Shown: piece by piece, positions 1 to 64,000 of the stretch
Numbering within the stretch: the first letter of the stretch is position 1
Layout: every line of letters begins with the position of its first letter
Source: Candidatus Latescibacterota bacterium
Lineage (GTDB): Bacteria; Latescibacterota; UBA2968
DNA length: 64,000 nucleotides
Assembly: GCA_965204375.1 (NCBI GenBank)
Contig: OZ241986.1
Coordinates: 1,824,001 to 1,888,000, forward strand
Direction: 5' to 3'
Position numbers and translations under genes: made by a program
The notes under the pieces: model-generated
The model's input: only the letters and a program-made list of their open reading frames with translations
Database searches by the model: none
Told to the model about the DNA's origin: nothing

Positions 1-377
1 TCGCCGCGATCAATCGCACCCTGAAAAGCCTTCTCAACACCCGGACGATCTCCCAGAGTGCGCATGGTCGTCACGCCCGTGTTCAAATCACTTCGCAAAT
101 TCATCGCACCGCGCAACACAGCCGTTGTCGCATCCAGATCGAAATGCGCGCTCAAAGGCAATTTGAACCGATTGTTAATCGTAATATGCACATGGGAATC
201 AATCAACGCTGGCATCACAGTATATGACGAGCAATCCACCACATCGGCGTCTAAAGGCACATCTACTTCAGTTCCGACATCAACCACGCGTCCCTTGTTC
301 ACCACGACCATCCCCTGCGGAACGGGTACACAATCGGGATGAACAATTAACAATTTGGATTTAATCACTTTTGACAT
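1..377 (-). CDS. Amidohydrolase family protein (5' part; runs off window start)
   Basis: Not in ORF track. Manual translation from ATG 377 gives MSKVIKSKLLIVHPD...VVDCSSYTVMPALIDSHVHITI...GVTTMRTLG, with the typical 'MPxLIDxHxH' metal-binding motif and 'GVTTxR' motif. Confidence 0.85.
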   Translation of the reverse strand, partial: MSKVIKSKLLIVHPDCVPVPQGMVVVNKGRVVDVGTEVDVPLDADVVDCSSYTVMPALIDSHVHITINNRFKLPLSAHFDLDATTAVLRGAMNLRSDLNTGVTTMRTLGDRPGVEKAFQGAIDRG

Positions 378-445
378 ACTTATTTTGTTTGTATAATGTA
401 GGTGGAACAACAAACACCGTCATCTTGATCACCGGAGATCTATTC

Positions 446-1705
446 ATGCAATTTGGCATCTTTTACGAACACCAGATTCCCCGTCCATGGGCAGAAGGCG
501 AAGAACACCAGCTTTTCAAAGACGCGCTCGAACAAGTCGAAGTCGCCGACCGGATCGGCATTGAATATGTTTGGGAAGTTGAACATCACTTTTTGGAAGA
601 ATACTCCCACTCCTCAGCCCCCGAAGTCTTTCTCGCCGCATGTAGCCAACGCTCGAAAAATATCCGCCTGGGACACGGCATTGTACTCATGCCTCCCAAT
701 TACAACCATCCGGCTCGCGTTGCCGAACGCATCGCAACCCTCGACCTGATCAGCGACGGGCGCGTTGAATGGGGCACAGGCGAATCGGCCTCCCGCGCAG
801 AACTCGAGGGATTCAACGTGCCGCCCGGAGAAAAAAAAGCAATGTGGGCGGAAACCGTCCGGGAAACCGCCAAAATGCTCGCATCGGATCCGTATCCCGG
901 ATATGACGGCGAATTTTTCTCAATGCCCGAACGCAACATCTTGCCCAAACCCCTGCAAAAACCCCATCCACCGCTGTGGGTCGCCTGCTCCAACCGCGAA
1001 AGCATTCGCTGGGCGGGAAAACACGGCATTGGCGCGCTCACCTTTGCCTTTATCGAACCCGAAGACGCCAAATACTGGGTTGACGAATACTACACCGCAT
1101 TTGAAAACGAATGTGAACCTCTCGGACAAGCTGTCAACCCCACCATCGCCATGGTCGCTGGATTTATGTGTCACGAAAACGGAGAAAAAGCGCGCGCACA
1201 GGGCCTCGAAGGATTCCAATTTTTCGGCTATGCACTCTCCCATTACTACCGCCACGGGACTCACATCCCCGGCAAATTTGACATCTGGGCAGATTTCCAG
1301 CAAAACAAACCCGAACGGAAAAAAGGTTCGGGATCAGGCTGCATTGGCTCCCCGGACGAAATACGCGCGCACCTCGAATCAATGGAAGAAATCGGCGTCG
1401 ATCAGGTCGTCTTCCTGCAGCAAGCCGGCAACAACAGACACGATCATATATGCGAATCGCTCGAATGTTTCGCTCAAAATGTATTGCCCGACTTCAAAGC
1501 GCGACACGAAATATACGCCGCACAAAAAGCAGAACGACTCGGCCCCGCCATCGAAAAAGCACTTTCTAAAATTCCACCAATTGACAAACCCAAATCCACA
1601 CCCTTCGAAGCCTATCCGCTCTTAAAATCACCCGACGAAAAGCAAGAAGACCTCGAAATTGTGGAATCTGTTGCAGGAAAGAAGATAAAAGAAGACAGCG
1701 AATAG
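446..1705 (+). CDS. Luciferase-like (LLM class) flavin-dependent oxidoreductase
   Basis: MQFGIFYEHQ...WEVEHHF...HPARVAERIATLDLISDGRVEWGTG...PKPLQKPHPPLWVA are LLM motifs. Start moved to ATG 446, which follows GGAG. Confidence 0.9.
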   Translation: MQFGIFYEHQIPRPWAEGEEHQLFKDALEQVEVADRIGIEYVWEVEHHFLEEYSHSSAPEVFLAACSQRSKNIRLGHGIVLMPPNYNHPARVAERIATLDLISDGRVEWGTGESASRAELEGFNVPPGEKKAMWAETVRETAKMLASDPYPGYDGEFFSMPERNILPKPLQKPHPPLWVACSNRESIRWAGKHGIGALTFAFIEPEDAKYWVDEYYTAFENECEPLGQAVNPTIAMVAGFMCHENGEKARAQGLEGFQFFGYALSHYYRHGTHIPGKFDIWADFQQNKPERKKGSGSGCIGSPDEIRAHLESMEEIGVDQVVFLQQAGNNRHDHICESLECFAQNVLPDFKARHEIYAAQKAERLGPAIEKALSKIPPIDKPKSTPFEAYPLLKSPDEKQEDLEIVESVAGKKIKEDSE

Positions 1706-1737
1706 ACGAATCTACGAATCTGCGAATCAACGAACCC
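1698..1737 (+). repeat. Five tandem degenerate 8-mers (RCGAATNN)
   Basis: GCGAATAG ACGAATCT ACGAATCT GCGAATCA ACGAACCC, overlapping the LLM stop codon. Confidence 0.7.
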
Positions 1738-1780
1738 CGCCCATCCTCCCAAAATCAGGGTGTATTGCCATTCGTCTATG

Positions 1781-1806
1781 AACTGGTCTGGAAAACGACC
1801 AGTTTT
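1781..1806. terminator. Hairpin between convergent genes
   Basis: AACTGGTC-TGGAAAAC-GACCAGTT followed by TT. Confidence 0.4.
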
Positions 1807-3022
1807 ACCCCGTTCCGTCTATTCGTCCAATCGCCTCGCGCACTGCTTCTATCGTATCTTCAATATCCGCTTCCGTATGTGCCAGAGAGAGAAACATCGG
1901 ATGCGAGGGATGTAAGTAATACCCCTGTGCAAGACATCCCCGCAACATCTTCATGCAGCGATCGCGGTCAGAATCGTCTATCGCGGGACGCGGCATTGGC
2001 CCGACGCCAATGAGATGATAACTCAGTCCCTCTGCTTTGCAAACAGCGTTGATGCCTTCGATCAATCGATTCCCAATCTTCCATTGATAGGCAATCCCAT
2101 TCCGCCTCTGCAGTTCCCCTATCACGACCTCCATTGCCGTCAAACTGAGCGGATCTCCGTGCGCGGTACCTGTCATCCACACCGACTGGCATGCTTTTGA
2201 TCCCAGAATCTCGCGCTTCCCGGCAATAAAACTCCCGGCATACCCATTGCAACAGGCTTTGCCAAACGTCGCAATATCGGGTACAACCCCATAATATTCA
2301 CCTGCGCCGCCCATCGCCACGCGAAAACCCACCTTTGTCTCGTCAAACACGCAGACTGCGCCGTGTGCATGTGCCAGATCCACACACCCTTGCAAAAACC
2401 CATCCGGCGGCCCGCTCCCTTGAATCGTCTCCACCACCACACACGCCACCTGATTGTCATACTTCTTCAAACGCGATTCCAGAGCGTCTAAATCGCCGTA
2501 GGAAACCGCACAGGTCAACTCGCTGACGGATTTCGGGACACCCTCATCGTCCGGACGCGCCCAATCGTGCCAGCCGTGATACCCACACATAATCACTCTA
2601 TCGCGCCCCGTATATACCCGCGACAGGCGCACCGCACTGGAAGTCGCTGCACTGCCCCCAATAAAAAAACCCACCATCTCTGCACACGGAATCACCTCGA
2701 TGAGCAATTCTGCAACCGCCAACTCCCTGGGATGTGCCAGACTGTACACCGTGCCATTCGCCACCTGCTCGTGTATTGCACGGCACACAGCAGGATCATC
2801 ATACCCCAGAACAATCGGCCCGAAACCCATTACATAATCCAAAAACTCATTGCCATCCACATCCCAAAACCGCGCCCCTGCCGCACGCTGTACAAATGCG
2901 GGGTAGTCCATATCGACCTGACCAAAAATATTCTTATGCGGAATGTATCCGCGCACCAGAACATCGCCATAGCGATTCAACAGAGCCTTTGATTTTGCAA
3001 TCGTATAATTCTTTTTTGACAT
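1805..3022 (-). CDS. Class III PLP-dependent aminotransferase (glutamate-1-semialdehyde aminomutase-like)
   Basis: GARFWDVDGNEFLDY, GYHGWHD, FDET, PDIATFGKA (PLP lysine). Start at ATG 3022, which follows GGAGGAGG. Confidence 0.88.
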   Translation of the reverse strand: MSKKNYTIAKSKALLNRYGDVLVRGYIPHKNIFGQVDMDYPAFVQRAAGARFWDVDGNEFLDYVMGFGPIVLGYDDPAVCRAIHEQVANGTVYSLAHPRELAVAELLIEVIPCAEMVGFFIGGSAATSSAVRLSRVYTGRDRVIMCGYHGWHDWARPDDEGVPKSVSELTCAVSYGDLDALESRLKKYDNQVACVVVETIQGSGPPDGFLQGCVDLAHAHGAVCVFDETKVGFRVAMGGAGEYYGVVPDIATFGKACCNGYAGSFIAGKREILGSKACQSVWMTGTAHGDPLSLTAMEVVIGELQRRNGIAYQWKIGNRLIEGINAVCKAEGLSYHLIGVGPMPRPAIDDSDRDRCMKMLRGCLAQGYYLHPSHPMFLSLAHTEADIEDTIEAVREAIGRIDGTG

Positions 3023-3200
3023 TTCGACCTCCTCCGCGCGTAAATTGAACCTCTTTTTTAACAAACAACCTTCTCACACAGACACAAGCACAAAATAGAC
3101 TGCTTCCACGCTCCTATTGTACTTGCCCCCCGTCTTTTCTTGTCTTATCCTATTTTCGAACTGCGACCAGTTGCGTCTCTCACTTCTCACAGGATAATTT

Positions 3201-4235
3201 ATGCCGCGCGAACTCATTGCAGACCGGCCGGGACACACGACATTGCGAGAATACGACGAAGAGCCCCTCAAACGCGATCAAGTGCGCGCAAAAAGCTCGT
3301 TTTCAGCAGTAAAACACGGCACGGAGTTCCGGGGTTTCCAGGCCAACACGCTCGATGCGTCCGATGTTTTTAGCTGGGAATGGCGCATGCACATGCGCGG
3401 ACAAAAACAGAAAGAGGCGTTTCCAAAACGGCTGGGCAATATGTACGTCGCCGAAGTGACAGACGTGGGACAAGACGTATCAAATATTCGGGTGGGAGAT
3501 CGGATTTTTGGTCATGGTCCCGTTCGAGAGACGCATACACTCTCGGCGGACCGCGTAGAAAAAGCACCGGATGAAGTCTCGTGGCAGGCTCTAATGGCTA
3601 CAGACCCCGCAGGCGTTGCCCTCGGCGGCGTCAGAGATGCCAATATTCGCATTGGGGATCGCGTCGCGGTCTTTGGCCTGGGAGCAATTGGACTAATGAC
3701 CGTACAACTCGCCCGCATCGCAGGCGCGCGCTGGGTTGCGGCAATTGACCCCATAGAAAAGCGATGCTTGATTTCCGAAGCCTACGGTGCAGACACCGTC
3801 CTGGACCCGCGCGAAGCTGATGTGGGCCTGGTCATTAAACAAGCCACCGCAAAACTCGGCGTCGATGTATCCATGGAAACCAGTGGATCGTCCGCCGCAA
3901 TGACCGATGCACTGCGCTCAACGCGCTATCAGGGCACGGTTGTATCCACGGCATATTACAATGCCCCCATGCAAAACCTGCATTTAACCGGTGAATGGCA
4001 TCGCAATCGGATTCAGATTATATCCGTGAGATCCGACAGCGAACCCTGGATGGATTACGGATGGGACAAAAAGCGCGGAAATAAAGAAGCCTACGACCTG
4101 CTCGTTGAAGGCCGTCTAAACGCCGAGGGCTTAATCGATCCCATCGTGCCATTTAATCGCGTTGCCGAAGCCTATATGCAAATGAATGAACACCCGGAAA
4201 CGGGCATCAAACTCGGTGTGGATCATTCCCTTTAA
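3201..4235 (+). CDS. Medium-chain dehydrogenase/reductase (alcohol-dehydrogenase-like)
   Basis: GroES-like N-terminus (VGDRIF) and Rossmann motif VAVFGLGAIG; GVDVSMETSG. Confidence 0.85.
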   Translation: MPRELIADRPGHTTLREYDEEPLKRDQVRAKSSFSAVKHGTEFRGFQANTLDASDVFSWEWRMHMRGQKQKEAFPKRLGNMYVAEVTDVGQDVSNIRVGDRIFGHGPVRETHTLSADRVEKAPDEVSWQALMATDPAGVALGGVRDANIRIGDRVAVFGLGAIGLMTVQLARIAGARWVAAIDPIEKRCLISEAYGADTVLDPREADVGLVIKQATAKLGVDVSMETSGSSAAMTDALRSTRYQGTVVSTAYYNAPMQNLHLTGEWHRNRIQIISVRSDSEPWMDYGWDKKRGNKEAYDLLVEGRLNAEGLIDPIVPFNRVAEAYMQMNEHPETGIKLGVDHSL

Positions 4236-6724
4236 TGGGTGATCTCACCACTTTAGTCATGCAAAAAATTCAAACCATAGCGATATGTCTATCCATCTTG
4301 TTGACCACCGCGAACCTGCTGGCGAGTGAGGGCACAGTGCAGCAAGTTTCGGGAGACCTTGTTTACGTCACGGGCATGAACGGTTTGGCTCCGCTCTGGT
4401 CAAATCTCACAGTGCAGAATGGACAGGACACAGGCGCGGAACTCGAAGTCATCAAAGAATTGCCAGAACTGGTCGTAACGAGAATCGTAGAGGCCAATGG
4501 AACAGCGGTGAATACCGGTGATGTGGTCGCACTGAGTAGTACACAATCACATGCGCCAGCGCGGAAATCCAGGCGAACTGTTTACGCCACCCGCGTTGAC
4601 AAAAATCCAACTGTAGATGGCGTACTGGACGACGCCATATGGTCGCAGGCGACGCCGATCAGGGGCTTTGTCCAGCGCGATCCAAACTACTGGATGCCGA
4701 GTCCCGAACAAACGGTCGTGCGAATTATCTACACGGACAAAAGCATCTACTTTGGTTTTGAATGCCTCGTCCCGGACTCCTCTCAATTAATCGCAAATAA
4801 CATGCGACGAGATTCCGAAATCCGCGGCGATGACAATATTCAAATCCTGCTCGACACGTACAATGATCGACAAAATGGCTTCTTTTTCTCTGTCAATCCC
4901 CTTGGGGCGCAAAGCGACTTAATGCTCTCCAACGAGGGGCGAACCTATAACCGCGATTGGGATTGCAATTGGGTTGCACGCACCAAACACTATCCCGACC
5001 GATGGACAGTCGAAATCGAAATTCCGTTTAGCCAATTGCGGTTTAAGCAAGCAGACGACGTCACATGGGGCATCAACCTCGCGCGTTATCTTGCCCGAAA
5101 AAATCTGGCGACCCAACTCGTCGTCGGTCTGCAAAGTTCCTCATCTACAGAGCGGTATCGCATGGCGGACATCGGCGAACTCCACGGCCTCCAACACATT
5201 CGCGCCAGACGCCCTATTTACCTCAAACCCTATGCTTTGCCGGGCACGACCATCGACGACCAGGCAACCAGCCCCTCTGAAAGCCGCACCTTTGAAACGG
5301 GCCTTGATCTGCGCTATGGCATCACGTCAAATATCTCGCTCGACTTATCGTACAACACGGATTTCGCACAGGTAGAAGGCGACCAGGAACAAACCAACCT
5401 GACGCAGTTCCGCCTCTTCTTCCCCGAAAAACGCGAGTTCTTCCTCGAAGGGGCCAACCTCTTCCAATTTGGCGAACAATCGCGAGTAACCGGCAGCGGT
5501 ACCAGACCGCCCACCCTCCTCTTTTACACCAGACGCATCGGCCTTGAAAAAGGCAAAAAAATCCCGATTATCGTGGGTTCAAAAATCGCCGGAAAAGAAG
5601 GGCGAACCAGTATTGGCGGCCTCAATGTGCTGACCGATGCAGCATTATTTGCAGAAGATGGCGATACAGTCCAGGTACACCGCACCAACTACTCGGTAAT
5701 CAGAATAAGACGCGACGTATTCGCGCGGTCAAACTTCGGTTTCATCATGGTCAACAAACAAATTGATGACCCTCACAAGGGATGGAACCAGTACAACCGC
5801 GCGGGCGGCATTGATTTCAACTATTCCCCAACTACAAACCTGAATTTCCAGGCCTTTGTAGCGCGAACATGGGATTCACAGGTTGAAAACGCAGACGATG
5901 CGCGATTTGTCTCTATGAACTATCGCGGCACCAAGTATTGGGCGCGGCTCAAATTTCTCGATGTCGAGGAACAATTTGAACCCGCCGTGGGATTCATCAA
6001 TCGCAGAAGTGGATTGGAGGGTTTCAGGCGCTATGACCTCTATGCCCGGTACAGACCCAGGCCGAAATTCGCCAATATTCGCTACATGTCTATCGGTCCC
6101 GAAGCGCAAATCTTTACGGACCAAAACAACAATGTGAAATACTGGACAGCCGAACTCTCGACATTTACCATCTTCAATACCGGCGACTACTGGCGGTTCG
6201 AATTAAAGCGCACGCACGACGTGGTCGATGAGGCATTCGAGCCATCCGCACGCCGCAAAGATGTGAGCATTCCCGCCGGAAAATATACCTTCACGACATT
6301 TGTCACGGGACCGCGTCCCAGCCGAGCCAGAAAACTGCGGCCCGGCATTGTTCTCGAGGTCGGCACGTACTATACGGGAAGACGCTATACCATACGCTCG
6401 GAAAGCTCTTTTCGCCCCTCTGGCCGACTGTCTTATGAAGCGGAATATCAGGGCGACTGGGTCCGACTTCCGCAGGGTAACTTTAACATCCACACACTCA
6501 GCAATCGCCTGCAGTACTCCTTTTCCACAGACTTTTTTGTCAAACTCTTTGTGCAGTGGAACAACGACAAAGAGTTCGCAAGCGCGAATTTTCTTCTCAA
6601 CTACCGATATCGCCCCGGCAGCGACATCTTTCTCGTCTTCGACAGCGCTTATGGCACCGACCCGACTTTAACCCGGCGAAACCGCTCGGTACTTCTCAAA
6701 CTCTCCTATCTCCTGGGTCTGTGA
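4235..6724 (+). CDS. Outer-membrane/secreted protein with CBM9-like sugar-binding domain and DUF5916-like barrel
   Basis: Signal peptide (likely start ATG 4259); PTVDGVLDDAIW; WTVEIEIPFSQLRF; NTDFAQVE; FFPEKREFFLEG; LLFYTRRIG; C-terminal KLSYL. Confidence 0.75.
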   Translation: MGDLTTLVMQKIQTIAICLSILLTTANLLASEGTVQQVSGDLVYVTGMNGLAPLWSNLTVQNGQDTGAELEVIKELPELVVTRIVEANGTAVNTGDVVALSSTQSHAPARKSRRTVYATRVDKNPTVDGVLDDAIWSQATPIRGFVQRDPNYWMPSPEQTVVRIIYTDKSIYFGFECLVPDSSQLIANNMRRDSEIRGDDNIQILLDTYNDRQNGFFFSVNPLGAQSDLMLSNEGRTYNRDWDCNWVARTKHYPDRWTVEIEIPFSQLRFKQADDVTWGINLARYLARKNLATQLVVGLQSSSSTERYRMADIGELHGLQHIRARRPIYLKPYALPGTTIDDQATSPSESRTFETGLDLRYGITSNISLDLSYNTDFAQVEGDQEQTNLTQFRLFFPEKREFFLEGANLFQFGEQSRVTGSGTRPPTLLFYTRRIGLEKGKKIPIIVGSKIAGKEGRTSIGGLNVLTDAALFAEDGDTVQVHRTNYSVIRIRRDVFARSNFGFIMVNKQIDDPHKGWNQYNRAGGIDFNYSPTTNLNFQAFVARTWDSQVENADDARFVSMNYRGTKYWARLKFLDVEEQFEPAVGFINRRSGLEGFRRYDLYARYRPRPKFANIRYMSIGPEAQIFTDQNNNVKYWTAELSTFTIFNTGDYWRFELKRTHDVVDEAFEPSARRKDVSIPAGKYTFTTFVTGPRPSRARKLRPGIVLEVGTYYTGRRYTIRSESSFRPSGRLSYEAEYQGDWVRLPQGNFNIHTLSNRLQYSFSTDFFVKLFVQWNNDKEFASANFLLNYRYRPGSDIFLVFDSAYGTDPTLTRRNRSVLLKLSYLLGL

Positions 6725-6729
6725 GGAAT

Positions 6730-7914
6730 CTAATATTCACCTATTCGTCTAACAGCCAGCGCGACGGCCTCGCCTCCGCCAATGCACAGTGAGGCAATGC
6801 CAATGCGCTTGTCGGTGCGTTTCAGAGCGTGAATAAGAGTTACGAGAATGCGCGTGCCGCTCGCCCCAATGGGATGTCCCAGTGCAACAGCACCGCCATT
6901 GACATTGAGTTTTTCCGCCGGGATGCCCAAGTCATGGGCTGCCGCCATTGGAACGCCGGAAAAGGCTTCGTTGATCTCAAACAGATCGATATCCGAGACC
7001 GCAAGGGAGAGCCTGGACAGAAGTTTGGAAATGGCACCGATAGGCGTGAGCGTGAACCACTCCGGCTCCTGTGCGTGTGTGGCATACCCCAAAATCTCAA
7101 CTTCGGGTGCAATACCACAATCTTCTGCTTTTTCGCCTGAAAGGACGATAACAGACGCCGCGCCATCGTTTATACTCGACGCATTGCCGGGCGTCACAGT
7201 GCCGTCTTTTGAAAACGCAGGGCGCAGTTGGCGGAGTTTGCACTCGTCAAATCTCAGGGGTTCTTCATCCTGGTCTATGGTCGTAATAGTCTTGCCAGAA
7301 GATGCTTTTACGGGTACAATCTCGCTGCGAAATCGGCCTTCTTTATCGGCGCGAAGTGCTCTTTTATAACTTCTGATGGCAAAATCATCCTGGTCTGCGC
7401 GTGAAAAATCGTAGCGTTCAGCACACCGGTCACCACATGTGCCCATGTGCAAATCATTGTACACATCCCATAAGCCATCGCGGATCATTGAGTCAACGAG
7501 TTCGCCTGTCCCCAGTCTGTAACCCGTTCGCGCATTTTCGAGAAGATAGGGCGCGCGGCTCATGTTTTCCGTGCCTCCTGCGAGAATCAAGTCGGCATCG
7601 CCACACTGGATAGCCTGCGCGGCGAGCATAACGGATTTGAGGCCCGAACCACAAACTTTATTAATCGTTGTCGCCCCCACCGACGTATCGAGACCCGCGC
7701 CAATAGCAACTTGACGCGCGACATTTTGACCCAGCCCCGCACTGAGCACATTGCCAAAAATTACTTCATCGACTTCATCGCCGATCAGGCCCGCCTGCGC
7801 TATCGAAGCTGCCGCGACCACACTGCCCAATTCAGGTGCAGATACCTCGGCAAAGCCGCCCATAAATCCGCCAATAGCTGTGCGCTTGCTCCCGGCGATA
7901 TAAATGTGTTTCAT
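6730..7914 (-). CDS. Acetyl-CoA C-acetyltransferase (thiolase)
   Basis: NKVCGSG (catalytic Cys), EINEAF, GHPIGASG, CIGGG. Start at ATG 7914, which follows GGAGGA. Confidence 0.95.
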   Translation of the reverse strand: MKHIYIAGSKRTAIGGFMGGFAEVSAPELGSVVAAASIAQAGLIGDEVDEVIFGNVLSAGLGQNVARQVAIGAGLDTSVGATTINKVCGSGLKSVMLAAQAIQCGDADLILAGGTENMSRAPYLLENARTGYRLGTGELVDSMIRDGLWDVYNDLHMGTCGDRCAERYDFSRADQDDFAIRSYKRALRADKEGRFRSEIVPVKASSGKTITTIDQDEEPLRFDECKLRQLRPAFSKDGTVTPGNASSINDGAASVIVLSGEKAEDCGIAPEVEILGYATHAQEPEWFTLTPIGAISKLLSRLSLAVSDIDLFEINEAFSGVPMAAAHDLGIPAEKLNVNGGAVALGHPIGASGTRILVTLIHALKRTDKRIGIASLCIGGGEAVALAVRRIGEY

Positions 7915-7988
7915 GGTCATTCCTCCATTTTGTAAGGCTATCCAAGATACATTCAGAACGGGAAATGACGCAAGAAATAAGAGGTAGA

Positions 7989-8339
7989 ATGAAATATTTA
8001 ATCGCCATTGCCCTGTGTAGTATCCTGTGCGCCTCAATCCTCATGATAGCCTGTTCTGCACCCCCCGATGGCCAAACTGTATTTATCGAATCGGGCTGTA
8101 CAAGATGCCATGAAATCAATGGCTCTGGCGGATCTCAAGGACCGCAATTAGAGGGCCTGCAAAGCAAATGGACACCCGAATCACTGGAAGAATTTCTGAC
8201 TGATCCTCCTGCTTACGCAAAAAACGATCCCCGATTGCTGGCGTATCAAAAAAAATACCCAACGCCAATGCCCAGACTTGAAATCGCGCCTGCACGGCGA
8301 AAAATACTCGTCCAATATCTCCTTAAAAGGTATCCATGA
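7989..8339 (+). CDS. Monoheme cytochrome c, probable lipoprotein
   Basis: CTRCH heme motif, GPQL, distal Met in PMP; hydrophobic leader ending LMIAC. ATG 7989 follows GAGG. Confidence 0.85.
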   Translation: MKYLIAIALCSILCASILMIACSAPPDGQTVFIESGCTRCHEINGSGGSQGPQLEGLQSKWTPESLEEFLTDPPAYAKNDPRLLAYQKKYPTPMPRLEIAPARRKILVQYLLKRYP

Positions 8340-8656
8340 GAAATCAGATCGATAAAAAATACGAGCGGATATACAGAGAAGTTGCCAAAATCCCCGAAGG
8401 TACTGTGGCAACTTATGGACAGATTGCCGAGCGGGTTGGGTGTGGACCGCGCGAAGTGGGCAGAGCGCTATCGGAATTGCCGCCGCATACATCCTGTCCC
8501 TGGCATCGGGTCATCAACGCGCGGGGAATGGTATCCATCCGCAGTGGGAATCACACGGCACATCACGACCAGGAAGCCCGCCTTGAACGAGAAGGCATTG
8601 TATTTGTCAATGGCCGCGTCGATCTCGAAATTTACAGGTGGGAGACAGATTTTTAA
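8336..8656 (+). CDS. Alkyltransferase-like protein (MGMT family, Atl1/YbaZ type)
   Basis: IPEGTVATYGQIA, PREVGRAL, and PWHRV with Trp in place of the catalytic Cys of PCHRV. ATGA overlap with the upstream gene. Confidence 0.9.
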   Translation: MRNQIDKKYERIYREVAKIPEGTVATYGQIAERVGCGPREVGRALSELPPHTSCPWHRVINARGMVSIRSGNHTAHHDQEARLEREGIVFVNGRVDLEIYRWETDF

Positions 8657-8700
8657 GGCATGAATGCAATATCACCAGCAAGAGCGTGCAAATTTGTGTA

Positions 8701-8729
8701 TTGACAAGGGTACCCGGTTTTTTTATCAT
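8701..8729 (+). promoter_or_regulatory. Sigma70-type promoter for hup-bS22-tRNA
   Basis: TTGACA (8701-8706), 17-nt spacer, TATCAT (8724-8729). Confidence 0.75.
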
Positions 8730-8780
8730 TCACGCGCTTAGGGGAGAAATACGTCTGTAAATAATGAGAAAGGGGATGCA

Positions 8781-9077
8781 GTGACCAAAGCTGATATTGT
8801 CAATCAGATTGCCGATGCTACGGGGTTGACCAAAACAGATACTTCTGTCGTTGTAGAGGGCTTTCTCGCCTCGCTCATTGCGGCAATGCAGCAGGGTGAA
8901 CACATCGAAATTCGCGGTTTTGGCACATTTAAGATCGTGCACCGCGCACCGCGCACAGGTCGCAATCCCAAAACGGGTGAGGTTGTCAAAATCCCCTCGC
9001 GCGCAATGCCCGTGTTCAAGCCCTCACGCGAACTGCGTAATTCTATTTCTGAGGTTTCTGTTCTTCCATCCAGCTAA
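8781..9077 (+). CDS. hup: HU/IHF family DNA-binding protein
   Basis: MTKADIV...IEIRGFGTF...RTGRNPKTGE...PVFKPSREL. Confidence 0.93.
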   Translation: MTKADIVNQIADATGLTKTDTSVVVEGFLASLIAAMQQGEHIEIRGFGTFKIVHRAPRTGRNPKTGEVVKIPSRAMPVFKPSRELRNSISEVSVLPSS

Positions 9078-9098
9078 TGCACCCACAGGAGGTAGCTC

Positions 9099-9191
9099 TT
9101 GCCCAGCGGAAAAAAGCGCAAACGCGCAAAAATCGCAACGCATAAGCGAAAAAAAAGGCGCCGAAGAGACCGACATAAAAAGAGAATCTAA
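9099..9191 (+). CDS. 30S ribosomal protein bS22-like (DUF1713/AURKAIP1-COX24 family), 30 aa
   Basis: Below the ORF track cutoff. AGGAGG at 9087-9092, TTG start, MPSGKKRKRAKIATHKRKKRRRRDRHKKRI*. Resembles the Bacteroidota bS22 pattern MPSGKKRKRHKxATHKRKKR. Confidence 0.88.
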   Translation: MPSGKKRKRAKIATHKRKKRRRRDRHKKRI

Positions 9192-9212
9192 AGGCGAGAT
9201 ACTACACTGGTG

Positions 9213-9319
9213 TTATGGATTTAGCCCCTGACCTTGGACCTGGATATGCCGGCGTTTTCAGCCACAAACGGCTGTGATACACGCTGGTATAGACCATGAA
9301 GGTAGGGGCCTATCCATAG
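9213..9319 (+). ncRNA. Candidate structured RNA (long imperfect hairpin), family unassigned
   Basis: Nested pairings: TATGGAT/ATCCATA, GCCCCT/AGGGGC, ACCTT/AAGGT, TGG/CCA, TATGCCGGCGT/ACGCTGGTATA, CAGCC/GGCTG. Confidence 0.5.
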
Positions 9320-9342
9320 TCTGCCCGTCAGAGGGGTCATCT

Positions 9343-9419
9343 GCGGCATTAGCTCAGTTGGATAGAGCACTGGTCTCCGGAACCAGAGGTCACAGGTTCG
9401 AATCCTGTATGTCGCACCA
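9343..9419 (+). tRNA. tRNA-Arg (anticodon CCG)
   Basis: Acceptor stem GCGGCAT/ATGTCGC, D-arm AGCTCAGTTGGATAGAGC, anticodon arm CTGGT-CTCCGGA-ACCAG, T-loop GGTTCGAATCC, encoded CCA. Confidence 0.97.
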
Positions 9420-9424
9420 CAACC

Positions 9425-9465
9425 AATGGGGCGAGAGTCGTTTGCGACTCTCGCCCCATTTTTTT
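9425..9465 (+). terminator. Rho-independent terminator after tRNA (possibly bidirectional with obgE)
   Basis: AATGGGGCGAGAGTCG-TTTG-CGACTCTCGCCCCATT, a perfect 16-bp stem followed by a T-run. Confidence 0.9.
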
Positions 9466-9485
9466 GCGTCTCACCTTCGCTACAC

Positions 9486-10466
9486 CTATGCGTCTATTTG
9501 CCTTACCAGACCTCGCAACGCCTGAATAAGCGCGTCCAGCCCCTGACCTGTGACAGAGGAAATTCCCATATCTGTTTGGCCCTGAAAAAATGGCGCCTTG
9601 CGGTGTTCGGGTGGCAACAAATCCAGCTTGGTAGCAATGAGCATCGCGGGTTTCTCGCGCAATTTGGGACTGAAACGACCGAGTTCTTCTCTCAAAACTG
9701 TTAGATCGTATTCGGGATTGGGGCTGGTGACATCGACCATAAAAAGGAGAACGCGTGTGCGTTCAATATGGCGCAAAAACTGAAACCCAAGCCCTTTGCC
9801 GCGATGCGCCCCTTCAATCAGGCCGGGAATGTCTGCCATAACAAAGCTATCGTAATCACCGCATTTGACAATGCCCAGATTGGGTTGCAGGGTCGTAAAG
9901 GGGTAATCCGCGATTTTGGGTCGCGCCGCAGATACTCTTGATAGAAGGGTCGATTTACCCGCATTTGGATGGCCGACCAGACCGACATCGGCGATGAGTT
10001 TGAGCTCGAGTTCCAGATGGCGTTCTCGTCCCGATTCTCCGGGCTGGACATACTCTGGTGCTCTGTTTGTCGGCGTGGCAAAACGCGCATTGCCACGGCC
10101 ACCGCGACCGCCCTCGAGCAAAACAACGCGCTGATCTGGTTCAGTCAAATCCGCGAGAATTTCACCCGTTTCTGTATCCTTGATGAGCGTGCCAACCGGT
10201 ACGGGAATTTCAGCATCATCGCCCCGCCTGCCCGCTTTCTTTTGCCCCGACCCATGTTCTCCATGCCCTGCGCTCAAGTGTTGTTGATACCGATAATCGA
10301 GCAGCGTGGAAAGGCGCGGGTCTGCAATAAAAACGACATCTCCCCCCTTGCCACCATCGCCGCCATCTGGCCCCCCTCGCGGCACATGCTTTTCTCGGCG
10401 AAAACTTTTGCATCCATTGCCGCCATTGCCCGAACGGGCATAAATTCTGGTTAGATCAACGAACAT
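9486..10466 (-). CDS. obgE: GTPase ObgE
   Basis: MFVD...SFRREKHVPRGGPDGGDGG; G1 GHPNAGKS; ADYPFTTL; DIPG; TKLD. Confidence 0.97.
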   Translation of the reverse strand: MFVDLTRIYARSGNGGNGCKSFRREKHVPRGGPDGGDGGKGGDVVFIADPRLSTLLDYRYQQHLSAGHGEHGSGQKKAGRRGDDAEIPVPVGTLIKDTETGEILADLTEPDQRVVLLEGGRGGRGNARFATPTNRAPEYVQPGESGRERHLELELKLIADVGLVGHPNAGKSTLLSRVSAARPKIADYPFTTLQPNLGIVKCGDYDSFVMADIPGLIEGAHRGKGLGFQFLRHIERTRVLLFMVDVTSPNPEYDLTVLREELGRFSPKLREKPAMLIATKLDLLPPEHRKAPFFQGQTDMGISSVTGQGLDALIQALRGLVRQIDA

Positions 10467-10477
10467 GGGAAAATTCG

Positions 10478-11236
10478 CTATGTTGCGGACTCTGCCTGTG
10501 CGCTATTTCTCAAAAGCAGAGCCTCTTCAATGGGGATGTGCTCATCTGCGCTGTTGATGAGGTCCCTCGCCGTATTGTAGGTAAAGGAAATGACCTCAAC
10601 GCGCGGTCCCAGAGTTTTAACGAGATCGACCAGAGGTACAAAATCACCGTCACCACTCACGAGAACCACGACATCGAGTTTATCGACAAATCTCATGATA
10701 TCAATGGCCATACCCATGTCCCAATCGCCTTTAGCCGATCCATCGCTGCGCTGCCGCAAATCTTTTCTTTTTACTTCATAGCTCTTTTGTTGGAGCATTG
10801 AGATAAAGTTGCTCTGGTCAACATCTGGCGATTGCACGACATAGGCAATAGCGCGGATCAAGCGGCGTTTACCCACACTGAGTTCCAGCAGTTTTTCAAA
10901 ATCGAGACGCGCATTAAACGGTTTGGCAGCATAAAAGATATTCTGTACATCGACAAATATCCCAACTCGCAATTCAGTCGGGGGAATGGCTGTACGGCGA
11001 TCTAACCGGGTGCGGGCATTGGCCTGTAGAGCGGCGATATTTTTCTGGATGGTATCGAGAGTAGAAAAAATTTCTCGGCGTTCTCGAGCACCGCTAATAG
11101 CTTCTTTATAGACCCTATTCTTAATTTCTCGAAGGTCTCGGATTGAAGCCTGTGCCGTGTTAATCTGATCTAATTTTTGCTCAATACGCGCTATTGCCTC
11201 TTGTATTTGCACAATCTGATCTTTAAAGTCTGCCAT
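10478..11236 (-). CDS. NYN (LabA/DUF88, PIN-like) domain protein with N-terminal coiled coil
   Basis: GIFVDVQN, KGDWDMGMAID, LVSGDGDFVPL. The first ~75 aa show a heptad-like pattern. Confidence 0.88.
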   Translation of the reverse strand: MADFKDQIVQIQEAIARIEQKLDQINTAQASIRDLREIKNRVYKEAISGARERREIFSTLDTIQKNIAALQANARTRLDRRTAIPPTELRVGIFVDVQNIFYAAKPFNARLDFEKLLELSVGKRRLIRAIAYVVQSPDVDQSNFISMLQQKSYEVKRKDLRQRSDGSAKGDWDMGMAIDIMRFVDKLDVVVLVSGDGDFVPLVDLVKTLGPRVEVISFTYNTARDLINSADEHIPIEEALLLRNSAQAESAT

Positions 11237-11239
11237 TTG

Positions 11240-12097
11240 TTATGAAGTCTCCGATATGAGTTTGTGTAACCCTGCGCCAAAGGCAAGGGCAAATCTGCTC
11301 GCCAGTCCGAGTTTTGAGCGATCTCGTTCTGGCAATTGCGCAGTGTCTATACCGCGAAATATTGGATGTTCCGCAAGGCTGAGGTCCGTTGGAGGATCAA
11401 TGGCCGGTATGTCCCCCGATAGATAAACCCGTTTGCAGGGGCGGTGTGAAGTACTGGCGAGAGAGAACCAGCGTTGTAACCTTGAAGTACCAGGACCAGC
11501 TGTTTCAACACCGATTAAAATACCATTTTCAACGGAAATATAAAAAGCTCCAGAGGGGTCGCAGTGAATAGCCATTTGCCTACCCGCCTCCTCCCATAGG
11601 CGAGCGGGCAGTCCCGCACAAAATAGAGCCAGCGGAGCGACGGAAAGATGCAGGTGGGTTTCGCCCAGTGCAGAACACAGGGTTTCGTATGCGTCAATCA
11701 CCCCGTTGCGTACTGCGGTCCAAAAAGCCACGCGTCCCACCGCAATAAAGTCGATCACGCTATTGTCAACAGGAGAAATAAGTGCCTGCGATGCTTCCCA
11801 AAAAATCTGTTCGCGGCGGTCTTCTTCCCCCGCGACTTCGAGAGGAATTTTTTGGATGTGATACAGGCCACCCGAAAGACAAAACGAAAGCGTGCCAATC
11901 GGTTTTGGCAGGCTTTCAAGCGCTTGACCCAATTCCTCAACAAAGGATTTGGACACTTCTTTTTCGGGATTAAAATCAAAAGCCTCCGATACGCGCTGGT
12001 TAATAAGGCCCCTGAGATAATATACATTATCCAATTTTTCAAGATGGACCACGCGCAATGTGTTGCCCGAAATATGAATGCCCGTCGCTGTACTCAT
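11240..12097 (-). CDS. Hypothetical protein, PilM-like actin-fold
   Basis: N-terminal TGIHISGNTLRVVHL (compare PilM GxDIGxxxIKxV), WEASQ, VIDF, VYLSG, ALAFGAGL. The resemblance is divergent. Confidence 0.5.
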   Translation of the reverse strand: MSTATGIHISGNTLRVVHLEKLDNVYYLRGLINQRVSEAFDFNPEKEVSKSFVEELGQALESLPKPIGTLSFCLSGGLYHIQKIPLEVAGEEDRREQIFWEASQALISPVDNSVIDFIAVGRVAFWTAVRNGVIDAYETLCSALGETHLHLSVAPLALFCAGLPARLWEEAGRQMAIHCDPSGAFYISVENGILIGVETAGPGTSRLQRWFSLASTSHRPCKRVYLSGDIPAIDPPTDLSLAEHPIFRGIDTAQLPERDRSKLGLASRFALAFGAGLHKLISETS

Positions 12098-12543
12098 GGC
12101 GTACTCATCGTAAGGTGTGGCCGCAAGCGCTCGAGGGTTTTGGGACCAATACCCTTGACCTTTGTAATATCGTCAATGCGTTTAAATGCCCCATTCTCTT
12201 CGCGATAAGCCACAATGCGTCCCGCAATTTGAGGCCCAATACGGGGCAGCCGCTCCAACTCTTTTGCCGTTGCCGAGTTGATATCGATTAATTTCCCCGC
12301 CGGGGGAACATTTTCTTTAGGCGATGGGGCTTCCGGCGGACTCTGATCCTGTGTTAGAGATGTCGCCGAAGGAACTTCTGTATTCTCCTCTGGCGATGGA
12401 ACTTCCACGGCATTTTTTCGCACCTCAAAATCGGAAATGCGATCCGGATCTCTACTATCGAGATAACGGATAACAATCCCCACAATAAGAATGCCGCAAA
12501 GCATCAACAGAATAATTTGTTCGTTGCGGTTAAAAGTGAACAT
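12094..12543 (-). CDS. comEA: ComEA-like helix-hairpin-helix DNA-binding protein
   Basis: N-terminal TM, Pro/Glu-rich linker, then IDINSATAKELERLPRIGPQIAGRIVAYREENGAFKRIDDITKVKGIGPK. Alternative start at 12555. Confidence 0.85.
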   Translation of the reverse strand: MFTFNRNEQIILLMLCGILIVGIVIRYLDSRDPDRISDFEVRKNAVEVPSPEENTEVPSATSLTQDQSPPEAPSPKENVPPAGKLIDINSATAKELERLPRIGPQIAGRIVAYREENGAFKRIDDITKVKGIGPKTLERLRPHLTMSTP

Positions 12544-12555
12544 GGAAAAGTCCAA

Positions 12556-15500
12556 TTATTGAAATCCGATTTCGCCCCAGAATCGAAAATCCCAGGTCAC
12601 ATTGGTGAGGTCGCGCAGGTGGTCTTTGCGCCGTTCATGGCGAAACGTGGTGCCGCCTGTAAATCGCGAGCTAAAGGCATATTGCGTACCCAGGCTAACA
12701 GACCAGGATGTCGAGTTTTGACGGATAATGGGTTCGGCTGGCACATCGGGTTCGGCACTTCGAGGCATTTCGGTTTGTGTATTCAAATTGCGCGAAAAGG
12801 AAAGCGTGAGGTCGAGCGTGCGCTGAAATCTTCCGCGCAGCGAATAGCGCACATCTGCTTGCAATGTGCCGTTTTCCGTCAAAGTGGTTCCGATCAGGCG
12901 ATCGGCAAGGGTCGGTTGAACAGAAGCTGTATCGGCAGTCACATTGCGCTGATAGCGGATTTCATCGTTGCTGCTTTGGCGGCGGCTAAATGTCGTATTC
13001 ACATCGCCTTTCCAGCGCGCGCTCCACTGAAAAAGCGGATTGTATGATATTTCTCTTGCATCACTTGTCAGATAACGCGACGAGAGACTGAGACTGCCAT
13101 CACCCCGTCGGGTGCGCGATTCCTGGTACCCAAAAGTGGCATTGGAACTGACCCAAAACCAGCCGATCAAAGGCACGCGCTCAAGACCGCGCCAACTCGC
13201 GTCAAATTTGGGAAAGATGACCTGATCGTCTTTGCCGAGTGTATTGCCTGTGCGTTCGTTTTCGGAATAATTGGCAGAGGTGTTAAAATTCAGCCCCAGA
13301 GGCAGCCGAATACCACTGGATACCTGCGCCTGTCTTCGCACATTGCTGGCATTGGTCCTCGTTCCCGTGCTCGCGACCACAATGGGGACCTGGATCGTAT
13401 CTTGAAAACCAAATTGATAGGCCAATGAGGGACGGGCCGTGAGACCAAACAAATTATTTGATTTGTTCTGAGAAACACTGCTCGTCACATTCTGAAGGCG
13501 GCCACCCACTTTTCCAATCCACTGCAAAATGGAAAAACCATCGTCTTTACCGGTCTTGCGCGTCCAACGTTGAAACAAGCTGGGCAAGTTGAGATTGATG
13601 CGCGCGTTCGCCGTTTGCTGGCTATTGACCGTGAGTCCGCGCCGAACGCTACCGTACTGCACGCGCTCCCCACCGATTTCAAAGCGATCCGTGTACGTAG
13701 CCGAATACGACGGATTCACGGTAATCCAGTTGGAAATGCGTGGCGTATATCTGAAGTTGAGCGATTGGTTGCGCGATATTTCGCGTCCAAATTGGAGTTG
13801 GGTCAGGGCGTAGCCATTTCGCAAATCGCGGTTGAGAGTGAGCGAATAATCGGCATTCAGACTGCGAAATGGCGAGAGTTTAATGGCATAACTTTCGGTC
13901 AGGTTAAAAGTCTCTCGCACTGTATCAATCACATTTGAAGTGTCGCCTGCGATGGCGCGAAATGAGGTCTGATCCGATACCCCGCGATTAAAGCGCAGAT
14001 TGTAATTGATGCTGGAGGGCAAATAAAAAAACTGCGCCTCTTTGAGCGGTTTGTAAAAGGGCACCCACTTGAAAATGGCGAGCGCTTCGCGCTGAGACCA
14101 CACCTGATTATAGGTCATATTGCCGTTTAGGTTCTCGTTCAGGCTTCGCCTGCGCTGTGTAATCGCACCCGTTGTCGATGCGTCAGAACTATAGTTGAGT
14201 GACGTGGAGGCTTTGTCAAACAAAATGCGAGACAGCAAGCTCGGGTCTTCGCGTGCTGGCCGCTTTCTCAGCGAGATGGTAAAGCGCGTCTGAGAGCGCA
14301 CATCGCTTTCGTTGATTTTTTGTTCGGGAGTGAGCACAATATCCGATCCCGGGCGTATGCGGGGGCTTGATGTATAGCGATTATAGCTGAATCGGACGGG
14401 CATGGAGGTATTCCATTCTTTGGGAAAGAATTTGTCGATATTGAACTGGCTGTCAAAGTTAAAGCGCGTGGTGGTGTTGCCCGAAGCCCTGCCTTGCAGA
14501 TCTTGAAAATCGCCGCTTCGGCGTTCCAGATTGACCGTCAAATTACCCAGATCGGCGAGGGTTATGCGCGTATCGGCCAGGGCAGATAAGGCGGGTTTTT
14601 TGCGGATATCATCAACGCGCAATTCATCCATCCAAACTTCGTTTTCGCCAATGAGAATCTCATCGCCGCGGTTGCGAATCCCCACGGTAAAGGCTCTGAT
14701 CGAAGCCAACGCGGGATTGCCGCGCACGATATAGGTGCGACCATCCACATCGATCTCTATGCGATTGCCCTCTTTGTCGTAGCGAGCGAGAAAATCGCCA
14801 CGGCGAAGCGACACACTAACGGTATCAGACACTTGCTCGGTGGCTTGAAGACCCAGCAATTGGCCTTTGAGTTGCGACATGACCTCGAGGTCTAAACGGA
14901 CGGTATTGGTTTCTTCTGCCCAACCGCGATAAACCAGCGAGCGGTATTCGTAATAGTTGAGAGAATCGTCATTGATGGGGGCAAAACGCATAAAAAATTC
15001 GATGGGACTGGGGCCCGTACTCAAGGAATCTGCGGCGTCTGAAAAATTGGTGCCATACGTCGGATCGGCCGGGTTGCCGCCGTGCAAAAACAGCGTCATA
15101 ACACCGTATTCGGTATAGTCCTCGCCAGCGGCGAAACTGCGGGATGCAGAGATGGATTCGCCCGGGTAGAGATCGACAAATTCGAGCACCAGAGAATTTT
15201 CAGACAAACGAATACCTGTGGTGGGGTCAATTTCTCGCTCGAGACCCGGAGGAGATTCGTAAAAGGAGTTGTTTGTCCCGATAGTCGAAACCTGAAAATC
15301 GCCCGATAACTGCCCGAACGCGACCGGGTCTTCCTGCCATTCACTGCCGGTCGCACTAAATGTATAGATTTCGACAGAGGTGGTGTCGTTGTGTTCGAAC
15401 CAGACGCGCACAAAGTCAATCTCGCTGGCAAATGTGGTGTCGGGACTACCCTCAAAGGTACGGGGCGCGTCTTGCCCTTTGAGGGGAATGCGCAATAAAC

Positions 15501-18500
15501 GCCACGGGGGATCTGTAATACCGCCCAATTCGGGAAAGAGATCGGATTCCGTGCCGGGCACAAGCATAGATGGGCCAATAAAGGAGCCCGATGCGGAAGA
15601 CAGGCCCCTGTTGCTGGACAAATCGACGCTATATCGGATAAAACTTTCGCGCTGGTCGAGAAAACCATTGCCGTTGAGGTCTTCGGTATCGGGGCGTGAT
15701 TGGCGCTCTGCCCTGTTGCCCTCTGTCCCATTGAGACCAGAGGGATAGCGACGCAGGATATCCGTCGTGTTTTGATCTACGTCCTCAAAATTATCTCCCG
15801 AAGGATCGTTGGGCACAGTTACACCTGGAAATATTTTTCGAAAGACCTCGGTCTCTTCGGCGTCGGTCAATCCATCCAGACCAATGTCTTCTTCGTCAAT
15901 GACGATATCGTCCCCTGTGGGCAAGCCTCCGATGGGTTTGTCTTCTGTGCGAAAACCACTTGGAAATCGCTCTCGATCACTGGGGTCGTTGTACATGGGG
16001 TGATCGAGGGGCAGGCGGACGCGCTCAGAAATATCGCCCAAATCAATGTGCAGATGCCCATCGTCTCCCCGAATCCAGAGTTCGAGAAATTTAGACCGCG
16101 ACAAATCGAGACCATTGACATAGCGCATAATCCCCGCCCATGATTGTTGGGGAATGCCATTTTCGTTGTTCTGCGAACGGATGGGAAATCCATTACTGCG
16201 CGCGGGATCGAATCGCAGTTTGAGAATATCGACAATGTCTTGTTCCGCGCTTATGTCATCGCGGGTGGGCTGAATTCGAGAAAGCGATGCCCTGTCGCGG
16301 TCAATGGGATTATACCACGTCAATCGCCCCTGTGGCAATGTGAGCATTCTGCTGTTGCGAATGGGAACACTTGCGCGATTCCATCCTATTTTGCCAATCG
16401 CAAACGCCGTGCTGTTCAGAGCGCCTTCAAAATCATCGATATAGGCCACATTTTTGGTATTGGGATTGGGCAAACTCTGCGCGATTTCAAAGTCCATATC
16501 GATAGACGACGGGGCCTGTGTGTTCACGAGTGGAATTGAATTGACGAGGTCGCTCAACAGTTTGGGTTGCATCCGGAAGCGCGCATTGGCATCCCACAAA
16601 ATAGTGCGCGTTGGTTCTTGCCCAACCCGCACGCGAGGCGAGGCAGTACTTTGACTGCCGTAGAGCAAGGTCATGCCAATAAGCGAATACTGATCGTCAA
16701 AGGGACGCTCGAGACGCACGCCCAAAAGGCTTTTGGACTGACCAAAACCAAATTGGTCTTTGGTCTGATACGAGATGTCCAGATCAGAGGAAGGATCCGA
16801 AACCTCGTTTTCGGCATCGCCTATAAATTTTAAACGGCCTGTCACATAATTTATCGTGTAGTCTGTATCGCGTGTTAAGGTTCGGTTGTTCAGACGCACG
16901 ACTTCGCTGTTTTCAACCAGTCCAAGAAATCCGAGGTTGTATTCGGTCGATTTGCTCGTCGAACTCACCCGCAGTTCATACCGTCCCGCTTCCTGGCGGT
17001 TGGACGTGTTGGTCTCGTTGTAAATGCCTGGCACGCGCACCTCGAGGTCGGGTGCCCCCAACCCTTCCTCTCCAAAAGGCTCGAGAAAGGGAAAGACGAG
17101 ATGCCCTCTGGCGAGACTCAGCCCGGGGATCTCATTACCCGTACCAATATCGATGAGTCGATCTGGAGGAGAAGATTCAGAAGACCCGTTGGTGTGCCGG
17201 TCGAGGCCAAAAATTTCCAGGTATGATCTGCCCTCCTGATTGTCCTGCGGATTTTCACCCGGCACATTGCGAAAAATGCCGACGAACAGGCCCTCGGGAC
17301 TGATGTTGCGCCCACCCAGGCTATAAACATTGCGCCACGCAAGCCCCCATGTCGGGTCTGTGGGGCGTTGTTGCCTGGCTTTGATGAGCTTGAGCTGAAT
17401 TTTTTTATCTGGATTTCCCGGATCGGGAATAAATTGTATGTCGCCAAAATTTTGACCCGACGCGGTTTGATAAGCTACCGCAAGCGTGTAGCCCCGTGAA
17501 ATCGAACCGCGATTATGGATGAGATAGCCTTCGGGTAGAGGCGTAAATTCGGAGGGGTCGAGTTCGTGAAACGTACCTTCTTCAACGCCCTTGTCAGAAC
17601 GACGCGACGCACCTTCATCGGGCGATCCATTGTTCCACACGAGATATGCGATACCGGGAATGGCCGAGTCTTCGAGGTCGTTTTGAGCGTTGTAGTCGTT
17701 TATGAATACGCGCACGCTTTGCTCATTGACGCGATCGCCCGGCGCAGGTAACAAGCCATTGCGGAAATTTTCTCGATAAGTGTTATCCAGAAAAAAGTAG
17801 GTGTTTTCAATGTACCTGTAATCGGGAATTGCATCAGCCCTTCCTTGCCCTTGCCCCGTCTGCCCTTGCCCCGTAAAGGTTTGGCGACCACTCGACGATT
17901 TGTCCTGAGATGTGACAACTGTAAAATTGATAGCGCCAACCCGCCCCCGCGTTTTGATGCCAAACAGCCCACCTCTACTGCCGCCGCTAAATCCAATCAG
18001 TCGCGTGCCGGGCAAAGCCAGTGTCGTATTGCCCGCTTCTATGGTTTCAATAATGCCGTCTTCATCGCCTTTGTATTGCAGGCGCAGGCCCTCGGTCAGA
18101 TCAAAGCTTTGTCGTTCGCTATCTTGCTCCAGCGAAACCAGGATCCGATCGCCAATAGAGCCTTCAACAGTGAGTCGGGCTTCTTGCTCAAAATTGATGG
18201 TGGGAAAACGCGATGTGCGCGTGAGAGCTGCTTGCGCCTGTCCCAAAGTGTATTGCGAGAGGCCCGACAACTCGATGCGGCGGTACCCCCGTATGGTGAG
18301 ATTGGCAGCCCCTTCCCCAGTAATCGCACTCAACCGCTGGGGGACGCGAATCGGAATTTTGACATCGATTATACCCTCACCTTCTCCATCCTCATCCAGG
18401 CGACCTCCCAATCGCTCCAGTGCAAGGCGATGGGTATCATGGTAGAACTTGTAGCGCATAAAGTCGCCCAGACTGATAATCACCGGAAGGCCGTAAGGCG

Positions 18501-18759
18501 TACCACCCAGATCGCGGAACACCATCAGTGTATATTCGGCTTCTGTTTCTATCAGTTGCGCCGCAGGAGTCGCATATGGGCGTCTTCTGGGAAAATAAGA
18601 AGTGGATCCGGGTGTATCGCGCAAAAAGGCTTCAAGCGTTGACACACCTATTTGCGGGCGCAAACCCGGCGTGGCAAGAGCAATACTCGGGCAGAGCAAC
18701 GCGAGAGAAAACAAAACACTGAGGCCGCGCGACCACAGGTGAATGTGAATAAACTTCAT
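12556..18759 (-). CDS. sprA: SprA-like giant outer-membrane protein (T9SS translocon homolog)
   Basis: About 2070 aa with signal peptide. Motifs: YKGDEDGIIETIEAGN, LFGIKT, WRNVYSLG, DYTINYVTG, AYIDDFEG, WAGIMR, PDTEDLNGNG, EVWMDELR. Beta-strand-rich C-terminus ending IGFQ. Confidence 0.85.
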   Translation of the reverse strand: MKFIHIHLWSRGLSVLFSLALLCPSIALATPGLRPQIGVSTLEAFLRDTPGSTSYFPRRRPYATPAAQLIETEAEYTLMVFRDLGGTPYGLPVIISLGDFMRYKFYHDTHRLALERLGGRLDEDGEGEGIIDVKIPIRVPQRLSAITGEGAANLTIRGYRRIELSGLSQYTLGQAQAALTRTSRFPTINFEQEARLTVEGSIGDRILVSLEQDSERQSFDLTEGLRLQYKGDEDGIIETIEAGNTTLALPGTRLIGFSGGSRGGLFGIKTRGRVGAINFTVVTSQDKSSSGRQTFTGQGQTGQGQGRADAIPDYRYIENTYFFLDNTYRENFRNGLLPAPGDRVNEQSVRVFINDYNAQNDLEDSAIPGIAYLVWNNGSPDEGASRRSDKGVEEGTFHELDPSEFTPLPEGYLIHNRGSISRGYTLAVAYQTASGQNFGDIQFIPDPGNPDKKIQLKLIKARQQRPTDPTWGLAWRNVYSLGGRNISPEGLFVGIFRNVPGENPQDNQEGRSYLEIFGLDRHTNGSSESSPPDRLIDIGTGNEIPGLSLARGHLVFPFLEPFGEEGLGAPDLEVRVPGIYNETNTSNRQEAGRYELRVSSTSKSTEYNLGFLGLVENSEVVRLNNRTLTRDTDYTINYVTGRLKFIGDAENEVSDPSSDLDISYQTKDQFGFGQSKSLLGVRLERPFDDQYSLIGMTLLYGSQSTASPRVRVGQEPTRTILWDANARFRMQPKLLSDLVNSIPLVNTQAPSSIDMDFEIAQSLPNPNTKNVAYIDDFEGALNSTAFAIGKIGWNRASVPIRNSRMLTLPQGRLTWYNPIDRDRASLSRIQPTRDDISAEQDIVDILKLRFDPARSNGFPIRSQNNENGIPQQSWAGIMRYVNGLDLSRSKFLELWIRGDDGHLHIDLGDISERVRLPLDHPMYNDPSDRERFPSGFRTEDKPIGGLPTGDDIVIDEEDIGLDGLTDAEETEVFRKIFPGVTVPNDPSGDNFEDVDQNTTDILRRYPSGLNGTEGNRAERQSRPDTEDLNGNGFLDQRESFIRYSVDLSSNRGLSSASGSFIGPSMLVPGTESDLFPELGGITDPPWRLLRIPLKGQDAPRTFEGSPDTTFASEIDFVRVWFEHNDTTSVEIYTFSATGSEWQEDPVAFGQLSGDFQVSTIGTNNSFYESPPGLEREIDPTTGIRLSENSLVLEFVDLYPGESISASRSFAAGEDYTEYGVMTLFLHGGNPADPTYGTNFSDAADSLSTGPSPIEFFMRFAPINDDSLNYYEYRSLVYRGWAEETNTVRLDLEVMSQLKGQLLGLQATEQVSDTVSVSLRRGDFLARYDKEGNRIEIDVDGRTYIVRGNPALASIRAFTVGIRNRGDEILIGENEVWMDELRVDDIRKKPALSALADTRITLADLGNLTVNLERRSGDFQDLQGRASGNTTTRFNFDSQFNIDKFFPKEWNTSMPVRFSYNRYTSSPRIRPGSDIVLTPEQKINESDVRSQTRFTISLRKRPAREDPSLLSRILFDKASTSLNYSSDASTTGAITQRRRSLNENLNGNMTYNQVWSQREALAIFKWVPFYKPLKEAQFFYLPSSINYNLRFNRGVSDQTSFRAIAGDTSNVIDTVRETFNLTESYAIKLSPFRSLNADYSLTLNRDLRNGYALTQLQFGREISRNQSLNFRYTPRISNWITVNPSYSATYTDRFEIGGERVQYGSVRRGLTVNSQQTANARINLNLPSLFQRWTRKTGKDDGFSILQWIGKVGGRLQNVTSSVSQNKSNNLFGLTARPSLAYQFGFQDTIQVPIVVASTGTRTNASNVRRQAQVSSGIRLPLGLNFNTSANYSENERTGNTLGKDDQVIFPKFDASWRGLERVPLIGWFWVSSNATFGYQESRTRRGDGSLSLSSRYLTSDAREISYNPLFQWSARWKGDVNTTFSRRQSSNDEIRYQRNVTADTASVQPTLADRLIGTTLTENGTLQADVRYSLRGRFQRTLDLTLSFSRNLNTQTEMPRSAEPDVPAEPIIRQNSTSWSVSLGTQYAFSSRFTGGTTFRHERRKDHLRDLTNVTWDFRFWGEIGFQ

Positions 18760-18825
18760 AAGGACTTTGGGAAACAGGCGGAAAGTTGTATGAGCGTGCG
18801 GGTAATAGGTCGTTAAACAAAGTAC

Positions 18826-18853
18826 ATAATAGCACAAGCCACATGAAAGTCAA
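18826..18853 (-). promoter_or_regulatory. Putative promoter of the sprA operon
   Basis: On the minus strand: TTGACT, 16-nt spacer ending TGC, TATTAT (extended -10). Confidence 0.5.
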
Positions 18854-18970
18854 GGTAAAATCCGCAGAAATTGGCGGGAGATAAACATCGGTAAGCGCGT
18901 CTTTTTTTCAGAGGTAAAAAGCCGTATATTCCGTTGATCGTTAAACTCATTTTTTTAAAAAAGGTTCCTC

Positions 18971-20245
18971 ATGCGCTTGCGCCGGTATGTGATATCCGAA
19001 CTGATAATGCCGTTTTTATTTAGTTTTACCGTGATCATATTTCTTCTCGTCATCGATCTCATTTTGCAAATGCTCGACCACATTCTGGGAAAAGGCGTAC
19101 CCATAGGTGTGGTTTTTGAGTTGTTTTTTTTGAACACGGCCTGGATGATTGCCCTCGCCGTTCCGATGGCTGTGCTGGTCAGTACCCTGCTGGCATTTGG
19201 TCGCTTGAGTGCCGCGGGTGAAATTGTGGCCATGCGCGCATTGGGCATTGGGATTCATCAGGTTGTTGTGCCGGTTCTGCTTGTCGCCGCGCTGCTGGGA
19301 ATTGGGCTGGTAATTTTTAATGATCGCATTTTGCCCGAATTTAATCACCGCGCCCGCGTTTTGATGACAGATATTCACCGCAAACGCCCCGCGGTTGCAC
19401 TCGCCGACAAAGCCGGTGTAATGATTGGCGATTTCAAAAATTACCAGATTTTATTTGATCGCGCCGATGCAGGAGGAAATATACTCCATGACGTACTGGT
19501 ATATAGTTTTAATAGCGATGGATTTCCCGAAACAGCGGTTGCCGATTCGGGCGTTGTCGAATTTGACGAAGCGCGAGACGAGGCCCTGCTCTATCTCTTT
19601 AATGGGGAAATGCACCGCATTGATCCAGACGATCCCACAGTCTATGCGCTCACAACATTTGCCAAATCCAGATTGCGGCTCGGAGATGCGGGCCAACAGT
19701 TGTCGCGGTCGTCATCGGCATATCGCAATGATCGAGAAATGGATATCGCCACCATGCAGCATAAAATTGCACAGTACGAAAGCGAATTACATCAGGCGAA
19801 AGTCAAAAGAGCAAATCTCCTGAATGCGTTTGTGCGCGACGTGTTAATAGATTCTACAGATACGAAACCCGTGCAGTCGCTGCGCGCTGTATTGGGGCGC
19901 GTGGCAGCCGATACGCGAATTGCACGCCATAAGTTGAGAGCAGCAGACCGGTTGCGCGTGGAGGTACACAAAAAATTTTCAATTCCCGCAGCCTGTGTGG
20001 CATTCGTGCTGGTGGGCGCGCCAATCGGCGTGTGGGCGCGCAGTAGCAATGTGGCAATTGGCGCGGCGATCAGCATTGGCTTTTTTTTGATATGGTGGAT
20101 TTTTCTCATCGGCGGTGAAAAACTGGCTGACCGCGGGGTGCTCATGCCCTGGTTTGCGATGTGGATACCCAATGTATTGACCGCCCTCGTCGGCGTTGTC
20201 CTATCTGCTCGTATTATCTGCGAGTGGGGCGTAAAAAGGAGATAG
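18971..20245 (+). CDS. lptF: LPS export ABC permease LptF (YjgP/YjgQ family)
   Basis: LAVPMAVLVSTLLAFGRLSAAGEIVAMRALG; VEVHKKFSIP; AMWIPN. Confidence 0.9.
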   Translation: MRLRRYVISELIMPFLFSFTVIIFLLVIDLILQMLDHILGKGVPIGVVFELFFLNTAWMIALAVPMAVLVSTLLAFGRLSAAGEIVAMRALGIGIHQVVVPVLLVAALLGIGLVIFNDRILPEFNHRARVLMTDIHRKRPAVALADKAGVMIGDFKNYQILFDRADAGGNILHDVLVYSFNSDGFPETAVADSGVVEFDEARDEALLYLFNGEMHRIDPDDPTVYALTTFAKSRLRLGDAGQQLSRSSSAYRNDREMDIATMQHKIAQYESELHQAKVKRANLLNAFVRDVLIDSTDTKPVQSLRAVLGRVAADTRIARHKLRAADRLRVEVHKKFSIPAACVAFVLVGAPIGVWARSSNVAIGAAISIGFFLIWWIFLIGGEKLADRGVLMPWFAMWIPNVLTALVGVVLSARIICEWGVKRR

Positions 20246-20247
20246 CC

Positions 20248-21318
20248 GTGCGTATTTTGAGCCGCTATGTCGTCGTCCAATTTACAATGCCCTTTGGCGT
20301 CAGCTTGCTGGCTTTTACCGTTGTTTTTGTCGTAATTGATCTGGTGGATCGCCTCAGCGCGTTTATAGACCGCGAAGTCAGCCTGGGAACAATTTTATAT
20401 TATTATTTCTGCTATATGCCCTATATTGTCGTCCTCGTGCTTCCAATGGCGGTCTTACTCGCGGGATTGTTCTGCATGGGCGGGCTGATACAGCGCGGGG
20501 AATTGCTGGCAATGAAAAGTGCCGGCATAAGTCTTTATCAAGTCGTGATTCCATTGCAAATACTGGCCCTTGGAATCAGTATTTTGGCCGCTATAATGGC
20601 AGATCAAGTCGTGCCGCGTGCAAATCGGGCGCGATCGAAAATCGAGCAACCGCGCCGATCAGCAGTCGGGCCTCAGTCCATCCGCGTGCAAATCGCGCTG
20701 CGAGATACGGGCAGGCGCGTTTTGTCAATGAGAGAATACGACGCCAAAGCCATGAAAGGACGGCAGGTGGTGCTCGACAAATATAAAGCCGGGTCACTCA
20801 CAGAGCGCGTTCGCGCCGAAGAAGCTGTTTGGACCACCGCAGAATGGCATTTTATGAACGGTGATCGGCGCGTATTTTCAGATGGAAAAGAATTTTATCG
20901 CGCATTTCGCGTGTGGGTGGCAAAAGATATAACACTAACGCCTGAAGACCTCGTACGCGATGTCGTGCCCGAAGATCAGATGACGTATTCTGAACTGACG
21001 GATTTTATCCATCGCAAATCGCGTAACGGCAGCCAGACGCTTCGAGAATCTGTGGCACTTCACCTGCGTTTGGCATTTCCATTTGCGAACTTCGTTATCG
21101 CCCTTTTTGGCCTGCCTCTGGCTTCTCGCATGCAGCGGACGGGACGTCCCATCCAAATTGGCATGTGCTTGCTAATCTGCTTTGCATTTTACGGATGCAT
21201 TCAACTCGGACGCGCCATGGGTTGGAACGACGTGCTATCCCCTGCATGGGGTGCCTGGGGGGCAAATGCGATCTTTGGCGCAATCGGGATTATCACGCTC
21301 CTCACAACGCGGAAATAG
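20248..21318 (+). CDS. lptG: LPS export ABC permease LptG (YjgP/YjgQ family)
   Basis: GTG 20248 follows AGGAG; RILSRY; LPMAVLLA...GELLAMKSAGIS; RLAFPF; GAWGANAIF. Confidence 0.9.
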   Translation: MRILSRYVVVQFTMPFGVSLLAFTVVFVVIDLVDRLSAFIDREVSLGTILYYYFCYMPYIVVLVLPMAVLLAGLFCMGGLIQRGELLAMKSAGISLYQVVIPLQILALGISILAAIMADQVVPRANRARSKIEQPRRSAVGPQSIRVQIALRDTGRRVLSMREYDAKAMKGRQVVLDKYKAGSLTERVRAEEAVWTTAEWHFMNGDRRVFSDGKEFYRAFRVWVAKDITLTPEDLVRDVVPEDQMTYSELTDFIHRKSRNGSQTLRESVALHLRLAFPFANFVIALFGLPLASRMQRTGRPIQIGMCLLICFAFYGCIQLGRAMGWNDVLSPAWGAWGANAIFGAIGIITLLTTRK

Positions 21319-21345
21319 TTAACACCTTAACATTCGAGGATCCAC

Positions 21346-22797
21346 ATGAAATACAATATTCTCCTGATGATCTCCGATCAGCACAGCAAATATCACATTG
21401 GCGCTTACGGAGACCCCCTCGTGCGCACGCCCCATCTCGACCAACTCGCAGAAAACGGTATGCGCTTTACCAGCGCGTATTGCGCCTCACCCGTTTGCGT
21501 ACCCAGCCGCATGTCATTTATGACGTGTCGCATGCCTTCGGCCAATCGCGTGTGGAACAACAATCACCTGCTGCATTCGGGCATTCCCACCTGGGCACAT
21601 GCCATGGGACTCGCCGGGTATGAAACATCGCTTATTGGGCGGATGCACTTCAACGGACACGACCAGCGACACGGCTTTGAAAATCGTCCCTTCGGCGAAT
21701 ACGGTGCCACACACCCGGGTGCAAACAGGCAGGGCGCGCCCCTCTTCAAAAGCATTTCAACGGCGACCACCGGACAAAATCGCACGGCCGTCGAAGTTGC
21801 CGGACGGGGATATGGCTCATATCACGTTTTTGACGAAATGGTCGCGGAAAGAACCAGCGCGTATTTGCGCGACAAAGCGAAAAATCCCGGCGACCGCCCC
21901 TTTGCTGCCGTGGCGGGATTTCTCTTGCCTCACTGTCCCTTCATTGCTCACAAAGAGCTTTTTGATTATTATTACGAACGCGTAGATATCCCCCAACACA
22001 CGCCCAATGAACCCGAAGCCATTCGCAAATTCAAACAGCTTCGCGGCCTCTATCCCCCCCTTGACGAAGAACGCATCCGCGTTGCTCGCGCCGCTTATTT
22101 TGGCATGTGCGAATACCTCGACCTGCAAATCGGGCACATCCTTCAAACCCTGCGAGAAACGGGCCTTGACCGCAACACTCTGGTCATTTATTGCTCGGAC
22201 CACGGCGAAATGGCCGGGGAACACGGCTGCTGGTGGAAAAGTAGTTACTACGAAGGCTCTGTCGGCGTTCCCCTCATCGCAAGCCTCCCCGGCGTGATCG
22301 CGCCAAACGCGGAAAACAACCAGATATGTAATCTGATGGACATTGGTCCCACCCTACTCGACATGGCAGATGGAAATCCCATGCCGGACATTCACGGACA
22401 CTCGCTCTGGCCGCTGCTCGCGGGGCGAGATGCTGGCGATCATCCCAATGAAACATTCAGCGAACACCTGGGGATAGAACGCACGCCTTCGTGTATGATT
22501 CGAACGGGTCCCTGGAAATGTTACACATATCACGACGATACCGCGCCCGTCCTCTACAACCTCAAAGACGATCCCAATGAAATGCACAATCTGGGCAGCG
22601 ATTCCAATCATGAACACATCCGCGACCGCCTCATATCCCGCATTTTTGAACATTGGGATCCCGAGTATGTACTCAGAGAATGCGCGGATATCGACCGCGA
22701 TATACGCCTGATTACCCGCTGGGGACAAACCATTCAACCCACCTTGCCCGACAGCGTCCCGGTACCCGATGATGCCGAAGATATTGAATGTTTGTGA
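21346..22797 (+). CDS. Cys-type sulfatase (choline-sulfatase-like), cytoplasmic
   Basis: NILLMISDQH, CVPSR (formylglycine motif), GRMHF, SDHGEM; no signal peptide. Confidence 0.9.
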   Translation: MKYNILLMISDQHSKYHIGAYGDPLVRTPHLDQLAENGMRFTSAYCASPVCVPSRMSFMTCRMPSANRVWNNNHLLHSGIPTWAHAMGLAGYETSLIGRMHFNGHDQRHGFENRPFGEYGATHPGANRQGAPLFKSISTATTGQNRTAVEVAGRGYGSYHVFDEMVAERTSAYLRDKAKNPGDRPFAAVAGFLLPHCPFIAHKELFDYYYERVDIPQHTPNEPEAIRKFKQLRGLYPPLDEERIRVARAAYFGMCEYLDLQIGHILQTLRETGLDRNTLVIYCSDHGEMAGEHGCWWKSSYYEGSVGVPLIASLPGVIAPNAENNQICNLMDIGPTLLDMADGNPMPDIHGHSLWPLLAGRDAGDHPNETFSEHLGIERTPSCMIRTGPWKCYTYHDDTAPVLYNLKDDPNEMHNLGSDSNHEHIRDRLISRIFEHWDPEYVLRECADIDRDIRLITRWGQTIQPTLPDSVPVPDDAEDIECL

Positions 22798-22941
22798 AGC
22801 TAACCGCTAATCGCTTTTGTTTTTAAGTGACAAATGATTCTTTTTTACTTTACTTTAACACCCTTGAATTATCCGTTGTCGCATTATACCACCTTTTTAG
22901 CTGAATAGTTTTTCGAGCTATTTTTACAGAGGGCATATTTT

Positions 22942-25749
22942 ATGCAACGCAAGTTTTTAATCCCAACCATATTTGTCATTGTCATCGGACTCGCGTGGTT
23001 ATCATCCTATTACACCGACTGGCTGTGGTTCTCGAGTCTCGATTTTCAGGCTGTCTTCTGGACCACCTTGAAAGCGCGTTTCCTCTCCGGCATATTTTAC
23101 GGTCTTATTGCCGCTGTAGTTATTGGTATCAACCTCCATTATGTCGGCCGGTTCACCCGCTCCGCGCTCGAAGCAGATGCCTCACTTTACGAAGGTGAAA
23201 TGCCCGGCGCAAGCCTGCTGCGCTCAAATACTGGCTATATGTTAATCGCCGCTGTCCTCGTCCTCATTATGGGCAATGTCGGCTCCTCCCAGTGGCCCAC
23301 CCTGTTGCGTTACTGGTACGGCGGATCATTTGGCACTTCCGATCCCCTCTTTGGACGCGACGTTGGATTTTATGTCTTTGATTTGCCCTTTTACCAGTTT
23401 ACAGTCGGTTTTCTCATCGGCACAGTAATCGTATCAGCCCTGGCATCCGGGGTTATTTACATGGCCACAGGCGGTATTAGCCTGCAAGAACGCATTCAGG
23501 TCATGCCGCGCCCCGTCGCACACCTGTCTGCCCTTGCCGGGCTATTCTTGCTGTTTTCGGCTATCAATTATTACCTCAAAATCTACGGCTTACTCTATTC
23601 TCCTGGCGATGTCTTTTTCGGTGCAGGATTTGTCGATGTCAATGTCCAACGCTGGATATATTGGCTCCTCATAATAGCCTTTATCGCAACTGGCATCATG
23701 CTCTTGCGAAATATCAAAGCGCGTGAAGCGCGCCCACTTCTCATCGGTGTTGGCGTCTTTCTCGTTGGAACCATCGGGCTGGGCAGTATCCCGGGTGCAA
23801 TTGTGCAAAAACTCATCGTAGATCCCACTGAACTCCAGCGCGAAACCCCCTACATCAAAAACAACATCGAATTCACGCGAAAAGCATACGCACTCGACAG
23901 GATCGTGGAACAACCTTTTGAGGCATCCGAAAATCTCACCGCAGCAGACATCGCCGCCAATCCTTTGACCATTCGCAACATTCGCATCTGGGACGAACGC
24001 CCAATGGTGCAAACCTATCAGCAAGTCCAGGAAATTCGCCCCTATTATGTCTTTCCCAGCGTTGATGTTGATCGCTATACCGTTGACGGCGTTTACCGCC
24101 AGGTGATGCTCTCAGGACGCGAACTCGACACCAATCGCCTGCCTGCTCAGGCTCGCAACTGGGTCAATGAAACCCTGCAATATACACACGGATACGGCGT
24201 TGCCATGAGCCCGGTTACGCACGTCACGCCCGAGGGTTTACCTGCGTTTATGATCAAAGATATTCCCCCGGTGTCCGACTGGGCAGAGCTACAAATTTCC
24301 CGACCGGAAATCTACTATGGCGAACGCACCTACGGCAACGTAGTCGTCAAAACCAGTGCCGAAGAATTTGACTATCCCCAGCGCGATGGCAATGCGTTTA
24401 CCACCTATGAAGGCAATGGCGGAGTGCCCATGGGCAGTTTCATCAACCGCCTGGCATTTACCATTCGCATGATGGATCCCAATTTGCTCTTGAGTACCTA
24501 CATCCTGTCTGAGAGCAAAATTATGTACCATCGGCAGATCGCCCAGCGGGCACGCGAGATCGCACCTTTCCTCTTCTTCGACTCCGACCCCTATCTCGTT
24601 ATCTCCGAAGGCCGTCTGTACTGGATATTAGATGCGTACACAACCACCAACATGTATCCCTATTCCAAACGCATGGGCCGGTCGCAGATCAACTACATCC
24701 GCAACTCGGTCAAGGTCGTTATGGATGCCTATCACGGTTCCGTCACCTTTTATCAGGCTGAAGATGAACCCGTGATTGCCGCTTATGCCGCGATATTCCC
24801 CACCCTGTTCAAGTCAATTGACACTATGCCTGCTGATTTGCGCGCCCATGTGCGGTATCCCGTCGATCTCTTCCGCATTCAAGCGACGATGTACCGCGAA
24901 TATCACATGCAAGAAGTACAGGTGTTTTACAACCAAGAAGACCTGTGGGAAATTCCAAATGAGATCTACGGCCAAAACGACCGCACACAGCCGATGGAGC
25001 CGTATTATATCATCGTCAAGTTCCCCGGTGAACAACGCGAAGAATTTCTGCTGCTCGTGCCCTTCACACCCGCCCAAAAAGACAACATGATCGGTTGGCT
25101 GGCCGCCCGATGCGATGGAGAAAACTACGGCGACTTGCTGGTCTATCTCTTGCCCAAAGAAAAACTCATCTTTGGTCCAATGCAGCTCGAAGCACGCATC
25201 GACCAGCAACCAGATATATCGAGCCAACTCACCCTTTGGGGACAGGGCGGCTCCGAAGTCATTCGCGGCAACCTTCTGGCCGTACCCATCGAATCGTCTT
25301 TCCTATACGTTGAACCCATCTACCTGCAAGCCCGTCAGGAATCCAATCAATTGCCACAACAGGGTTTTGAAGGCGAAGGCGGTGGACAGCCCCAGCAAGG
25401 ACAACCACCGCGTCAACTCCAGCAAAGCACGGCCATCCCCGAACTCAAGCAAGTAATCGTCGCCTTTGGCGGACAGGTCATCATGCGCGATACATTTGAA
25501 CAGGCCCTCAACGAACTATTTGGCTCTGGTGCGGGAAAAACCCTGGAATCCCCAGGTTCCGAAGAAACATCCGAGACCACATCAGAACAACCCACTGAAC
25601 GCACCGCAGCAGCGTTGGCTTCAGAAGCAGATGTGCAATTCCAGCGCGTGCGGGAATCACTTCAAAAGTGGGATTGGACAACCGCGGGTGAGGCGATGAA
25701 GCAGTTGGAACAATCGATTCTCGAATTGAAAAAGACACTGGAGCAATAA
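22942..25749 (+). CDS. UPF0182 family membrane protein
   Basis: YTDWLWFSSL, DPLFGRDVGFYVFDLP, NIRIWD, VDRY, YTHGYG, NYIRNSVK, RGNLL, YVEPIY, PELKQV. Confidence 0.92.
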   Translation: MQRKFLIPTIFVIVIGLAWLSSYYTDWLWFSSLDFQAVFWTTLKARFLSGIFYGLIAAVVIGINLHYVGRFTRSALEADASLYEGEMPGASLLRSNTGYMLIAAVLVLIMGNVGSSQWPTLLRYWYGGSFGTSDPLFGRDVGFYVFDLPFYQFTVGFLIGTVIVSALASGVIYMATGGISLQERIQVMPRPVAHLSALAGLFLLFSAINYYLKIYGLLYSPGDVFFGAGFVDVNVQRWIYWLLIIAFIATGIMLLRNIKAREARPLLIGVGVFLVGTIGLGSIPGAIVQKLIVDPTELQRETPYIKNNIEFTRKAYALDRIVEQPFEASENLTAADIAANPLTIRNIRIWDERPMVQTYQQVQEIRPYYVFPSVDVDRYTVDGVYRQVMLSGRELDTNRLPAQARNWVNETLQYTHGYGVAMSPVTHVTPEGLPAFMIKDIPPVSDWAELQISRPEIYYGERTYGNVVVKTSAEEFDYPQRDGNAFTTYEGNGGVPMGSFINRLAFTIRMMDPNLLLSTYILSESKIMYHRQIAQRAREIAPFLFFDSDPYLVISEGRLYWILDAYTTTNMYPYSKRMGRSQINYIRNSVKVVMDAYHGSVTFYQAEDEPVIAAYAAIFPTLFKSIDTMPADLRAHVRYPVDLFRIQATMYREYHMQEVQVFYNQEDLWEIPNEIYGQNDRTQPMEPYYIIVKFPGEQREEFLLLVPFTPAQKDNMIGWLAARCDGENYGDLLVYLLPKEKLIFGPMQLEARIDQQPDISSQLTLWGQGGSEVIRGNLLAVPIESSFLYVEPIYLQARQESNQLPQQGFEGEGGGQPQQGQPPRQLQQSTAIPELKQVIVAFGGQVIMRDTFEQALNELFGSGAGKTLESPGSEETSETTSEQPTERTAAALASEADVQFQRVRESLQKWDWTTAGEAMKQLEQSILELKKTLEQ

Positions 25750-25774
25750 TCGTTCCACCCACTTTGCCCGATTC

Positions 25775-25816
25775 AAACATGGATAGGCGGAATAATTCTG
25801 TCTATCCGTGTTTTTT
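25775..25816 (+). terminator. Rho-independent terminator after UPF0182
   Basis: AAACATGGATAGGCGGAAT-A-ATTCTGTCTATCCGTGTTT followed by TTT. Confidence 0.75.
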
Positions 25817-25839
25817 AGGGCTTTACAGAAAGGAAAAAA

Positions 25840-26817
25840 ATGGCCGTAAAAGTCGGATTTATCGGAACTGGCGGCATTTCACGCCCCCACCGAAAACATC
25901 TCAAAAATATGGATGATGTAGAAGTGGTCGCAATGTGTGACCTCGAAGAAGACCGCGTCGCAGAAGCCGCCGAAGAATGGAACGCAACTGTCTATACAGA
26001 TTACAAAACAATGCTCGAAAACGAAGAAATGGACGCGCTGTACGTATGCATCCCGCCCTTTGCACACGAAGAACAGGAAATCATGGCCGCCGAAAAAGGC
26101 ATTGCCCTCTTCGTAGAAAAACCCGTATCCGTCACAATGGAAAAAGCCCGCGAAGTCGATGCGGCCATTCGCAAAAACAACGTGGTATCGTGCGTTGGAT
26201 TTCAAGGACGCTATTTAGACATTATCGCACAGACAAAAGACCTGCTCAAAGACCGTCTCGTTGGTATGGCAATGGGATACTGGATGGGAGGAATGCCGCA
26301 AGTGCCCTGGTGGCGACGCAAAGAAATGTCGGGTGGCCAGGCCGTTGAGCAAACCATTCACGTCACCGACATGGCGCGGTATCTCTTTGGCGAAGTAAAA
26401 TCCGTCTATGCGGCGGGGCGCACGGGTTTAATGACCGATGTGCCCGACTACAACATTGAAGACAGCAGCGCAGCCACGCTCGTCTTTGAAAACGGCCTTG
26501 CCGCCACTATCTTCTCCGCGTGTTTTCTATCGGGAGGACGAGGCAGAGGCGGTATTGACATCTTCACCAAAGACCTGAACATCGAATATCGCGAGCGCAG
26601 ATCCATCACCATCATTCAAAATGGCAATTCAGAACTGGTCGAAGTGCAAAACGATTTCTGGCAAGACATGGACAACGACTTTATAGATGCCGTGCGAAAA
26701 GGCGACGACTCCGCACTCAAAACCACGTACGCCGATGCCGTCAAAACACAGGAAGTCGTCATGGCCGTAAACCGCTCAATAGAAACGGGCGAAGTGGTTC
26801 AGATATCGGATATGTGA
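25840..26817 (+). CDS. Gfo/Idh/MocA family oxidoreductase
   Basis: VGFIGTGGI, FVEKP, GGQAVEQTIHVTD. Confidence 0.92.
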   Translation: MAVKVGFIGTGGISRPHRKHLKNMDDVEVVAMCDLEEDRVAEAAEEWNATVYTDYKTMLENEEMDALYVCIPPFAHEEQEIMAAEKGIALFVEKPVSVTMEKAREVDAAIRKNNVVSCVGFQGRYLDIIAQTKDLLKDRLVGMAMGYWMGGMPQVPWWRRKEMSGGQAVEQTIHVTDMARYLFGEVKSVYAAGRTGLMTDVPDYNIEDSSAATLVFENGLAATIFSACFLSGGRGRGGIDIFTKDLNIEYRERRSITIIQNGNSELVEVQNDFWQDMDNDFIDAVRKGDDSALKTTYADAVKTQEVVMAVNRSIETGEVVQISDM

Positions 26818-26824
26818 AGAATCA

Positions 26825-27982
26825 CTATAAAAACCGTTCAAGGCGATAGTGCCTCAAAAAATCTATTCGCGCACCATCCAAAATCTCAATCGCCGCGCAT
26901 TCGCCAATTAAAGGTGCGAGCGTAACCCCGCTGTGTGTCACAGACAAATAGAGATTGGGAACCCGTTGGGAAAATCCGAGAATGGGGTGTCCGTCCTTCG
27001 GAATTGGTCGTCGCCCGCGCCGCACCTCGCGCACGGGCACGCCTTCAATTGCCGGCAAAAAACGCGCCACAGCATCGACCACCCGCTGCACTTCTCGATC
27101 AGACTGCCCAAGCGAACCGCCATCGTACACGCGACCGTGCGCCCCACCGTGAAGCATCACCGAACCATTGGGCAACTGCCTGAAATTGGTCTGTGGAGGA
27201 CAATCGCGGGGCGAATGCACCACCGATACGGTTTCAAAAACAGGTGGCACAGGCTCTGTCAAAATCGTACATCCAAACGTGTAATACATCGGCACATCAA
27301 CATCTGCCATTGATGCGAGACTTGCCATATCTGCTCCCCCTGCAAGCACGACCGCATCACATGCGATCTCTCCCCTGTCCGTCACCACAGCCGCAATATC
27401 CGCCCCCGAACGCGCCAGCCCTGTGACGCGCGTCTGAAACAAAATATCTGCGCCCCACTCCTTTAACCGTTCAACACACGCCCCAACAACAGCCCCCGTA
27501 TCCGCGTGTCCTTCTATGTCCGTATAAGAAGCTGCCGTCACAACGCCCGGCTTCAAACGCGGCTCCAATGCTTCAACCTCCTCCCCATTCAACAGACGGA
27601 TGGGATATCCCCACGACTGCAAAACACCCGCGCGTCTCACAATTTCTCGCGCGCCGTCATCTGTAGAAGCCCACCGCAATTCACCGCCCCATGTCGCACT
27701 TTGTGGAATGCCCAGCCGCTCGACAAATCGCACCCACATATCCACTGAACGCCGGTTGAAAAGGTGATAATGTCTGGGATTTTTGTCGCGTGCGTTCATC
27801 CAAGCAAAAGATACAGCAGTTGCCGGTTGAATAGCTGATTTCTTCCCGGGTTCACCCGCATCAATCAGCGTGACCTTTGCATCGCGTCTCGCCAAGTGAA
27901 ACGCGATTGATGCCCCCACGATACCTGCACCAATCACAGCGATATTTGAAAAATTATTCACTTGTCTTTCGCCTTTCAGCAT
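26825..27982 (-). CDS. FAD-dependent oxidoreductase (DAO/glycine oxidase-like)
   Basis: IAVIGAGIVG, RPIPKDGHPILG, HSGVTLAP. Alternative start GTG 27961. Confidence 0.88.
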   Translation of the reverse strand: MLKGERQVNNFSNIAVIGAGIVGASIAFHLARRDAKVTLIDAGEPGKKSAIQPATAVSFAWMNARDKNPRHYHLFNRRSVDMWVRFVERLGIPQSATWGGELRWASTDDGAREIVRRAGVLQSWGYPIRLLNGEEVEALEPRLKPGVVTAASYTDIEGHADTGAVVGACVERLKEWGADILFQTRVTGLARSGADIAAVVTDRGEIACDAVVLAGGADMASLASMADVDVPMYYTFGCTILTEPVPPVFETVSVVHSPRDCPPQTNFRQLPNGSVMLHGGAHGRVYDGGSLGQSDREVQRVVDAVARFLPAIEGVPVREVRRGRRPIPKDGHPILGFSQRVPNLYLSVTHSGVTLAPLIGECAAIEILDGARIDFLRHYRLERFL

Positions 27983-27986
27983 ACAG

Positions 27987-28019
27987 AAAACGGGTTCTCC
28001 TTAAAGGCGAACCCGTTTT
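27987..28019 (-). terminator. Terminator hairpin downstream of the AGCS symporter
   Basis: AAAACGGGTTC...GAACCCGTTTT inverted repeat with T-runs on both strands. Confidence 0.7.
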
Positions 28020-28038
28020 ATCTTTCCGCACAGCTCAA

Positions 28039-29580
28039 TTATTTGTACACCGTCAACTCACCCGCCTTGTAACGCCCCCAGTATTCTTTGAGCACCGCCT
28101 TGATTTGCGGGCTTAAGATAATGCCGCCGATAATATTCGGGAACGCCATCCCCAGGATCATCGCATCGGAGAAATCGAGCACATTCTTTAATGCCGTAAC
28201 AGCCCCGATAAACACAAAACACACAAAAATAATGCGATAAGCCAGAATGGATTTTATACCAAAAAGATATTCCCACGCTCGCTCGCCGTAATAAGACCAG
28301 GAGATCATCGTCGAATACGCAAAAAGCATTACGGCAAATGCGAGCACATAACGCGCCCCGGGGATAAACGAATCAAATGCCGCAGCCGTCATTTTAGCAC
28401 CCACGAGAGATTCACCCTGCTGAAACTCCAACTGATATGCACCTGTAATCATACAAACCAATGCCGTCATCGAACATATAATAACGGTATCGATAAAAGG
28501 TCCGATCATTGCAACTATCCCTTCACGCGCGGGCTCATCGGTCTGCGCTGCTGCGTGGGCAAATGCTGCAGAACCCAATCCCGCCTCATTTGAAAAAGCC
28601 GCCCTGCGTACCCCGTGAACCAGAACCCCCAGGAAGCCGCCATACATAGCTTCTGGCGTAAACGCCTGTGAAATAATATTCGCAATAAGCACAGGCACTT
28701 CAGTAATATGCGACAGAATAATCAAAATTGAAGTCAGAACATATAGTCCACACATAAAGGGCACAACGCGCGATGTCACATTGCCAATGCGCTTAATACC
28801 ACCAATAATGACAATAGCGACCATCGACGCCATAAAAAGCCCGATAACCCAGTTATATGTCTTAAATCCTTCGGCCACAGTACCGAGAATTTCAACCGTC
28901 TGATTTGCCTGAAACATATTACCGCCGCCCAGAGACCCGCCAATCGTCAACAGGGCAAAAAGGATGGCAAATGGACGCCCCAATGCCCGGAGACCTTTTC
29001 CTCCAAGACCGTGCTCCAGATAATACATCGGACCACCCGACACGCGGCCATCGGGGTGGATTTTTCTGTGCATAACCGCCAGCGTACAGGACGCTAACTT
29101 TGACGCCATACCAAAAAACGCCGAGACAATCATCCAGAAAACAGCACCGGGACCACCTGCACTCACAGCAATGGCAACGCCCGCGATATTCCCCAATCCC
29201 ACAGTTGCAGACAGCGCACTGGTCAATGCCTTAAAATGCGAAATTTCACCGGGATGATCGGGGTGATCATACCGCCCGCGAATCACATTGAGCGAATGCT
29301 TGAATCCGCGGAAAGTAATCCAACCAAAATAAAAAGAATAATAGACGCCACCCCCGACCAGCACAATAATGATCAGTGGCAAGCCCAGACCAAAATCAAA
29401 GAAAAAAATCGAAAACAGAAAATTGGCTGCAGCCCCCAGGTGTTCATTCAACGCCGCGATAAACATCTGTATCGCACCATCCGATTCATCCGACGATGCT
29501 TCCTGTGCAAATGCATAGCCGACCACAAACAGCCCCAGAAGCCAGGCAAACCAAAAAAACGTGCGATTCTTAAAAGACAT
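28039..29580 (-). CDS. Alanine/glycine:cation symporter (AGCS family)
   Basis: ALSATVGLGNIAGVA, GGPGAVFWM, GGPMYY, FSNEAGLGSA, FIDTVIIC, WSYYGE. ATG 29580 follows AGGAG. Confidence 0.95.
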   Translation of the reverse strand: MSFKNRTFFWFAWLLGLFVVGYAFAQEASSDESDGAIQMFIAALNEHLGAAANFLFSIFFFDFGLGLPLIIIVLVGGGVYYSFYFGWITFRGFKHSLNVIRGRYDHPDHPGEISHFKALTSALSATVGLGNIAGVAIAVSAGGPGAVFWMIVSAFFGMASKLASCTLAVMHRKIHPDGRVSGGPMYYLEHGLGGKGLRALGRPFAILFALLTIGGSLGGGNMFQANQTVEILGTVAEGFKTYNWVIGLFMASMVAIVIIGGIKRIGNVTSRVVPFMCGLYVLTSILIILSHITEVPVLIANIISQAFTPEAMYGGFLGVLVHGVRRAAFSNEAGLGSAAFAHAAAQTDEPAREGIVAMIGPFIDTVIICSMTALVCMITGAYQLEFQQGESLVGAKMTAAAFDSFIPGARYVLAFAVMLFAYSTMISWSYYGERAWEYLFGIKSILAYRIIFVCFVFIGAVTALKNVLDFSDAMILGMAFPNIIGGIILSPQIKAVLKEYWGRYKAGELTVYK

Positions 29581-29805
29581 ATACACTCCTTTGTTTGGTG
29601 AGGCACCGTAAACGGACTTTCTCGCTTAAGTGCGGTTTTATATTCACCTGTGAAACACGGCGTGCGACTAACGGAAAACATAATACAAACAAAACGGGGG
29701 GATGTATAGCACTTTTACACCCTCCGTGACTTTCTCCTTGCACTTTCCCTTTGCGTTGAGCAGATTAAATATCCGGATAGAACAACCATACAGTATGGAA
29801 TACAC

Positions 29806-31578
29806 ATGTCAAATTCACTACTCCATCGCTATCTGCCTTTTCTCAACTGGATTGGAGAACTCAAAGACCGGCACATCCTGCGCGCCGATATCATTGCGGG
29901 CATCACCCTCTCGCTGGTATTGATCCCACAGGCCATGGCCAATGCCCAACTGGCCGAGATGCCGCCCTACTACGGCTTCTATGCGTCATTTGTACCCATC
30001 ATCGTCAGCGCCCTCTTCGGGTCTTCTCGCCAACTCTCCACAGGACCAGTCGCACTCGTCGCCTTGATGGTCGCCTCTGAATTGGGACAACTCGCGGTTG
30101 ACGAACAGGCGTATATCGCCTATGCGATCCTTCTGGCTCTCATGGTCGGCCTGTTGCAATTTGGACTGGGCGTATTGCGCCTGGGCGTATTGGTGAACTT
30201 TCTCTCACATCCCGTGGTACTCGGCTTTACCAATGCCGCAGCCATCATCATCGGCACATCGCAAATCGACAAATTATTCGGCGTCACCGTAGAACGCGGC
30301 GGGGCACATTACGAACGCATGATACGCATGTGGGATGTGATTTCAGCGGGTTTTCACACCCCCACCCTGATCATGGGTCTCTCTGCCATCGCATTATTAT
30401 TTATTTTGCGCCGCATCAGCCCGCAAATTCCGGGGGTGCTACTTGTCGCCATCACAACAACAGGCATTTCGTGGCTCATCGGCTTCGAACAAAATTACGG
30501 CGGACAGGTCGTGGGCAACATCCCCGAAGGCATCCCCGCATTTGCACTGCCAATAATTGATTGGGGCATCGTACCGCATATTCTCAGCGCCACCATAACC
30601 ATCGCACTCATCGGATATCTGGAAACCATTTCAATCGCCAAAGCCATTGCCACGCAGACCCGTCAACGCATTGACGCCAACCAGGAATTGCTCGCACAGG
30701 GCTTGAGCAATATTGCCGGCAGTTTTTTTCAGAGTTTTCCCGTCTCCGGATCCTTTGTCCGTTCAACCGTCACCTTGCGCGCTGGCGGCCAAACCGGCTT
30801 TGCATCTGTCATCGCCGGGCTGGTCGTTATTTTGCTACTCCTTTTCTTCACCCAACTCTTATACCACATGCCCCTATCCACCTTAGCGGCAATTGTCATC
30901 GTCTCTGTCACCGCACTGATTAACGTCAAACCCATCGCAAGCGCGTGGAAAGTACACAAACACGACGGTATTGTCGCCATATCGTCATTTGCGCTCACCC
31001 TCATCTTCGCGCCACACCTCGACCAGGGCATCTTGATCGGTGCGACCTTATCAATCGCCCTCTATCTCTACCGCACGATGAAACCGCGCGTGGCCTTCCT
31101 CGCCCGCCATCCCGATGGCGCGTTTCGAGACGCCGTAGAACACGATCTGGAATTGTGCGATGCGATTGCCACCATCCGATTTGACGGCTCATTGTACTTT
31201 GGCAGCGCAGGTGCTTTTGAAGACGCCGTATTGGAACGGATTCGCGATCCAAAATTGCGCTATGTAATTGTCGATGCCGAAGGTGTGAATGAGATTGATG
31301 CGACTGGGAAAGAAATGCTGGTCGGCGTGGTACAGCGATTACATGAGGCTGGCATTGAAGTACTCTTCACACGAACAAAAAAACAGATCATGGACGCACT
31401 CAATCGCGCAGGCGTACTCGAAGAAATTGGCCGCGACCGATTTTACACCACCCTCGACCGCGTATTAGCTCATGTTTGGGAGGCACTGGGAGATCAGTAT
31501 CCCTGCGACAGATCGTGTCCCGCCGAGTGTCCACTCCATCGCCCCAGACCAGATGGATACGTATTTTATCGCGTGTAG
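29806..31578 (+). CDS. SulP family anion transporter with STAS domain
   Basis: ADIIAGITL...IPQAMA, FGSSRQLSTGP, DANQELLAQG, STAS segment FDGSLYF...IDATG. Confidence 0.93.
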   Translation: MSNSLLHRYLPFLNWIGELKDRHILRADIIAGITLSLVLIPQAMANAQLAEMPPYYGFYASFVPIIVSALFGSSRQLSTGPVALVALMVASELGQLAVDEQAYIAYAILLALMVGLLQFGLGVLRLGVLVNFLSHPVVLGFTNAAAIIIGTSQIDKLFGVTVERGGAHYERMIRMWDVISAGFHTPTLIMGLSAIALLFILRRISPQIPGVLLVAITTTGISWLIGFEQNYGGQVVGNIPEGIPAFALPIIDWGIVPHILSATITIALIGYLETISIAKAIATQTRQRIDANQELLAQGLSNIAGSFFQSFPVSGSFVRSTVTLRAGGQTGFASVIAGLVVILLLLFFTQLLYHMPLSTLAAIVIVSVTALINVKPIASAWKVHKHDGIVAISSFALTLIFAPHLDQGILIGATLSIALYLYRTMKPRVAFLARHPDGAFRDAVEHDLELCDAIATIRFDGSLYFGSAGAFEDAVLERIRDPKLRYVIVDAEGVNEIDATGKEMLVGVVQRLHEAGIEVLFTRTKKQIMDALNRAGVLEEIGRDRFYTTLDRVLAHVWEALGDQYPCDRSCPAECPLHRPRPDGYVFYRV

Positions 31579-31615
31579 AGAGCAGGATGTATGCTGATCT
31601 CTTTGAGTTTACAAT

Positions 31616-31657
31616 CTGTAACAATTTATTACAGTTCACTACTAATCGTCACGATTA
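31616..31657. promoter_or_regulatory. Two palindromes (candidate operators) upstream of the TonB-dependent receptor
   Basis: CTGTAA-N7-TTACAG (31616-31634) and perfect TAATCGT-C-ACGATTA (31643-31657), next to a possible promoter TTGATT (31661)...TGaTACCTT (31680-31688). Confidence 0.5.
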
Positions 31658-31800
31658 TTATTGATTTTTTTAAAAAAAATGATACCTTAAGTGGTCGATT
31701 TTTTGCATCGTAACAGATTGTTTCCCTTCAATTTCGGGCAATCTGATTCAGTTCTAATACGAAACAGCACAACTGTCCCTTTCACCACAGGAGGAAGTCT

Positions 31801-34800
31801 ATGAGACAGACGAGTCTGTTTTTCTTTTTATTCATAGCCCTGGCATTCTCAGCCAGTGCTGTTTTTGCCGGATCAACCGGTAAAATTGCGGGCAAGGTCG
31901 TGGATAAATCCACGGGCGAGACCCTGCCCGGTGCCAATGTCGTTATTGAAGGCACCACATTGGGCGCAGTAACAGATCCCGATGGTAATTATTTCATCAT
32001 CAATGTGCCGCCGGGTTCTTATACCGTCAATGCGAGTATGGTCGGCTATCACAAAGCCACGCAAACCAATGTGCGGGTCTTTATCGACCTGACCACAACG
32101 GTAAATTTCTCCGGTGAATTTGGTCTTGTTGAAGAGACCATTCAACTGGCAGAGATCACAGTGGTTGCCGAACTCCCGGTGGTACAACCCGATATTTCCG
32201 CCAATGTCGCCAATATCTCCGCACAAGACGTCGAAAACCTGCCATTGATCAGCGTGAACGAAGTCGTGCGATTAGAGGCGGGTGTGCTGTCCACTGCTAA
32301 TGGCGACTTGTCGATTCGAGGCGGCGATTTGAATGAGATCGCCTTCTCAGTCGATGGCCTGTCCATGCGAGATGGCCGCGAAAACGAACCGTATTCAACG
32401 GTGAGTTATACCTCAATCAAAGAAATGAGCGTGCAGTCGGGCGGGTTCAACGCCGAATACGGCAACGTGCGTTCGGGCCTGGTCAATATCGTGACCAAAG
32501 AAGGCGACAAGCAACGCTACAACAGCGATGTGTTGTTGCGGTACAGCGGCGCACAGCGCGATTATTTTGGCCCGCTACCCAATAGCCCAAACAGCTATTT
32601 CTGGCGCCCATTCACCGATCCCGATGTAAAAAACGTGGGCAGCCATTCGCCCGAAAGCAAATGGGATGTGTACACGCGGCGGCAGTATCCGCAATGGGCC
32701 GGGTGGAACACCATTGTGAGACGCTGGGCTGACGCCCCTGCCGATCCGTATCACGGTGTGGGCGTGAGAGACACTGGCGTAGATGAATCGACTTTGCCGA
32801 CCAGTGAATTACAAGTAGATGATGCAGTCATCACAGAGTTGTTCGAATGGTATCGCCGCAAAGACCTGGAAGTTCGCAATGCGGATTTCGATATCGACCT
32901 GGGTTTTGGGGGGCCTTTAATACCCGGAATGGGCAATCGCCTTGGCGGTCTGCGGTTCTTTGCTTCGGGCAAGCGCGAGCGCAGAGCGTATATGATGCCC
33001 CGCGTGATTGATGAATACGAAAACGACTGGGGCCGCGTGAAGGTCACGTCGGATATTCGCAGCAGCATGAAGTTAAGTGTCGAGGTTATGTCCGGCAAAG
33101 AATTTGGACTGACGCCAAACAGAAGCGGCTTCCCCGGTATGTTGCGAGGCAACCAGGAATTGGGGAGCAGGCTTAACAACGACGACCGAATTTGGAGCGA
33201 TCACGTCGATAACACCCTTCAGATCAAGCGCAACAATATTGGCCTCAGCTTTTCACACGTGCTGAGTCCCAGAACATTTTACGAGTTCCGCGTTCAGAGG
33301 ATGCAATCGGACTATTTGACCGAAAAGTATCCCGACCGCGATCTGAAGGCTGTTGAAAAGACCATTCCCCGCAATTCGGACTTCGCGCCTCCCAATCCGT
33401 CTTTGCAGGTTTCAGAGGTCACGCAAAATCATATCGGTTTGACTGGCGCGCCTCTGGGCGGCTGGTTTTTGAAGAACGAAATTTTTGTCGATGGCCTGGA
33501 ATTCGGTGGCCACTGGGCCGAAGGACGCGACGACTCTGAAGTGGTAGCCTATACAACGCGGTTTGACATCACGAGCCAGCGCAGCCAGGTCGCGCAGTTT
33601 AAGGCGGGTTTTGAATGGATTGCCAGCGATTACGATGTCAACCACGGAAGATATGAGCTATTTTTCAAGAACAACGCAGCTCCCAAATACGTATGGCAAC
33701 GCACTCCTCAGCAATTTGCTGCATACGTGCAGACCAAGCTCGAATTCAATGCCATGATCGCCAATCTCGGCGTGCGTCTGGATCACTGGAATGCGAGTGG
33801 CGAGTGGTGGGTGTACGAAGATTTTTCATCGGCATTTGGAGCCAAAATCGGCAAAGACAATCTCGAGGAAGCACTCGATCAGACGCCGGTCAAGAAGTTG
33901 ACGTATTTAAGCCCACGCTTGGGCATTTCGTTCCCGGTGACAGCAGACAGCAAATTGTTTTTCAACTATGGACATTTCCGCCAGATGCTCAACCCGCACA
34001 ATCTCTTCCTCGTGAACGAAGTCAACACCGGTGCGGTGTCGCAGATCGGCAATCCCAATCACCCCATGCCGCGCACGATCAATTACGAACTCGGCTTTGA
34101 GCAAAATTTGTTCGACCGGTATTTACTGCGCTTGAGCGGCTATTACAGAGCCAACGACGACCAGGCAATTGGCGTGCGCTATACCAATCTGGATCAAACC
34201 GTGGCCTACTCGCTTTTTGAGCCCCTCAACTACGACGATATCCGGGGCTTTGAAATGACAGTGCGAAAACGCAGGGGCAAGTGGTTTGGCGGATTCGTCA
34301 ACTATACGTATATGCAAACTAAGGGCGGCAACTTTGGTCGGCGCGAACTGTTTGAAAACCGCCAGACACAGGCCACTTTTGACGCGACCTCAACACGGCA
34401 CTATCAGAGCCGTCCCGTCAGCCGTCCCTTTGGTAGAATGGGACTGGAATTTTACACGCCGCGAGACTTCGGTCCCCAGGTCTCAGGGTTTTATCCCCTG
34501 AGCAATTGGGACATGTCTCTGGTGGGCAACTGGCGAGCCGGTCAGCACTTTAATTGGTACGGTCCAGAAGCTGGGGCTATCCCCGGTCTGACGAATAATG
34601 TTCAATTCACGAGTATTAGGAATCTAGATTTGCGCCTGACCAGGCAATTTGCGATGATGGGCGTCCGGGCAATGTTCTTTTTAGACGTCGATAATGTATT
34701 GAACCTCAAGCGTCTGAATAACGCATCTGATGGCCCTTCCGGCAGCGACCGAGACTGGGAATTCTACATGTCGTCCTTGCATTTACCAGAAGACACATTC

Positions 34801-35172
34801 GGCGAGTTTGAACCTACTTATGCGTTCATTCCCGGCAATGACTCGCCCGGCGCTTTCAGAGATTACGGCACGGAGTTTGTGCCCATTGAAATTGTCAATG
34901 CAGTCAGTGAACTGCCCGCCAATGGATTGCCCGGCGACGCGGAAATCACGGCTGGACTGCCTACGGGTCTGGAATCCGACCGCCGCGTGTTGTGGTATGT
35001 GCAGGAAACTGGGCAATATCACGAATATCAAAATGGAAACTGGGCGCAGGCCAATCAGGACTTTGTAAATGAAGTCCTGGACAACAAACTGTATATCGAC
35101 ATGCCCAATAACGACTTTATCTGGTTCTTGAACCCGCGCCGGGTGAACCTGGGCTTGCGGTTCTCGTTCTAA
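31801..35172 (+). CDS. TonB-dependent receptor with N-terminal carboxypeptidase-regulatory-like domain
   Basis: Signal peptide; GKIAGKVVD...LPGANV...TDPDGNY; plug IRGG...VDG and GGFNAEYGNVRSGLVNIVTKEG; SPRLGISFPV; C-terminal PRRVNLGLRFSF. Confidence 0.92.
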   Translation: MRQTSLFFFLFIALAFSASAVFAGSTGKIAGKVVDKSTGETLPGANVVIEGTTLGAVTDPDGNYFIINVPPGSYTVNASMVGYHKATQTNVRVFIDLTTTVNFSGEFGLVEETIQLAEITVVAELPVVQPDISANVANISAQDVENLPLISVNEVVRLEAGVLSTANGDLSIRGGDLNEIAFSVDGLSMRDGRENEPYSTVSYTSIKEMSVQSGGFNAEYGNVRSGLVNIVTKEGDKQRYNSDVLLRYSGAQRDYFGPLPNSPNSYFWRPFTDPDVKNVGSHSPESKWDVYTRRQYPQWAGWNTIVRRWADAPADPYHGVGVRDTGVDESTLPTSELQVDDAVITELFEWYRRKDLEVRNADFDIDLGFGGPLIPGMGNRLGGLRFFASGKRERRAYMMPRVIDEYENDWGRVKVTSDIRSSMKLSVEVMSGKEFGLTPNRSGFPGMLRGNQELGSRLNNDDRIWSDHVDNTLQIKRNNIGLSFSHVLSPRTFYEFRVQRMQSDYLTEKYPDRDLKAVEKTIPRNSDFAPPNPSLQVSEVTQNHIGLTGAPLGGWFLKNEIFVDGLEFGGHWAEGRDDSEVVAYTTRFDITSQRSQVAQFKAGFEWIASDYDVNHGRYELFFKNNAAPKYVWQRTPQQFAAYVQTKLEFNAMIANLGVRLDHWNASGEWWVYEDFSSAFGAKIGKDNLEEALDQTPVKKLTYLSPRLGISFPVTADSKLFFNYGHFRQMLNPHNLFLVNEVNTGAVSQIGNPNHPMPRTINYELGFEQNLFDRYLLRLSGYYRANDDQAIGVRYTNLDQTVAYSLFEPLNYDDIRGFEMTVRKRRGKWFGGFVNYTYMQTKGGNFGRRELFENRQTQATFDATSTRHYQSRPVSRPFGRMGLEFYTPRDFGPQVSGFYPLSNWDMSLVGNWRAGQHFNWYGPEAGAIPGLTNNVQFTSIRNLDLRLTRQFAMMGVRAMFFLDVDNVLNLKRLNNASDGPSGSDRDWEFYMSSLHLPEDTFGEFEPTYAFIPGNDSPGAFRDYGTEFVPIEIVNAVSELPANGLPGDAEITAGLPTGLESDRRVLWYVQETGQYHEYQNGNWAQANQDFVNEVLDNKLYIDMPNNDFIWFLNPRRVNLGLRFSF

Positions 35173-35209
35173 GAAGATTTTTGAATCGAGACTTATCAGG
35201 AGAACTATT

Positions 35210-37384
35210 ATGAACAGATTGTTAAAACCGCTGGTCGGAACAGCTTTTGCACTCGTGGCTCTGGTGTTCTGGAGCCAGCCAACCGAAGTGCAGGCGCAGG
35301 CAGAGTTGATGTGGCTGGATGTGGGCGATTATCACTATCGATACGCATCGACAGGCACAGAGCCTTCGATCACACAACCCCCGTTTCGGGCACGTGTGAA
35401 ATACTGGCCCGGTATTTATGCTCGGGAAGGTGGCACACATGTGCGCAGCCGTCATTATATCGGAGTAAGAGATTTTACCGATGAAAACGGACAAGTCTGG
35501 TCGTTCAAAGTCGCCCGTGCAGGACCTCGCGTTTTTGACCTGGGCGAACACTTTGCATTGCCCATGGAACTGATTGGCAAGTTTGAAAAGCCAGATGTAT
35601 TTGTCGATGGATTTCAGACATTCGTCAGACCCACAGTGCTCACGCGCGTTGATCCCTCTATTCCGTCAGATCGCATGATTGTTCGCGGAGCCAATACCAA
35701 TGTGGGTATCACATGGGAAGAGAAGATATACGCATTTTCCAATCCCTATCACGACGACTATCACATCAGGGAAATGACATGGACCAATACGGGCAATATC
35801 GATGACGATGAAGAGATCGAATTGCCCGACCAGACGTTGAAAGAAGCGATGTTCTCATTTGCAGCCAAAGAACACCTCTGGGGACCCCGCTCCGTTACAA
35901 GTGCTGGTGTCTCGGGTACGATGTGGGATTATGTGGGCGACGGCAAGGAAGATGTGGGCAAATGGGAAGGCATACGCGCCACGCTCGGCTGGATAGGCAA
36001 TGGTACACGCGTGTCCTTTCTAAACCGCATCGGCGGACCTATCTGGAGAGGTGGACGCGGAAATGCTAACTATCGGATTACAGAAGGCGATTCCATCGGT
36101 CGGCTCGGCGGTGCTTATATGCTGACCCGCGCGACCTTGCACGCAGATACAAGCCCAACGGATCGGAGCAATGATCAGGGCCAGCCCAGAACGACGGGTT
36201 TCACCCGCGGCGGCGATGCAATTACCAACCCGTCGTTTGGCGATGCCGAGCAGATGAAAGACACATACCATTTTATGCATCCGGACCTGACCTATGCCGA
36301 GTATGGCAACCCGGGTACCGATGGTCACTTTTTTCCGCACGAAGCCGACCGTTCAGCACCGCCGGATCCTGCCGGTCCTTTCGATTCGGAATCGTGGTAC
36401 GAACGCATGGCCGCTCAAATCGATATTGATCGCATGAGAAGTGGTGGTATGGTGCCAGCGTTTGCTTTTGGTCCCTACACCCTGGCTCCTGGCGAAAGTG
36501 TCAATATGGTCTGGATTGAAGGCATGTACGGGCTGGACCGGGCTGTGGCTGTTGCAGTGGGCAAGGCTTACAAAGAGTCGGGCTATGACGATACACTGCC
36601 CATTACCTATGAGGGCCAGACCCACACGAAAAATCGCTGGGTGCTGGGCACCCGGGATTCGATCTATCACATGATCCGCAGAGCGACGGCAAACTGGCAA
36701 TCGGGTTATAATATTCCGCATCCCCCACTACCGCCCAGAGTTTTCAATGTGCAATCCGGTTCTGATCAAATTGTGCTTTCGTGGGAGACCTTTGCCAATG
36801 CCAATCACACGGGTTTTGAGATCTGGCGTACGCGCAATTTTTATGAAGGCACTGTGGATGACCTGTGGGAATACCAATTGATCGCTACCCTGGGACCAGA
36901 GGCACGCGAATACGCAGACACGGACGTGGTGCGCGGCATCAGTTATTTCTACTATATCCAATCCGTAGGACAGGTGAACAGCGATGGAACGGGAATGACG
37001 CCCACCGGCATGGTGATGAAAAGCAGCCGGTATTATACGCAGACCTATGATCCCGCGTTTTTGAAGCGCCCGCCCGGCGGCGTAATGAGTGACGTGCGCG
37101 TTGTACCCAATCCTTATGTACTGGAAGCCGATCAGAATATTCGATTCCCAGACCAGCAGGACAAGCTGGCATTTTTCGAAATTCCCGGGGAATGCACCAT
37201 CCAGATTTTCAGCGAACTGGGAGAATCGATTTTCACCATTGAGCACACAGACGGCACAGGGGATGAATTTTGGAACCTGACCACAGAATCGAATCAGGTG
37301 ATTACGAGTGGCATTTATTTTGCCGTGATCACAGACACTCAGACCGGCGAAAAGATAATCAAAAAATTCGTCGTTATTCGTTAA
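35210..37384 (+). CDS. Secreted protein with FN3-like domain and T9SS/FlgD-type C-terminal domain
   Basis: Sec signal (VQA-QA) with no lipobox Cys. FN3-like segment PPLPP...IVLSW...GFEIWR...YADTDVVRGISYFYYIQ. CTD: VVPNPY...CTIQIF...WNL...SGIYF...KKFVVIR. Confidence 0.75.
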   Translation: MNRLLKPLVGTAFALVALVFWSQPTEVQAQAELMWLDVGDYHYRYASTGTEPSITQPPFRARVKYWPGIYAREGGTHVRSRHYIGVRDFTDENGQVWSFKVARAGPRVFDLGEHFALPMELIGKFEKPDVFVDGFQTFVRPTVLTRVDPSIPSDRMIVRGANTNVGITWEEKIYAFSNPYHDDYHIREMTWTNTGNIDDDEEIELPDQTLKEAMFSFAAKEHLWGPRSVTSAGVSGTMWDYVGDGKEDVGKWEGIRATLGWIGNGTRVSFLNRIGGPIWRGGRGNANYRITEGDSIGRLGGAYMLTRATLHADTSPTDRSNDQGQPRTTGFTRGGDAITNPSFGDAEQMKDTYHFMHPDLTYAEYGNPGTDGHFFPHEADRSAPPDPAGPFDSESWYERMAAQIDIDRMRSGGMVPAFAFGPYTLAPGESVNMVWIEGMYGLDRAVAVAVGKAYKESGYDDTLPITYEGQTHTKNRWVLGTRDSIYHMIRRATANWQSGYNIPHPPLPPRVFNVQSGSDQIVLSWETFANANHTGFEIWRTRNFYEGTVDDLWEYQLIATLGPEAREYADTDVVRGISYFYYIQSVGQVNSDGTGMTPTGMVMKSSRYYTQTYDPAFLKRPPGGVMSDVRVVPNPYVLEADQNIRFPDQQDKLAFFEIPGECTIQIFSELGESIFTIEHTDGTGDEFWNLTTESNQVITSGIYFAVITDTQTGEKIIKKFVVIR

Positions 37385-37399
37385 GAATGGAGTATTTCA

Positions 37400-38455
37400 A
37401 TGACCAGAAAATTTCTTACACTTGTCGCGCTGAGTCTGATGTGTCTGACGCCGCTCTATGCACAAGACCCGGTGGATACGACAGATCCAGACGATCTTCC
37501 CGTGCCCGAACCGGGACAGGATCTTCCGCGCGAACGCCGCGCACAAGCGGGCTTTAAGTTTTTGAGCGTATCGCCCGATGCGCGTGCCGCCGCCATGGGC
37601 GATGCGTATTCCGCATTGCGAGTGGGGGCATCGGCGATGTTTTACAACCCCGCATCAATGGCGTATGCCACGCGCAAGTTTCAACTCGCCGCCGGGCAGG
37701 TCCAGTGGATCGCAGACGTGACCTACAATATGGGCAGCGTTGCATTGAATACGGATTGGGGCGTTTTCGGGTTGTCAATGGTTGCCGTCGATTACGGCGA
37801 TTTTGAACGCACCATTCGCGCGGACAACGAAAAGGGATTCCTCGACGTGGGCACGTATAGCCCCTCTGCCTGGGCAATCGGACTCGGTTATGCCCGCGCA
37901 ATTACCGACCGCTTTTCTGTGGGCGGCAATATACGCATCGCCAAGCAATCCTTCGGCAATGTTCCCGTGGGGCTTGAAGGCGCATCGCCTGTAAATAAAA
38001 CTTTTGACGAGCGTTCGACCATTGTCGATTTTGGCGTGCTATACTGGACGGGATATAAGAGCCTGACATTGGCGTTGAACACGCGAAACTTCTCTCAGGA
38101 AAACAAGTACAGCGAAGAGAGTTTTGAATTGCCGCTGACATTCCGCATGGGGTTGGCGATGGATTTGATCGATCTCACGGAGATGGATAAGGATACCCAT
38201 TCCATCATTCTATCGGTGGACACCGAGCGCCCACGCGACTTTTCCGAGCAAGTCAAAATCGGGGTGGATTATACGATTATGAAAACCCTGTCTTTGCGCG
38301 CCGGATATATAACGCCAACCGATGAACAGGGCATCTCTCTGGGCGTCGGCTTTGGCCGCGACCTGGGCAGCGTGGATCTGCGCGTAGATTATGCGTACAC
38401 CGATTTTGGCGTATTTGACAATGTCAACCGCTTGACGCTTCAGGCGGGCTTTTAG
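37400..38455 (+). CDS. PorV/PorQ family outer-membrane beta-barrel
   Basis: FLSVSPDARAAAMGDA, FYNPASMA, alternating beta-strands, LSLRAGY, VDYAY, C-terminal Phe. Confidence 0.85.
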   Translation: MTRKFLTLVALSLMCLTPLYAQDPVDTTDPDDLPVPEPGQDLPRERRAQAGFKFLSVSPDARAAAMGDAYSALRVGASAMFYNPASMAYATRKFQLAAGQVQWIADVTYNMGSVALNTDWGVFGLSMVAVDYGDFERTIRADNEKGFLDVGTYSPSAWAIGLGYARAITDRFSVGGNIRIAKQSFGNVPVGLEGASPVNKTFDERSTIVDFGVLYWTGYKSLTLALNTRNFSQENKYSEESFELPLTFRMGLAMDLIDLTEMDKDTHSIILSVDTERPRDFSEQVKIGVDYTIMKTLSLRAGYITPTDEQGISLGVGFGRDLGSVDLRVDYAYTDFGVFDNVNRLTLQAGF

Positions 38456-38475
38456 CCTCTATCCCCGCCATTTTG

Positions 38476-38511
38476 AAAAGGGAGCCTGTTTTTTGACCGG
38501 CTCCCTTTTTT
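38476..38511 (+). terminator. Terminator after the receptor-CTD-PorV triad
   Basis: AAAAGGGAGCC...GGCTCCCTTTT followed by a T-run. Confidence 0.8.
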
Positions 38512-38542
38512 ACGTGACGTCCACGGCTAACCGACTCCTACC

Positions 38543-40513
38543 ATGGCAGAATCCGCACAAAATATTCAAACATCAAGGCCGGTCGGCAGGAGTTTACGCA
38601 CGTATCGAACCGCTGTTGCGTCGGTCGCCATGATCCTGGTCAGTGTGCTGTGGAATGAATGGATGCCGTATTACACATCGGGATCCAATATCAGCCGCAG
38701 CCATTTTCCCGTAGCACTCTACTATCCCTTTTTAATTTTGTGTATATGCAACTTGCTGGCAAATCATCGGCGATCAACCTGGGCGTTGACGCGGTCGGAA
38801 TTGCTGGTGGTCATGGCTTCTGGGCTGGTCGGCATCTCGGTGTCTTACGACGGGATCAGCGGGCATCTGATCGGCGTGGTAGCCGCGCCTTATTATTTTG
38901 CCTCAACGGAAAACGGCTGGACCACGTACTTGCTCGAACACATCCCGAACTGGCTGGCGCCGACCAATGCGGGCGGAGAGATGACGCGGTTTTACGAGGG
39001 TGGAAAGGGAACATTCCCCTGGCGTGTATGGGTCACACCGATATTCTGGTGGACGTGTTTTTTGGGCGCAATGGGATTCGCGGTATTCAGCGTCGTGGTG
39101 ATTTTGCGAAAGCAATGGGTGGATTACGAGCGGTTGGCATATCCGCTTGTCGAGGTGGGCAGCCTGCTGACCGAGACCGAGCCTGGCGGCACGCTGGAAA
39201 AAATGCTCCGATCCCCATTGTTCTGGATCGCATTTGGCCTTGTGATGGCGTTAAAATTGTGGAATATCGGATCTTATTTTTCGCCGGCATTCCCGCATAT
39301 CTCTATTGAAGGAATGAACTGGCGGGCTTTTCCCGATTTTCCAGCATTGCCCTTTCGCCTCAGTTTTTACGCCATAGGTTTTGGCTATTTTGCGCGGTTG
39401 GATGTGTTGTTCAGCGTGTGGTTTTTTATCGTCTTGACGGCATTTCAGATCTATGCCTCGAATATTTTTGGATATCCCCTCGGTTCATCCAGTCTGCACT
39501 GGGAAAATGAGTTATTAAACTGGCAGAGCATGGGCGCACTCATTTTTCTCGCGGTGTGGGGCTTGTGGATGGCGCGCGCACATCTGAAAGCCGTGTGGCG
39601 CAAAGCGTGGGATCCGAGTTGTGAAATAGATGACCGCGGGGAGTTATTATCATATCGCACGGCTGTATTTGGCCTCGTGCTCTCACTCGTATTTGCAACG
39701 TGCTGGCTGGTCGCAACCGGCATGGCATTATGGGTTGCGATAGTATTTCTGATTCTGGCGATGTTGTTATTTTTGGGCCTGGCACGCGCTGTGTCCGAAC
39801 TGGGCCTGGTCTATGCCTATTATCGGTTGGAGCCAAATGACGCGGTCGTGCAGGCATTTGGCTCGGCATCCATCATGGGGGTTTCGAGCATCACCGCACT
39901 GGCATTTATGCGGGTATTCAATTTTTTTCCCGACATCGGCAAAGGCTTTTTGATGCCGTCGTTTTCGCAAGCGGTGAAAGCAGTGGATAAGACCGTAGCC
40001 CCCCGGCGGATCACAGGCGTGATCTGGGCGTCGCTCGCCGTGGGCTTTGTGATTTCGATTGTCAACACGCTCTACTTGAGTTATGAATACGGGGCTTATA
40101 ATCTGGGAAATATGGGCCTCAAAAACGTCGGCCCGCGGGCATTTGATTTTGCGATAAACGCCATCCGCAATCCCCTGGGACTCGGAGGTGATGGCCGCGT
40201 GATGTGGGCGGGAGTTGGTGCTGGTACAATGGCGATTTTGACCGTCATTCGCTACTGGATACCCGCCTGGCCCCTGCATCCAATTGGTCTGGCCATGCAA
40301 GGGAATTACGGCGTGAGTAAAACCGTATTCTCGGTATTTATTGTGTGGTCAATCAAAGTTGTCGTGATGAAGATGGGCGGTGTGCAGCTATACGAAAAAG
40401 GGAAACCGTTTTTCATCGGCCTGCTGGCAGCACAAGCGTTCAGCACGGGATTGGTATTTGTCATAGATTGCATCTGGTTCCCCCTGCAGGGACACAATGT
40501 ACACAATTTCTAA
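38543..40513 (+). CDS. Polytopic membrane protein, DUF6785/DUF6784-like (putative transporter), copy 1
   Basis: Many TM segments; ELLVV, LRKQWVDYERLAYPL, WPLHPIG, KPFFIGL. Confidence 0.7.
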   Translation: MAESAQNIQTSRPVGRSLRTYRTAVASVAMILVSVLWNEWMPYYTSGSNISRSHFPVALYYPFLILCICNLLANHRRSTWALTRSELLVVMASGLVGISVSYDGISGHLIGVVAAPYYFASTENGWTTYLLEHIPNWLAPTNAGGEMTRFYEGGKGTFPWRVWVTPIFWWTCFLGAMGFAVFSVVVILRKQWVDYERLAYPLVEVGSLLTETEPGGTLEKMLRSPLFWIAFGLVMALKLWNIGSYFSPAFPHISIEGMNWRAFPDFPALPFRLSFYAIGFGYFARLDVLFSVWFFIVLTAFQIYASNIFGYPLGSSSLHWENELLNWQSMGALIFLAVWGLWMARAHLKAVWRKAWDPSCEIDDRGELLSYRTAVFGLVLSLVFATCWLVATGMALWVAIVFLILAMLLFLGLARAVSELGLVYAYYRLEPNDAVVQAFGSASIMGVSSITALAFMRVFNFFPDIGKGFLMPSFSQAVKAVDKTVAPRRITGVIWASLAVGFVISIVNTLYLSYEYGAYNLGNMGLKNVGPRAFDFAINAIRNPLGLGGDGRVMWAGVGAGTMAILTVIRYWIPAWPLHPIGLAMQGNYGVSKTVFSVFIVWSIKVVVMKMGGVQLYEKGKPFFIGLLAAQAFSTGLVFVIDCIWFPLQGHNVHNF

Positions 40514-40519
40514 AGCGCA

Positions 40520-41545
40520 ATGATTACCCGAAGAACATTTATACAACAGAGTCTCGCAACTGCGGGTGCGCTGGCAATTGCCCCATCTGCTTTCGCGTCA
40601 AAACCACAGGTGATGACAGTAACCGGACCAATAGCCCTCGAGCAGATGGGGTTCACCCTCTCCCACGAACACATCATGTCCATTTTTGGTGGACAACCGG
40701 CCAAAGTGGCGCAATACGACGAAAAAAAATTATTCGTCAGGGTTATCCCCTATCTCAAAATGCTAAAAGTATTTGGCGTGCAAACGATTTGTGAATGCAC
40801 GGGGGCTTATTTTGGACGGCGCGTGGATTTGCTCCGGCGCATCTCACGAGAAACCGGGATGCAAATACTGACCAATACCGGGTATTTTGGCGCAGCGCAC
40901 GATCGCTATGTGCCAGCGCACGCCTTTGAAGAAACGGCAGATCAAATTGCCCAACGCTGGATTGATGAGTGGGAAAACGGGATTGACGGGACAGATATTC
41001 GCCCGGGATTTATCAAAATTGGCGTTGACCCCGGCATGCCCTCTGACATAGACAAAAAACTCATTTTGGCGGCGGGCAAAACCCATCTCAAAACGGGTCT
41101 GACAATTGTCTCGCACACAAGTGGAAGCACAGATGCGGCTGTCGAGCAGGTTGCGATGCTCGAACAAATGGGTGTACCCCCAGAAGCCTGGGTCTGGGCA
41201 CACGCACAACGCGTCAAGGATCTCGCCGACCTGACCCCCATAGCGCAGGCAGGTGCGTGGATCGGACTGGATAGTATTCGCGACGAAACCCTCAATCAAC
41301 ATCTCGATGTGCTGCGCCACATGAGAAGATTTGGCGTGTTGCCCCGGGTTTTGCTTTCTCACGATGGCAATTCATTTGGATATGGCGACCGTCCCTTTAA
41401 GCCTTATAATGCCATTTTTGACCAATTTATCCCACTAATGCGAAAAGCGAACTTTACCGATGAAGACATTCATCAGATCACAGTAAAAAATCCACAAGAA
41501 GCATTTGCCATTCGGATTCGCGAAGTACAGCAATCTGACTACTGA
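40520..41545 (+). CDS. Phosphotriesterase-family metallohydrolase with Tat signal
   Basis: TRRTFI Tat motif; VMTVTGPI, SHEHI, GFIKIG (carboxylated Lys), SHT, WAHA, LSHD. Confidence 0.88.
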   Translation: MITRRTFIQQSLATAGALAIAPSAFASKPQVMTVTGPIALEQMGFTLSHEHIMSIFGGQPAKVAQYDEKKLFVRVIPYLKMLKVFGVQTICECTGAYFGRRVDLLRRISRETGMQILTNTGYFGAAHDRYVPAHAFEETADQIAQRWIDEWENGIDGTDIRPGFIKIGVDPGMPSDIDKKLILAAGKTHLKTGLTIVSHTSGSTDAAVEQVAMLEQMGVPPEAWVWAHAQRVKDLADLTPIAQAGAWIGLDSIRDETLNQHLDVLRHMRRFGVLPRVLLSHDGNSFGYGDRPFKPYNAIFDQFIPLMRKANFTDEDIHQITVKNPQEAFAIRIREVQQSDY

Positions 41546-41563
41546 TAACAACCGGAGATAATC

Positions 41564-43006
41564 ATGAACCGACGCGAATTCATCAAACAAACTGCCGTAG
41601 CGACCGTTGCGATGCCATCGCTCCTTCGGGCGCAAACAGATGATCGCCCCAATATTGTATTGTTTTTAGCCGACGATATGACGTGGCGAGACTGTGGCGT
41701 ATATGGCAATGCAGAAGTGCAAACGCCAAATCTGGATCAATTATCGCGTGAAGGCATGCGTTTTGATGGGTGTTTTACCTCCACATCCATTTGCGCGCCC
41801 ACGCGACAGCAGTTGTACACCGGAATGTTTCCGATACGCAATGGCGCGTATCCCCAGGGGGGATTTGTACGTCCGGGTGTCAAGAGCATGGCGCATCATT
41901 TCAAAGCACTGGGATATCGCGTTGGAATCATTGGAAAACAACACTACGGACCGTCTGAATCATTTCCCTTTGAGGTATTAAAAACAACCAGAACCAATGA
42001 ATTGCTGGACGCCGATGCGTCAATCAGTGCTATTCAAGCCTTTATTGATCGGGAACCGGGTCAACCCTATTGTCTGGTGGTCGCATCTCGCAATCCCCAC
42101 CTGCCATATACAAAAGGCCCGCAGGACATGTACGATCCAGATAAAGTGACGATTCCACCGTATCTAATCGACACCTCTGAAACGCGAAAACGATTGGCGG
42201 CGTACTATGCCGAAATTACCGCGCTGGACGCCGAGTTGGGTCGGTGTTTGCAAGTCATATCAGATAACACACTCGTGGTTTTCTCCACCGAACAGGGATC
42301 GGCATTCCCCTATGGCGGCAAATGGACGTGTTATGAAAACGGGTTGCACACCGGGTTAATCATGCGCTGGCCTGGCAAAATTGAGGCGGGTTCTTCCTGC
42401 GATGCCCTCGTGCAATATGTGGATATTTTGCCAACGCTCCTACAAGTTGCAGGCGGCGATCCCACACAAATCGATACGGGCAGAGCAGGCGCGCCAGACG
42501 GGGGTTCAGGATTTGACGGGAAAAGTTTTTGGCATCTCGTCGCGGAAAATGGCAATCGCCACCGGGATTACGTATATGGCGCTTATACAAATCGCGGGGT
42601 TCGAGACGGGACAGATTACCCGATACGCTCGGTGCGCTCCAACAGATACAAATACATCGCAAATCTCAATCACGAAGGTGTGTTTCAATGCAATGTGACG
42701 CGATTTATGGACGAAATGGGATGGGCAGAAGCCGCTGAAAAAAATCCAGCACTCGCGCCCCGGGTACACGCCTTGAGACATCGTCCGGCAGTGGAATTTT
42801 ACGACCTGGAAAACGATCCCTACGAGTTGAAAAACCTGTCTGGAGACGCCCAATACGCAGGTATCATGAAAGAGATGCGGACAGAACTCGATGCGTGGAT
42901 GGCGCAGCAAAATGACCGCGGAATGGAGACAGAATTGGAAGCGTATGCCCACGTAAATCCAGCATCGGCAAAGTACAAGCAATATCGTGAATCTCAAAAT
43001 AAATAA
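41564..43006 (+). CDS. Cys-type sulfatase with Tat signal (sulfamidase-like)
   Basis: NRREFI Tat motif; PNIVLFLADD, CAPTR, GKQH, NPHLPY, FYDLENDPYELKNL. Confidence 0.9.
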   Translation: MNRREFIKQTAVATVAMPSLLRAQTDDRPNIVLFLADDMTWRDCGVYGNAEVQTPNLDQLSREGMRFDGCFTSTSICAPTRQQLYTGMFPIRNGAYPQGGFVRPGVKSMAHHFKALGYRVGIIGKQHYGPSESFPFEVLKTTRTNELLDADASISAIQAFIDREPGQPYCLVVASRNPHLPYTKGPQDMYDPDKVTIPPYLIDTSETRKRLAAYYAEITALDAELGRCLQVISDNTLVVFSTEQGSAFPYGGKWTCYENGLHTGLIMRWPGKIEAGSSCDALVQYVDILPTLLQVAGGDPTQIDTGRAGAPDGGSGFDGKSFWHLVAENGNRHRDYVYGAYTNRGVRDGTDYPIRSVRSNRYKYIANLNHEGVFQCNVTRFMDEMGWAEAAEKNPALAPRVHALRHRPAVEFYDLENDPYELKNLSGDAQYAGIMKEMRTELDAWMAQQNDRGMETELEAYAHVNPASAKYKQYRESQNK

Positions 43007-43022
43007 AAGACAGGAGAATTTT

Positions 43023-44459
43023 GTGTCCACGAGTAAAACAGATCAAAAAACAGCACCCTGGGGCGAGGGCGAACCTATTGGACGTGAGTATCCGTCGATA
43101 CCACTGCTCGAAAAAATCGCTTATGGCGTCGGTGTCTTGCCGATGAATACAAGTGTCAATTCGATCAAAAAGCTCTCAGGTCCCATTTTTAATATTACGC
43201 TGGGCCTGCATCCATTTCGCGTGGGCAATGTATTGTTGGCAGCGCGAATCTGGGATGCGATTACCGATCCCTTTATGGGATGGCTATCGGACAACACAAA
43301 ATCGCGCTGGGGAAGGCGCAGACCCTATCTCTTCCTGGGCGCGATTTTGACGGCTATTGGATACGCACTCATTTTGAACGTGCCCAAAGGCCTGAGTCAA
43401 GATGCACTGTATGCGTATTTTATGTTTGCCAGTCTGGGCCTCTATACCTGCGTCACCATTTTGCAAGTATCCTACAACAGCCTGGGATTTGAACTGAGCC
43501 ACAACTATCACGAGCGGACAAATATCTTTGCATACCGCTCTTTTTTTCAGCAGATCAGCAACATTCTCGTAAGTGCTCTCTTCTATTTTTGTACGCTCGA
43601 TATTTTTGGTGACACCATGACGGGAGCCAAATATGTCGGCATTGGCGTTGGCCTGGTCATCTTTTTATTTTTGTTACCCACTGTTTTTTTTGTGCGCGAA
43701 GGCCACGCAGAACAGGCGGCCAAACAGGAAAAAATGCCCGTATGGTGGGCGATTAAAACAACCCTGAAGACCAAACCATTTCTCATCCTGAGTAGCCTGA
43801 CGGTCGTAACCATTTTTGGTGGCAATTTCACCCTGGCATTGGGACCTTATGTCAACATCTATCACGTTGCTCAGGGCGATGTAAAATTCGGAGCCGAGAT
43901 ACAGGCGTACGCGGTTGCTATTGGAACCATTATATCCTTCGCCGCCATTCCCGTATTGACCTATTTATCCTCCCGAATCGGAAAGATCAAAACCCTTGGG
44001 ATTTCAATCTCCTCCCTTCTCCTCGGTTCTATTTTGAAGTGGTTTTGCTATACGCCAGCAATGCCCTATTTGCAACTCATCGTACAGCCTTTTGTCCGCA
44101 TCGGCGAAATGGGCTTCTGGCTCATTATTACGTCGATGAAAGCCGATATCTGCGATTGGGACGAATGGAAAACCGGCTTTCGGCGCGAAGGCATGTACGG
44201 CGCGGCAACGGGCTGGTTTCAAAAAGTGACACAGGCGACCACATTCGCGCTCGGACAGGGATATATTCTGGCAATCATTGGATTTGACGCTACAAAGGGT
44301 GTGGCACAAGATCCGGGTGTCATGTTCTGGATGCGTTTTCTCTTTGCCGTATTGCCCGCAATCCTGGCCGTGGCGGGATTGATCTTGTTGAAATTTTATG
44401 AAATCGACGACGAAAAGGCCAAAGAGATTAAGGCAGATTTGGATAAACGAAATAAGTAA
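43023..44459 (+). CDS. MFS transporter, glycoside-pentoside-hexuronide (MelB-like) family
   Basis: GTG 43023 follows AGGAG; RIWDAITDPFMGWLSDNTKSRWGRRRPY, ERT, ADICDWDEWKTGFRREG. Confidence 0.92.
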   Translation: MSTSKTDQKTAPWGEGEPIGREYPSIPLLEKIAYGVGVLPMNTSVNSIKKLSGPIFNITLGLHPFRVGNVLLAARIWDAITDPFMGWLSDNTKSRWGRRRPYLFLGAILTAIGYALILNVPKGLSQDALYAYFMFASLGLYTCVTILQVSYNSLGFELSHNYHERTNIFAYRSFFQQISNILVSALFYFCTLDIFGDTMTGAKYVGIGVGLVIFLFLLPTVFFVREGHAEQAAKQEKMPVWWAIKTTLKTKPFLILSSLTVVTIFGGNFTLALGPYVNIYHVAQGDVKFGAEIQAYAVAIGTIISFAAIPVLTYLSSRIGKIKTLGISISSLLLGSILKWFCYTPAMPYLQLIVQPFVRIGEMGFWLIITSMKADICDWDEWKTGFRREGMYGAATGWFQKVTQATTFALGQGYILAIIGFDATKGVAQDPGVMFWMRFLFAVLPAILAVAGLILLKFYEIDDEKAKEIKADLDKRNK

Positions 44460-44468
44460 GTGAAAATC

Positions 44469-46427
44469 ATGGCAGAGCGATTCAAACAAATCTCGGAAAC
44501 AACACCCGTGCGGGCGGTGACAACGCGATCGGTAATTGCATCGATAGTGGTGATTACTACAAGCGTGCTGTGGAATGAGTGGATGCCGTACTACACGTCG
44601 GGATCGAACATCAGCCGCAGCCATTTCCCCATGGCGTTTTTCTTTCCGTTTTTGATAGCCTGTACACTCAATCTGGCATTGAATCACTTGCGGGCGGGAT
44701 GGGGGCTTTCGCGGTCGGAACTGCTGGTGGTTCTGGGATCGGGCTTTGTGGGGATCGCGCTGGCTTACGACGGGTTGACCGGACACTTCTTCGGCGTTCT
44801 GGCAGCCCCTTATTATTTTTCATCCGTGGAAAACGGATGGGGTTTTATACACGACACCATCCCCGCATGGCTCGCACCCTCGAATGCCACGGGTGAAATG
44901 ACGCGATTTTTTGAAGGCGGGGGCGGGTCCCCTCCGTGGCGCGTGTGGGCGGTACCCATTTTCTGGTGGATGTGCTTTTTCGGCGCAATGGGCTTTGGGG
45001 TATTTTGCCTGGTCGTAATTTTGCGAAAGCAATGGGTGGATTACGAGCGCCTGGCATATCCACTTGTCGAAGTCGCACAATCTCTTGCAGAGACAGAAAA
45101 GGGCGGCGGATTGGAAAAAACCTTTCGCTCTCCCCTATTCTGGATCGCATTTTCCCTGGTCATGCTCTTGAAATTGTGGAATATCGCGTCTTATTTTACC
45201 CCGGCATTTCCGCATATAGACATTGAAGAAACACTGTGGCAACCGATTCCAGATTTTCCCTGGATGGTAAACCGCCTGAGTTTCTACGCCATTGGATTCG
45301 GGTATTTCGCGCGCCTGGATGTGCTGTTCAGCGTGTGGTTCTTCATTATTTTGACGGCGTTTCAGGTATATGTATTCAATATATTCGGGTATCAAATCGG
45401 TGCTGCAACCCGGCACTGGACGAGCGATGCCCTGGGCTGGCAAAGCATTGGTGCCTTGATCTTTTTATCTGCCTGGGGATTATGGATGGCGCGCGCACAT
45501 TTGAAAGCCGTGGTGCGAAAAGCCCTGTATCCCAATTGCGAGGTGGATGATAGCGGCGAGTTATTGTCCTATCGCATGGCGGTGTTCGGCTTATTGGGAG
45601 CATTCGCATTTGTCTCGGCGTGGCTATATACGGCGGGCATGCCCTTGTGGGTGGTATTCTCCTTTCTCATTTTGGCGATGCTGCTATTCCTGGGCCTTGC
45701 CCGCGCCATCGCAGAATTGGGCCTGGTCTATGTGTATTATCGCATTCAGCCTCACGATGCCGTGGTACAGGCATTTGGTTCGAGTATGGTCGGGCTTTCC
45801 GGTGTGGTGGTCCTCGGGTTTATGCATGTGTTTAATCAGTGGCCCGATATTGGCAAGGGATTTTTGATGCCGCCGTTCACGCAAGCGGTAAAAGCGGTAG
45901 ATAAGGTCGTCAGCCCGCGGCGAATTACAGCGGTACTGTGGCTGGCACTGGCACTGGGCTTCACCATCTCAATAGTGGATACGCTGTATTTGAGTTATGA
46001 ATACGGAGCCTATAATTTGGGCAATATGGGGATGAAGAAGACGGGACCTGTGGCGTTTGATTTTGTGATCACGGAAATTCGGAATCCCATGGCGCCCGGC
46101 GGCAATGGCAGGGTCATGTGGGCATTTATCGGGATGGGACTGATGGCGATTTTGACGACCATTCGCTACTGGGTGCCGTGGTGGCCCCTGCACCCGATTG
46201 GCCTGGCTATGCAGGGGAACTACGGCGTGAGCAAGACCGTATTTTCGATTTTTATTGTCTGGTCAATCAAAGCGGTGGTCATGAAAATGGGCGGCGTGCA
46301 ATTGTACGAAAGGGGAAAGCCGTTTTTCATCGGCCTGCTGGCAGCACAGGCGGTGAGCACGGGCCTGGTCTTTATCATAGATTGGTTCTGGTTCCCCCTG
46401 CAAGGGCATAATGTGCACAATTTTTAG
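44469..46427 (+). CDS. Polytopic membrane protein, DUF6785/DUF6784-like (putative transporter), copy 2
   Basis: Paralog of 38543-40513 with identical blocks SVLWNEWMPYYTSGSNISRSHFP and FPLQGHNVHNF. Confidence 0.7.
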   Translation: MAERFKQISETTPVRAVTTRSVIASIVVITTSVLWNEWMPYYTSGSNISRSHFPMAFFFPFLIACTLNLALNHLRAGWGLSRSELLVVLGSGFVGIALAYDGLTGHFFGVLAAPYYFSSVENGWGFIHDTIPAWLAPSNATGEMTRFFEGGGGSPPWRVWAVPIFWWMCFFGAMGFGVFCLVVILRKQWVDYERLAYPLVEVAQSLAETEKGGGLEKTFRSPLFWIAFSLVMLLKLWNIASYFTPAFPHIDIEETLWQPIPDFPWMVNRLSFYAIGFGYFARLDVLFSVWFFIILTAFQVYVFNIFGYQIGAATRHWTSDALGWQSIGALIFLSAWGLWMARAHLKAVVRKALYPNCEVDDSGELLSYRMAVFGLLGAFAFVSAWLYTAGMPLWVVFSFLILAMLLFLGLARAIAELGLVYVYYRIQPHDAVVQAFGSSMVGLSGVVVLGFMHVFNQWPDIGKGFLMPPFTQAVKAVDKVVSPRRITAVLWLALALGFTISIVDTLYLSYEYGAYNLGNMGMKKTGPVAFDFVITEIRNPMAPGGNGRVMWAFIGMGLMAILTTIRYWVPWWPLHPIGLAMQGNYGVSKTVFSIFIVWSIKAVVMKMGGVQLYERGKPFFIGLLAAQAVSTGLVFIIDWFWFPLQGHNVHNF

Positions 46428-46443
46428 AGAATGCCCATACGCC

Positions 46444-48966
46444 CTATAGCCACTCGTCCATCCCCGCGTCTTGCAGAGCACCCAACAAATGGGGCACGCC
46501 AAAAAACAGCAGGCTCAAGTACATCGGACTCAGTCCCACTGCGCCGCGCCTTTTGGGATCGTCGCTCCAATCCTGTGATTCGGCCAGGCGGCGCAGCAGT
46601 TGCCGGCCCACCTCCAAATAGCCTCGCTCGCCTGTCAGCCTGTACGCATAGCTCAAGTGGCGACACAGCACCCCACCATAGCGCTGCTTCCATGCCATTT
46701 CGGGATCGAAAACACCAGGCCCACCGCAAAACCAATCCACGGCCCGCAGATAGCATTCGGCCACATCGGTCCGGTCGGTCAGTCGGTGCAGCAATTCGAG
46801 GCCAATCATTAAATAGTGGGTCTGATAGCCCTTTTGATCGGCGTAGGACAGCACGTGTTTGCCCGCGGCAGAAGCCCCGCCCAGAGCCTCGTGCTCAGCC
46901 GGAGTAAAAGGTGCTGCGGTGCCCATCTCCACAGCCAGGGTCGTGCCTTCGGTGGCCATGCCGTAGGGCGCCTGGTCGGGCAGCCGATCGGGGGTGGAAA
47001 CCTGAAAGCGCTTGTGCCAGCTGCCGTCGTCGTTCTGACCCCGGGCGATGACCTGAAAAATTTCTTCGGCGCGCTGTTTGAAACGCGCTTTGCCCGTTAG
47101 TTCCCACAAATACAGCAGACCGCGCAAAGTGTTGGCAATGCTGCGCAAACTAAAGGAGAAACGGGGATCTTCGCTCCAGCGATAGCGCAGGAAAAATTCG
47201 CCAGCTTCCCCGAGCACCTCCAATGTCCGGTGGTCGCCCGTCAAGTAGTAATAATCGATCCAGTTGTCGATAAAGGTGTGCGAAGCACAAGGCTCGTCGC
47301 CAAAGTGGTCGATGCTGTGTCGGAAACAACCACCGACCCGATACGGCCTGAGCGGGTGGTAGTGGCAGGTATCGACATCCATCGAGTGCCGGGTCATGGC
47401 CTCACCGAGACGGAACCAACGCCCTGCCCCGCTGCGCAAATACTGGATCCACACCCCGTGGCGCGGGTCCCACTCGCTGTTGCACCAGCCCCACCGGCCC
47501 CGGAAGCGCCAGTCCCCGGTCGATTCCTCCCAGGCCACGAGCACATCACCCCAGTCAAAAAAACCGCGCCAACGGTTGACTTCAATGCTGCGCGCCATCC
47601 ACTCGAGGAAGCCGTCGAGCATGCGCTCGGAGTGCGGAAAGGCATCTGCCGCGCGGACCGCAAAGCCGCCTGTGACCTGGCAGTGGGCCATCCAGCCGGG
47701 ATCAACCGCGACGTGTGGCCAATCGAGCAAAGCCGTCAGCCGTTGGGGAGCTTCTTCGCTGGTATTGCGCTGGAAGTAATCGATGAAAAATTCCGAGGTT
47801 TTGGCCGTGCCCAGGCCATCGCTGTACACGCCTTCTCCCTCGTGCCAGGCCACTTCCTCGGCATAGCGTTTGAAATGCAGTCGCCCGCCGTCCGGATCTT
47901 TCCACAAAAACACATCGATTCCCCCTCGATCCACGCCCAGCGCTTTGGGGTATTCCTCGGCCATATAGCGCAACGCCACCCCCACTCCGGCTTCCTCACT
48001 CTCCAACACGGCCCACCCACCGGCCCGTTCGCCTTCTGCTATCCTCTCTGAGCACCCGCCGCGCCGCCGATCCAGGCAGAAGTGGCGATCCTGGCGCTGA
48101 GCCAAAAGCAAGCCTTCGCCCTGACCCAGAATGCCTTCCATCCATCGATTCCCACCTACCCGATAGCGTCGTTTTCCCGCCCAATCCACCGGGATTCGCA
48201 CCGCCAGTTCCCGCAATTCGGTCTGCCCTGGATCGCAGGCCACCACGACGGTGTGCAGGACCCGCAAAAAGGCGTGACCAGCAAAGGCGTATATCCGCGT
48301 CACAAAACGAAAGGGTTGATAGCCGACGTAGTGGTGCATGGGCGCCTCGGATTCCAGGGCGCCTTCGCAGCGAATCACCGCCCGCAGAGGCCCGGATTCT
48401 TCCACCTGGACCCGGTATGCGCTTTCCCCCAGCGATGCCCGGCACATCCCACCCATGCCGTAAATCCGTCGCTGGGTCTCCCCGCTCTCAAAAGCCTCGC
48501 AAATATCGGCCCAACTGTCGCCGCCTTGCGAACTCACAGCGATTTCTTCGACAAAGCCATCGGCCTCCTGCCGTCCCAATGATACCGCGTGTACCAGGCC
48601 ATATCGCTGCCGGCTCACGGCAAAGCGCAGGGGGCCGGTACACACGACAATGCGCTCGTCGCTCTCGCTTATTTGCAGCCGATTCGCCGGAGCAGCACGA
48701 GGGGCTTCGCCGGCATAACACAAGTGGTAAACCGCCGATCCGACCATGTCGGCTTGAAAATCGATCAGGACCCACTTGATACTGCCGTCGGGCCAATGGC
48801 TCAGTGGACGACTTTGCAGGATTATACCCCGTCCCTGAGCATCCTCCAACCACAAATCGGCGCATTCGGCTACAGCCCCTTGTGGCAGGGGTACGCCCCG
48901 GGTCACAGGCCACGCACGGCGTTCGATCCCGCTCTCTTCCTGGACAGTCAATGTTAGACGTTGCAT
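46444..48966 (-). CDS. YetA/PcRGLX (exo-rhamnogalacturonan lyase)-like protein
   Basis: PVTRGVPLPQG, PLSHWPDGSIKWV, VEESGPLRAVI, WRGFFDWGD, WCNSE, AMTRHSMDVD, DYYYLTGD. ATG 48966 follows GGAGG; no signal peptide. Confidence 0.65.
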   Translation of the reverse strand: MQRLTLTVQEESGIERRAWPVTRGVPLPQGAVAECADLWLEDAQGRGIILQSRPLSHWPDGSIKWVLIDFQADMVGSAVYHLCYAGEAPRAAPANRLQISESDERIVVCTGPLRFAVSRQRYGLVHAVSLGRQEADGFVEEIAVSSQGGDSWADICEAFESGETQRRIYGMGGMCRASLGESAYRVQVEESGPLRAVIRCEGALESEAPMHHYVGYQPFRFVTRIYAFAGHAFLRVLHTVVVACDPGQTELRELAVRIPVDWAGKRRYRVGGNRWMEGILGQGEGLLLAQRQDRHFCLDRRRGGCSERIAEGERAGGWAVLESEEAGVGVALRYMAEEYPKALGVDRGGIDVFLWKDPDGGRLHFKRYAEEVAWHEGEGVYSDGLGTAKTSEFFIDYFQRNTSEEAPQRLTALLDWPHVAVDPGWMAHCQVTGGFAVRAADAFPHSERMLDGFLEWMARSIEVNRWRGFFDWGDVLVAWEESTGDWRFRGRWGWCNSEWDPRHGVWIQYLRSGAGRWFRLGEAMTRHSMDVDTCHYHPLRPYRVGGCFRHSIDHFGDEPCASHTFIDNWIDYYYLTGDHRTLEVLGEAGEFFLRYRWSEDPRFSFSLRSIANTLRGLLYLWELTGKARFKQRAEEIFQVIARGQNDDGSWHKRFQVSTPDRLPDQAPYGMATEGTTLAVEMGTAAPFTPAEHEALGGASAAGKHVLSYADQKGYQTHYLMIGLELLHRLTDRTDVAECYLRAVDWFCGGPGVFDPEMAWKQRYGGVLCRHLSYAYRLTGERGYLEVGRQLLRRLAESQDWSDDPKRRGAVGLSPMYLSLLFFGVPHLLGALQDAGMDEWL

Positions 48967-49171
48967 ATCTCCCTCCGCTCGTGAACACACCGGGTATTTT
49001 AAAACAGCTACTTAAAAAAAGCCAACATTTTACGCACTGCATTTGGGCAAGTTGGCAATGCACAAACACAAATCTTTCTTGTACTTGACTCATAGCCTAA
49101 AAGCTGGTATTGTTATGACTTCGAAAAATAAGTGGTGCTTTTGCTCAAACCCTTTTTTAAAAATACCCTTT

Positions 49172-50053
49172 ATGAACGCCGAACTGGTACAGGCGAAAAC
49201 ATTTGTAAATGACTTATTTGTTTTAATCAAATTTCGGATTGGACTAATGGTCGTGTTCAGCACTTCTGTGGGATATGTGCTCGGCATGGGATACAGTCCC
49301 GATCCGATTCACATCTTCCATGTGCTATTCGCCACTTTTTTGACCACTTCTGGCACAGGTATTTTAAACCAGTTTATGGAGCGCGAGCGCGATGCGAGAA
49401 TGGGGCGCACCGCTGATCGACCACTCCCTGCAGGACGCATTGCGCCAGAACTGGCCTTTTGCTTCGGTTTGATTTTGAGTGGTATGGGCATTGTCTATTT
49501 GGGGGTGCTGGTCAACTATTTGACCGCGCTGGTGGGCTTATTAACCGTGGTGGTATATTTGCTTCTCTATACGCCCTTAAAGCCCAAAACGCCGCACAAT
49601 ACAGCGATTGGAGCCATCGCAGGCGCATTGCCGCCAGTGGGAGGATGGACCGCAGCAACAGGTGTTTTAAGTGGCGAAGCACTGGCCTTGTTTGGCATTT
49701 TGTTTTTGTGGCAATTCCCCCATTTTTTGTCCATAGCTTGGCTTTATCGAGAAGATTATGCACGCGGTGGGTTTCGCATGCTGCCCATAGAAGACCCGCA
49801 AGGCCATAGAACCGCCCATCAGGTGGTACTTTATACCCTGGTCTTGTTGTCGTGCAGCCTGATGCCAGCGCTACTGGGTATGGCTGGTGTCGCGTATTTC
49901 GGCGTTGCCGTGTTGCTCGGCCTGGGCTTGTTGTACGCCAGTTTGACCTTCGCGCAGTCGCGCACGGATGTATTAGCACGCCGCCTGATGCGAGCAACGC
50001 TCATATATCTGCCCGTATTGTGGACAGTGATGATGTTGGACAAAATTACGTGA
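49172..50053 (+). CDS. ctaB: Heme o synthase (protoheme IX farnesyltransferase)
   Basis: NQFMERERDARMGRTADRPLPAGRI, YTPLK, GALPP, FLWQFPHF, YREDYARGG. Confidence 0.95.
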   Translation: MNAELVQAKTFVNDLFVLIKFRIGLMVVFSTSVGYVLGMGYSPDPIHIFHVLFATFLTTSGTGILNQFMERERDARMGRTADRPLPAGRIAPELAFCFGLILSGMGIVYLGVLVNYLTALVGLLTVVVYLLLYTPLKPKTPHNTAIGAIAGALPPVGGWTAATGVLSGEALALFGILFLWQFPHFLSIAWLYREDYARGGFRMLPIEDPQGHRTAHQVVLYTLVLLSCSLMPALLGMAGVAYFGVAVLLGLGLLYASLTFAQSRTDVLARRLMRATLIYLPVLWTVMMLDKIT

Positions 50054-50079
50054 GACAAGTGTGCATCCGATTTGGAAGA

Positions 50080-50118
50080 TACAGGAGGTGATAGGCTGAC
50101 CTATCACCTTTCTTTGTA
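50080..50118 (+). terminator. Intergenic hairpin between ctaB and the ABC ATPase
   Basis: GGAGGTGATAGG-CTGA-CCTATCACCTTT followed by a T-rich tail. Confidence 0.55.
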
Positions 50119-50135
50119 TATGCAGGAGCAGTCAA

Positions 50136-51059
50136 TTGCAAGTAGCAATAAATGTCGAAAATGTGAGCCACAAATTTGGCGAGCGCGTGGCATTAGACAG
50201 TATCACATTACAGGTGATGGCCGGAGAGATGTACGGCCTGTTGGGGCCAAATGGCGGCGGGAAGACCACCCTATTTCGCATGTTGTGTACTATGCTGCCT
50301 CCCGATCACGGCACGATTCGCCTGTTGGGCAAAAACGCCACTGCCAGTACTGTGCGCACACGCATCGGAGTGGTATTTCAGCACCCCAGCTTAGATGCGC
50401 GTTTGACTGTATTGGAGAATTTACGCCATCAAGGCCATCTCTATGGCTTGAAAGGTCGCTTGCTCTTCCAACGCATTGAAGAAGTCCTCGACATGATGAC
50501 CCTCACAGATCGCGCAAAAGATCGAGTCGAAGTACTATCCGGCGGATTACAGCGGCGCGTTGAACTGTGCAAAAGTTTGTTGCACCGCCCCGAAATATTG
50601 ATCTTTGATGAACCCTGCACAGGGCTTGATCCCGGTGCGCGTCGGAGGTTTTGGGACGATCTGGATATTTTGCGGCAGACCTATGGCACGACACTGATAT
50701 TGACGACCCATTTTATAGAAGAAGCCGAGCGTTGTGACCGCATTGGCATTTTAGATCGCGGACGGCTAATTGCCGAAGGCACGCCCGAGGCATTGAAGCG
50801 TACAGTCGGTTGTGAAGTAATTACCCTTGAGACACGCGACTCCAAAAGCCTGCAATTACAAATCGAAAAAATTGTGGGCCGCGATGTCCAGATAATTGAC
50901 GGGCAGGTGCGTATTGCCTGCGATAACGGGCAAAGGCTGTTGGCACAGTTGTATCCCCTTCTACGAGAGGAGGTTCACGCCCTGACCTTAAGCGAGCCTA
51001 CACTTGAGGATGTTTTTGTGCAGCGAACAGGACACGGATTTCACGTGGAGGATCAGTAG
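50136..51059 (+). CDS. ABC transporter ATP-binding protein (DrrA-like)
   Basis: Walker A GPNGGGKT, signature LSGG, Walker B ILIFDEP, TTH. Confidence 0.93.
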   Translation: MQVAINVENVSHKFGERVALDSITLQVMAGEMYGLLGPNGGGKTTLFRMLCTMLPPDHGTIRLLGKNATASTVRTRIGVVFQHPSLDARLTVLENLRHQGHLYGLKGRLLFQRIEEVLDMMTLTDRAKDRVEVLSGGLQRRVELCKSLLHRPEILIFDEPCTGLDPGARRRFWDDLDILRQTYGTTLILTTHFIEEAERCDRIGILDRGRLIAEGTPEALKRTVGCEVITLETRDSKSLQLQIEKIVGRDVQIIDGQVRIACDNGQRLLAQLYPLLREEVHALTLSEPTLEDVFVQRTGHGFHVEDQ

Positions 51060-51829
51060 TGCGAATGGCTTTCTGGTTGCCCGTAGTATCGCTCTGGCGG
51101 CGCGAACTGGTGCGCTTTGCTCGAGACCGCAATCGATTATTCGGTGCAATAGGCCAACCTCTCGTATTCTGGTTGCTATTGGGCGCCGGTTTTGAAAAGT
51201 CTTTCGCACCCCTGGGTATTTCCAGTGGATATCTGGAATATATTTATCCGGGAATATTATTGCTGATTGTGTTATTTACAGCGATCTTTTCGACCATTTC
51301 GGTCATTGAAGACCGGCGTGAAGGATTTATGCAATCGGTGCTGGTCGCACCCGTATCCCGGATCGGATTGGTGCTCGGCAAGGTTTTGGGTGGGGGAACT
51401 CTCGCCTTTTTGGAAAGCCTGGTATTTTTGGTATTTTTGGCATTTTTAGATATTCCAATCAGCATCGTATCTCTGGGCATGACCCTCATATTTTTAGCTG
51501 TACTGGGCATTGCCCTCACAGCTCTGGGCTTTGCGATAGCCTGGCAGGCTTCATCCACTGCGGGATTTCACGCGGTGATGAATTTGTTATTATTCCCCAT
51601 GTGGGCGCTGTCTGGCGCATTTTTCCCCGCAGAAGGCGCGTCGCGCTGGCTGGCGTACCTGATGGCAATAAATCCATTGACTTACGGTATGGATGGTTTG
51701 CGCCAATCTCTTTACCTCACCACGTCTGGCGCAAATACCCATTTGTGGTTTTGTGGTATAATAAGTGTGGCTTTTGCAGTTCTGGCCCTCAGTGCAGCCG
51801 TGTGGCAGGTATGTCGAAAAGAGAAATAA
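51059..51829 (+). CDS. ABC-2 type permease
   Basis: Six TM segments; EDRREGF...LVAPVSR...LGK, LSGAFFP, NPLTY. Confidence 0.92.
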   Translation: MRMAFWLPVVSLWRRELVRFARDRNRLFGAIGQPLVFWLLLGAGFEKSFAPLGISSGYLEYIYPGILLLIVLFTAIFSTISVIEDRREGFMQSVLVAPVSRIGLVLGKVLGGGTLAFLESLVFLVFLAFLDIPISIVSLGMTLIFLAVLGIALTALGFAIAWQASSTAGFHAVMNLLLFPMWALSGAFFPAEGASRWLAYLMAINPLTYGMDGLRQSLYLTTSGANTHLWFCGIISVAFAVLALSAAVWQVCRKEK

Positions 51830-51901
51830 GTCAGGGGCTGGGGCTGGGAGAACTTCACAAATTTCTGGAACAGAAACCTTATTTAATTGTTGGATATTGT
51901 A

Positions 51902-51929
51902 TTGACAAAATGAATCCTTGGCGTAGTAT
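51902..51929 (+). promoter_or_regulatory. Putative promoter, possibly giving a near-leaderless transcript
   Basis: TTGACA (51902-51907), 16-nt spacer, TAGTAT ending 9 nt before ATG 51939; no Shine-Dalgarno. Confidence 0.45.
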
Positions 51930-51938
51930 GGTCTCGTC

Positions 51939-52673
51939 ATGCAGAAACTAACGCATCTATTATTTTTTATTTGTGTCTGTATGTCCTGCCTTGGTGGCTG
52001 TAGCTTGCTCGACCGTCAGCAAGGGCCCGAATTACTGGATTTGCGCACAGATCGAGGGCCTGACCCATCAGTGGGGCGTGGACAGGAAGTACAAATTACC
52101 ATCGTGACGGATGATCCAGACAATGATGAGTTGGATTTTCGCTGGATTGCGACCGGAGGAGAATTTGCTGCCAGCCGTGCAGATACGCTGATTGACCTGT
52201 TTCAAGATTCGGTAACAGTTGTATGGAAAGCACCCATTGAACCCGGTGTTTACGAGCTGTTTTTAGAATTGGGTGACGGCCAATCTGAAATATTGGTGAC
52301 CTCGGGCGTGCGTATTGCCGTCACACAAGCCCCTCCCATTGCTGTTGTCGGTCCAGATCGGGAATTGGGTTTTCACGATGAGTTGCGCGTGGTCTTAGAT
52401 GGCACTGGTAGTTCGGATCCAGATCAAGATGCACTGATGTATTTTTGGACACAGATTTCGGGACCGCGCGTGGGATTGCAAAATAGCAGTGGACCATCGC
52501 CCGAGTTTCCCGTGCCTGCACCGGCAGATTATATTTTTGAACTGCGCGTGGCAGACTTGATACAGGGAGTGGGCGATACGAGCAATGTGGTAGTTACACG
52601 GGTTCGCATAACAGACCGCACTGGGCGCGTGACCAGATCCGGCCTTGCTCGGCTATTGGACCGCGGGCAGTGA
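51939..52673 (+). CDS. Lipoprotein with two PKD/Ig-like domains
   Basis: Lipobox LGGC; DDPDNDELDFRW; LDGTGSSDPDQDALMYFWTQISGP. Confidence 0.75.
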   Translation: MQKLTHLLFFICVCMSCLGGCSLLDRQQGPELLDLRTDRGPDPSVGRGQEVQITIVTDDPDNDELDFRWIATGGEFAASRADTLIDLFQDSVTVVWKAPIEPGVYELFLELGDGQSEILVTSGVRIAVTQAPPIAVVGPDRELGFHDELRVVLDGTGSSDPDQDALMYFWTQISGPRVGLQNSSGPSPEFPVPAPADYIFELRVADLIQGVGDTSNVVVTRVRITDRTGRVTRSGLARLLDRGQ

Positions 52674-52712
52674 AAGAAAGCGCGAATATCCATACTACAG
52701 GGCTTTGGGATT

Positions 52713-52742
52713 AAAGAGCAGGCAATAACCTGCTCTTTTTTT
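52713..52742. terminator. Bidirectional terminator between convergent genes
   Basis: AAAGAGCAGG-CAATAA-CCTGCTCTTT followed by a T-run. Confidence 0.8.
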
Positions 52743-54868
52743 TAGAACAGACAGAGTTGATCGCGTGCGACAGGTTGAATCATGGGAAACAGACGGCGAA
52801 ATTCGCCATCGGGAAATAGAACGCGAAACCGCTCGGACATATCGTGCAATCGGCGCAACAAATAGCCCCGGTCTTCGTCATGGGTAAAAAATTCCGCGCG
52901 GGAAAGTGAGCCATCCTGGCACTGGTAAACCGCGATCCGCTCGCCAATGCGACACCCCTCAGCAGCCATAGCAAGTCGGCTCAGATTCGGGTTGGAAAAG
53001 GTTTTTTTGGTAATGCGTTCAAACCGGCAAAAATCTTCGGGATCAATTTCGCCATCTTGCAACTTGCGCCCAAGGGATAGATACACGCTGGAAGCAGCTT
53101 CGGTATCGCCATCGACGAGCAAGGGCGCAATCTCTGCAATAAACTGGCGAAAGATGCGCTCATCGCGTCGGCTTCGCAGGCTGCTGCCCACAAGCGATAA
53201 ACCGCCGTTGTAATCGATGAGAATATAATTTTTTGCCTTGAGACTGATCATCCCTTTAAAGCGACCGTCGTGCGAGAGATGAATACCACGGGGCAAGGCA
53301 GTCGAAATTTCCTCTATGAGTTGTTTTTCATCTGCCTCTGTCTTGACATGCGGTGGCGCGACAAAATAAGCCCCATCGGTATCCACTTCGATAATATCCC
53401 CACCGGCATCGCGCAACTCAGCCACGAGTTGGCGGGCGATTTGCTGCCCGATTACAGTAATTTTTTCCGCGGCGTGGTAGTCATTAAAACACGCGCGTCC
53501 GTATCCCAGATATCCGTAAAAAGAATTGATGAGAATTTTGTAACTGCCCTGCAGCCCATCCCAGTATGCGCGGTCGGTTTCGTCACATGCGCTTTGAAAA
53601 TTGGTCTTGGCCTCAAGGCGTCGCTGCGTGAGATGTTCGAGCATGGGCAAAAAAGCATTTTCAGTATCGGTAGCTGGCCGGATCTGTTGGGTCAGCATAA
53701 TCGATGGATAAAGGCTTTCGACATCGGCTTTAACCACCCGCTTAAAAATGCCCGAAGCCACGAGTCGCGTATAGCCACCGCTAAATCCCTTCGATGGACG
53801 CGGTTTGGGAATCGCGAGATTGCGCCGCAGATAAAGCCCAACCATGAGAGCGTTGATTTTCTCGCCCGGACCGCTGATCGCAGCGTCTTGAAAGCCATAG
53901 GGCAAAATCTGCGTCTGATAAAATTCAGTGGGAACGACTACCTCGCTGAGCGCTTTGACATCGCGCACATCGTCGAGCGCGTAGTCAATGAGACGTTGCG
54001 GATTGGTGCGCCAGGTATGGGCAATATCTTCCCCATCGACAAATGTGCGCCCTGCCCGCTCGAGACCGAGTGCATGGATGGCTTGCTTGAGGCCATAGCG
54101 CTCCAGCTTGCCCCCGGTATCATAACGCTGCACTTGTTGCAGCGTGTCGATAATATGTCGCCCATGGACATAAGCCGGGCGAAAGCCCGGGATTTGTGCC
54201 CCAACTTTGAAAACGCGCTGCCCATGCCCCGCACGCAATGCCGCCCCATCGCGCCCCCACCTGAGGGAAATGCCATAGTGTTGAGCGCGGACGACGAGAT
54301 AGGGCAAGTCAAATTCAAAAATATTGTGGCCTTCAATTGTATCGGGGTTGCGCGCTTCGATCACTTTGTTGAGGTTGCGAAGCAGATCTGCCTCACTCAT
54401 ATCCGTAGCACTCAATACAGTCTCATATCCCTGTGAATCGGAAATTGAGATGAGAATGATTTGTGCATCGGGTGCCGCAGGATCGAGCGTGAGGGTCTCG
54501 ATATCGAGTTGTAAGCGGTGGAGGTCGCCGTAGCGCATCTCTCGAAAGAGGGTTTGGCCCGAAAGCGTCAGATGCTGCCGCACGGGATTGTTAAAATTAA
54601 AATGCGGAATGCCATCCTGAGCGAGGCGGTCGCGTGCCGCGAGAAAATGAGACCAGTTGTGAAAGTGTATCCGCGCGCGAAATTCTCCGCCGCCTTTTAG
54701 ACGCACGCAATCTGAAACCCCTGAAAAGCCAGACCGGGCGGACTCTTCGGGCGTCTCAACGAGCAACCACGGGGAAAAGGGTTGCAGGTGGCAATTGTCG
54801 CGCGTGTAGAGCGCCATCTGATTCCCGCCGACGAGTTCGGCAGCGAGAACACCGGGGAGATAAGCCAT
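52742..54868 (-). CDS. polB: Family B DNA polymerase with 3'-5' exonuclease
   Basis: Exo I DIET, Exo II GHNIFEFDLPY, Exo III YALDD; Pol A DVESLYPS, Pol B KILINSFYGY, Pol C VDTDG. ATG 54868 follows GGAG. Confidence 0.93.
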   Translation of the reverse strand: MAYLPGVLAAELVGGNQMALYTRDNCHLQPFSPWLLVETPEESARSGFSGVSDCVRLKGGGEFRARIHFHNWSHFLAARDRLAQDGIPHFNFNNPVRQHLTLSGQTLFREMRYGDLHRLQLDIETLTLDPAAPDAQIILISISDSQGYETVLSATDMSEADLLRNLNKVIEARNPDTIEGHNIFEFDLPYLVVRAQHYGISLRWGRDGAALRAGHGQRVFKVGAQIPGFRPAYVHGRHIIDTLQQVQRYDTGGKLERYGLKQAIHALGLERAGRTFVDGEDIAHTWRTNPQRLIDYALDDVRDVKALSEVVVPTEFYQTQILPYGFQDAAISGPGEKINALMVGLYLRRNLAIPKPRPSKGFSGGYTRLVASGIFKRVVKADVESLYPSIMLTQQIRPATDTENAFLPMLEHLTQRRLEAKTNFQSACDETDRAYWDGLQGSYKILINSFYGYLGYGRACFNDYHAAEKITVIGQQIARQLVAELRDAGGDIIEVDTDGAYFVAPPHVKTEADEKQLIEEISTALPRGIHLSHDGRFKGMISLKAKNYILIDYNGGLSLVGSSLRSRRDERIFRQFIAEIAPLLVDGDTEAASSVYLSLGRKLQDGEIDPEDFCRFERITKKTFSNPNLSRLAMAAEGCRIGERIAVYQCQDGSLSRAEFFTHDEDRGYLLRRLHDMSERFRVLFPDGEFRRLFPMIQPVARDQLCLF

Positions 54869-55000
54869 TGTGTTGCTCCAATTTGTTGCGGGAGATGGGG
54901 GAAGTATCCTGCTAAAATATAGCCAATTTTTATACGCCCTGCAATGTGATGGGTTCACAAACCACGAAGTCACGCATTTCTCAAGCCTTTTGATTGACGT

Positions 55001-55075
55001 ATAAAGCTGCGTGGAGATCGCACAGAAGCGGCAGTGAAGGCGTTATTGTCCAATGGATCTATTTCAGCTAATTGA
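55001..55075 (+). pseudogene. Relic 3' end of a thioredoxin (TlpA)-terminated gene paralogous to the downstream M56 fusions
   Basis: Translates IKLRGDRTEAAVKALLSNGSISAN*, versus LKLRGTRTEAAVRALLAT and MNLRGERTEEAVKALLATG at the ends of the two downstream genes. No upstream open frame. Confidence 0.75.
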
Positions 55076-55096
55076 TATCGCGTTAATATACGTCCC

Positions 55097-55126
55097 AAAC
55101 CGCCCGGTAACAACGGGCGGTTTTTT
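55097..55126 (+). terminator. Rho-independent terminator after the relic
   Basis: AAACCGCCCG-GTAACAA-CGGGCGGTTT followed by TTT. Confidence 0.8.
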
Positions 55127-55166
55127 ATTTTGAGTCAACTTCAACCTCCTGTGCCAAAAAAATCAT

Positions 55167-55248
55167 TGCTAATTATTTCGCTATTTGGACTTGACAGCGA
55201 ATTTTTAATAGGATATTTTTCCATAACTGATATGCTAATTATTTCGCA
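55167..55248 (+). promoter_or_regulatory. blaI promoter flanked by two identical 15-bp operator candidates
   Basis: TGCTAATTATTTCGC at 55167-55181 and 55233-55247; between them TTGACA (55191), 17-nt spacer, TATTTT (55214). Confidence 0.75.
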
Positions 55249-55282
55249 TCGTATCATTCAGGCAAATAAAAAGGAGCTAAAA

Positions 55283-55666
55283 ATGGCAAGACTGCGACAA
55301 GAGGGATTGACCGCCCGTGAAATGGAACTCATACAGGTACTCTGGCAACAGAAAGAAGCAACCGTCGAAATGATCCAGGCAAAATTGCCTGACCGATTAG
55401 AAGGATCAACCATTCGCACACTCCTGCAAATCATGGAAGACAAAGGCTATGTGACGCATGAAAAGCAAGGACGCGCCAATGTGTACCGCCCCATAATCGA
55501 ACAACAGAGGGTCCAATCCTCTGCAATGAAGCACATCATTCAAAAACTATTTGGCGGATCAACCGAACTCTTGTTGGCGCGGCTGGTTGAAGACGAAGAG
55601 ATAGACATGGACGACGTAGCGCGATTGCGTGAAAAACTCAAGCAACGCAAAGGGAGCACATCATGA
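55283..55666 (+). CDS. BlaI/MecI/CopY family transcriptional repressor
   Basis: LTAREMELIQVLW...STIRTLLQIMEDKGYV...GRANVYRP...LFGGS. ATG 55283 follows AAGGAG. Confidence 0.93.
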   Translation: MARLRQEGLTAREMELIQVLWQQKEATVEMIQAKLPDRLEGSTIRTLLQIMEDKGYVTHEKQGRANVYRPIIEQQRVQSSAMKHIIQKLFGGSTELLLARLVEDEEIDMDDVARLREKLKQRKGSTS

Positions 55667-58600
55667 TAGACACATTGGTCAATGCCCTGGATCCGATTGC
55701 CATCTTCCTCCTTGATGCGACTATCAAGACCACCCTATTTATGGGTCTTGTTCTACTTGCCGTGTGGCTCCTGGACACGCGACAGGCTGCCAGACGCAGT
55801 TTGCTGTTGAACTGGTGTCTTGTCGGCGTGCTGGTGATTCCCATCGCGTCTTTGTGTATGCCTTCACTGCGTTTTCAATTTGCTTCGCCATCGCCACCTT
55901 CGGAACCGGCTATTCCGTCTCCCCAACCTGTTGTTGCTCCCGATAAACCTTTGGCAAAATCCACACCTGCACTGAAGCAACAAAGGGTATCTAATAGAGC
56001 GTTTTTAGAAAACCCAGAACTATCTCAAAACTTCTCATCTCCCCCACCTGCACAGATTATTTTCGCCAAAAATGCTGAGACAAAATCAATTGATTGGACG
56101 ACCTACATACTGAATAAAATCACTTCAGTACATGCTTTGTATGGTATAATGGCGGTCTATGCTATTGGCGTATTGATTTTATTGATTCGGGTAATCTATT
56201 GTTTGGCAGTAGTTTACAAGTTTCGTCGATCTCTATTGCCCTGTGAAGACGAACAGCTCCAAAATAATTTGCAGGTCTTAAAGAATCAATTGGGTATTCG
56301 GCGATCTGTTGCACTATCTATCAGTGACCAAATCGGCAGTCCAACCCAGGTCGGACTCCTGAAGCCCATAGTCGTATTGCCCACGCCTATGGTGGAATCG
56401 CACGACCAGTTGAAATCGATTTTGACTCACGAACTCATTCATGTGAAGCGATGGGATTGCCTGTATCGTCTGCTGGCAATGGTCGGCATGGCGTTTTACT
56501 GGTTCAACCCCCTATTCCACCGCGTCAAACACCTGCTCTTTGAAGTGCAAGAACAAGCCTGCGATGATTGGACAGTGACGACAACTGGCAATTCTGAAAG
56601 CTATGCAGATACGCTCCTGAATGTGGCGACCCAACTACGTCCTCGTCCTGCGATGGCATTGGGCATGGACATGGCGCGAACAACTCAGGTCCTGGCGCGC
56701 GTCAATCGCATTATCACCCTGGGCGGCCATGTGCCTCCACGCGTTGGTAGATTGTCAGCACTGGTGATGGCAGTGGTATTTATCGGCGGAGCGACAACTA
56801 TTGGCAGCCTGACCACTTCAAAGGTCGATCACAATGATCAAAAGGTTGTGTTTGACGGTGGTGTTGCCGTAACCGATACCAGCGACGTATCGCAGCGAAC
56901 ACTTCCGTTCAAAATGCGCGATGGTCGCCTGTGGTGGCGCGGCGAGAATGGCCTCTATTTGCAAGATGGGGATGCGTGGCAAAAATTTACATTGCCTGAA
57001 GGTGGTTCATTTGATCAGATACATGCCTTTATGCAAGCGCGCAATGGCTCAATGTGGTTTGCCGGTATATATAAAAATGGGCCAATTGTCGTGAGCTTTA
57101 GCGGAAAGACCTGGCAGGTATGGGATTCAAAAACAACGGGCCTGGGAAAAATTACCGCTGGATATGACTTTGCCGAAGATGAGGCTGGCGGTATCTGGAT
57201 TTCCCACCACGGTATGGGAAATATCAGAGCATACGGAGGCCCCGATCGTTTCAAAGGTGGAAACGGTGTCTTGCATTTTGATGGCGAAGCATGGCGCAAC
57301 TATACCGTGAAAGATGGATTGATTCACAATCGGGTTTACAATGTGGAAGCCGATCCCAAAGGCGGGGTGTGGATCGCAACCCTTCGCGGATTGAGCCATT
57401 ACAAAGATGGAAAATGGACCTCTCATATTGTGGATAGCGTGCCCGTAGAGGGCGTGCGTAATGGCAATATATATGATGGGCACAAGGTATATAAACTATT
57501 TTCTGATCGAAAAGGTACGCTTTGGGCCGTGCATGGATCGAATATTGGGCGCACCATAACGCAATACAAAGGAGGAATTTCCAGCTTTGACGGCACAGCC
57601 TGGACCCATTACAACGCGCAGGCGGGATTGCCCATCAATGCTTCTCGAAATATCTGGCAAACAGAAAATGGCGATCTGTGGTTTGGTACGCATCAAGGTG
57701 ATCAAAAGGTAGTAGAAGCCAGAGGCTTGATGCGGTATAGGGATGGGATGTGGTTGCGATTGACGCGCAAACACGGTATTCCCGGCGATTCTGTATGGGG
57801 TCTGGCAGAAAAAGGCGATGGGTCTTTTTATCTCGGTGTTTCTGGTATTGTATCTTATAAGCCACCTATCGATCATCTATCAACAATATCTGGTAAAGTG
57901 ATCGATCAGCGCGATGGCCAACCCGTAGCAAATATGGGAATATGGGTTGAATACGACGATGGCGAGGTGCATGCCGGAACCAGGACAGATGCAAATGGCC
58001 GCTATCGCGTCGAAGTTACCCCTGGCGTATATCGCGTGCGGATTGCATCTAAGAATGCGGCTGAACCCGTGACCGTTGAGGCAAAGCGCGAGAGTAAAAT
58101 TGAAGACATTGACCTGCTCTTGCTCAACTCGCGCCGCATCTCTGGTCGCGTAATCGATACATCCAATAATCCGATTGCTAATGCAGTCGTGGTGATTTCC
58201 GATGATACCTCAGAAGATCTGCGACTATCCCCCCAGATCGTGACCACAGATGCCAATGGAAAATTTGAAGGCTGGCAAGTATCGGGACCGAAGACTACTT
58301 TTGAAGTAGCAGCAAAAGGATACACACAAATCGCGCGAGAAGTTGAAAATGCCATTGAAGAGCAAGTAGTGATTAGTCTCAAAAAAGGCAAGACGTTCCG
58401 CGGTCGCGTTGTGGATGAGTTGGGCAAACCCATTGCCTGGGCGCGCGTTGGTCTCGGACCTCCGCCGAATCCTGAAAAGAAAGTATATACATTGCCCGCA
58501 TTGCCCTTCCAGCGCAATACTTATACGGATGCGTCGGGTTTGTTCACTCTAAATGACGTAGCGGGAGGTCACATCTGGGTGAATCATCCCGAGACCGGAA

Positions 58601-59703
58601 TGGTGAATCAAGAGGTTATGCCTGCCGATGATGTGATAGATATCCGCATAGAGCGTTTGCGTTTGTACTCTGTTTCAGGCGTGGTATCGCTAACTGGCGT
58701 GCCCGTAGAAAGGCTAATGGTCAGAACCATTGCCCTTAATGGATCAGAATCCAAACCCCAAGTAGGCCACCCGGACGCTAATGGTGCATATCGTCAGGAG
58801 GGTCTGGAGCCGGGGAAATATCATATTGCCGTACTCGCACCCCAAAAAGAGGAAAGGGATGGACGCACAATCGCAATACATCGCAATGTTCAATCTCAGG
58901 TGCTCGTAATCAAAGACCGCGATGTAACATTGAACTTTGAGCCTCTGGGTGATGCGCGCATTACAGGTATTGCGACTTACAACGGACAGCCCGTTTCAGA
59001 TGTTGCCATAAGCATCCATACTATAGGCGATGATCCTGAGAATTTTGTCTCGCTAAACGGCAAAAAAACAAACAAAGAGGGCCGGTTTGAATTACGCGGT
59101 CTGCCTTCTGCACGGATTACCATTTCTTTTCGTAAAATGGAACGCCTCGGTCCAGGTGGAAAACGCTGGAGCAAAGTCGATACGATTGATCTGACGGAGA
59201 AAAAAGAATTGCGTTATCTCACCGAACTGAAAATGGAGGAACGCCCGACCCTGAGCCTCGGAGATATAGCCCCTGAATTTGAAGCCAAACAGTTGGATGG
59301 TTTAACATTCCGGCTCGCAGATTACCGGGGCAAAAAAGCCGTGTTGATCGATTTTTGGGCAACCTGGTGTCCACCGTGCATTGATGAAATTCCGACAATT
59401 AAAAGAATTGCTGACACATATCGAGATCAGGGATTGGAAGTCGTGGGCGTGAGTTTGGACCGTGATGAGAAGGCATTACGAGATTTTGTAAAACGAGAAA
59501 AACTGAGCTATGTGCAGATATTTGAAAAAGAAAAAACGCGAGTGATTTCAAAATCCTACGGTGTCTGGGGCATCCCATCGGTATTTCTGATAGACAAAAA
59601 TGGCGTCATCAACGCGCTGAAGCTGCGTGGAACTCGCACGGAAGCAGCTGTAAGGGCGTTATTAGCCACTGATCTACAGACGGCTGGTGGAAATTCGCGA
59701 TAG
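55663..59703 (+). CDS. BlaR1-like M56 metallopeptidase fused to beta-propeller, carboxypeptidase-regulatory-like repeats and TlpA thioredoxin (copy 1)
   Basis: HELIHVKRWD, YWFNP, EQACDD; TM; propeller repeats (DPKGGVWIAT, GDLWFGT); TDANG repeats; LIDFWATWCPPC...GIPSVFLIDKNG. ATGA overlap with blaI. Confidence 0.88.
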   Translation: MIDTLVNALDPIAIFLLDATIKTTLFMGLVLLAVWLLDTRQAARRSLLLNWCLVGVLVIPIASLCMPSLRFQFASPSPPSEPAIPSPQPVVAPDKPLAKSTPALKQQRVSNRAFLENPELSQNFSSPPPAQIIFAKNAETKSIDWTTYILNKITSVHALYGIMAVYAIGVLILLIRVIYCLAVVYKFRRSLLPCEDEQLQNNLQVLKNQLGIRRSVALSISDQIGSPTQVGLLKPIVVLPTPMVESHDQLKSILTHELIHVKRWDCLYRLLAMVGMAFYWFNPLFHRVKHLLFEVQEQACDDWTVTTTGNSESYADTLLNVATQLRPRPAMALGMDMARTTQVLARVNRIITLGGHVPPRVGRLSALVMAVVFIGGATTIGSLTTSKVDHNDQKVVFDGGVAVTDTSDVSQRTLPFKMRDGRLWWRGENGLYLQDGDAWQKFTLPEGGSFDQIHAFMQARNGSMWFAGIYKNGPIVVSFSGKTWQVWDSKTTGLGKITAGYDFAEDEAGGIWISHHGMGNIRAYGGPDRFKGGNGVLHFDGEAWRNYTVKDGLIHNRVYNVEADPKGGVWIATLRGLSHYKDGKWTSHIVDSVPVEGVRNGNIYDGHKVYKLFSDRKGTLWAVHGSNIGRTITQYKGGISSFDGTAWTHYNAQAGLPINASRNIWQTENGDLWFGTHQGDQKVVEARGLMRYRDGMWLRLTRKHGIPGDSVWGLAEKGDGSFYLGVSGIVSYKPPIDHLSTISGKVIDQRDGQPVANMGIWVEYDDGEVHAGTRTDANGRYRVEVTPGVYRVRIASKNAAEPVTVEAKRESKIEDIDLLLLNSRRISGRVIDTSNNPIANAVVVISDDTSEDLRLSPQIVTTDANGKFEGWQVSGPKTTFEVAAKGYTQIAREVENAIEEQVVISLKKGKTFRGRVVDELGKPIAWARVGLGPPPNPEKKVYTLPALPFQRNTYTDASGLFTLNDVAGGHIWVNHPETGMVNQEVMPADDVIDIRIERLRLYSVSGVVSLTGVPVERLMVRTIALNGSESKPQVGHPDANGAYRQEGLEPGKYHIAVLAPQKEERDGRTIAIHRNVQSQVLVIKDRDVTLNFEPLGDARITGIATYNGQPVSDVAISIHTIGDDPENFVSLNGKKTNKEGRFELRGLPSARITISFRKMERLGPGGKRWSKVDTIDLTEKKELRYLTELKMEERPTLSLGDIAPEFEAKQLDGLTFRLADYRGKKAVLIDFWATWCPPCIDEIPTIKRIADTYRDQGLEVVGVSLDRDEKALRDFVKREKLSYVQIFEKEKTRVISKSYGVWGIPSVFLIDKNGVINALKLRGTRTEAAVRALLATDLQTAGGNSR

Positions 59704-59736
59704 ACTTTTTATGGCATTGATGATTATTTGAAAAGG
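59702..59736 (+). repeat. 35-bp intergenic linker, copy 1
   Basis: AGACTTTTTATGGCATTGATGATTATTTGAAAAGG; 32/35 identical to 63385-63419. Confidence 0.85.
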
Positions 59737-59745
59737 AGACACATC

Positions 59746-62700
59746 ATGATCGACACACTGGTCAATATCCTGGATCCTATTGCCATATTTCTCCTTGATG
59801 CAACAGTAAAGACCACCCTCTTTATGGGTCTTGTTCTATTCGTAGTGTGGCTCCTGAGCACGCGACAGGCTGCCAGACGCAGTTTGCTGTTGAGCTGGTG
59901 TCTCGTCGGCGTGCTGGTGATTCCCATCGCGTCTTTGTGTATGCCTTCATTGCGATTTCAATTTGATTCACCACCGCCACCTTCGGAACCGGCTATTCCG
60001 TCTTCCCAACCTGTCGTTGTCCCTGAGACACCTCTGGCAAAACCCACACCTGAATTACAGCAACAAAGAGTATCTGCCAGAACTCTGTCCCAGGACATTG
60101 AACTGCCTCAAGACTTCGTAGTCCCCTCCCTCGCACAGATTGTTTTCGAAAAAAATGCCGAGACAAAATCGGTTAATTGGACGACCTATATACTGAATAA
60201 AATCACTTCAACACATGCTTTGTATGGTATGATGGCGGTCTATGCTATTGGTGTGCTGGTTTTACTGATTCGGGTAATCTATTGTCTTATAATGGTTTGG
60301 AAATTTCGCCGATCCCTATTGCCCTGTGAGGATGAACAGCTTCGGAATGATTTACAGGTCTTAAAGAATCAATTGGGTATTCGGCGATCTGTTGCACTAT
60401 CTGTCAGTGACCAAATCGGCAGTCCAACTCAGATCGGAATCCTGAAACCCGTAGTCGTATTGCCCGCGCCTATGGTCAAATCAAGCGACCAGTTAAAAAC
60501 GATTCTGATTCACGAACTCATTCACGTCAAGCGATGGGATTGCCTGTATCGTCTGCTGGCAATGATCGGTATGGCATTTTACTGGTTCAATCCCCTATTC
60601 CATCGCGTCAAGCATCTGCTTTTTGAAGTACAAGAACAAGCCTGCGATGATTGGACAGTGACGACAACCGGCAATTCTGAAAGCTATGCGGATACGCTTC
60701 TCAATGTGGCGACCCTACTGCAACCTCGTCCTGCGATGACTCTGGGCATGGACATGGCGAGAATGACTCAGATCATGGATCGAGTCAATCGCATTATCAC
60801 TCTGGGGGACCATGTGACCCCGCGCGTTGATCGCGTGTCGGCACTCGTAACAGCAGTGGCATTTATCGGTGGATCAATGGCTATTGGCTGCCTGAGCACT
60901 GGAAAGGTAGATGATAATAATAAAAAAATTGTATTTGAGGGCGGTGTCGCTGTAACCGATACCAGCAAAGTGTCACACTATACGCTTCCACTAAAAATGC
61001 GCGATGGGCGCAGGTGGTGGCACGGTAGTGATGGGCTTTATTTGCAAGATGGGGATGCGTGGCAAAAGTTCACATTGCCAGAGGGTGGTTCATTAGTGAG
61101 CATCAGTGCCTTTCTGCAAGCGCACAATGGCTCTCTGTGGTTTGCCGGGGTATATAAAGGCCGTCCAGTTATCGCAAACTTCAATGGAAAGACCTGGCGG
61201 ATATGGGATAATAAAATGGGTTTGGGAGAACACGGTGTCGGATCAAAATTTGCTGAAGATACAGATGGCGAGGTGCATGCGGGAACCCTGACAGATGAAG
61301 ATGGCCGCTATCGCGTCGAAGTCACCCCTGGCGTATATCGCGTGCGGATCGCGTCCAAGAATGCTGCTGAACCCGTGACTGTTGATACAAAAGCCAAGGA
61401 TAAAGTTGAAGATGTTGATCTCCTCTTGCTCAACCCGCGTCGCATATCAGGTCGCGTAGTCGATACATCCGATAATCCGATTGCCAATGCCGTAGTAGTG
61501 ATTTCTGATGACACTTCAAGAGATAGACGATTATCTCCCCAGATAGTGACCACAGATGCCAATGGAAAATTTGCAGGCTGGCAGGTCTCGGGACCGAAGG
61601 CTACTTTTGAAGTCGCTGTAAAAGGATATGCACAAACCGCGCTAACAGTTGAAAATGCAGTCGAAAACCAGATAGAGATTGTCTTAAAAAAGGGAATATC
61701 CCTGCGCGGTCGCGTTGTCGATGAGTCCGATCAACCCGTTGCAAGGGCGCGTGTTGCCTTTGGTCGCCCCCCGATGCCTCGTGCTAAATATACAGCACCA
61801 CCTCCCCTCCCCTTTCACCACAATACCTATACCGATACGTCGGGTTTATTTACTCTCCAGAATATAGATGTGGACAAAGGTCATATCTGGGTATCCCATC
61901 CCGATATCGGAATTATGAATCAGAAAATTGTATCTGCCGATAATACAATAAAGCTCAAAATTGACGCTGAAAGTCAAGCAGTGATGGATATAGATATCCC
62001 AGTAAAGCGTTTCCGTGTGTATTCTATTTCAGGCGTGGTATCCCTAAAAGAAAACTCTGTAGAAGGGTTGGAAATCAGAGCTTTTCCAACTAAAAGATCA
62101 AATGTCCCTGCTTATCCCAAAATAGACCAGACAGATGCTAATGGTGTATATCGTTTAGACGATCTCGAGCCGGGGGAACATCGCATTATCATGAGTTTAA
62201 TCAAAGAAAAGGAAATAGACGGACGCACAAAGACAATACATTACCCCGTTCAATCTCAGACACTAATAATCGAAGACCGCGATGTGACGCTAAACTTTGC
62301 CCCCCTGAGCGATGTGTATTCTGTTTCAGGCGTGGTATCCCTAAATGAAGGGTCTGTAGAAGGGGTGAAAATCATGGCCTTCTCAGCTAAAAGATCAAGA
62401 GGTCGTATTTTTCCGAAAACAGACTATACAGATGCCAATGGGGCATATCGTTTGGACTATCTGGAGCCAGGGGAATATCGCATTTTGGTGAGCGCACCTG
62501 AACCCGAAGAAGTGGAAAAAGAGGGTCACACGAAGACAATACATCACTCTGGTCAATCACGGACACTGGTAATTGAAGATCGCGATGTGACGCTGAATTT
62601 TGAACCTCTGAGCGATGCGCGAATAACCGGTGTAGCTATTTACAACGGACAGCCTGTTTCAGATGTTTACGTAGGTGCCAATGTTTTAACAGATGATCTC

Positions 62701-63381
62701 AGGAACTACGCCTCACTCAGGAGTACAAAAACAAATAAAAAAGGACAGTTTGAGGTCCGCGATCTACCTTCTACACGGATTGCCCTTTCTTTCTCTAAAT
62801 GGGACCGCCCCTTTGACAGTATGCTCTGGAGCAAGGTCGATACGGTTGATCTTACAAAAAAGAAAAAATTAAATTATATGGAAAATTTGGCTATGCTACC
62901 AGAACGGGATATGCAAAAACACCAGAGCACACACGGACTCGGGACGTTGCGCGTGTGGGATATGGCACCCGATTTTGAGGCCAAACGGCTGGATGGATCA
63001 ACCTTCCGTCTCTCAGATTATCGGGGCAAAAAAGCTGTATTGATTGATTTTTGGGCAACGTGGTGTGGTCCGTGTATCAAGGAGATTCCGATGCTCAAAA
63101 GCATTGCTGAAACTTATCGAGATCAGGGTCTGGAAGTCGTGGGCGTGAGTTTGGATCGAGATGAGAAGGCACTGCGAGATTTTGTAAAAAAAGAAAAATT
63201 GAACTATGTGCAGGTATATGGTCGAGAAAAAGCACAGGAGATATCAAAGTCCTACGGGGTATGGGGGATTCCAGCGGTATTTCTGGTAGATAAAAACGGC
63301 GTCATCAATGCGATGAATTTGCGTGGAGAACGCACCGAAGAGGCCGTAAAGGCGTTATTAGCCACTGGTGCTACAGACTGA
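59746..63381 (+). CDS. BlaR1-like M56 metallopeptidase fused to truncated propeller, carboxypeptidase-regulatory-like repeats and TlpA thioredoxin (copy 2)
   Basis: Paralog of copy 1 (MIDTLVN...HELIHVKRWD) with WCGPC. ATG 59746 follows AGGAG. Confidence 0.88.
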   Translation: MIDTLVNILDPIAIFLLDATVKTTLFMGLVLFVVWLLSTRQAARRSLLLSWCLVGVLVIPIASLCMPSLRFQFDSPPPPSEPAIPSSQPVVVPETPLAKPTPELQQQRVSARTLSQDIELPQDFVVPSLAQIVFEKNAETKSVNWTTYILNKITSTHALYGMMAVYAIGVLVLLIRVIYCLIMVWKFRRSLLPCEDEQLRNDLQVLKNQLGIRRSVALSVSDQIGSPTQIGILKPVVVLPAPMVKSSDQLKTILIHELIHVKRWDCLYRLLAMIGMAFYWFNPLFHRVKHLLFEVQEQACDDWTVTTTGNSESYADTLLNVATLLQPRPAMTLGMDMARMTQIMDRVNRIITLGDHVTPRVDRVSALVTAVAFIGGSMAIGCLSTGKVDDNNKKIVFEGGVAVTDTSKVSHYTLPLKMRDGRRWWHGSDGLYLQDGDAWQKFTLPEGGSLVSISAFLQAHNGSLWFAGVYKGRPVIANFNGKTWRIWDNKMGLGEHGVGSKFAEDTDGEVHAGTLTDEDGRYRVEVTPGVYRVRIASKNAAEPVTVDTKAKDKVEDVDLLLLNPRRISGRVVDTSDNPIANAVVVISDDTSRDRRLSPQIVTTDANGKFAGWQVSGPKATFEVAVKGYAQTALTVENAVENQIEIVLKKGISLRGRVVDESDQPVARARVAFGRPPMPRAKYTAPPPLPFHHNTYTDTSGLFTLQNIDVDKGHIWVSHPDIGIMNQKIVSADNTIKLKIDAESQAVMDIDIPVKRFRVYSISGVVSLKENSVEGLEIRAFPTKRSNVPAYPKIDQTDANGVYRLDDLEPGEHRIIMSLIKEKEIDGRTKTIHYPVQSQTLIIEDRDVTLNFAPLSDVYSVSGVVSLNEGSVEGVKIMAFSAKRSRGRIFPKTDYTDANGAYRLDYLEPGEYRILVSAPEPEEVEKEGHTKTIHHSGQSRTLVIEDRDVTLNFEPLSDARITGVAIYNGQPVSDVYVGANVLTDDLRNYASLRSTKTNKKGQFEVRDLPSTRIALSFSKWDRPFDSMLWSKVDTVDLTKKKKLNYMENLAMLPERDMQKHQSTHGLGTLRVWDMAPDFEAKRLDGSTFRLSDYRGKKAVLIDFWATWCGPCIKEIPMLKSIAETYRDQGLEVVGVSLDRDEKALRDFVKKEKLNYVQVYGREKAQEISKSYGVWGIPAVFLVDKNGVINAMNLRGERTEEAVKALLATGATD
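62017..62616 (+). repeat. Intragenic tandem duplication of a ~100-aa domain
   Basis: Units 62017-62313 and 62314-62616 both begin VYS(I/V)SGVVSL and end IEDRDVTLNF(A/E)PLSD. Confidence 0.85.
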
Positions 63382-63384
63382 CGA

Positions 63385-63419
63385 AGACTTTTTATGGCGT
63401 TGATGATCATTTGAAAGGG
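63385..63419 (+). repeat. 35-bp intergenic linker, copy 2
   Basis: AGACTTTTTATGGCGTTGATGATCATTTGAAAGGG. Confidence 0.85.
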
Positions 63420-63424
63420 TAAGA

Positions 63425-64000
63425 ATGCGATTCACAATTTGCATAGGATTAATTGCATTGGCCTGCCTATTTGGTTCTGGCTCGTCCAGAGGAGAAACAG
63501 CAATAGACTCGCTATTTCATGCGGCAGAGCAGCAAGTCGGTCTGGTAAGTTGGGAGAAAAGCATCCAAGCTTTCGAGGAGATTATTTCCGAAGATAGAGA
63601 TTACGCACCTGCATATAATGAATTGGCCAAACTGCATCTGCTGGACCACAGCGTAAATGGCCGACAGCGCGCAATGCGGAGGATACAGCAGGCAATCGCA
63701 AGTGACCCCGACAATATTGAATATCGGCTGACACGCGGAAAGATTTTGTGGCATCAAGGCTTTCGGTCACGGGCATTGAACCAATTCAAGAACGTGATCG
63801 AAAAGCATCCCAACAACACGGATGTCCTCAATGGTCTGGGTATGTTCTGGGTGTATGATTTCTTGGCACAGAAAGACAGAAGAACTATACATTATTCAAG
63901 AATCACAGGAGCGAGAAAAACCTTAGATTTCAAGATCTTTGCCCAGGAAGCCAAACAAGAAGCAATTCAAGTCCTGCGAAAAAGCATCCAATTGGATGGG
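63425..64000 (+). CDS. Exported tetratricopeptide-repeat protein (partial; runs off window end)
   Basis: Not in ORF track. Open from ATG 63425: MRFTICIGLIALACLFGSGSSRG... with TPR-like helices (APAYNELAKL, QQAIASDPDN, VIEKHPNNTDVLNGLG). Confidence 0.8.
   Translation, partial: MRFTICIGLIALACLFGSGSSRGETAIDSLFHAAEQQVGLVSWEKSIQAFEEIISEDRDYAPAYNELAKLHLLDHSVNGRQRAMRRIQQAIASDPDNIEYRLTRGKILWHQGFRSRALNQFKNVIEKHPNNTDVLNGLGMFWVYDFLAQKDRRTIHYSRITGARKTLDFKIFAQEAKQEAIQVLRKSIQLDG

Follow-up and report, generated by a model that had tools for sequence, protein, structure and literature searches.

A receptor gene, a gene for a type IX secretion-tailed partner and a PorV/PorQ-family barrel gene form a candidate surface capture cassette in Candidatus Latescibacterota

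We describe a three-gene unit, found in a stretch of 64,000 nucleotides (the window), that probably acts as a three-part capture-and-import unit of the outer membrane, a counterpart of SusC/SusD in FCB phyla with few or no SusD genes. The three open reading frames (31801-38455) all lie on the + strand, with intergenic gaps of 37 and 15 nt. They encode a TonB-dependent receptor (31801..35172, 1123 aa; profile matches and structure model), a partner protein with a Sec-type signal peptide and no lipobox (35210..37384, 724 aa), and a small FadL-like barrel of the PorV/PorQ family (37400..38455, 351 aa; profile matches and model). An intrinsic terminator hairpin with a U run follows on the same strand (about 38475..38512, with a 12-bp stem at 38475-38510); for the 87-nt intergenic stretch, the folding energy is -28.1 kcal/mol (z -5.1), and 0 of 200 shuffles did as well. 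The hairpin was absent from the output of a simple terminator scan, and its region gave a weak RNA hint. The receptor, the partner and the small barrel are one terminated unit, and reading frames, gaps and hairpin agree with the first-pass annotation of three co-oriented genes closed by a strong terminator. Directly past the terminator lies a gene for a DUF6785/DUF6784 polytopic membrane protein (38543..40513, + strand; profile matches), a candidate inner-membrane importer; genes of this type are found within 8 kb of 12 of the 17 cassettes described below. Other neighbours at the present locus, from a Pfam search, are a sulfatase, a sugar MFS transporter and a PcRGLX-like protein.

The arrangement is not due to chance, because the genome holds 17 such receptor-partner-barrel cassettes; it has only one SusC/SusD pair. 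All 16 intact close paralogs of the receptor, and one split paralog, are the first gene of a cassette, and 17 of the 22 PorV-like matches in the genome are the third. Close relatives belong to Ca. Latescibacterota. Among 100 related loci, the receptor was upstream in 75 of 77 testable cases and the barrel downstream in 77 of 79; the full triad was intact in 68 of the 69 loci long enough to test, so that the triad is conserved in other genomes. Partners without a receptor or barrel neighbour occur in loci L089 and L094, and one extra tailed partner in the source genome has no barrel alongside. The neighbours of distant loci include GHL10, amidase, NlpC/P60, GH20, GH18, GH3, NagB, ROK and SSF proteins and IPT/TIG lipoproteins. 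SusD (PF07980) was matched in 24 of 101 genomes of the phylum, in a single copy each, with no match in the other 77. PorV-family matches were present in 140/140 genomes, with 5-17 per genome among the matches listed. Our literature search found no description of such a triad of receptor, T9SS-tailed partner and barrel.

The receptor consists of a signal peptide, a CarboxypepD_reg-like N-terminal extension, a plug and a 22-stranded barrel. Both CarboxypepD_reg and Plug exceed their Pfam cut-offs (Plug PF07715, 35.9 bits vs 23.9). In the model (pLDDT 85.8), 22 long barrel strands were counted from the secondary structure, and the extracellular loops total ~510 residues; all 43 Foldseek matches listed are TonB-dependent transporters, HasR-HasA among them. 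A TonB-box-like strand was read by eye ahead of the plug, and several TonB_C proteins are encoded in the genome. Judged by plug and barrel, in sequence and model, the first gene therefore keeps its earlier assignment as a TonB-dependent transporter, with TonB-driven import taken from the family. It is not SusC/RagA: the TIGR04056 score is 53.3 bits, covering the N-terminal part only, against a cut-off of 368.25 (the true SusC of the genome has 547.5 bits), and no TIGR04057 signature was listed for it in the profile search.

The partner has no lipobox, because there is no Cys within its first 75 aa; a pattern search found a credible lipobox in 0 of the 17 partners of the genome's cassettes. The model (pLDDT 90.7) comprises a beta-supersandwich, an FN3-like domain and an Ig-like tail, and together with the Cys pattern it bears out the initial description of a non-lipidated protein of 724 aa with an FN3-like domain. 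The N-domain (residues 30-499, 35297..36706, + strand, with boundaries taken in part from the model) resembles the N-terminal domains of GH94, GH15 and GH65 enzymes and galactose mutarotases; the best match has Z 17.8 and rmsd 4.1 over 268 aligned residues, at 10% identity. We rejected assignment to GH94, GH15 or GH65 enzymes, since the (alpha/alpha)6 catalytic barrel is missing and only the N-terminal beta domain aligns; a carbohydrate-enzyme-like fold that lacks the catalytic barrel counts in favor of glycan capture. Profile searches placed the N-domain in no named family. The same domain forms part of longer proteins that bear canonical type A tails (7 of 10 scanned), and it is therefore not exclusive to receptors. 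We regard it as a candidate capture or lid domain. The FN3-like linker (about residues 507-604, 36728..37021, + strand) is defined by the model and by FN3 structural matches; there is no Pfam fn3 match in the partner. SusD/RagB was rejected because the lipobox Cys and a SusD Pfam match are both missing and the model is beta-rich, not a helical TPR; this agrees with the proposal of a SusD-independent partner, in a phylum where SusD is rare.

The tail (about residues 622-724, 37073..37381, + strand), supported by profiles, structure comparison and a complex model, has the Ig-like fold of T9SS C-terminal domains (CTDs), as expected of this C-terminus, the PorZ CTD (5m11) being matched with Z 13.0 and rmsd 2.1 over 91 aligned residues, at 24% identity. 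It had been called type A-like; the CTD fold holds, but the label is loose. The tail scores 18.4 bits on the type A model TIGR04183 against a cut-off of 23 (22.6-23.1 in a second search, which is borderline), and canonical type A was rejected since the tail is at or below the TIGR04183/PF18962 cut-off and groups apart from canonical tails. In leave-one-out comparisons, cassette tails score 70-121 bits on their own profile, where canonical tails reach at most 27, whereas canonical tails score 42-137 bits on theirs, where cassette tails reach at most 34. Type B was rejected as well (CHU_C, 24.8 bits vs cut-off 27), the linked barrel belonging to NF033709 and not to TIGR03519. On profiles and models, the cassette tail is a separate, PorZ-like class of T9SS CTD.

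The small barrel is a member of the PorV/PorQ family (NF033709, 194.5 bits, cut-off 90), as are 16/16 paralogous cassette barrels (137-178 bits). It is neither PorV proper (NF033710, 71 bits vs an equivalog cut-off of 250) nor PorQ proper (NF033711, 78 bits vs 220), so that the earlier term PorV paralog is a loose one. The docking of the tail on the barrel loops, as anticipated, was seen in the predicted complex, which scores 0.92, compared to 0.00 for the best of three controls, a score that may reflect memory of, or likeness to, solved structures, because the model repeats the solved PorV-CTD geometry. The runs share at least 98% of contacts, with partner pLDDT of at least 80; 116 of 157 solved complexes reached the mark used for complex scores, as did 2 of 215 mismatched pairs. 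Barrel Phe135 adjoins tail Lys719 in the model, and PorV F115 is next to RemZ K1110 in the PorV-CTD geometry (PMC10994853). We consider it highly probable that the tail binds its barrel, with docking predicted on the extracellular loops; the small barrel is a predicted anchor and shuttle for the tail. The suggestion that a barrel replaces the lipid anchor gains from this predicted docking. Precedents for a CTD protein kept in place by its own barrel are type B cargo with PorP/SprF and PorZ with PorQ, so that the new part would be the coupling to a TonB-dependent importer.

Export of the partner to the surface via SprA, presumably in trans, appears quite likely. The SprA/Sov translocon gene (12556..18837, - strand), a single housekeeping copy, lies ~13 kb from the triad, as had been noted, and scores 620 bits on TIGR04189 (cut-off 200). 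The genome also encodes 9 canonical type A proteins, a PorU-like peptidase and a housekeeping PorV candidate, which has no receptor gene beside it and scores 167 bits on NF033710, compared to 34-80 for the 17 cassette barrels. PorZ was not found in the genome (best 28 bits vs 260). The search for a motor covered GldM, GldN and GldK. In the source genome (96% complete), GldM was not found, GldN had 0 matches and no GldK ortholog was found (model matches below 100 bits vs 350, no gldLMN-like neighbourhood); these searches ran without a positive control, their controls being silent. The lack of motor matches weighs against the reading favored below.

Across the 17 paralogous cassettes, the distance matrices of the three genes correlate (rho 0.56-0.77, Mantel p 0.0005, 2000 permutations), so that the three genes co-diverge. 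We then compared domains in 39 dereplicated cassettes, among which sequence pairs are not independent. The N-domain follows the receptor extracellular loops most closely (rho 0.86; 0.73 on 100 columns), compared to the receptor strands (0.65; 0.56), the small barrel (0.53; 0.41), its own tail (0.46; 0.42), its own FN3 domain (0.44; 0.40) and the receptor plug region (0.41; 0.33). Resampled differences between the loop correlation and those of the other regions exclude zero. This sequence signal supports functional coupling of partner and receptor, not contact; the same signal would arise if the two were adapting to a shared substrate and never touched.

A common substrate alone could therefore yield the correlation if the partner were a surface enzyme or a free-standing glycan-binding protein, similar to SusG or SusE/F, that sits on the barrel and feeds the receptor with no stable contact between them. 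The fold is common to carbohydrate-active proteins, and its matches include stand-alone enzymes (mutarotases and one GH174 fucanase); many polar and aromatic N-domain residues are conserved among orthologs, and the domain is present in other secreted multi-domain proteins. Conversely, Gly, Pro and aromatic residues prevail in the columns conserved across 16 paralogs, where acidic residues are few, and hydrolases and IPT/TIG lipoproteins have separate genes near the distant loci. Accessory enzymes seldom keep a strict one-to-one gene order such as the one observed in 17/17 cassettes and 68/69 loci. We judge this explanation unlikely.

We favor the capture-and-import unit, for which the following pathway is proposed. 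All three proteins would cross the inner membrane by Sec, judging from their signal peptides, and both barrels would be inserted in the outer membrane. The partner would enter SprA tail-first and be collected by its own barrel in place of the housekeeping PorV, as the CTD fold, the presence of SprA and precedent suggest. In the modelled arrangement, the uncut tail would remain on the extracellular loops of the barrel, an arrangement known from PorZ with PorQ and from type B cargo with PorP/SprF; a protein tether would then replace the lipid anchor. Through the FN3 hinge, the beta-supersandwich would act at the outer face of the receptor, as a lid or a closely held binding protein, and help to choose the substrate; the co-divergence suggests this step, and direct contact of the N-domain with the receptor is somewhat more probable than not. 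TonB would pull the plug and the substrate would pass into the periplasm, as in the family generally. The substrate is more probably a carbohydrate than not, and each of the 17 cassettes would take a different one: likely glycan fragments, with sulfated or modified sugars at the present locus, and likely oligomers of peptidoglycan or N-acetylglucosamine at many of the distant orthologous loci.

If the barrel were a shuttle only, the freed partner could bind its substrate in the medium and return to the receptor, as HasA does to HasR. The PorU-like peptidase could cut tails, orphan partners occur, and CTD affinity for PorV has been suggested to drop after exit from SprA (PMC10994853). However, a housekeeping PorV candidate is already present, the tail is nearest to that of PorZ, described as uncut in the available part of PMC10947112, and the private barrels known so far anchor their cargo, according to the portions available of PMC9143113 and PMC12618676; release is hardly likely. 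It is also quite improbable that barrel and partner merely help to fold the receptor or shield its loops, leaving substrate choice unaffected. The precedent is the FadL-like BamG, which packs on BamA, with BamH on the loops of BamG (accessible sections of PMC12578637 and PMC12611786); the supersandwich also matches the non-catalytic periplasmic domain of YidC (Z 11.8), and loop/N-domain co-divergence suits any direct contact. Nevertheless, the small barrel has no match to the BamG model (1 of 16 paralogous barrels gave a faint one, 17.5 bits vs 250), the best folds are carbohydrate-enzyme domains, and the gene neighbourhoods are catabolic. Finally, energy is argued to be necessary to pull carrier and cargo out of SprA (PMC10994853), and the receptor might be the TonB handle for this step without GldLM, with the partner an adhesin or sensor, given several TonB proteins and SprA above cut-off in 100/101 phylum genomes vs GldM in 0/101, and in 0/61 in each of two other phyla; this is very improbable, since the motor searches ran without a positive control, the housekeeping PorV candidate must serve 9 type A proteins with no adjacent receptor, and the fold of the receptor is that of a normal transporter, its loops being large and variable.

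The proposed capture-and-import unit resembles SusC/SusD (RagA/RagB) in its receptor with a CarboxypepD_reg-like extension, its dedicated surface partner directly after, its many paralogous copies per genome and its catabolic neighbours. It differs in that the receptor is not SusC, the partner is all-beta, non-lipidated and T9SS-tailed, whereas SusD is a helical lipoprotein, and the anchor comes from a third gene. The loci of TbpA/TbpB/Slam and HasR/HasA likewise bring together a receptor, a partner that is secreted or at the surface, and a gene dedicated to export, but serve iron or haem uptake in Proteobacteria, with other export systems and other partner folds. PorZ of Porphyromonas gingivalis, held by PorQ, is a single-copy LPS-delivery protein in the available text of PMC10947112, whereas the body of the present partner is a supersandwich, and its gene goes with a receptor gene and exists in 17 copies. 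Type B cargo and PorP/SprF also have linked cargo and barrel genes, the barrel being shuttle and surface anchor (PMC9143113, PMC12618676, as far as their accessible parts state); the cargo described there consists of adhesins, not receptor partners, and the barrels here are of the PorV/PorQ family. The PorP/SprF model TIGR03519 had no match in the genome search (cassette barrels at most 21 bits vs 90.55). BamA-BamG-BamH, in the portions available of PMC12578637 and PMC12611786, similarly unites a large barrel, a small one that is FadL-like and a surface protein on the loops of the latter; BamH, however, is lipidated, and the large barrel works as an insertase.

In Ignavibacteriales, many carbohydrate gene clusters have been described with susCD scarcely detected, in the part of PMC10576277 available. 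For such SusD-poor bacteria, the cassette is a concrete candidate for surface capture of polymer fragments, and a marker by which utilisation loci can be called in phyla to which tools based on SusC/SusD are blind. It joins T9SS and TonB-dependent import, two systems studied apart, and adds a further T9SS tail class, for which a single genome offers 17 natural tail-barrel pairs to specificity studies; its host hints at a T9SS that lacks the known motor. Bench tests look possible, because Caldithrix abyssi DSM 13497, a named strain, carries a partner homolog. We tentatively suggest that several non-Bacteroidia FCB phyla may rely mainly on this uptake architecture: a three-chain importer of the outer membrane in which a T9SS-cargo lid of a new tail class is held by a private PorV-family barrel beside the receptor, and is assembled by SprA, PorV and PorU without the GldLM motor. 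If so, the SusD problem would have been solved independently here, and a view on ancestral T9SS would open.

The three open reading frames of the cassette are co-oriented: the TonB-dependent receptor (31801-35172; 1123 aa), its partner (35210-37384; 724 aa), starting 37 nt after the receptor, and a small barrel (37400-38455; 351 aa), starting 15 nt after the partner. A terminator hairpin, with a 12-bp stem and a U run, lies 3' of the barrel (38475-38512), and the intergenic stretch containing it has a folding energy of -28.1 kcal/mol (z -5.1); the gene arrangement described in the first-pass annotation is thus confirmed. The window belongs to one contig of 6.34 Mb, and the promoter scan found 8 sites versus 9.8 expected, i.e., no excess. 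In the RNA libraries, contigs of relatives span the junction of receptor and partner in 3 of 4 runs, and that of partner and barrel in 2 of the same 4; two contigs stop at 38458 and 38485, close to the terminator, and one crosses it, a weak hint that the cassette is a single transcript. It should be noted that 4 of the 24 runs listed are considered, and that the contigs were selected because they contain the cassette stretch; therefore, missing flank cover and small word shares are no evidence of expression level or habitat.

We propose that the partner would be exported through SprA, the T9SS outer-membrane translocon encoded about 13 kb away, that its own small barrel would collect it and keep it at the surface, and that its N-domain (residues 30-499) would be presented to the outer face of the receptor, either as a lid or as a closely held binding protein. 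We consider this scenario fairly probable. The analysis itself establishes the order of the genes, their folds and family scores, and their conservation and co-divergence, and it models the contact of tail with barrel; export route, retention at the surface, contact with the receptor, and substrate are inferences. The receptor assignment itself was corroborated: the family scan found CarboxypepD_reg and plug domains, the model (pLDDT 85.8) predicts a barrel of 22 strands whose extracellular loops are very long, and Foldseek matches are TonB-dependent transporters of every kind, none of them close (identity 9-13%). The SusC label was rejected (53 bits versus a cut-off of 368).

The partner model (pLDDT 90.7) consists of three parts. 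Residues 30-499 are modeled as a beta-supersandwich, and the structures it aligns with are N-terminal domains of GH94, GH15, and GH65 enzymes (best Z 17.8, identity 10%) and galactose mutarotases; the FN3-like domain that had been noticed in the sequence follows in the model. The final hundred or so residues resemble the PorZ CTD (Z 13.0, rmsd 2.1, identity 24%), so that the Ig-like CTD fold expected at this end is predicted as well. SusD and PorZ were both rejected as labels for the partner. It could be a tethered enzyme or a loose binding protein, which we regard as rather unlikely; beside its likeness to GH domains stands a model that contains no catalytic helical barrel, and the GH94/15/65 enzyme label was rejected for this reason. 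In family scans of 17 other partner proteins of the genome, no Pfam family passed its cut-off; there was one faint He_PIG match, and 6 of the 17 had faint PorZ-tail matches.

The tail did not keep its earlier description as type-A-like. It is below or barely at the type A cut-off and below the type B cut-off, and neither label was retained for the partner as strict-sense cargo. When scored by leave-one-out against their own profile, the tails of the 17 cassettes of this genome reached 70-121 bits, versus at most 27 bits for its 9 canonical tails; against the canonical profile, the canonical tails scored 42-137 bits and the cassette tails at most 34. Because the two sets separate on both profiles, the cassette tail is a separate class. 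The same class is found in an 18th partner-type protein of 924 aa (L038:5509-8280, minus strand; genome positions 4549505-4552279), which ends like the partner of the L034 cassette, has no adjoining barrel, and sits upstream of a different receptor and a DUF4249 protein; it may borrow a barrel in trans.

The small barrel is a member of the PorV/PorQ family (194.5 bits, cut-off 90), and its designation as a PorV paralog holds only loosely; PorV proper and PorQ proper were both rejected as labels in the family scan. The genome encodes a stronger PorV candidate elsewhere: it scores 167 bits, compared with 34-80 for the barrels of the 17 cassettes, and a canonical type A protein lies two genes downstream of it. 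The predicted complex of barrel residues 45-351 with the FN3 domain and tail scored 0.92, compared to 0.00 for the best of 3 controls, against a mark attained by 116 out of 157 solved complexes and by 2 out of 215 mismatched pairs. Runs share at least 98% of contacts, the pLDDT of the partner is 80 or more, and the modeled interface is nearly all tail. PorV is the sole solved sequence relative of the barrel, and the model puts barrel Phe135 at tail Lys719, just as PorV F115 meets RemZ K1110 in the solved complex (PMC10994853). Since the two geometries resemble each other, the pass reflects likeness to a solved complex and is not a proof; the proposed docking of the tail on the barrel is accordingly predicted, with this qualification. 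The partner has no lipobox, as had been noted (no cysteine in its first 75 residues). It could also be a released scavenger, which we regard as quite improbable.

The genome contains 17 receptor-partner-barrel cassettes, which hold 17 of its 22 PorV-like matches and every one of the 16 intact close receptor paralogs, together with one receptor split over two ORFs of 257 and 819 aa (L031:5105-8450, minus strand; genome positions 5818101-5821449). The 13 more distant receptors have no partner or barrel neighbors. By comparison, there is one canonical SusC/SusD pair (L036:2817-7041, minus strand), and two further SusD models found no match in the genome; across the phylum, PF07980 SusD occurs in 24 of 101 genomes, once each and in four genera, and PorV-family genes in 140 of 140 (5-17 each among the matches listed). 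Ten of the 17 cassettes (L025-L034; not that of the window) have a fourth gene, of 231-271 aa, immediately before that of the receptor; 8 of these 10 weakly match PF13505, a model of small 8-stranded outer-membrane barrels, and one has a faint PorG match.

Searches with the partner found 20 genome loci, 18 of them titled Ca. Latescibacterota or Latescibacteria (identity 64-97%), one Calditrichia, and one other bacterium. Among 100 related loci compared by tblastn, the receptor is directly upstream of the partner in 75 of the 77 with enough DNA, the barrel lies within 1.5 kb downstream in 77 of 79 (directly in 72), and both flank the partner in 68 of 69 testable loci, so that the triad is conserved beyond this genome; 17 of the 100 are close kin of the window and are thus not independent. 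The exceptions are L111, with one gene between, and two orphan partners (L089:2489-4699 and L094:235-2448) with an intact tail and neither receptor nor barrel adjoining; the former is flanked by two similar genes of 697-699 aa. Two tandem loci (L046:8069-13277 and L088:5293-10440) read receptor-partner-barrel-barrel-receptor-partner, the second barrel preceding its receptor. The partner family comprises 1,502 representatives at E up to 1e-30, a count that includes matches to the FN3 domain or tail alone; among its named carriers are Caldithrix abyssi DSM 13497 (WP_006928251.1), Rhodothermaceae bacterium RA (ARA94122.1), Ignavibacterium sp., and Melioribacteraceae. A plasmid search with the partner found no match, and the ESM Atlas returned unnamed clusters only, with the labels Fidelibacterota, Zixiibacteriota, and Gemmatimonadota as leads, each from few members.

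The co-phylogeny suggested for the three genes is evident among the 17 paralogous cassettes (mean identity 25-36%): the distance matrices are all correlated with one another (rho 0.56-0.77, Mantel p 0.0005), and therefore the unit duplicates and diverges as a whole. Partial correlations among these paralogs are 0.50 for tail and barrel and only 0.30 for receptor and N-domain; the strong receptor/N-domain signal comes from the orthologs, i.e., 39 dereplicated cassettes out of 58 complete ones, split into regions after removal of near-identical Latescibacterota and other near-duplicates. In this set, the N-domain tracks the extracellular loops of the receptor (rho 0.86) more closely than the barrel strands between them (0.65) or the plug region (0.41), and also more closely than the small barrel (0.53) or the FN3 domain (0.44) and tail (0.46) of the partner itself. 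The order was kept with 100 columns each (loops 0.73, strands 0.56, plug 0.33, FN3 0.40, tail 0.42, small barrel 0.41), and the lead of the loops has resampled 95% ranges that exclude zero over the strands (0.08-0.31), over the small barrel (0.18-0.44), and over the tail (0.26-0.51). Loops and strands are interspersed inside a single gene, so that DNA linkage does not explain this tracking; it could result from direct contact or from a common substrate. After noise correction, the values are 0.91 for loops and N-domain and 0.95 for tail and barrel, the latter depending on a noisy 103-column region; the strands are also high with the small barrel (0.88) and the plug (0.90), and thus only the loops/N-domain and tail/barrel pairs are taken as specific.

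Another role for such a unit would be that of an assembly factor of the BamG/BamH kind. The Bacteroidota BAM has a FadL-like barrel that bridges a large barrel and a surface protein, as described in the available parts of PMC12578637 and PMC12611786; we consider this role quite improbable for the cassette.

Export through SprA, as proposed here, raises the question of the secretion machinery. The T9SS parts of the genome are SprA, a PorU-like protein (264 plus 80 bits within one 1,908-aa ORF, cut-off 420), the PorV candidate, and the 9 canonical type A proteins; SprA is above cut-off in 100 of 101 genomes of the phylum. PorZ and PorP/SprF were searched for in the genome and not found. GldM and GldN had no match in the genome, and in three phyla the number of genomes with GldM at its cut-off was 0 of 101, 0 of 61, and 0 of 61, respectively; since these searches had no positive control, the proteins are "not found" rather than "absent". 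Two partial GldM C-terminal matches in one other phylum (69 and 59 bits) show only that the search can respond. GldK-model matches in the genome are below 100 bits (cut-off 350) and have no gldLMN-like neighbors. A missing motor matters because, as concluded in the available text of PMC10994853, extracting the carrier and cargo from SprA takes energy. With SprA, a PorU-like protein, barrels of the PorV family, and type A cargo, but no GldM, GldN, or GldK detected, this is a candidate T9SS without the known motor; that the cassette would be a TonB handle for such motorless secretion is very improbable.

The neighboring genes bear on the substrate. The cassette is followed by a DUF6785/DUF6784 membrane protein (38543-40513), a phosphotriesterase-family protein, a sulfatase, a sugar-type MFS carrier, and a second DUF6785 protein (44460-46427); a PcRGLX-like (exo-rhamnogalacturonan lyase-like) protein (46444-48990, minus strand) converges on this cluster. 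There are 46 DUF6785 homologs in the genome, and they occur within 8 kb of 12 of the 17 cassettes versus 14% of random places; the protein is a possible inner-membrane partner of the system. Recurrent neighbors in distant orthologous loci (68 proteins scanned, hand-picked from 152 listed) are IPT/TIG lipoproteins, canonical type A proteins, and GHL10 (8); others are amidase (2), NlpC/P60, GH20, GH18, GH3, NagB, ROK, and SSF, as well as FG-GAP/ASPIC and TPR proteins and unrelated housekeeping genes. In many distant loci, among them L019:10103-12367 and L048:10027-12604, genes for an IPT/TIG lipoprotein, a canonical type A protein (about 430 aa), and a GHL10 hydrolase often come after the cassette, which enlarges the conserved locus and gives it a peptidoglycan or amino-sugar flavor. 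The likeliest substrate would be a glycan fragment. The window also encodes a family B DNA polymerase with an exonuclease domain (52742-54973, minus strand) and, at 55130-63381, a BlaI-type repressor followed by two tandem large proteins of 1346 and 1217 aa, in which a BlaR1/MecR1-like sensor region and Ig-like repeats are combined with a TlpA/ResA-like thioredoxin domain at the C-terminus.

Anchoring of a CTD protein on a cognate barrel is already established, for type B cargo on PorP/SprF (PMC9143113, PMC12618676); PorZ, with an uncut tail of neither type, is anchored on PorQ (PMC10947112). As far as the available text of these sources goes, the T9SS is possibly present in other FCB phyla (PMC11285876), a complete T9SS was found in Bacteroidetes only (PMC4793230), and susCD is scarce in Ignavibacteriales gene clusters (PMC10576277); Extended Data Table 2 of PMC12611786, which covers SusC, SusD, and SprA in the FCB phyla, may be relevant to how the cassette is distributed. 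The available part of the Caldithrix abyssi genome paper mentions TonB receptors just for B12 and thiamine, and has no mention of SusD, fibronectin, or secretion. No description of a receptor-partner-barrel unit was found in the literature searched, most subscription journals and supplements being outside its reach. The cassette would work like SusC/SusD plus PorQ/PorZ, yet belongs to neither. TbpAB/Slam and HasR/HasA are further comparison systems. We conclude that the cassette is real, conserved, highly repeated, and apparently undescribed, and that it is a variant of the transporter-plus-surface-partner kind.
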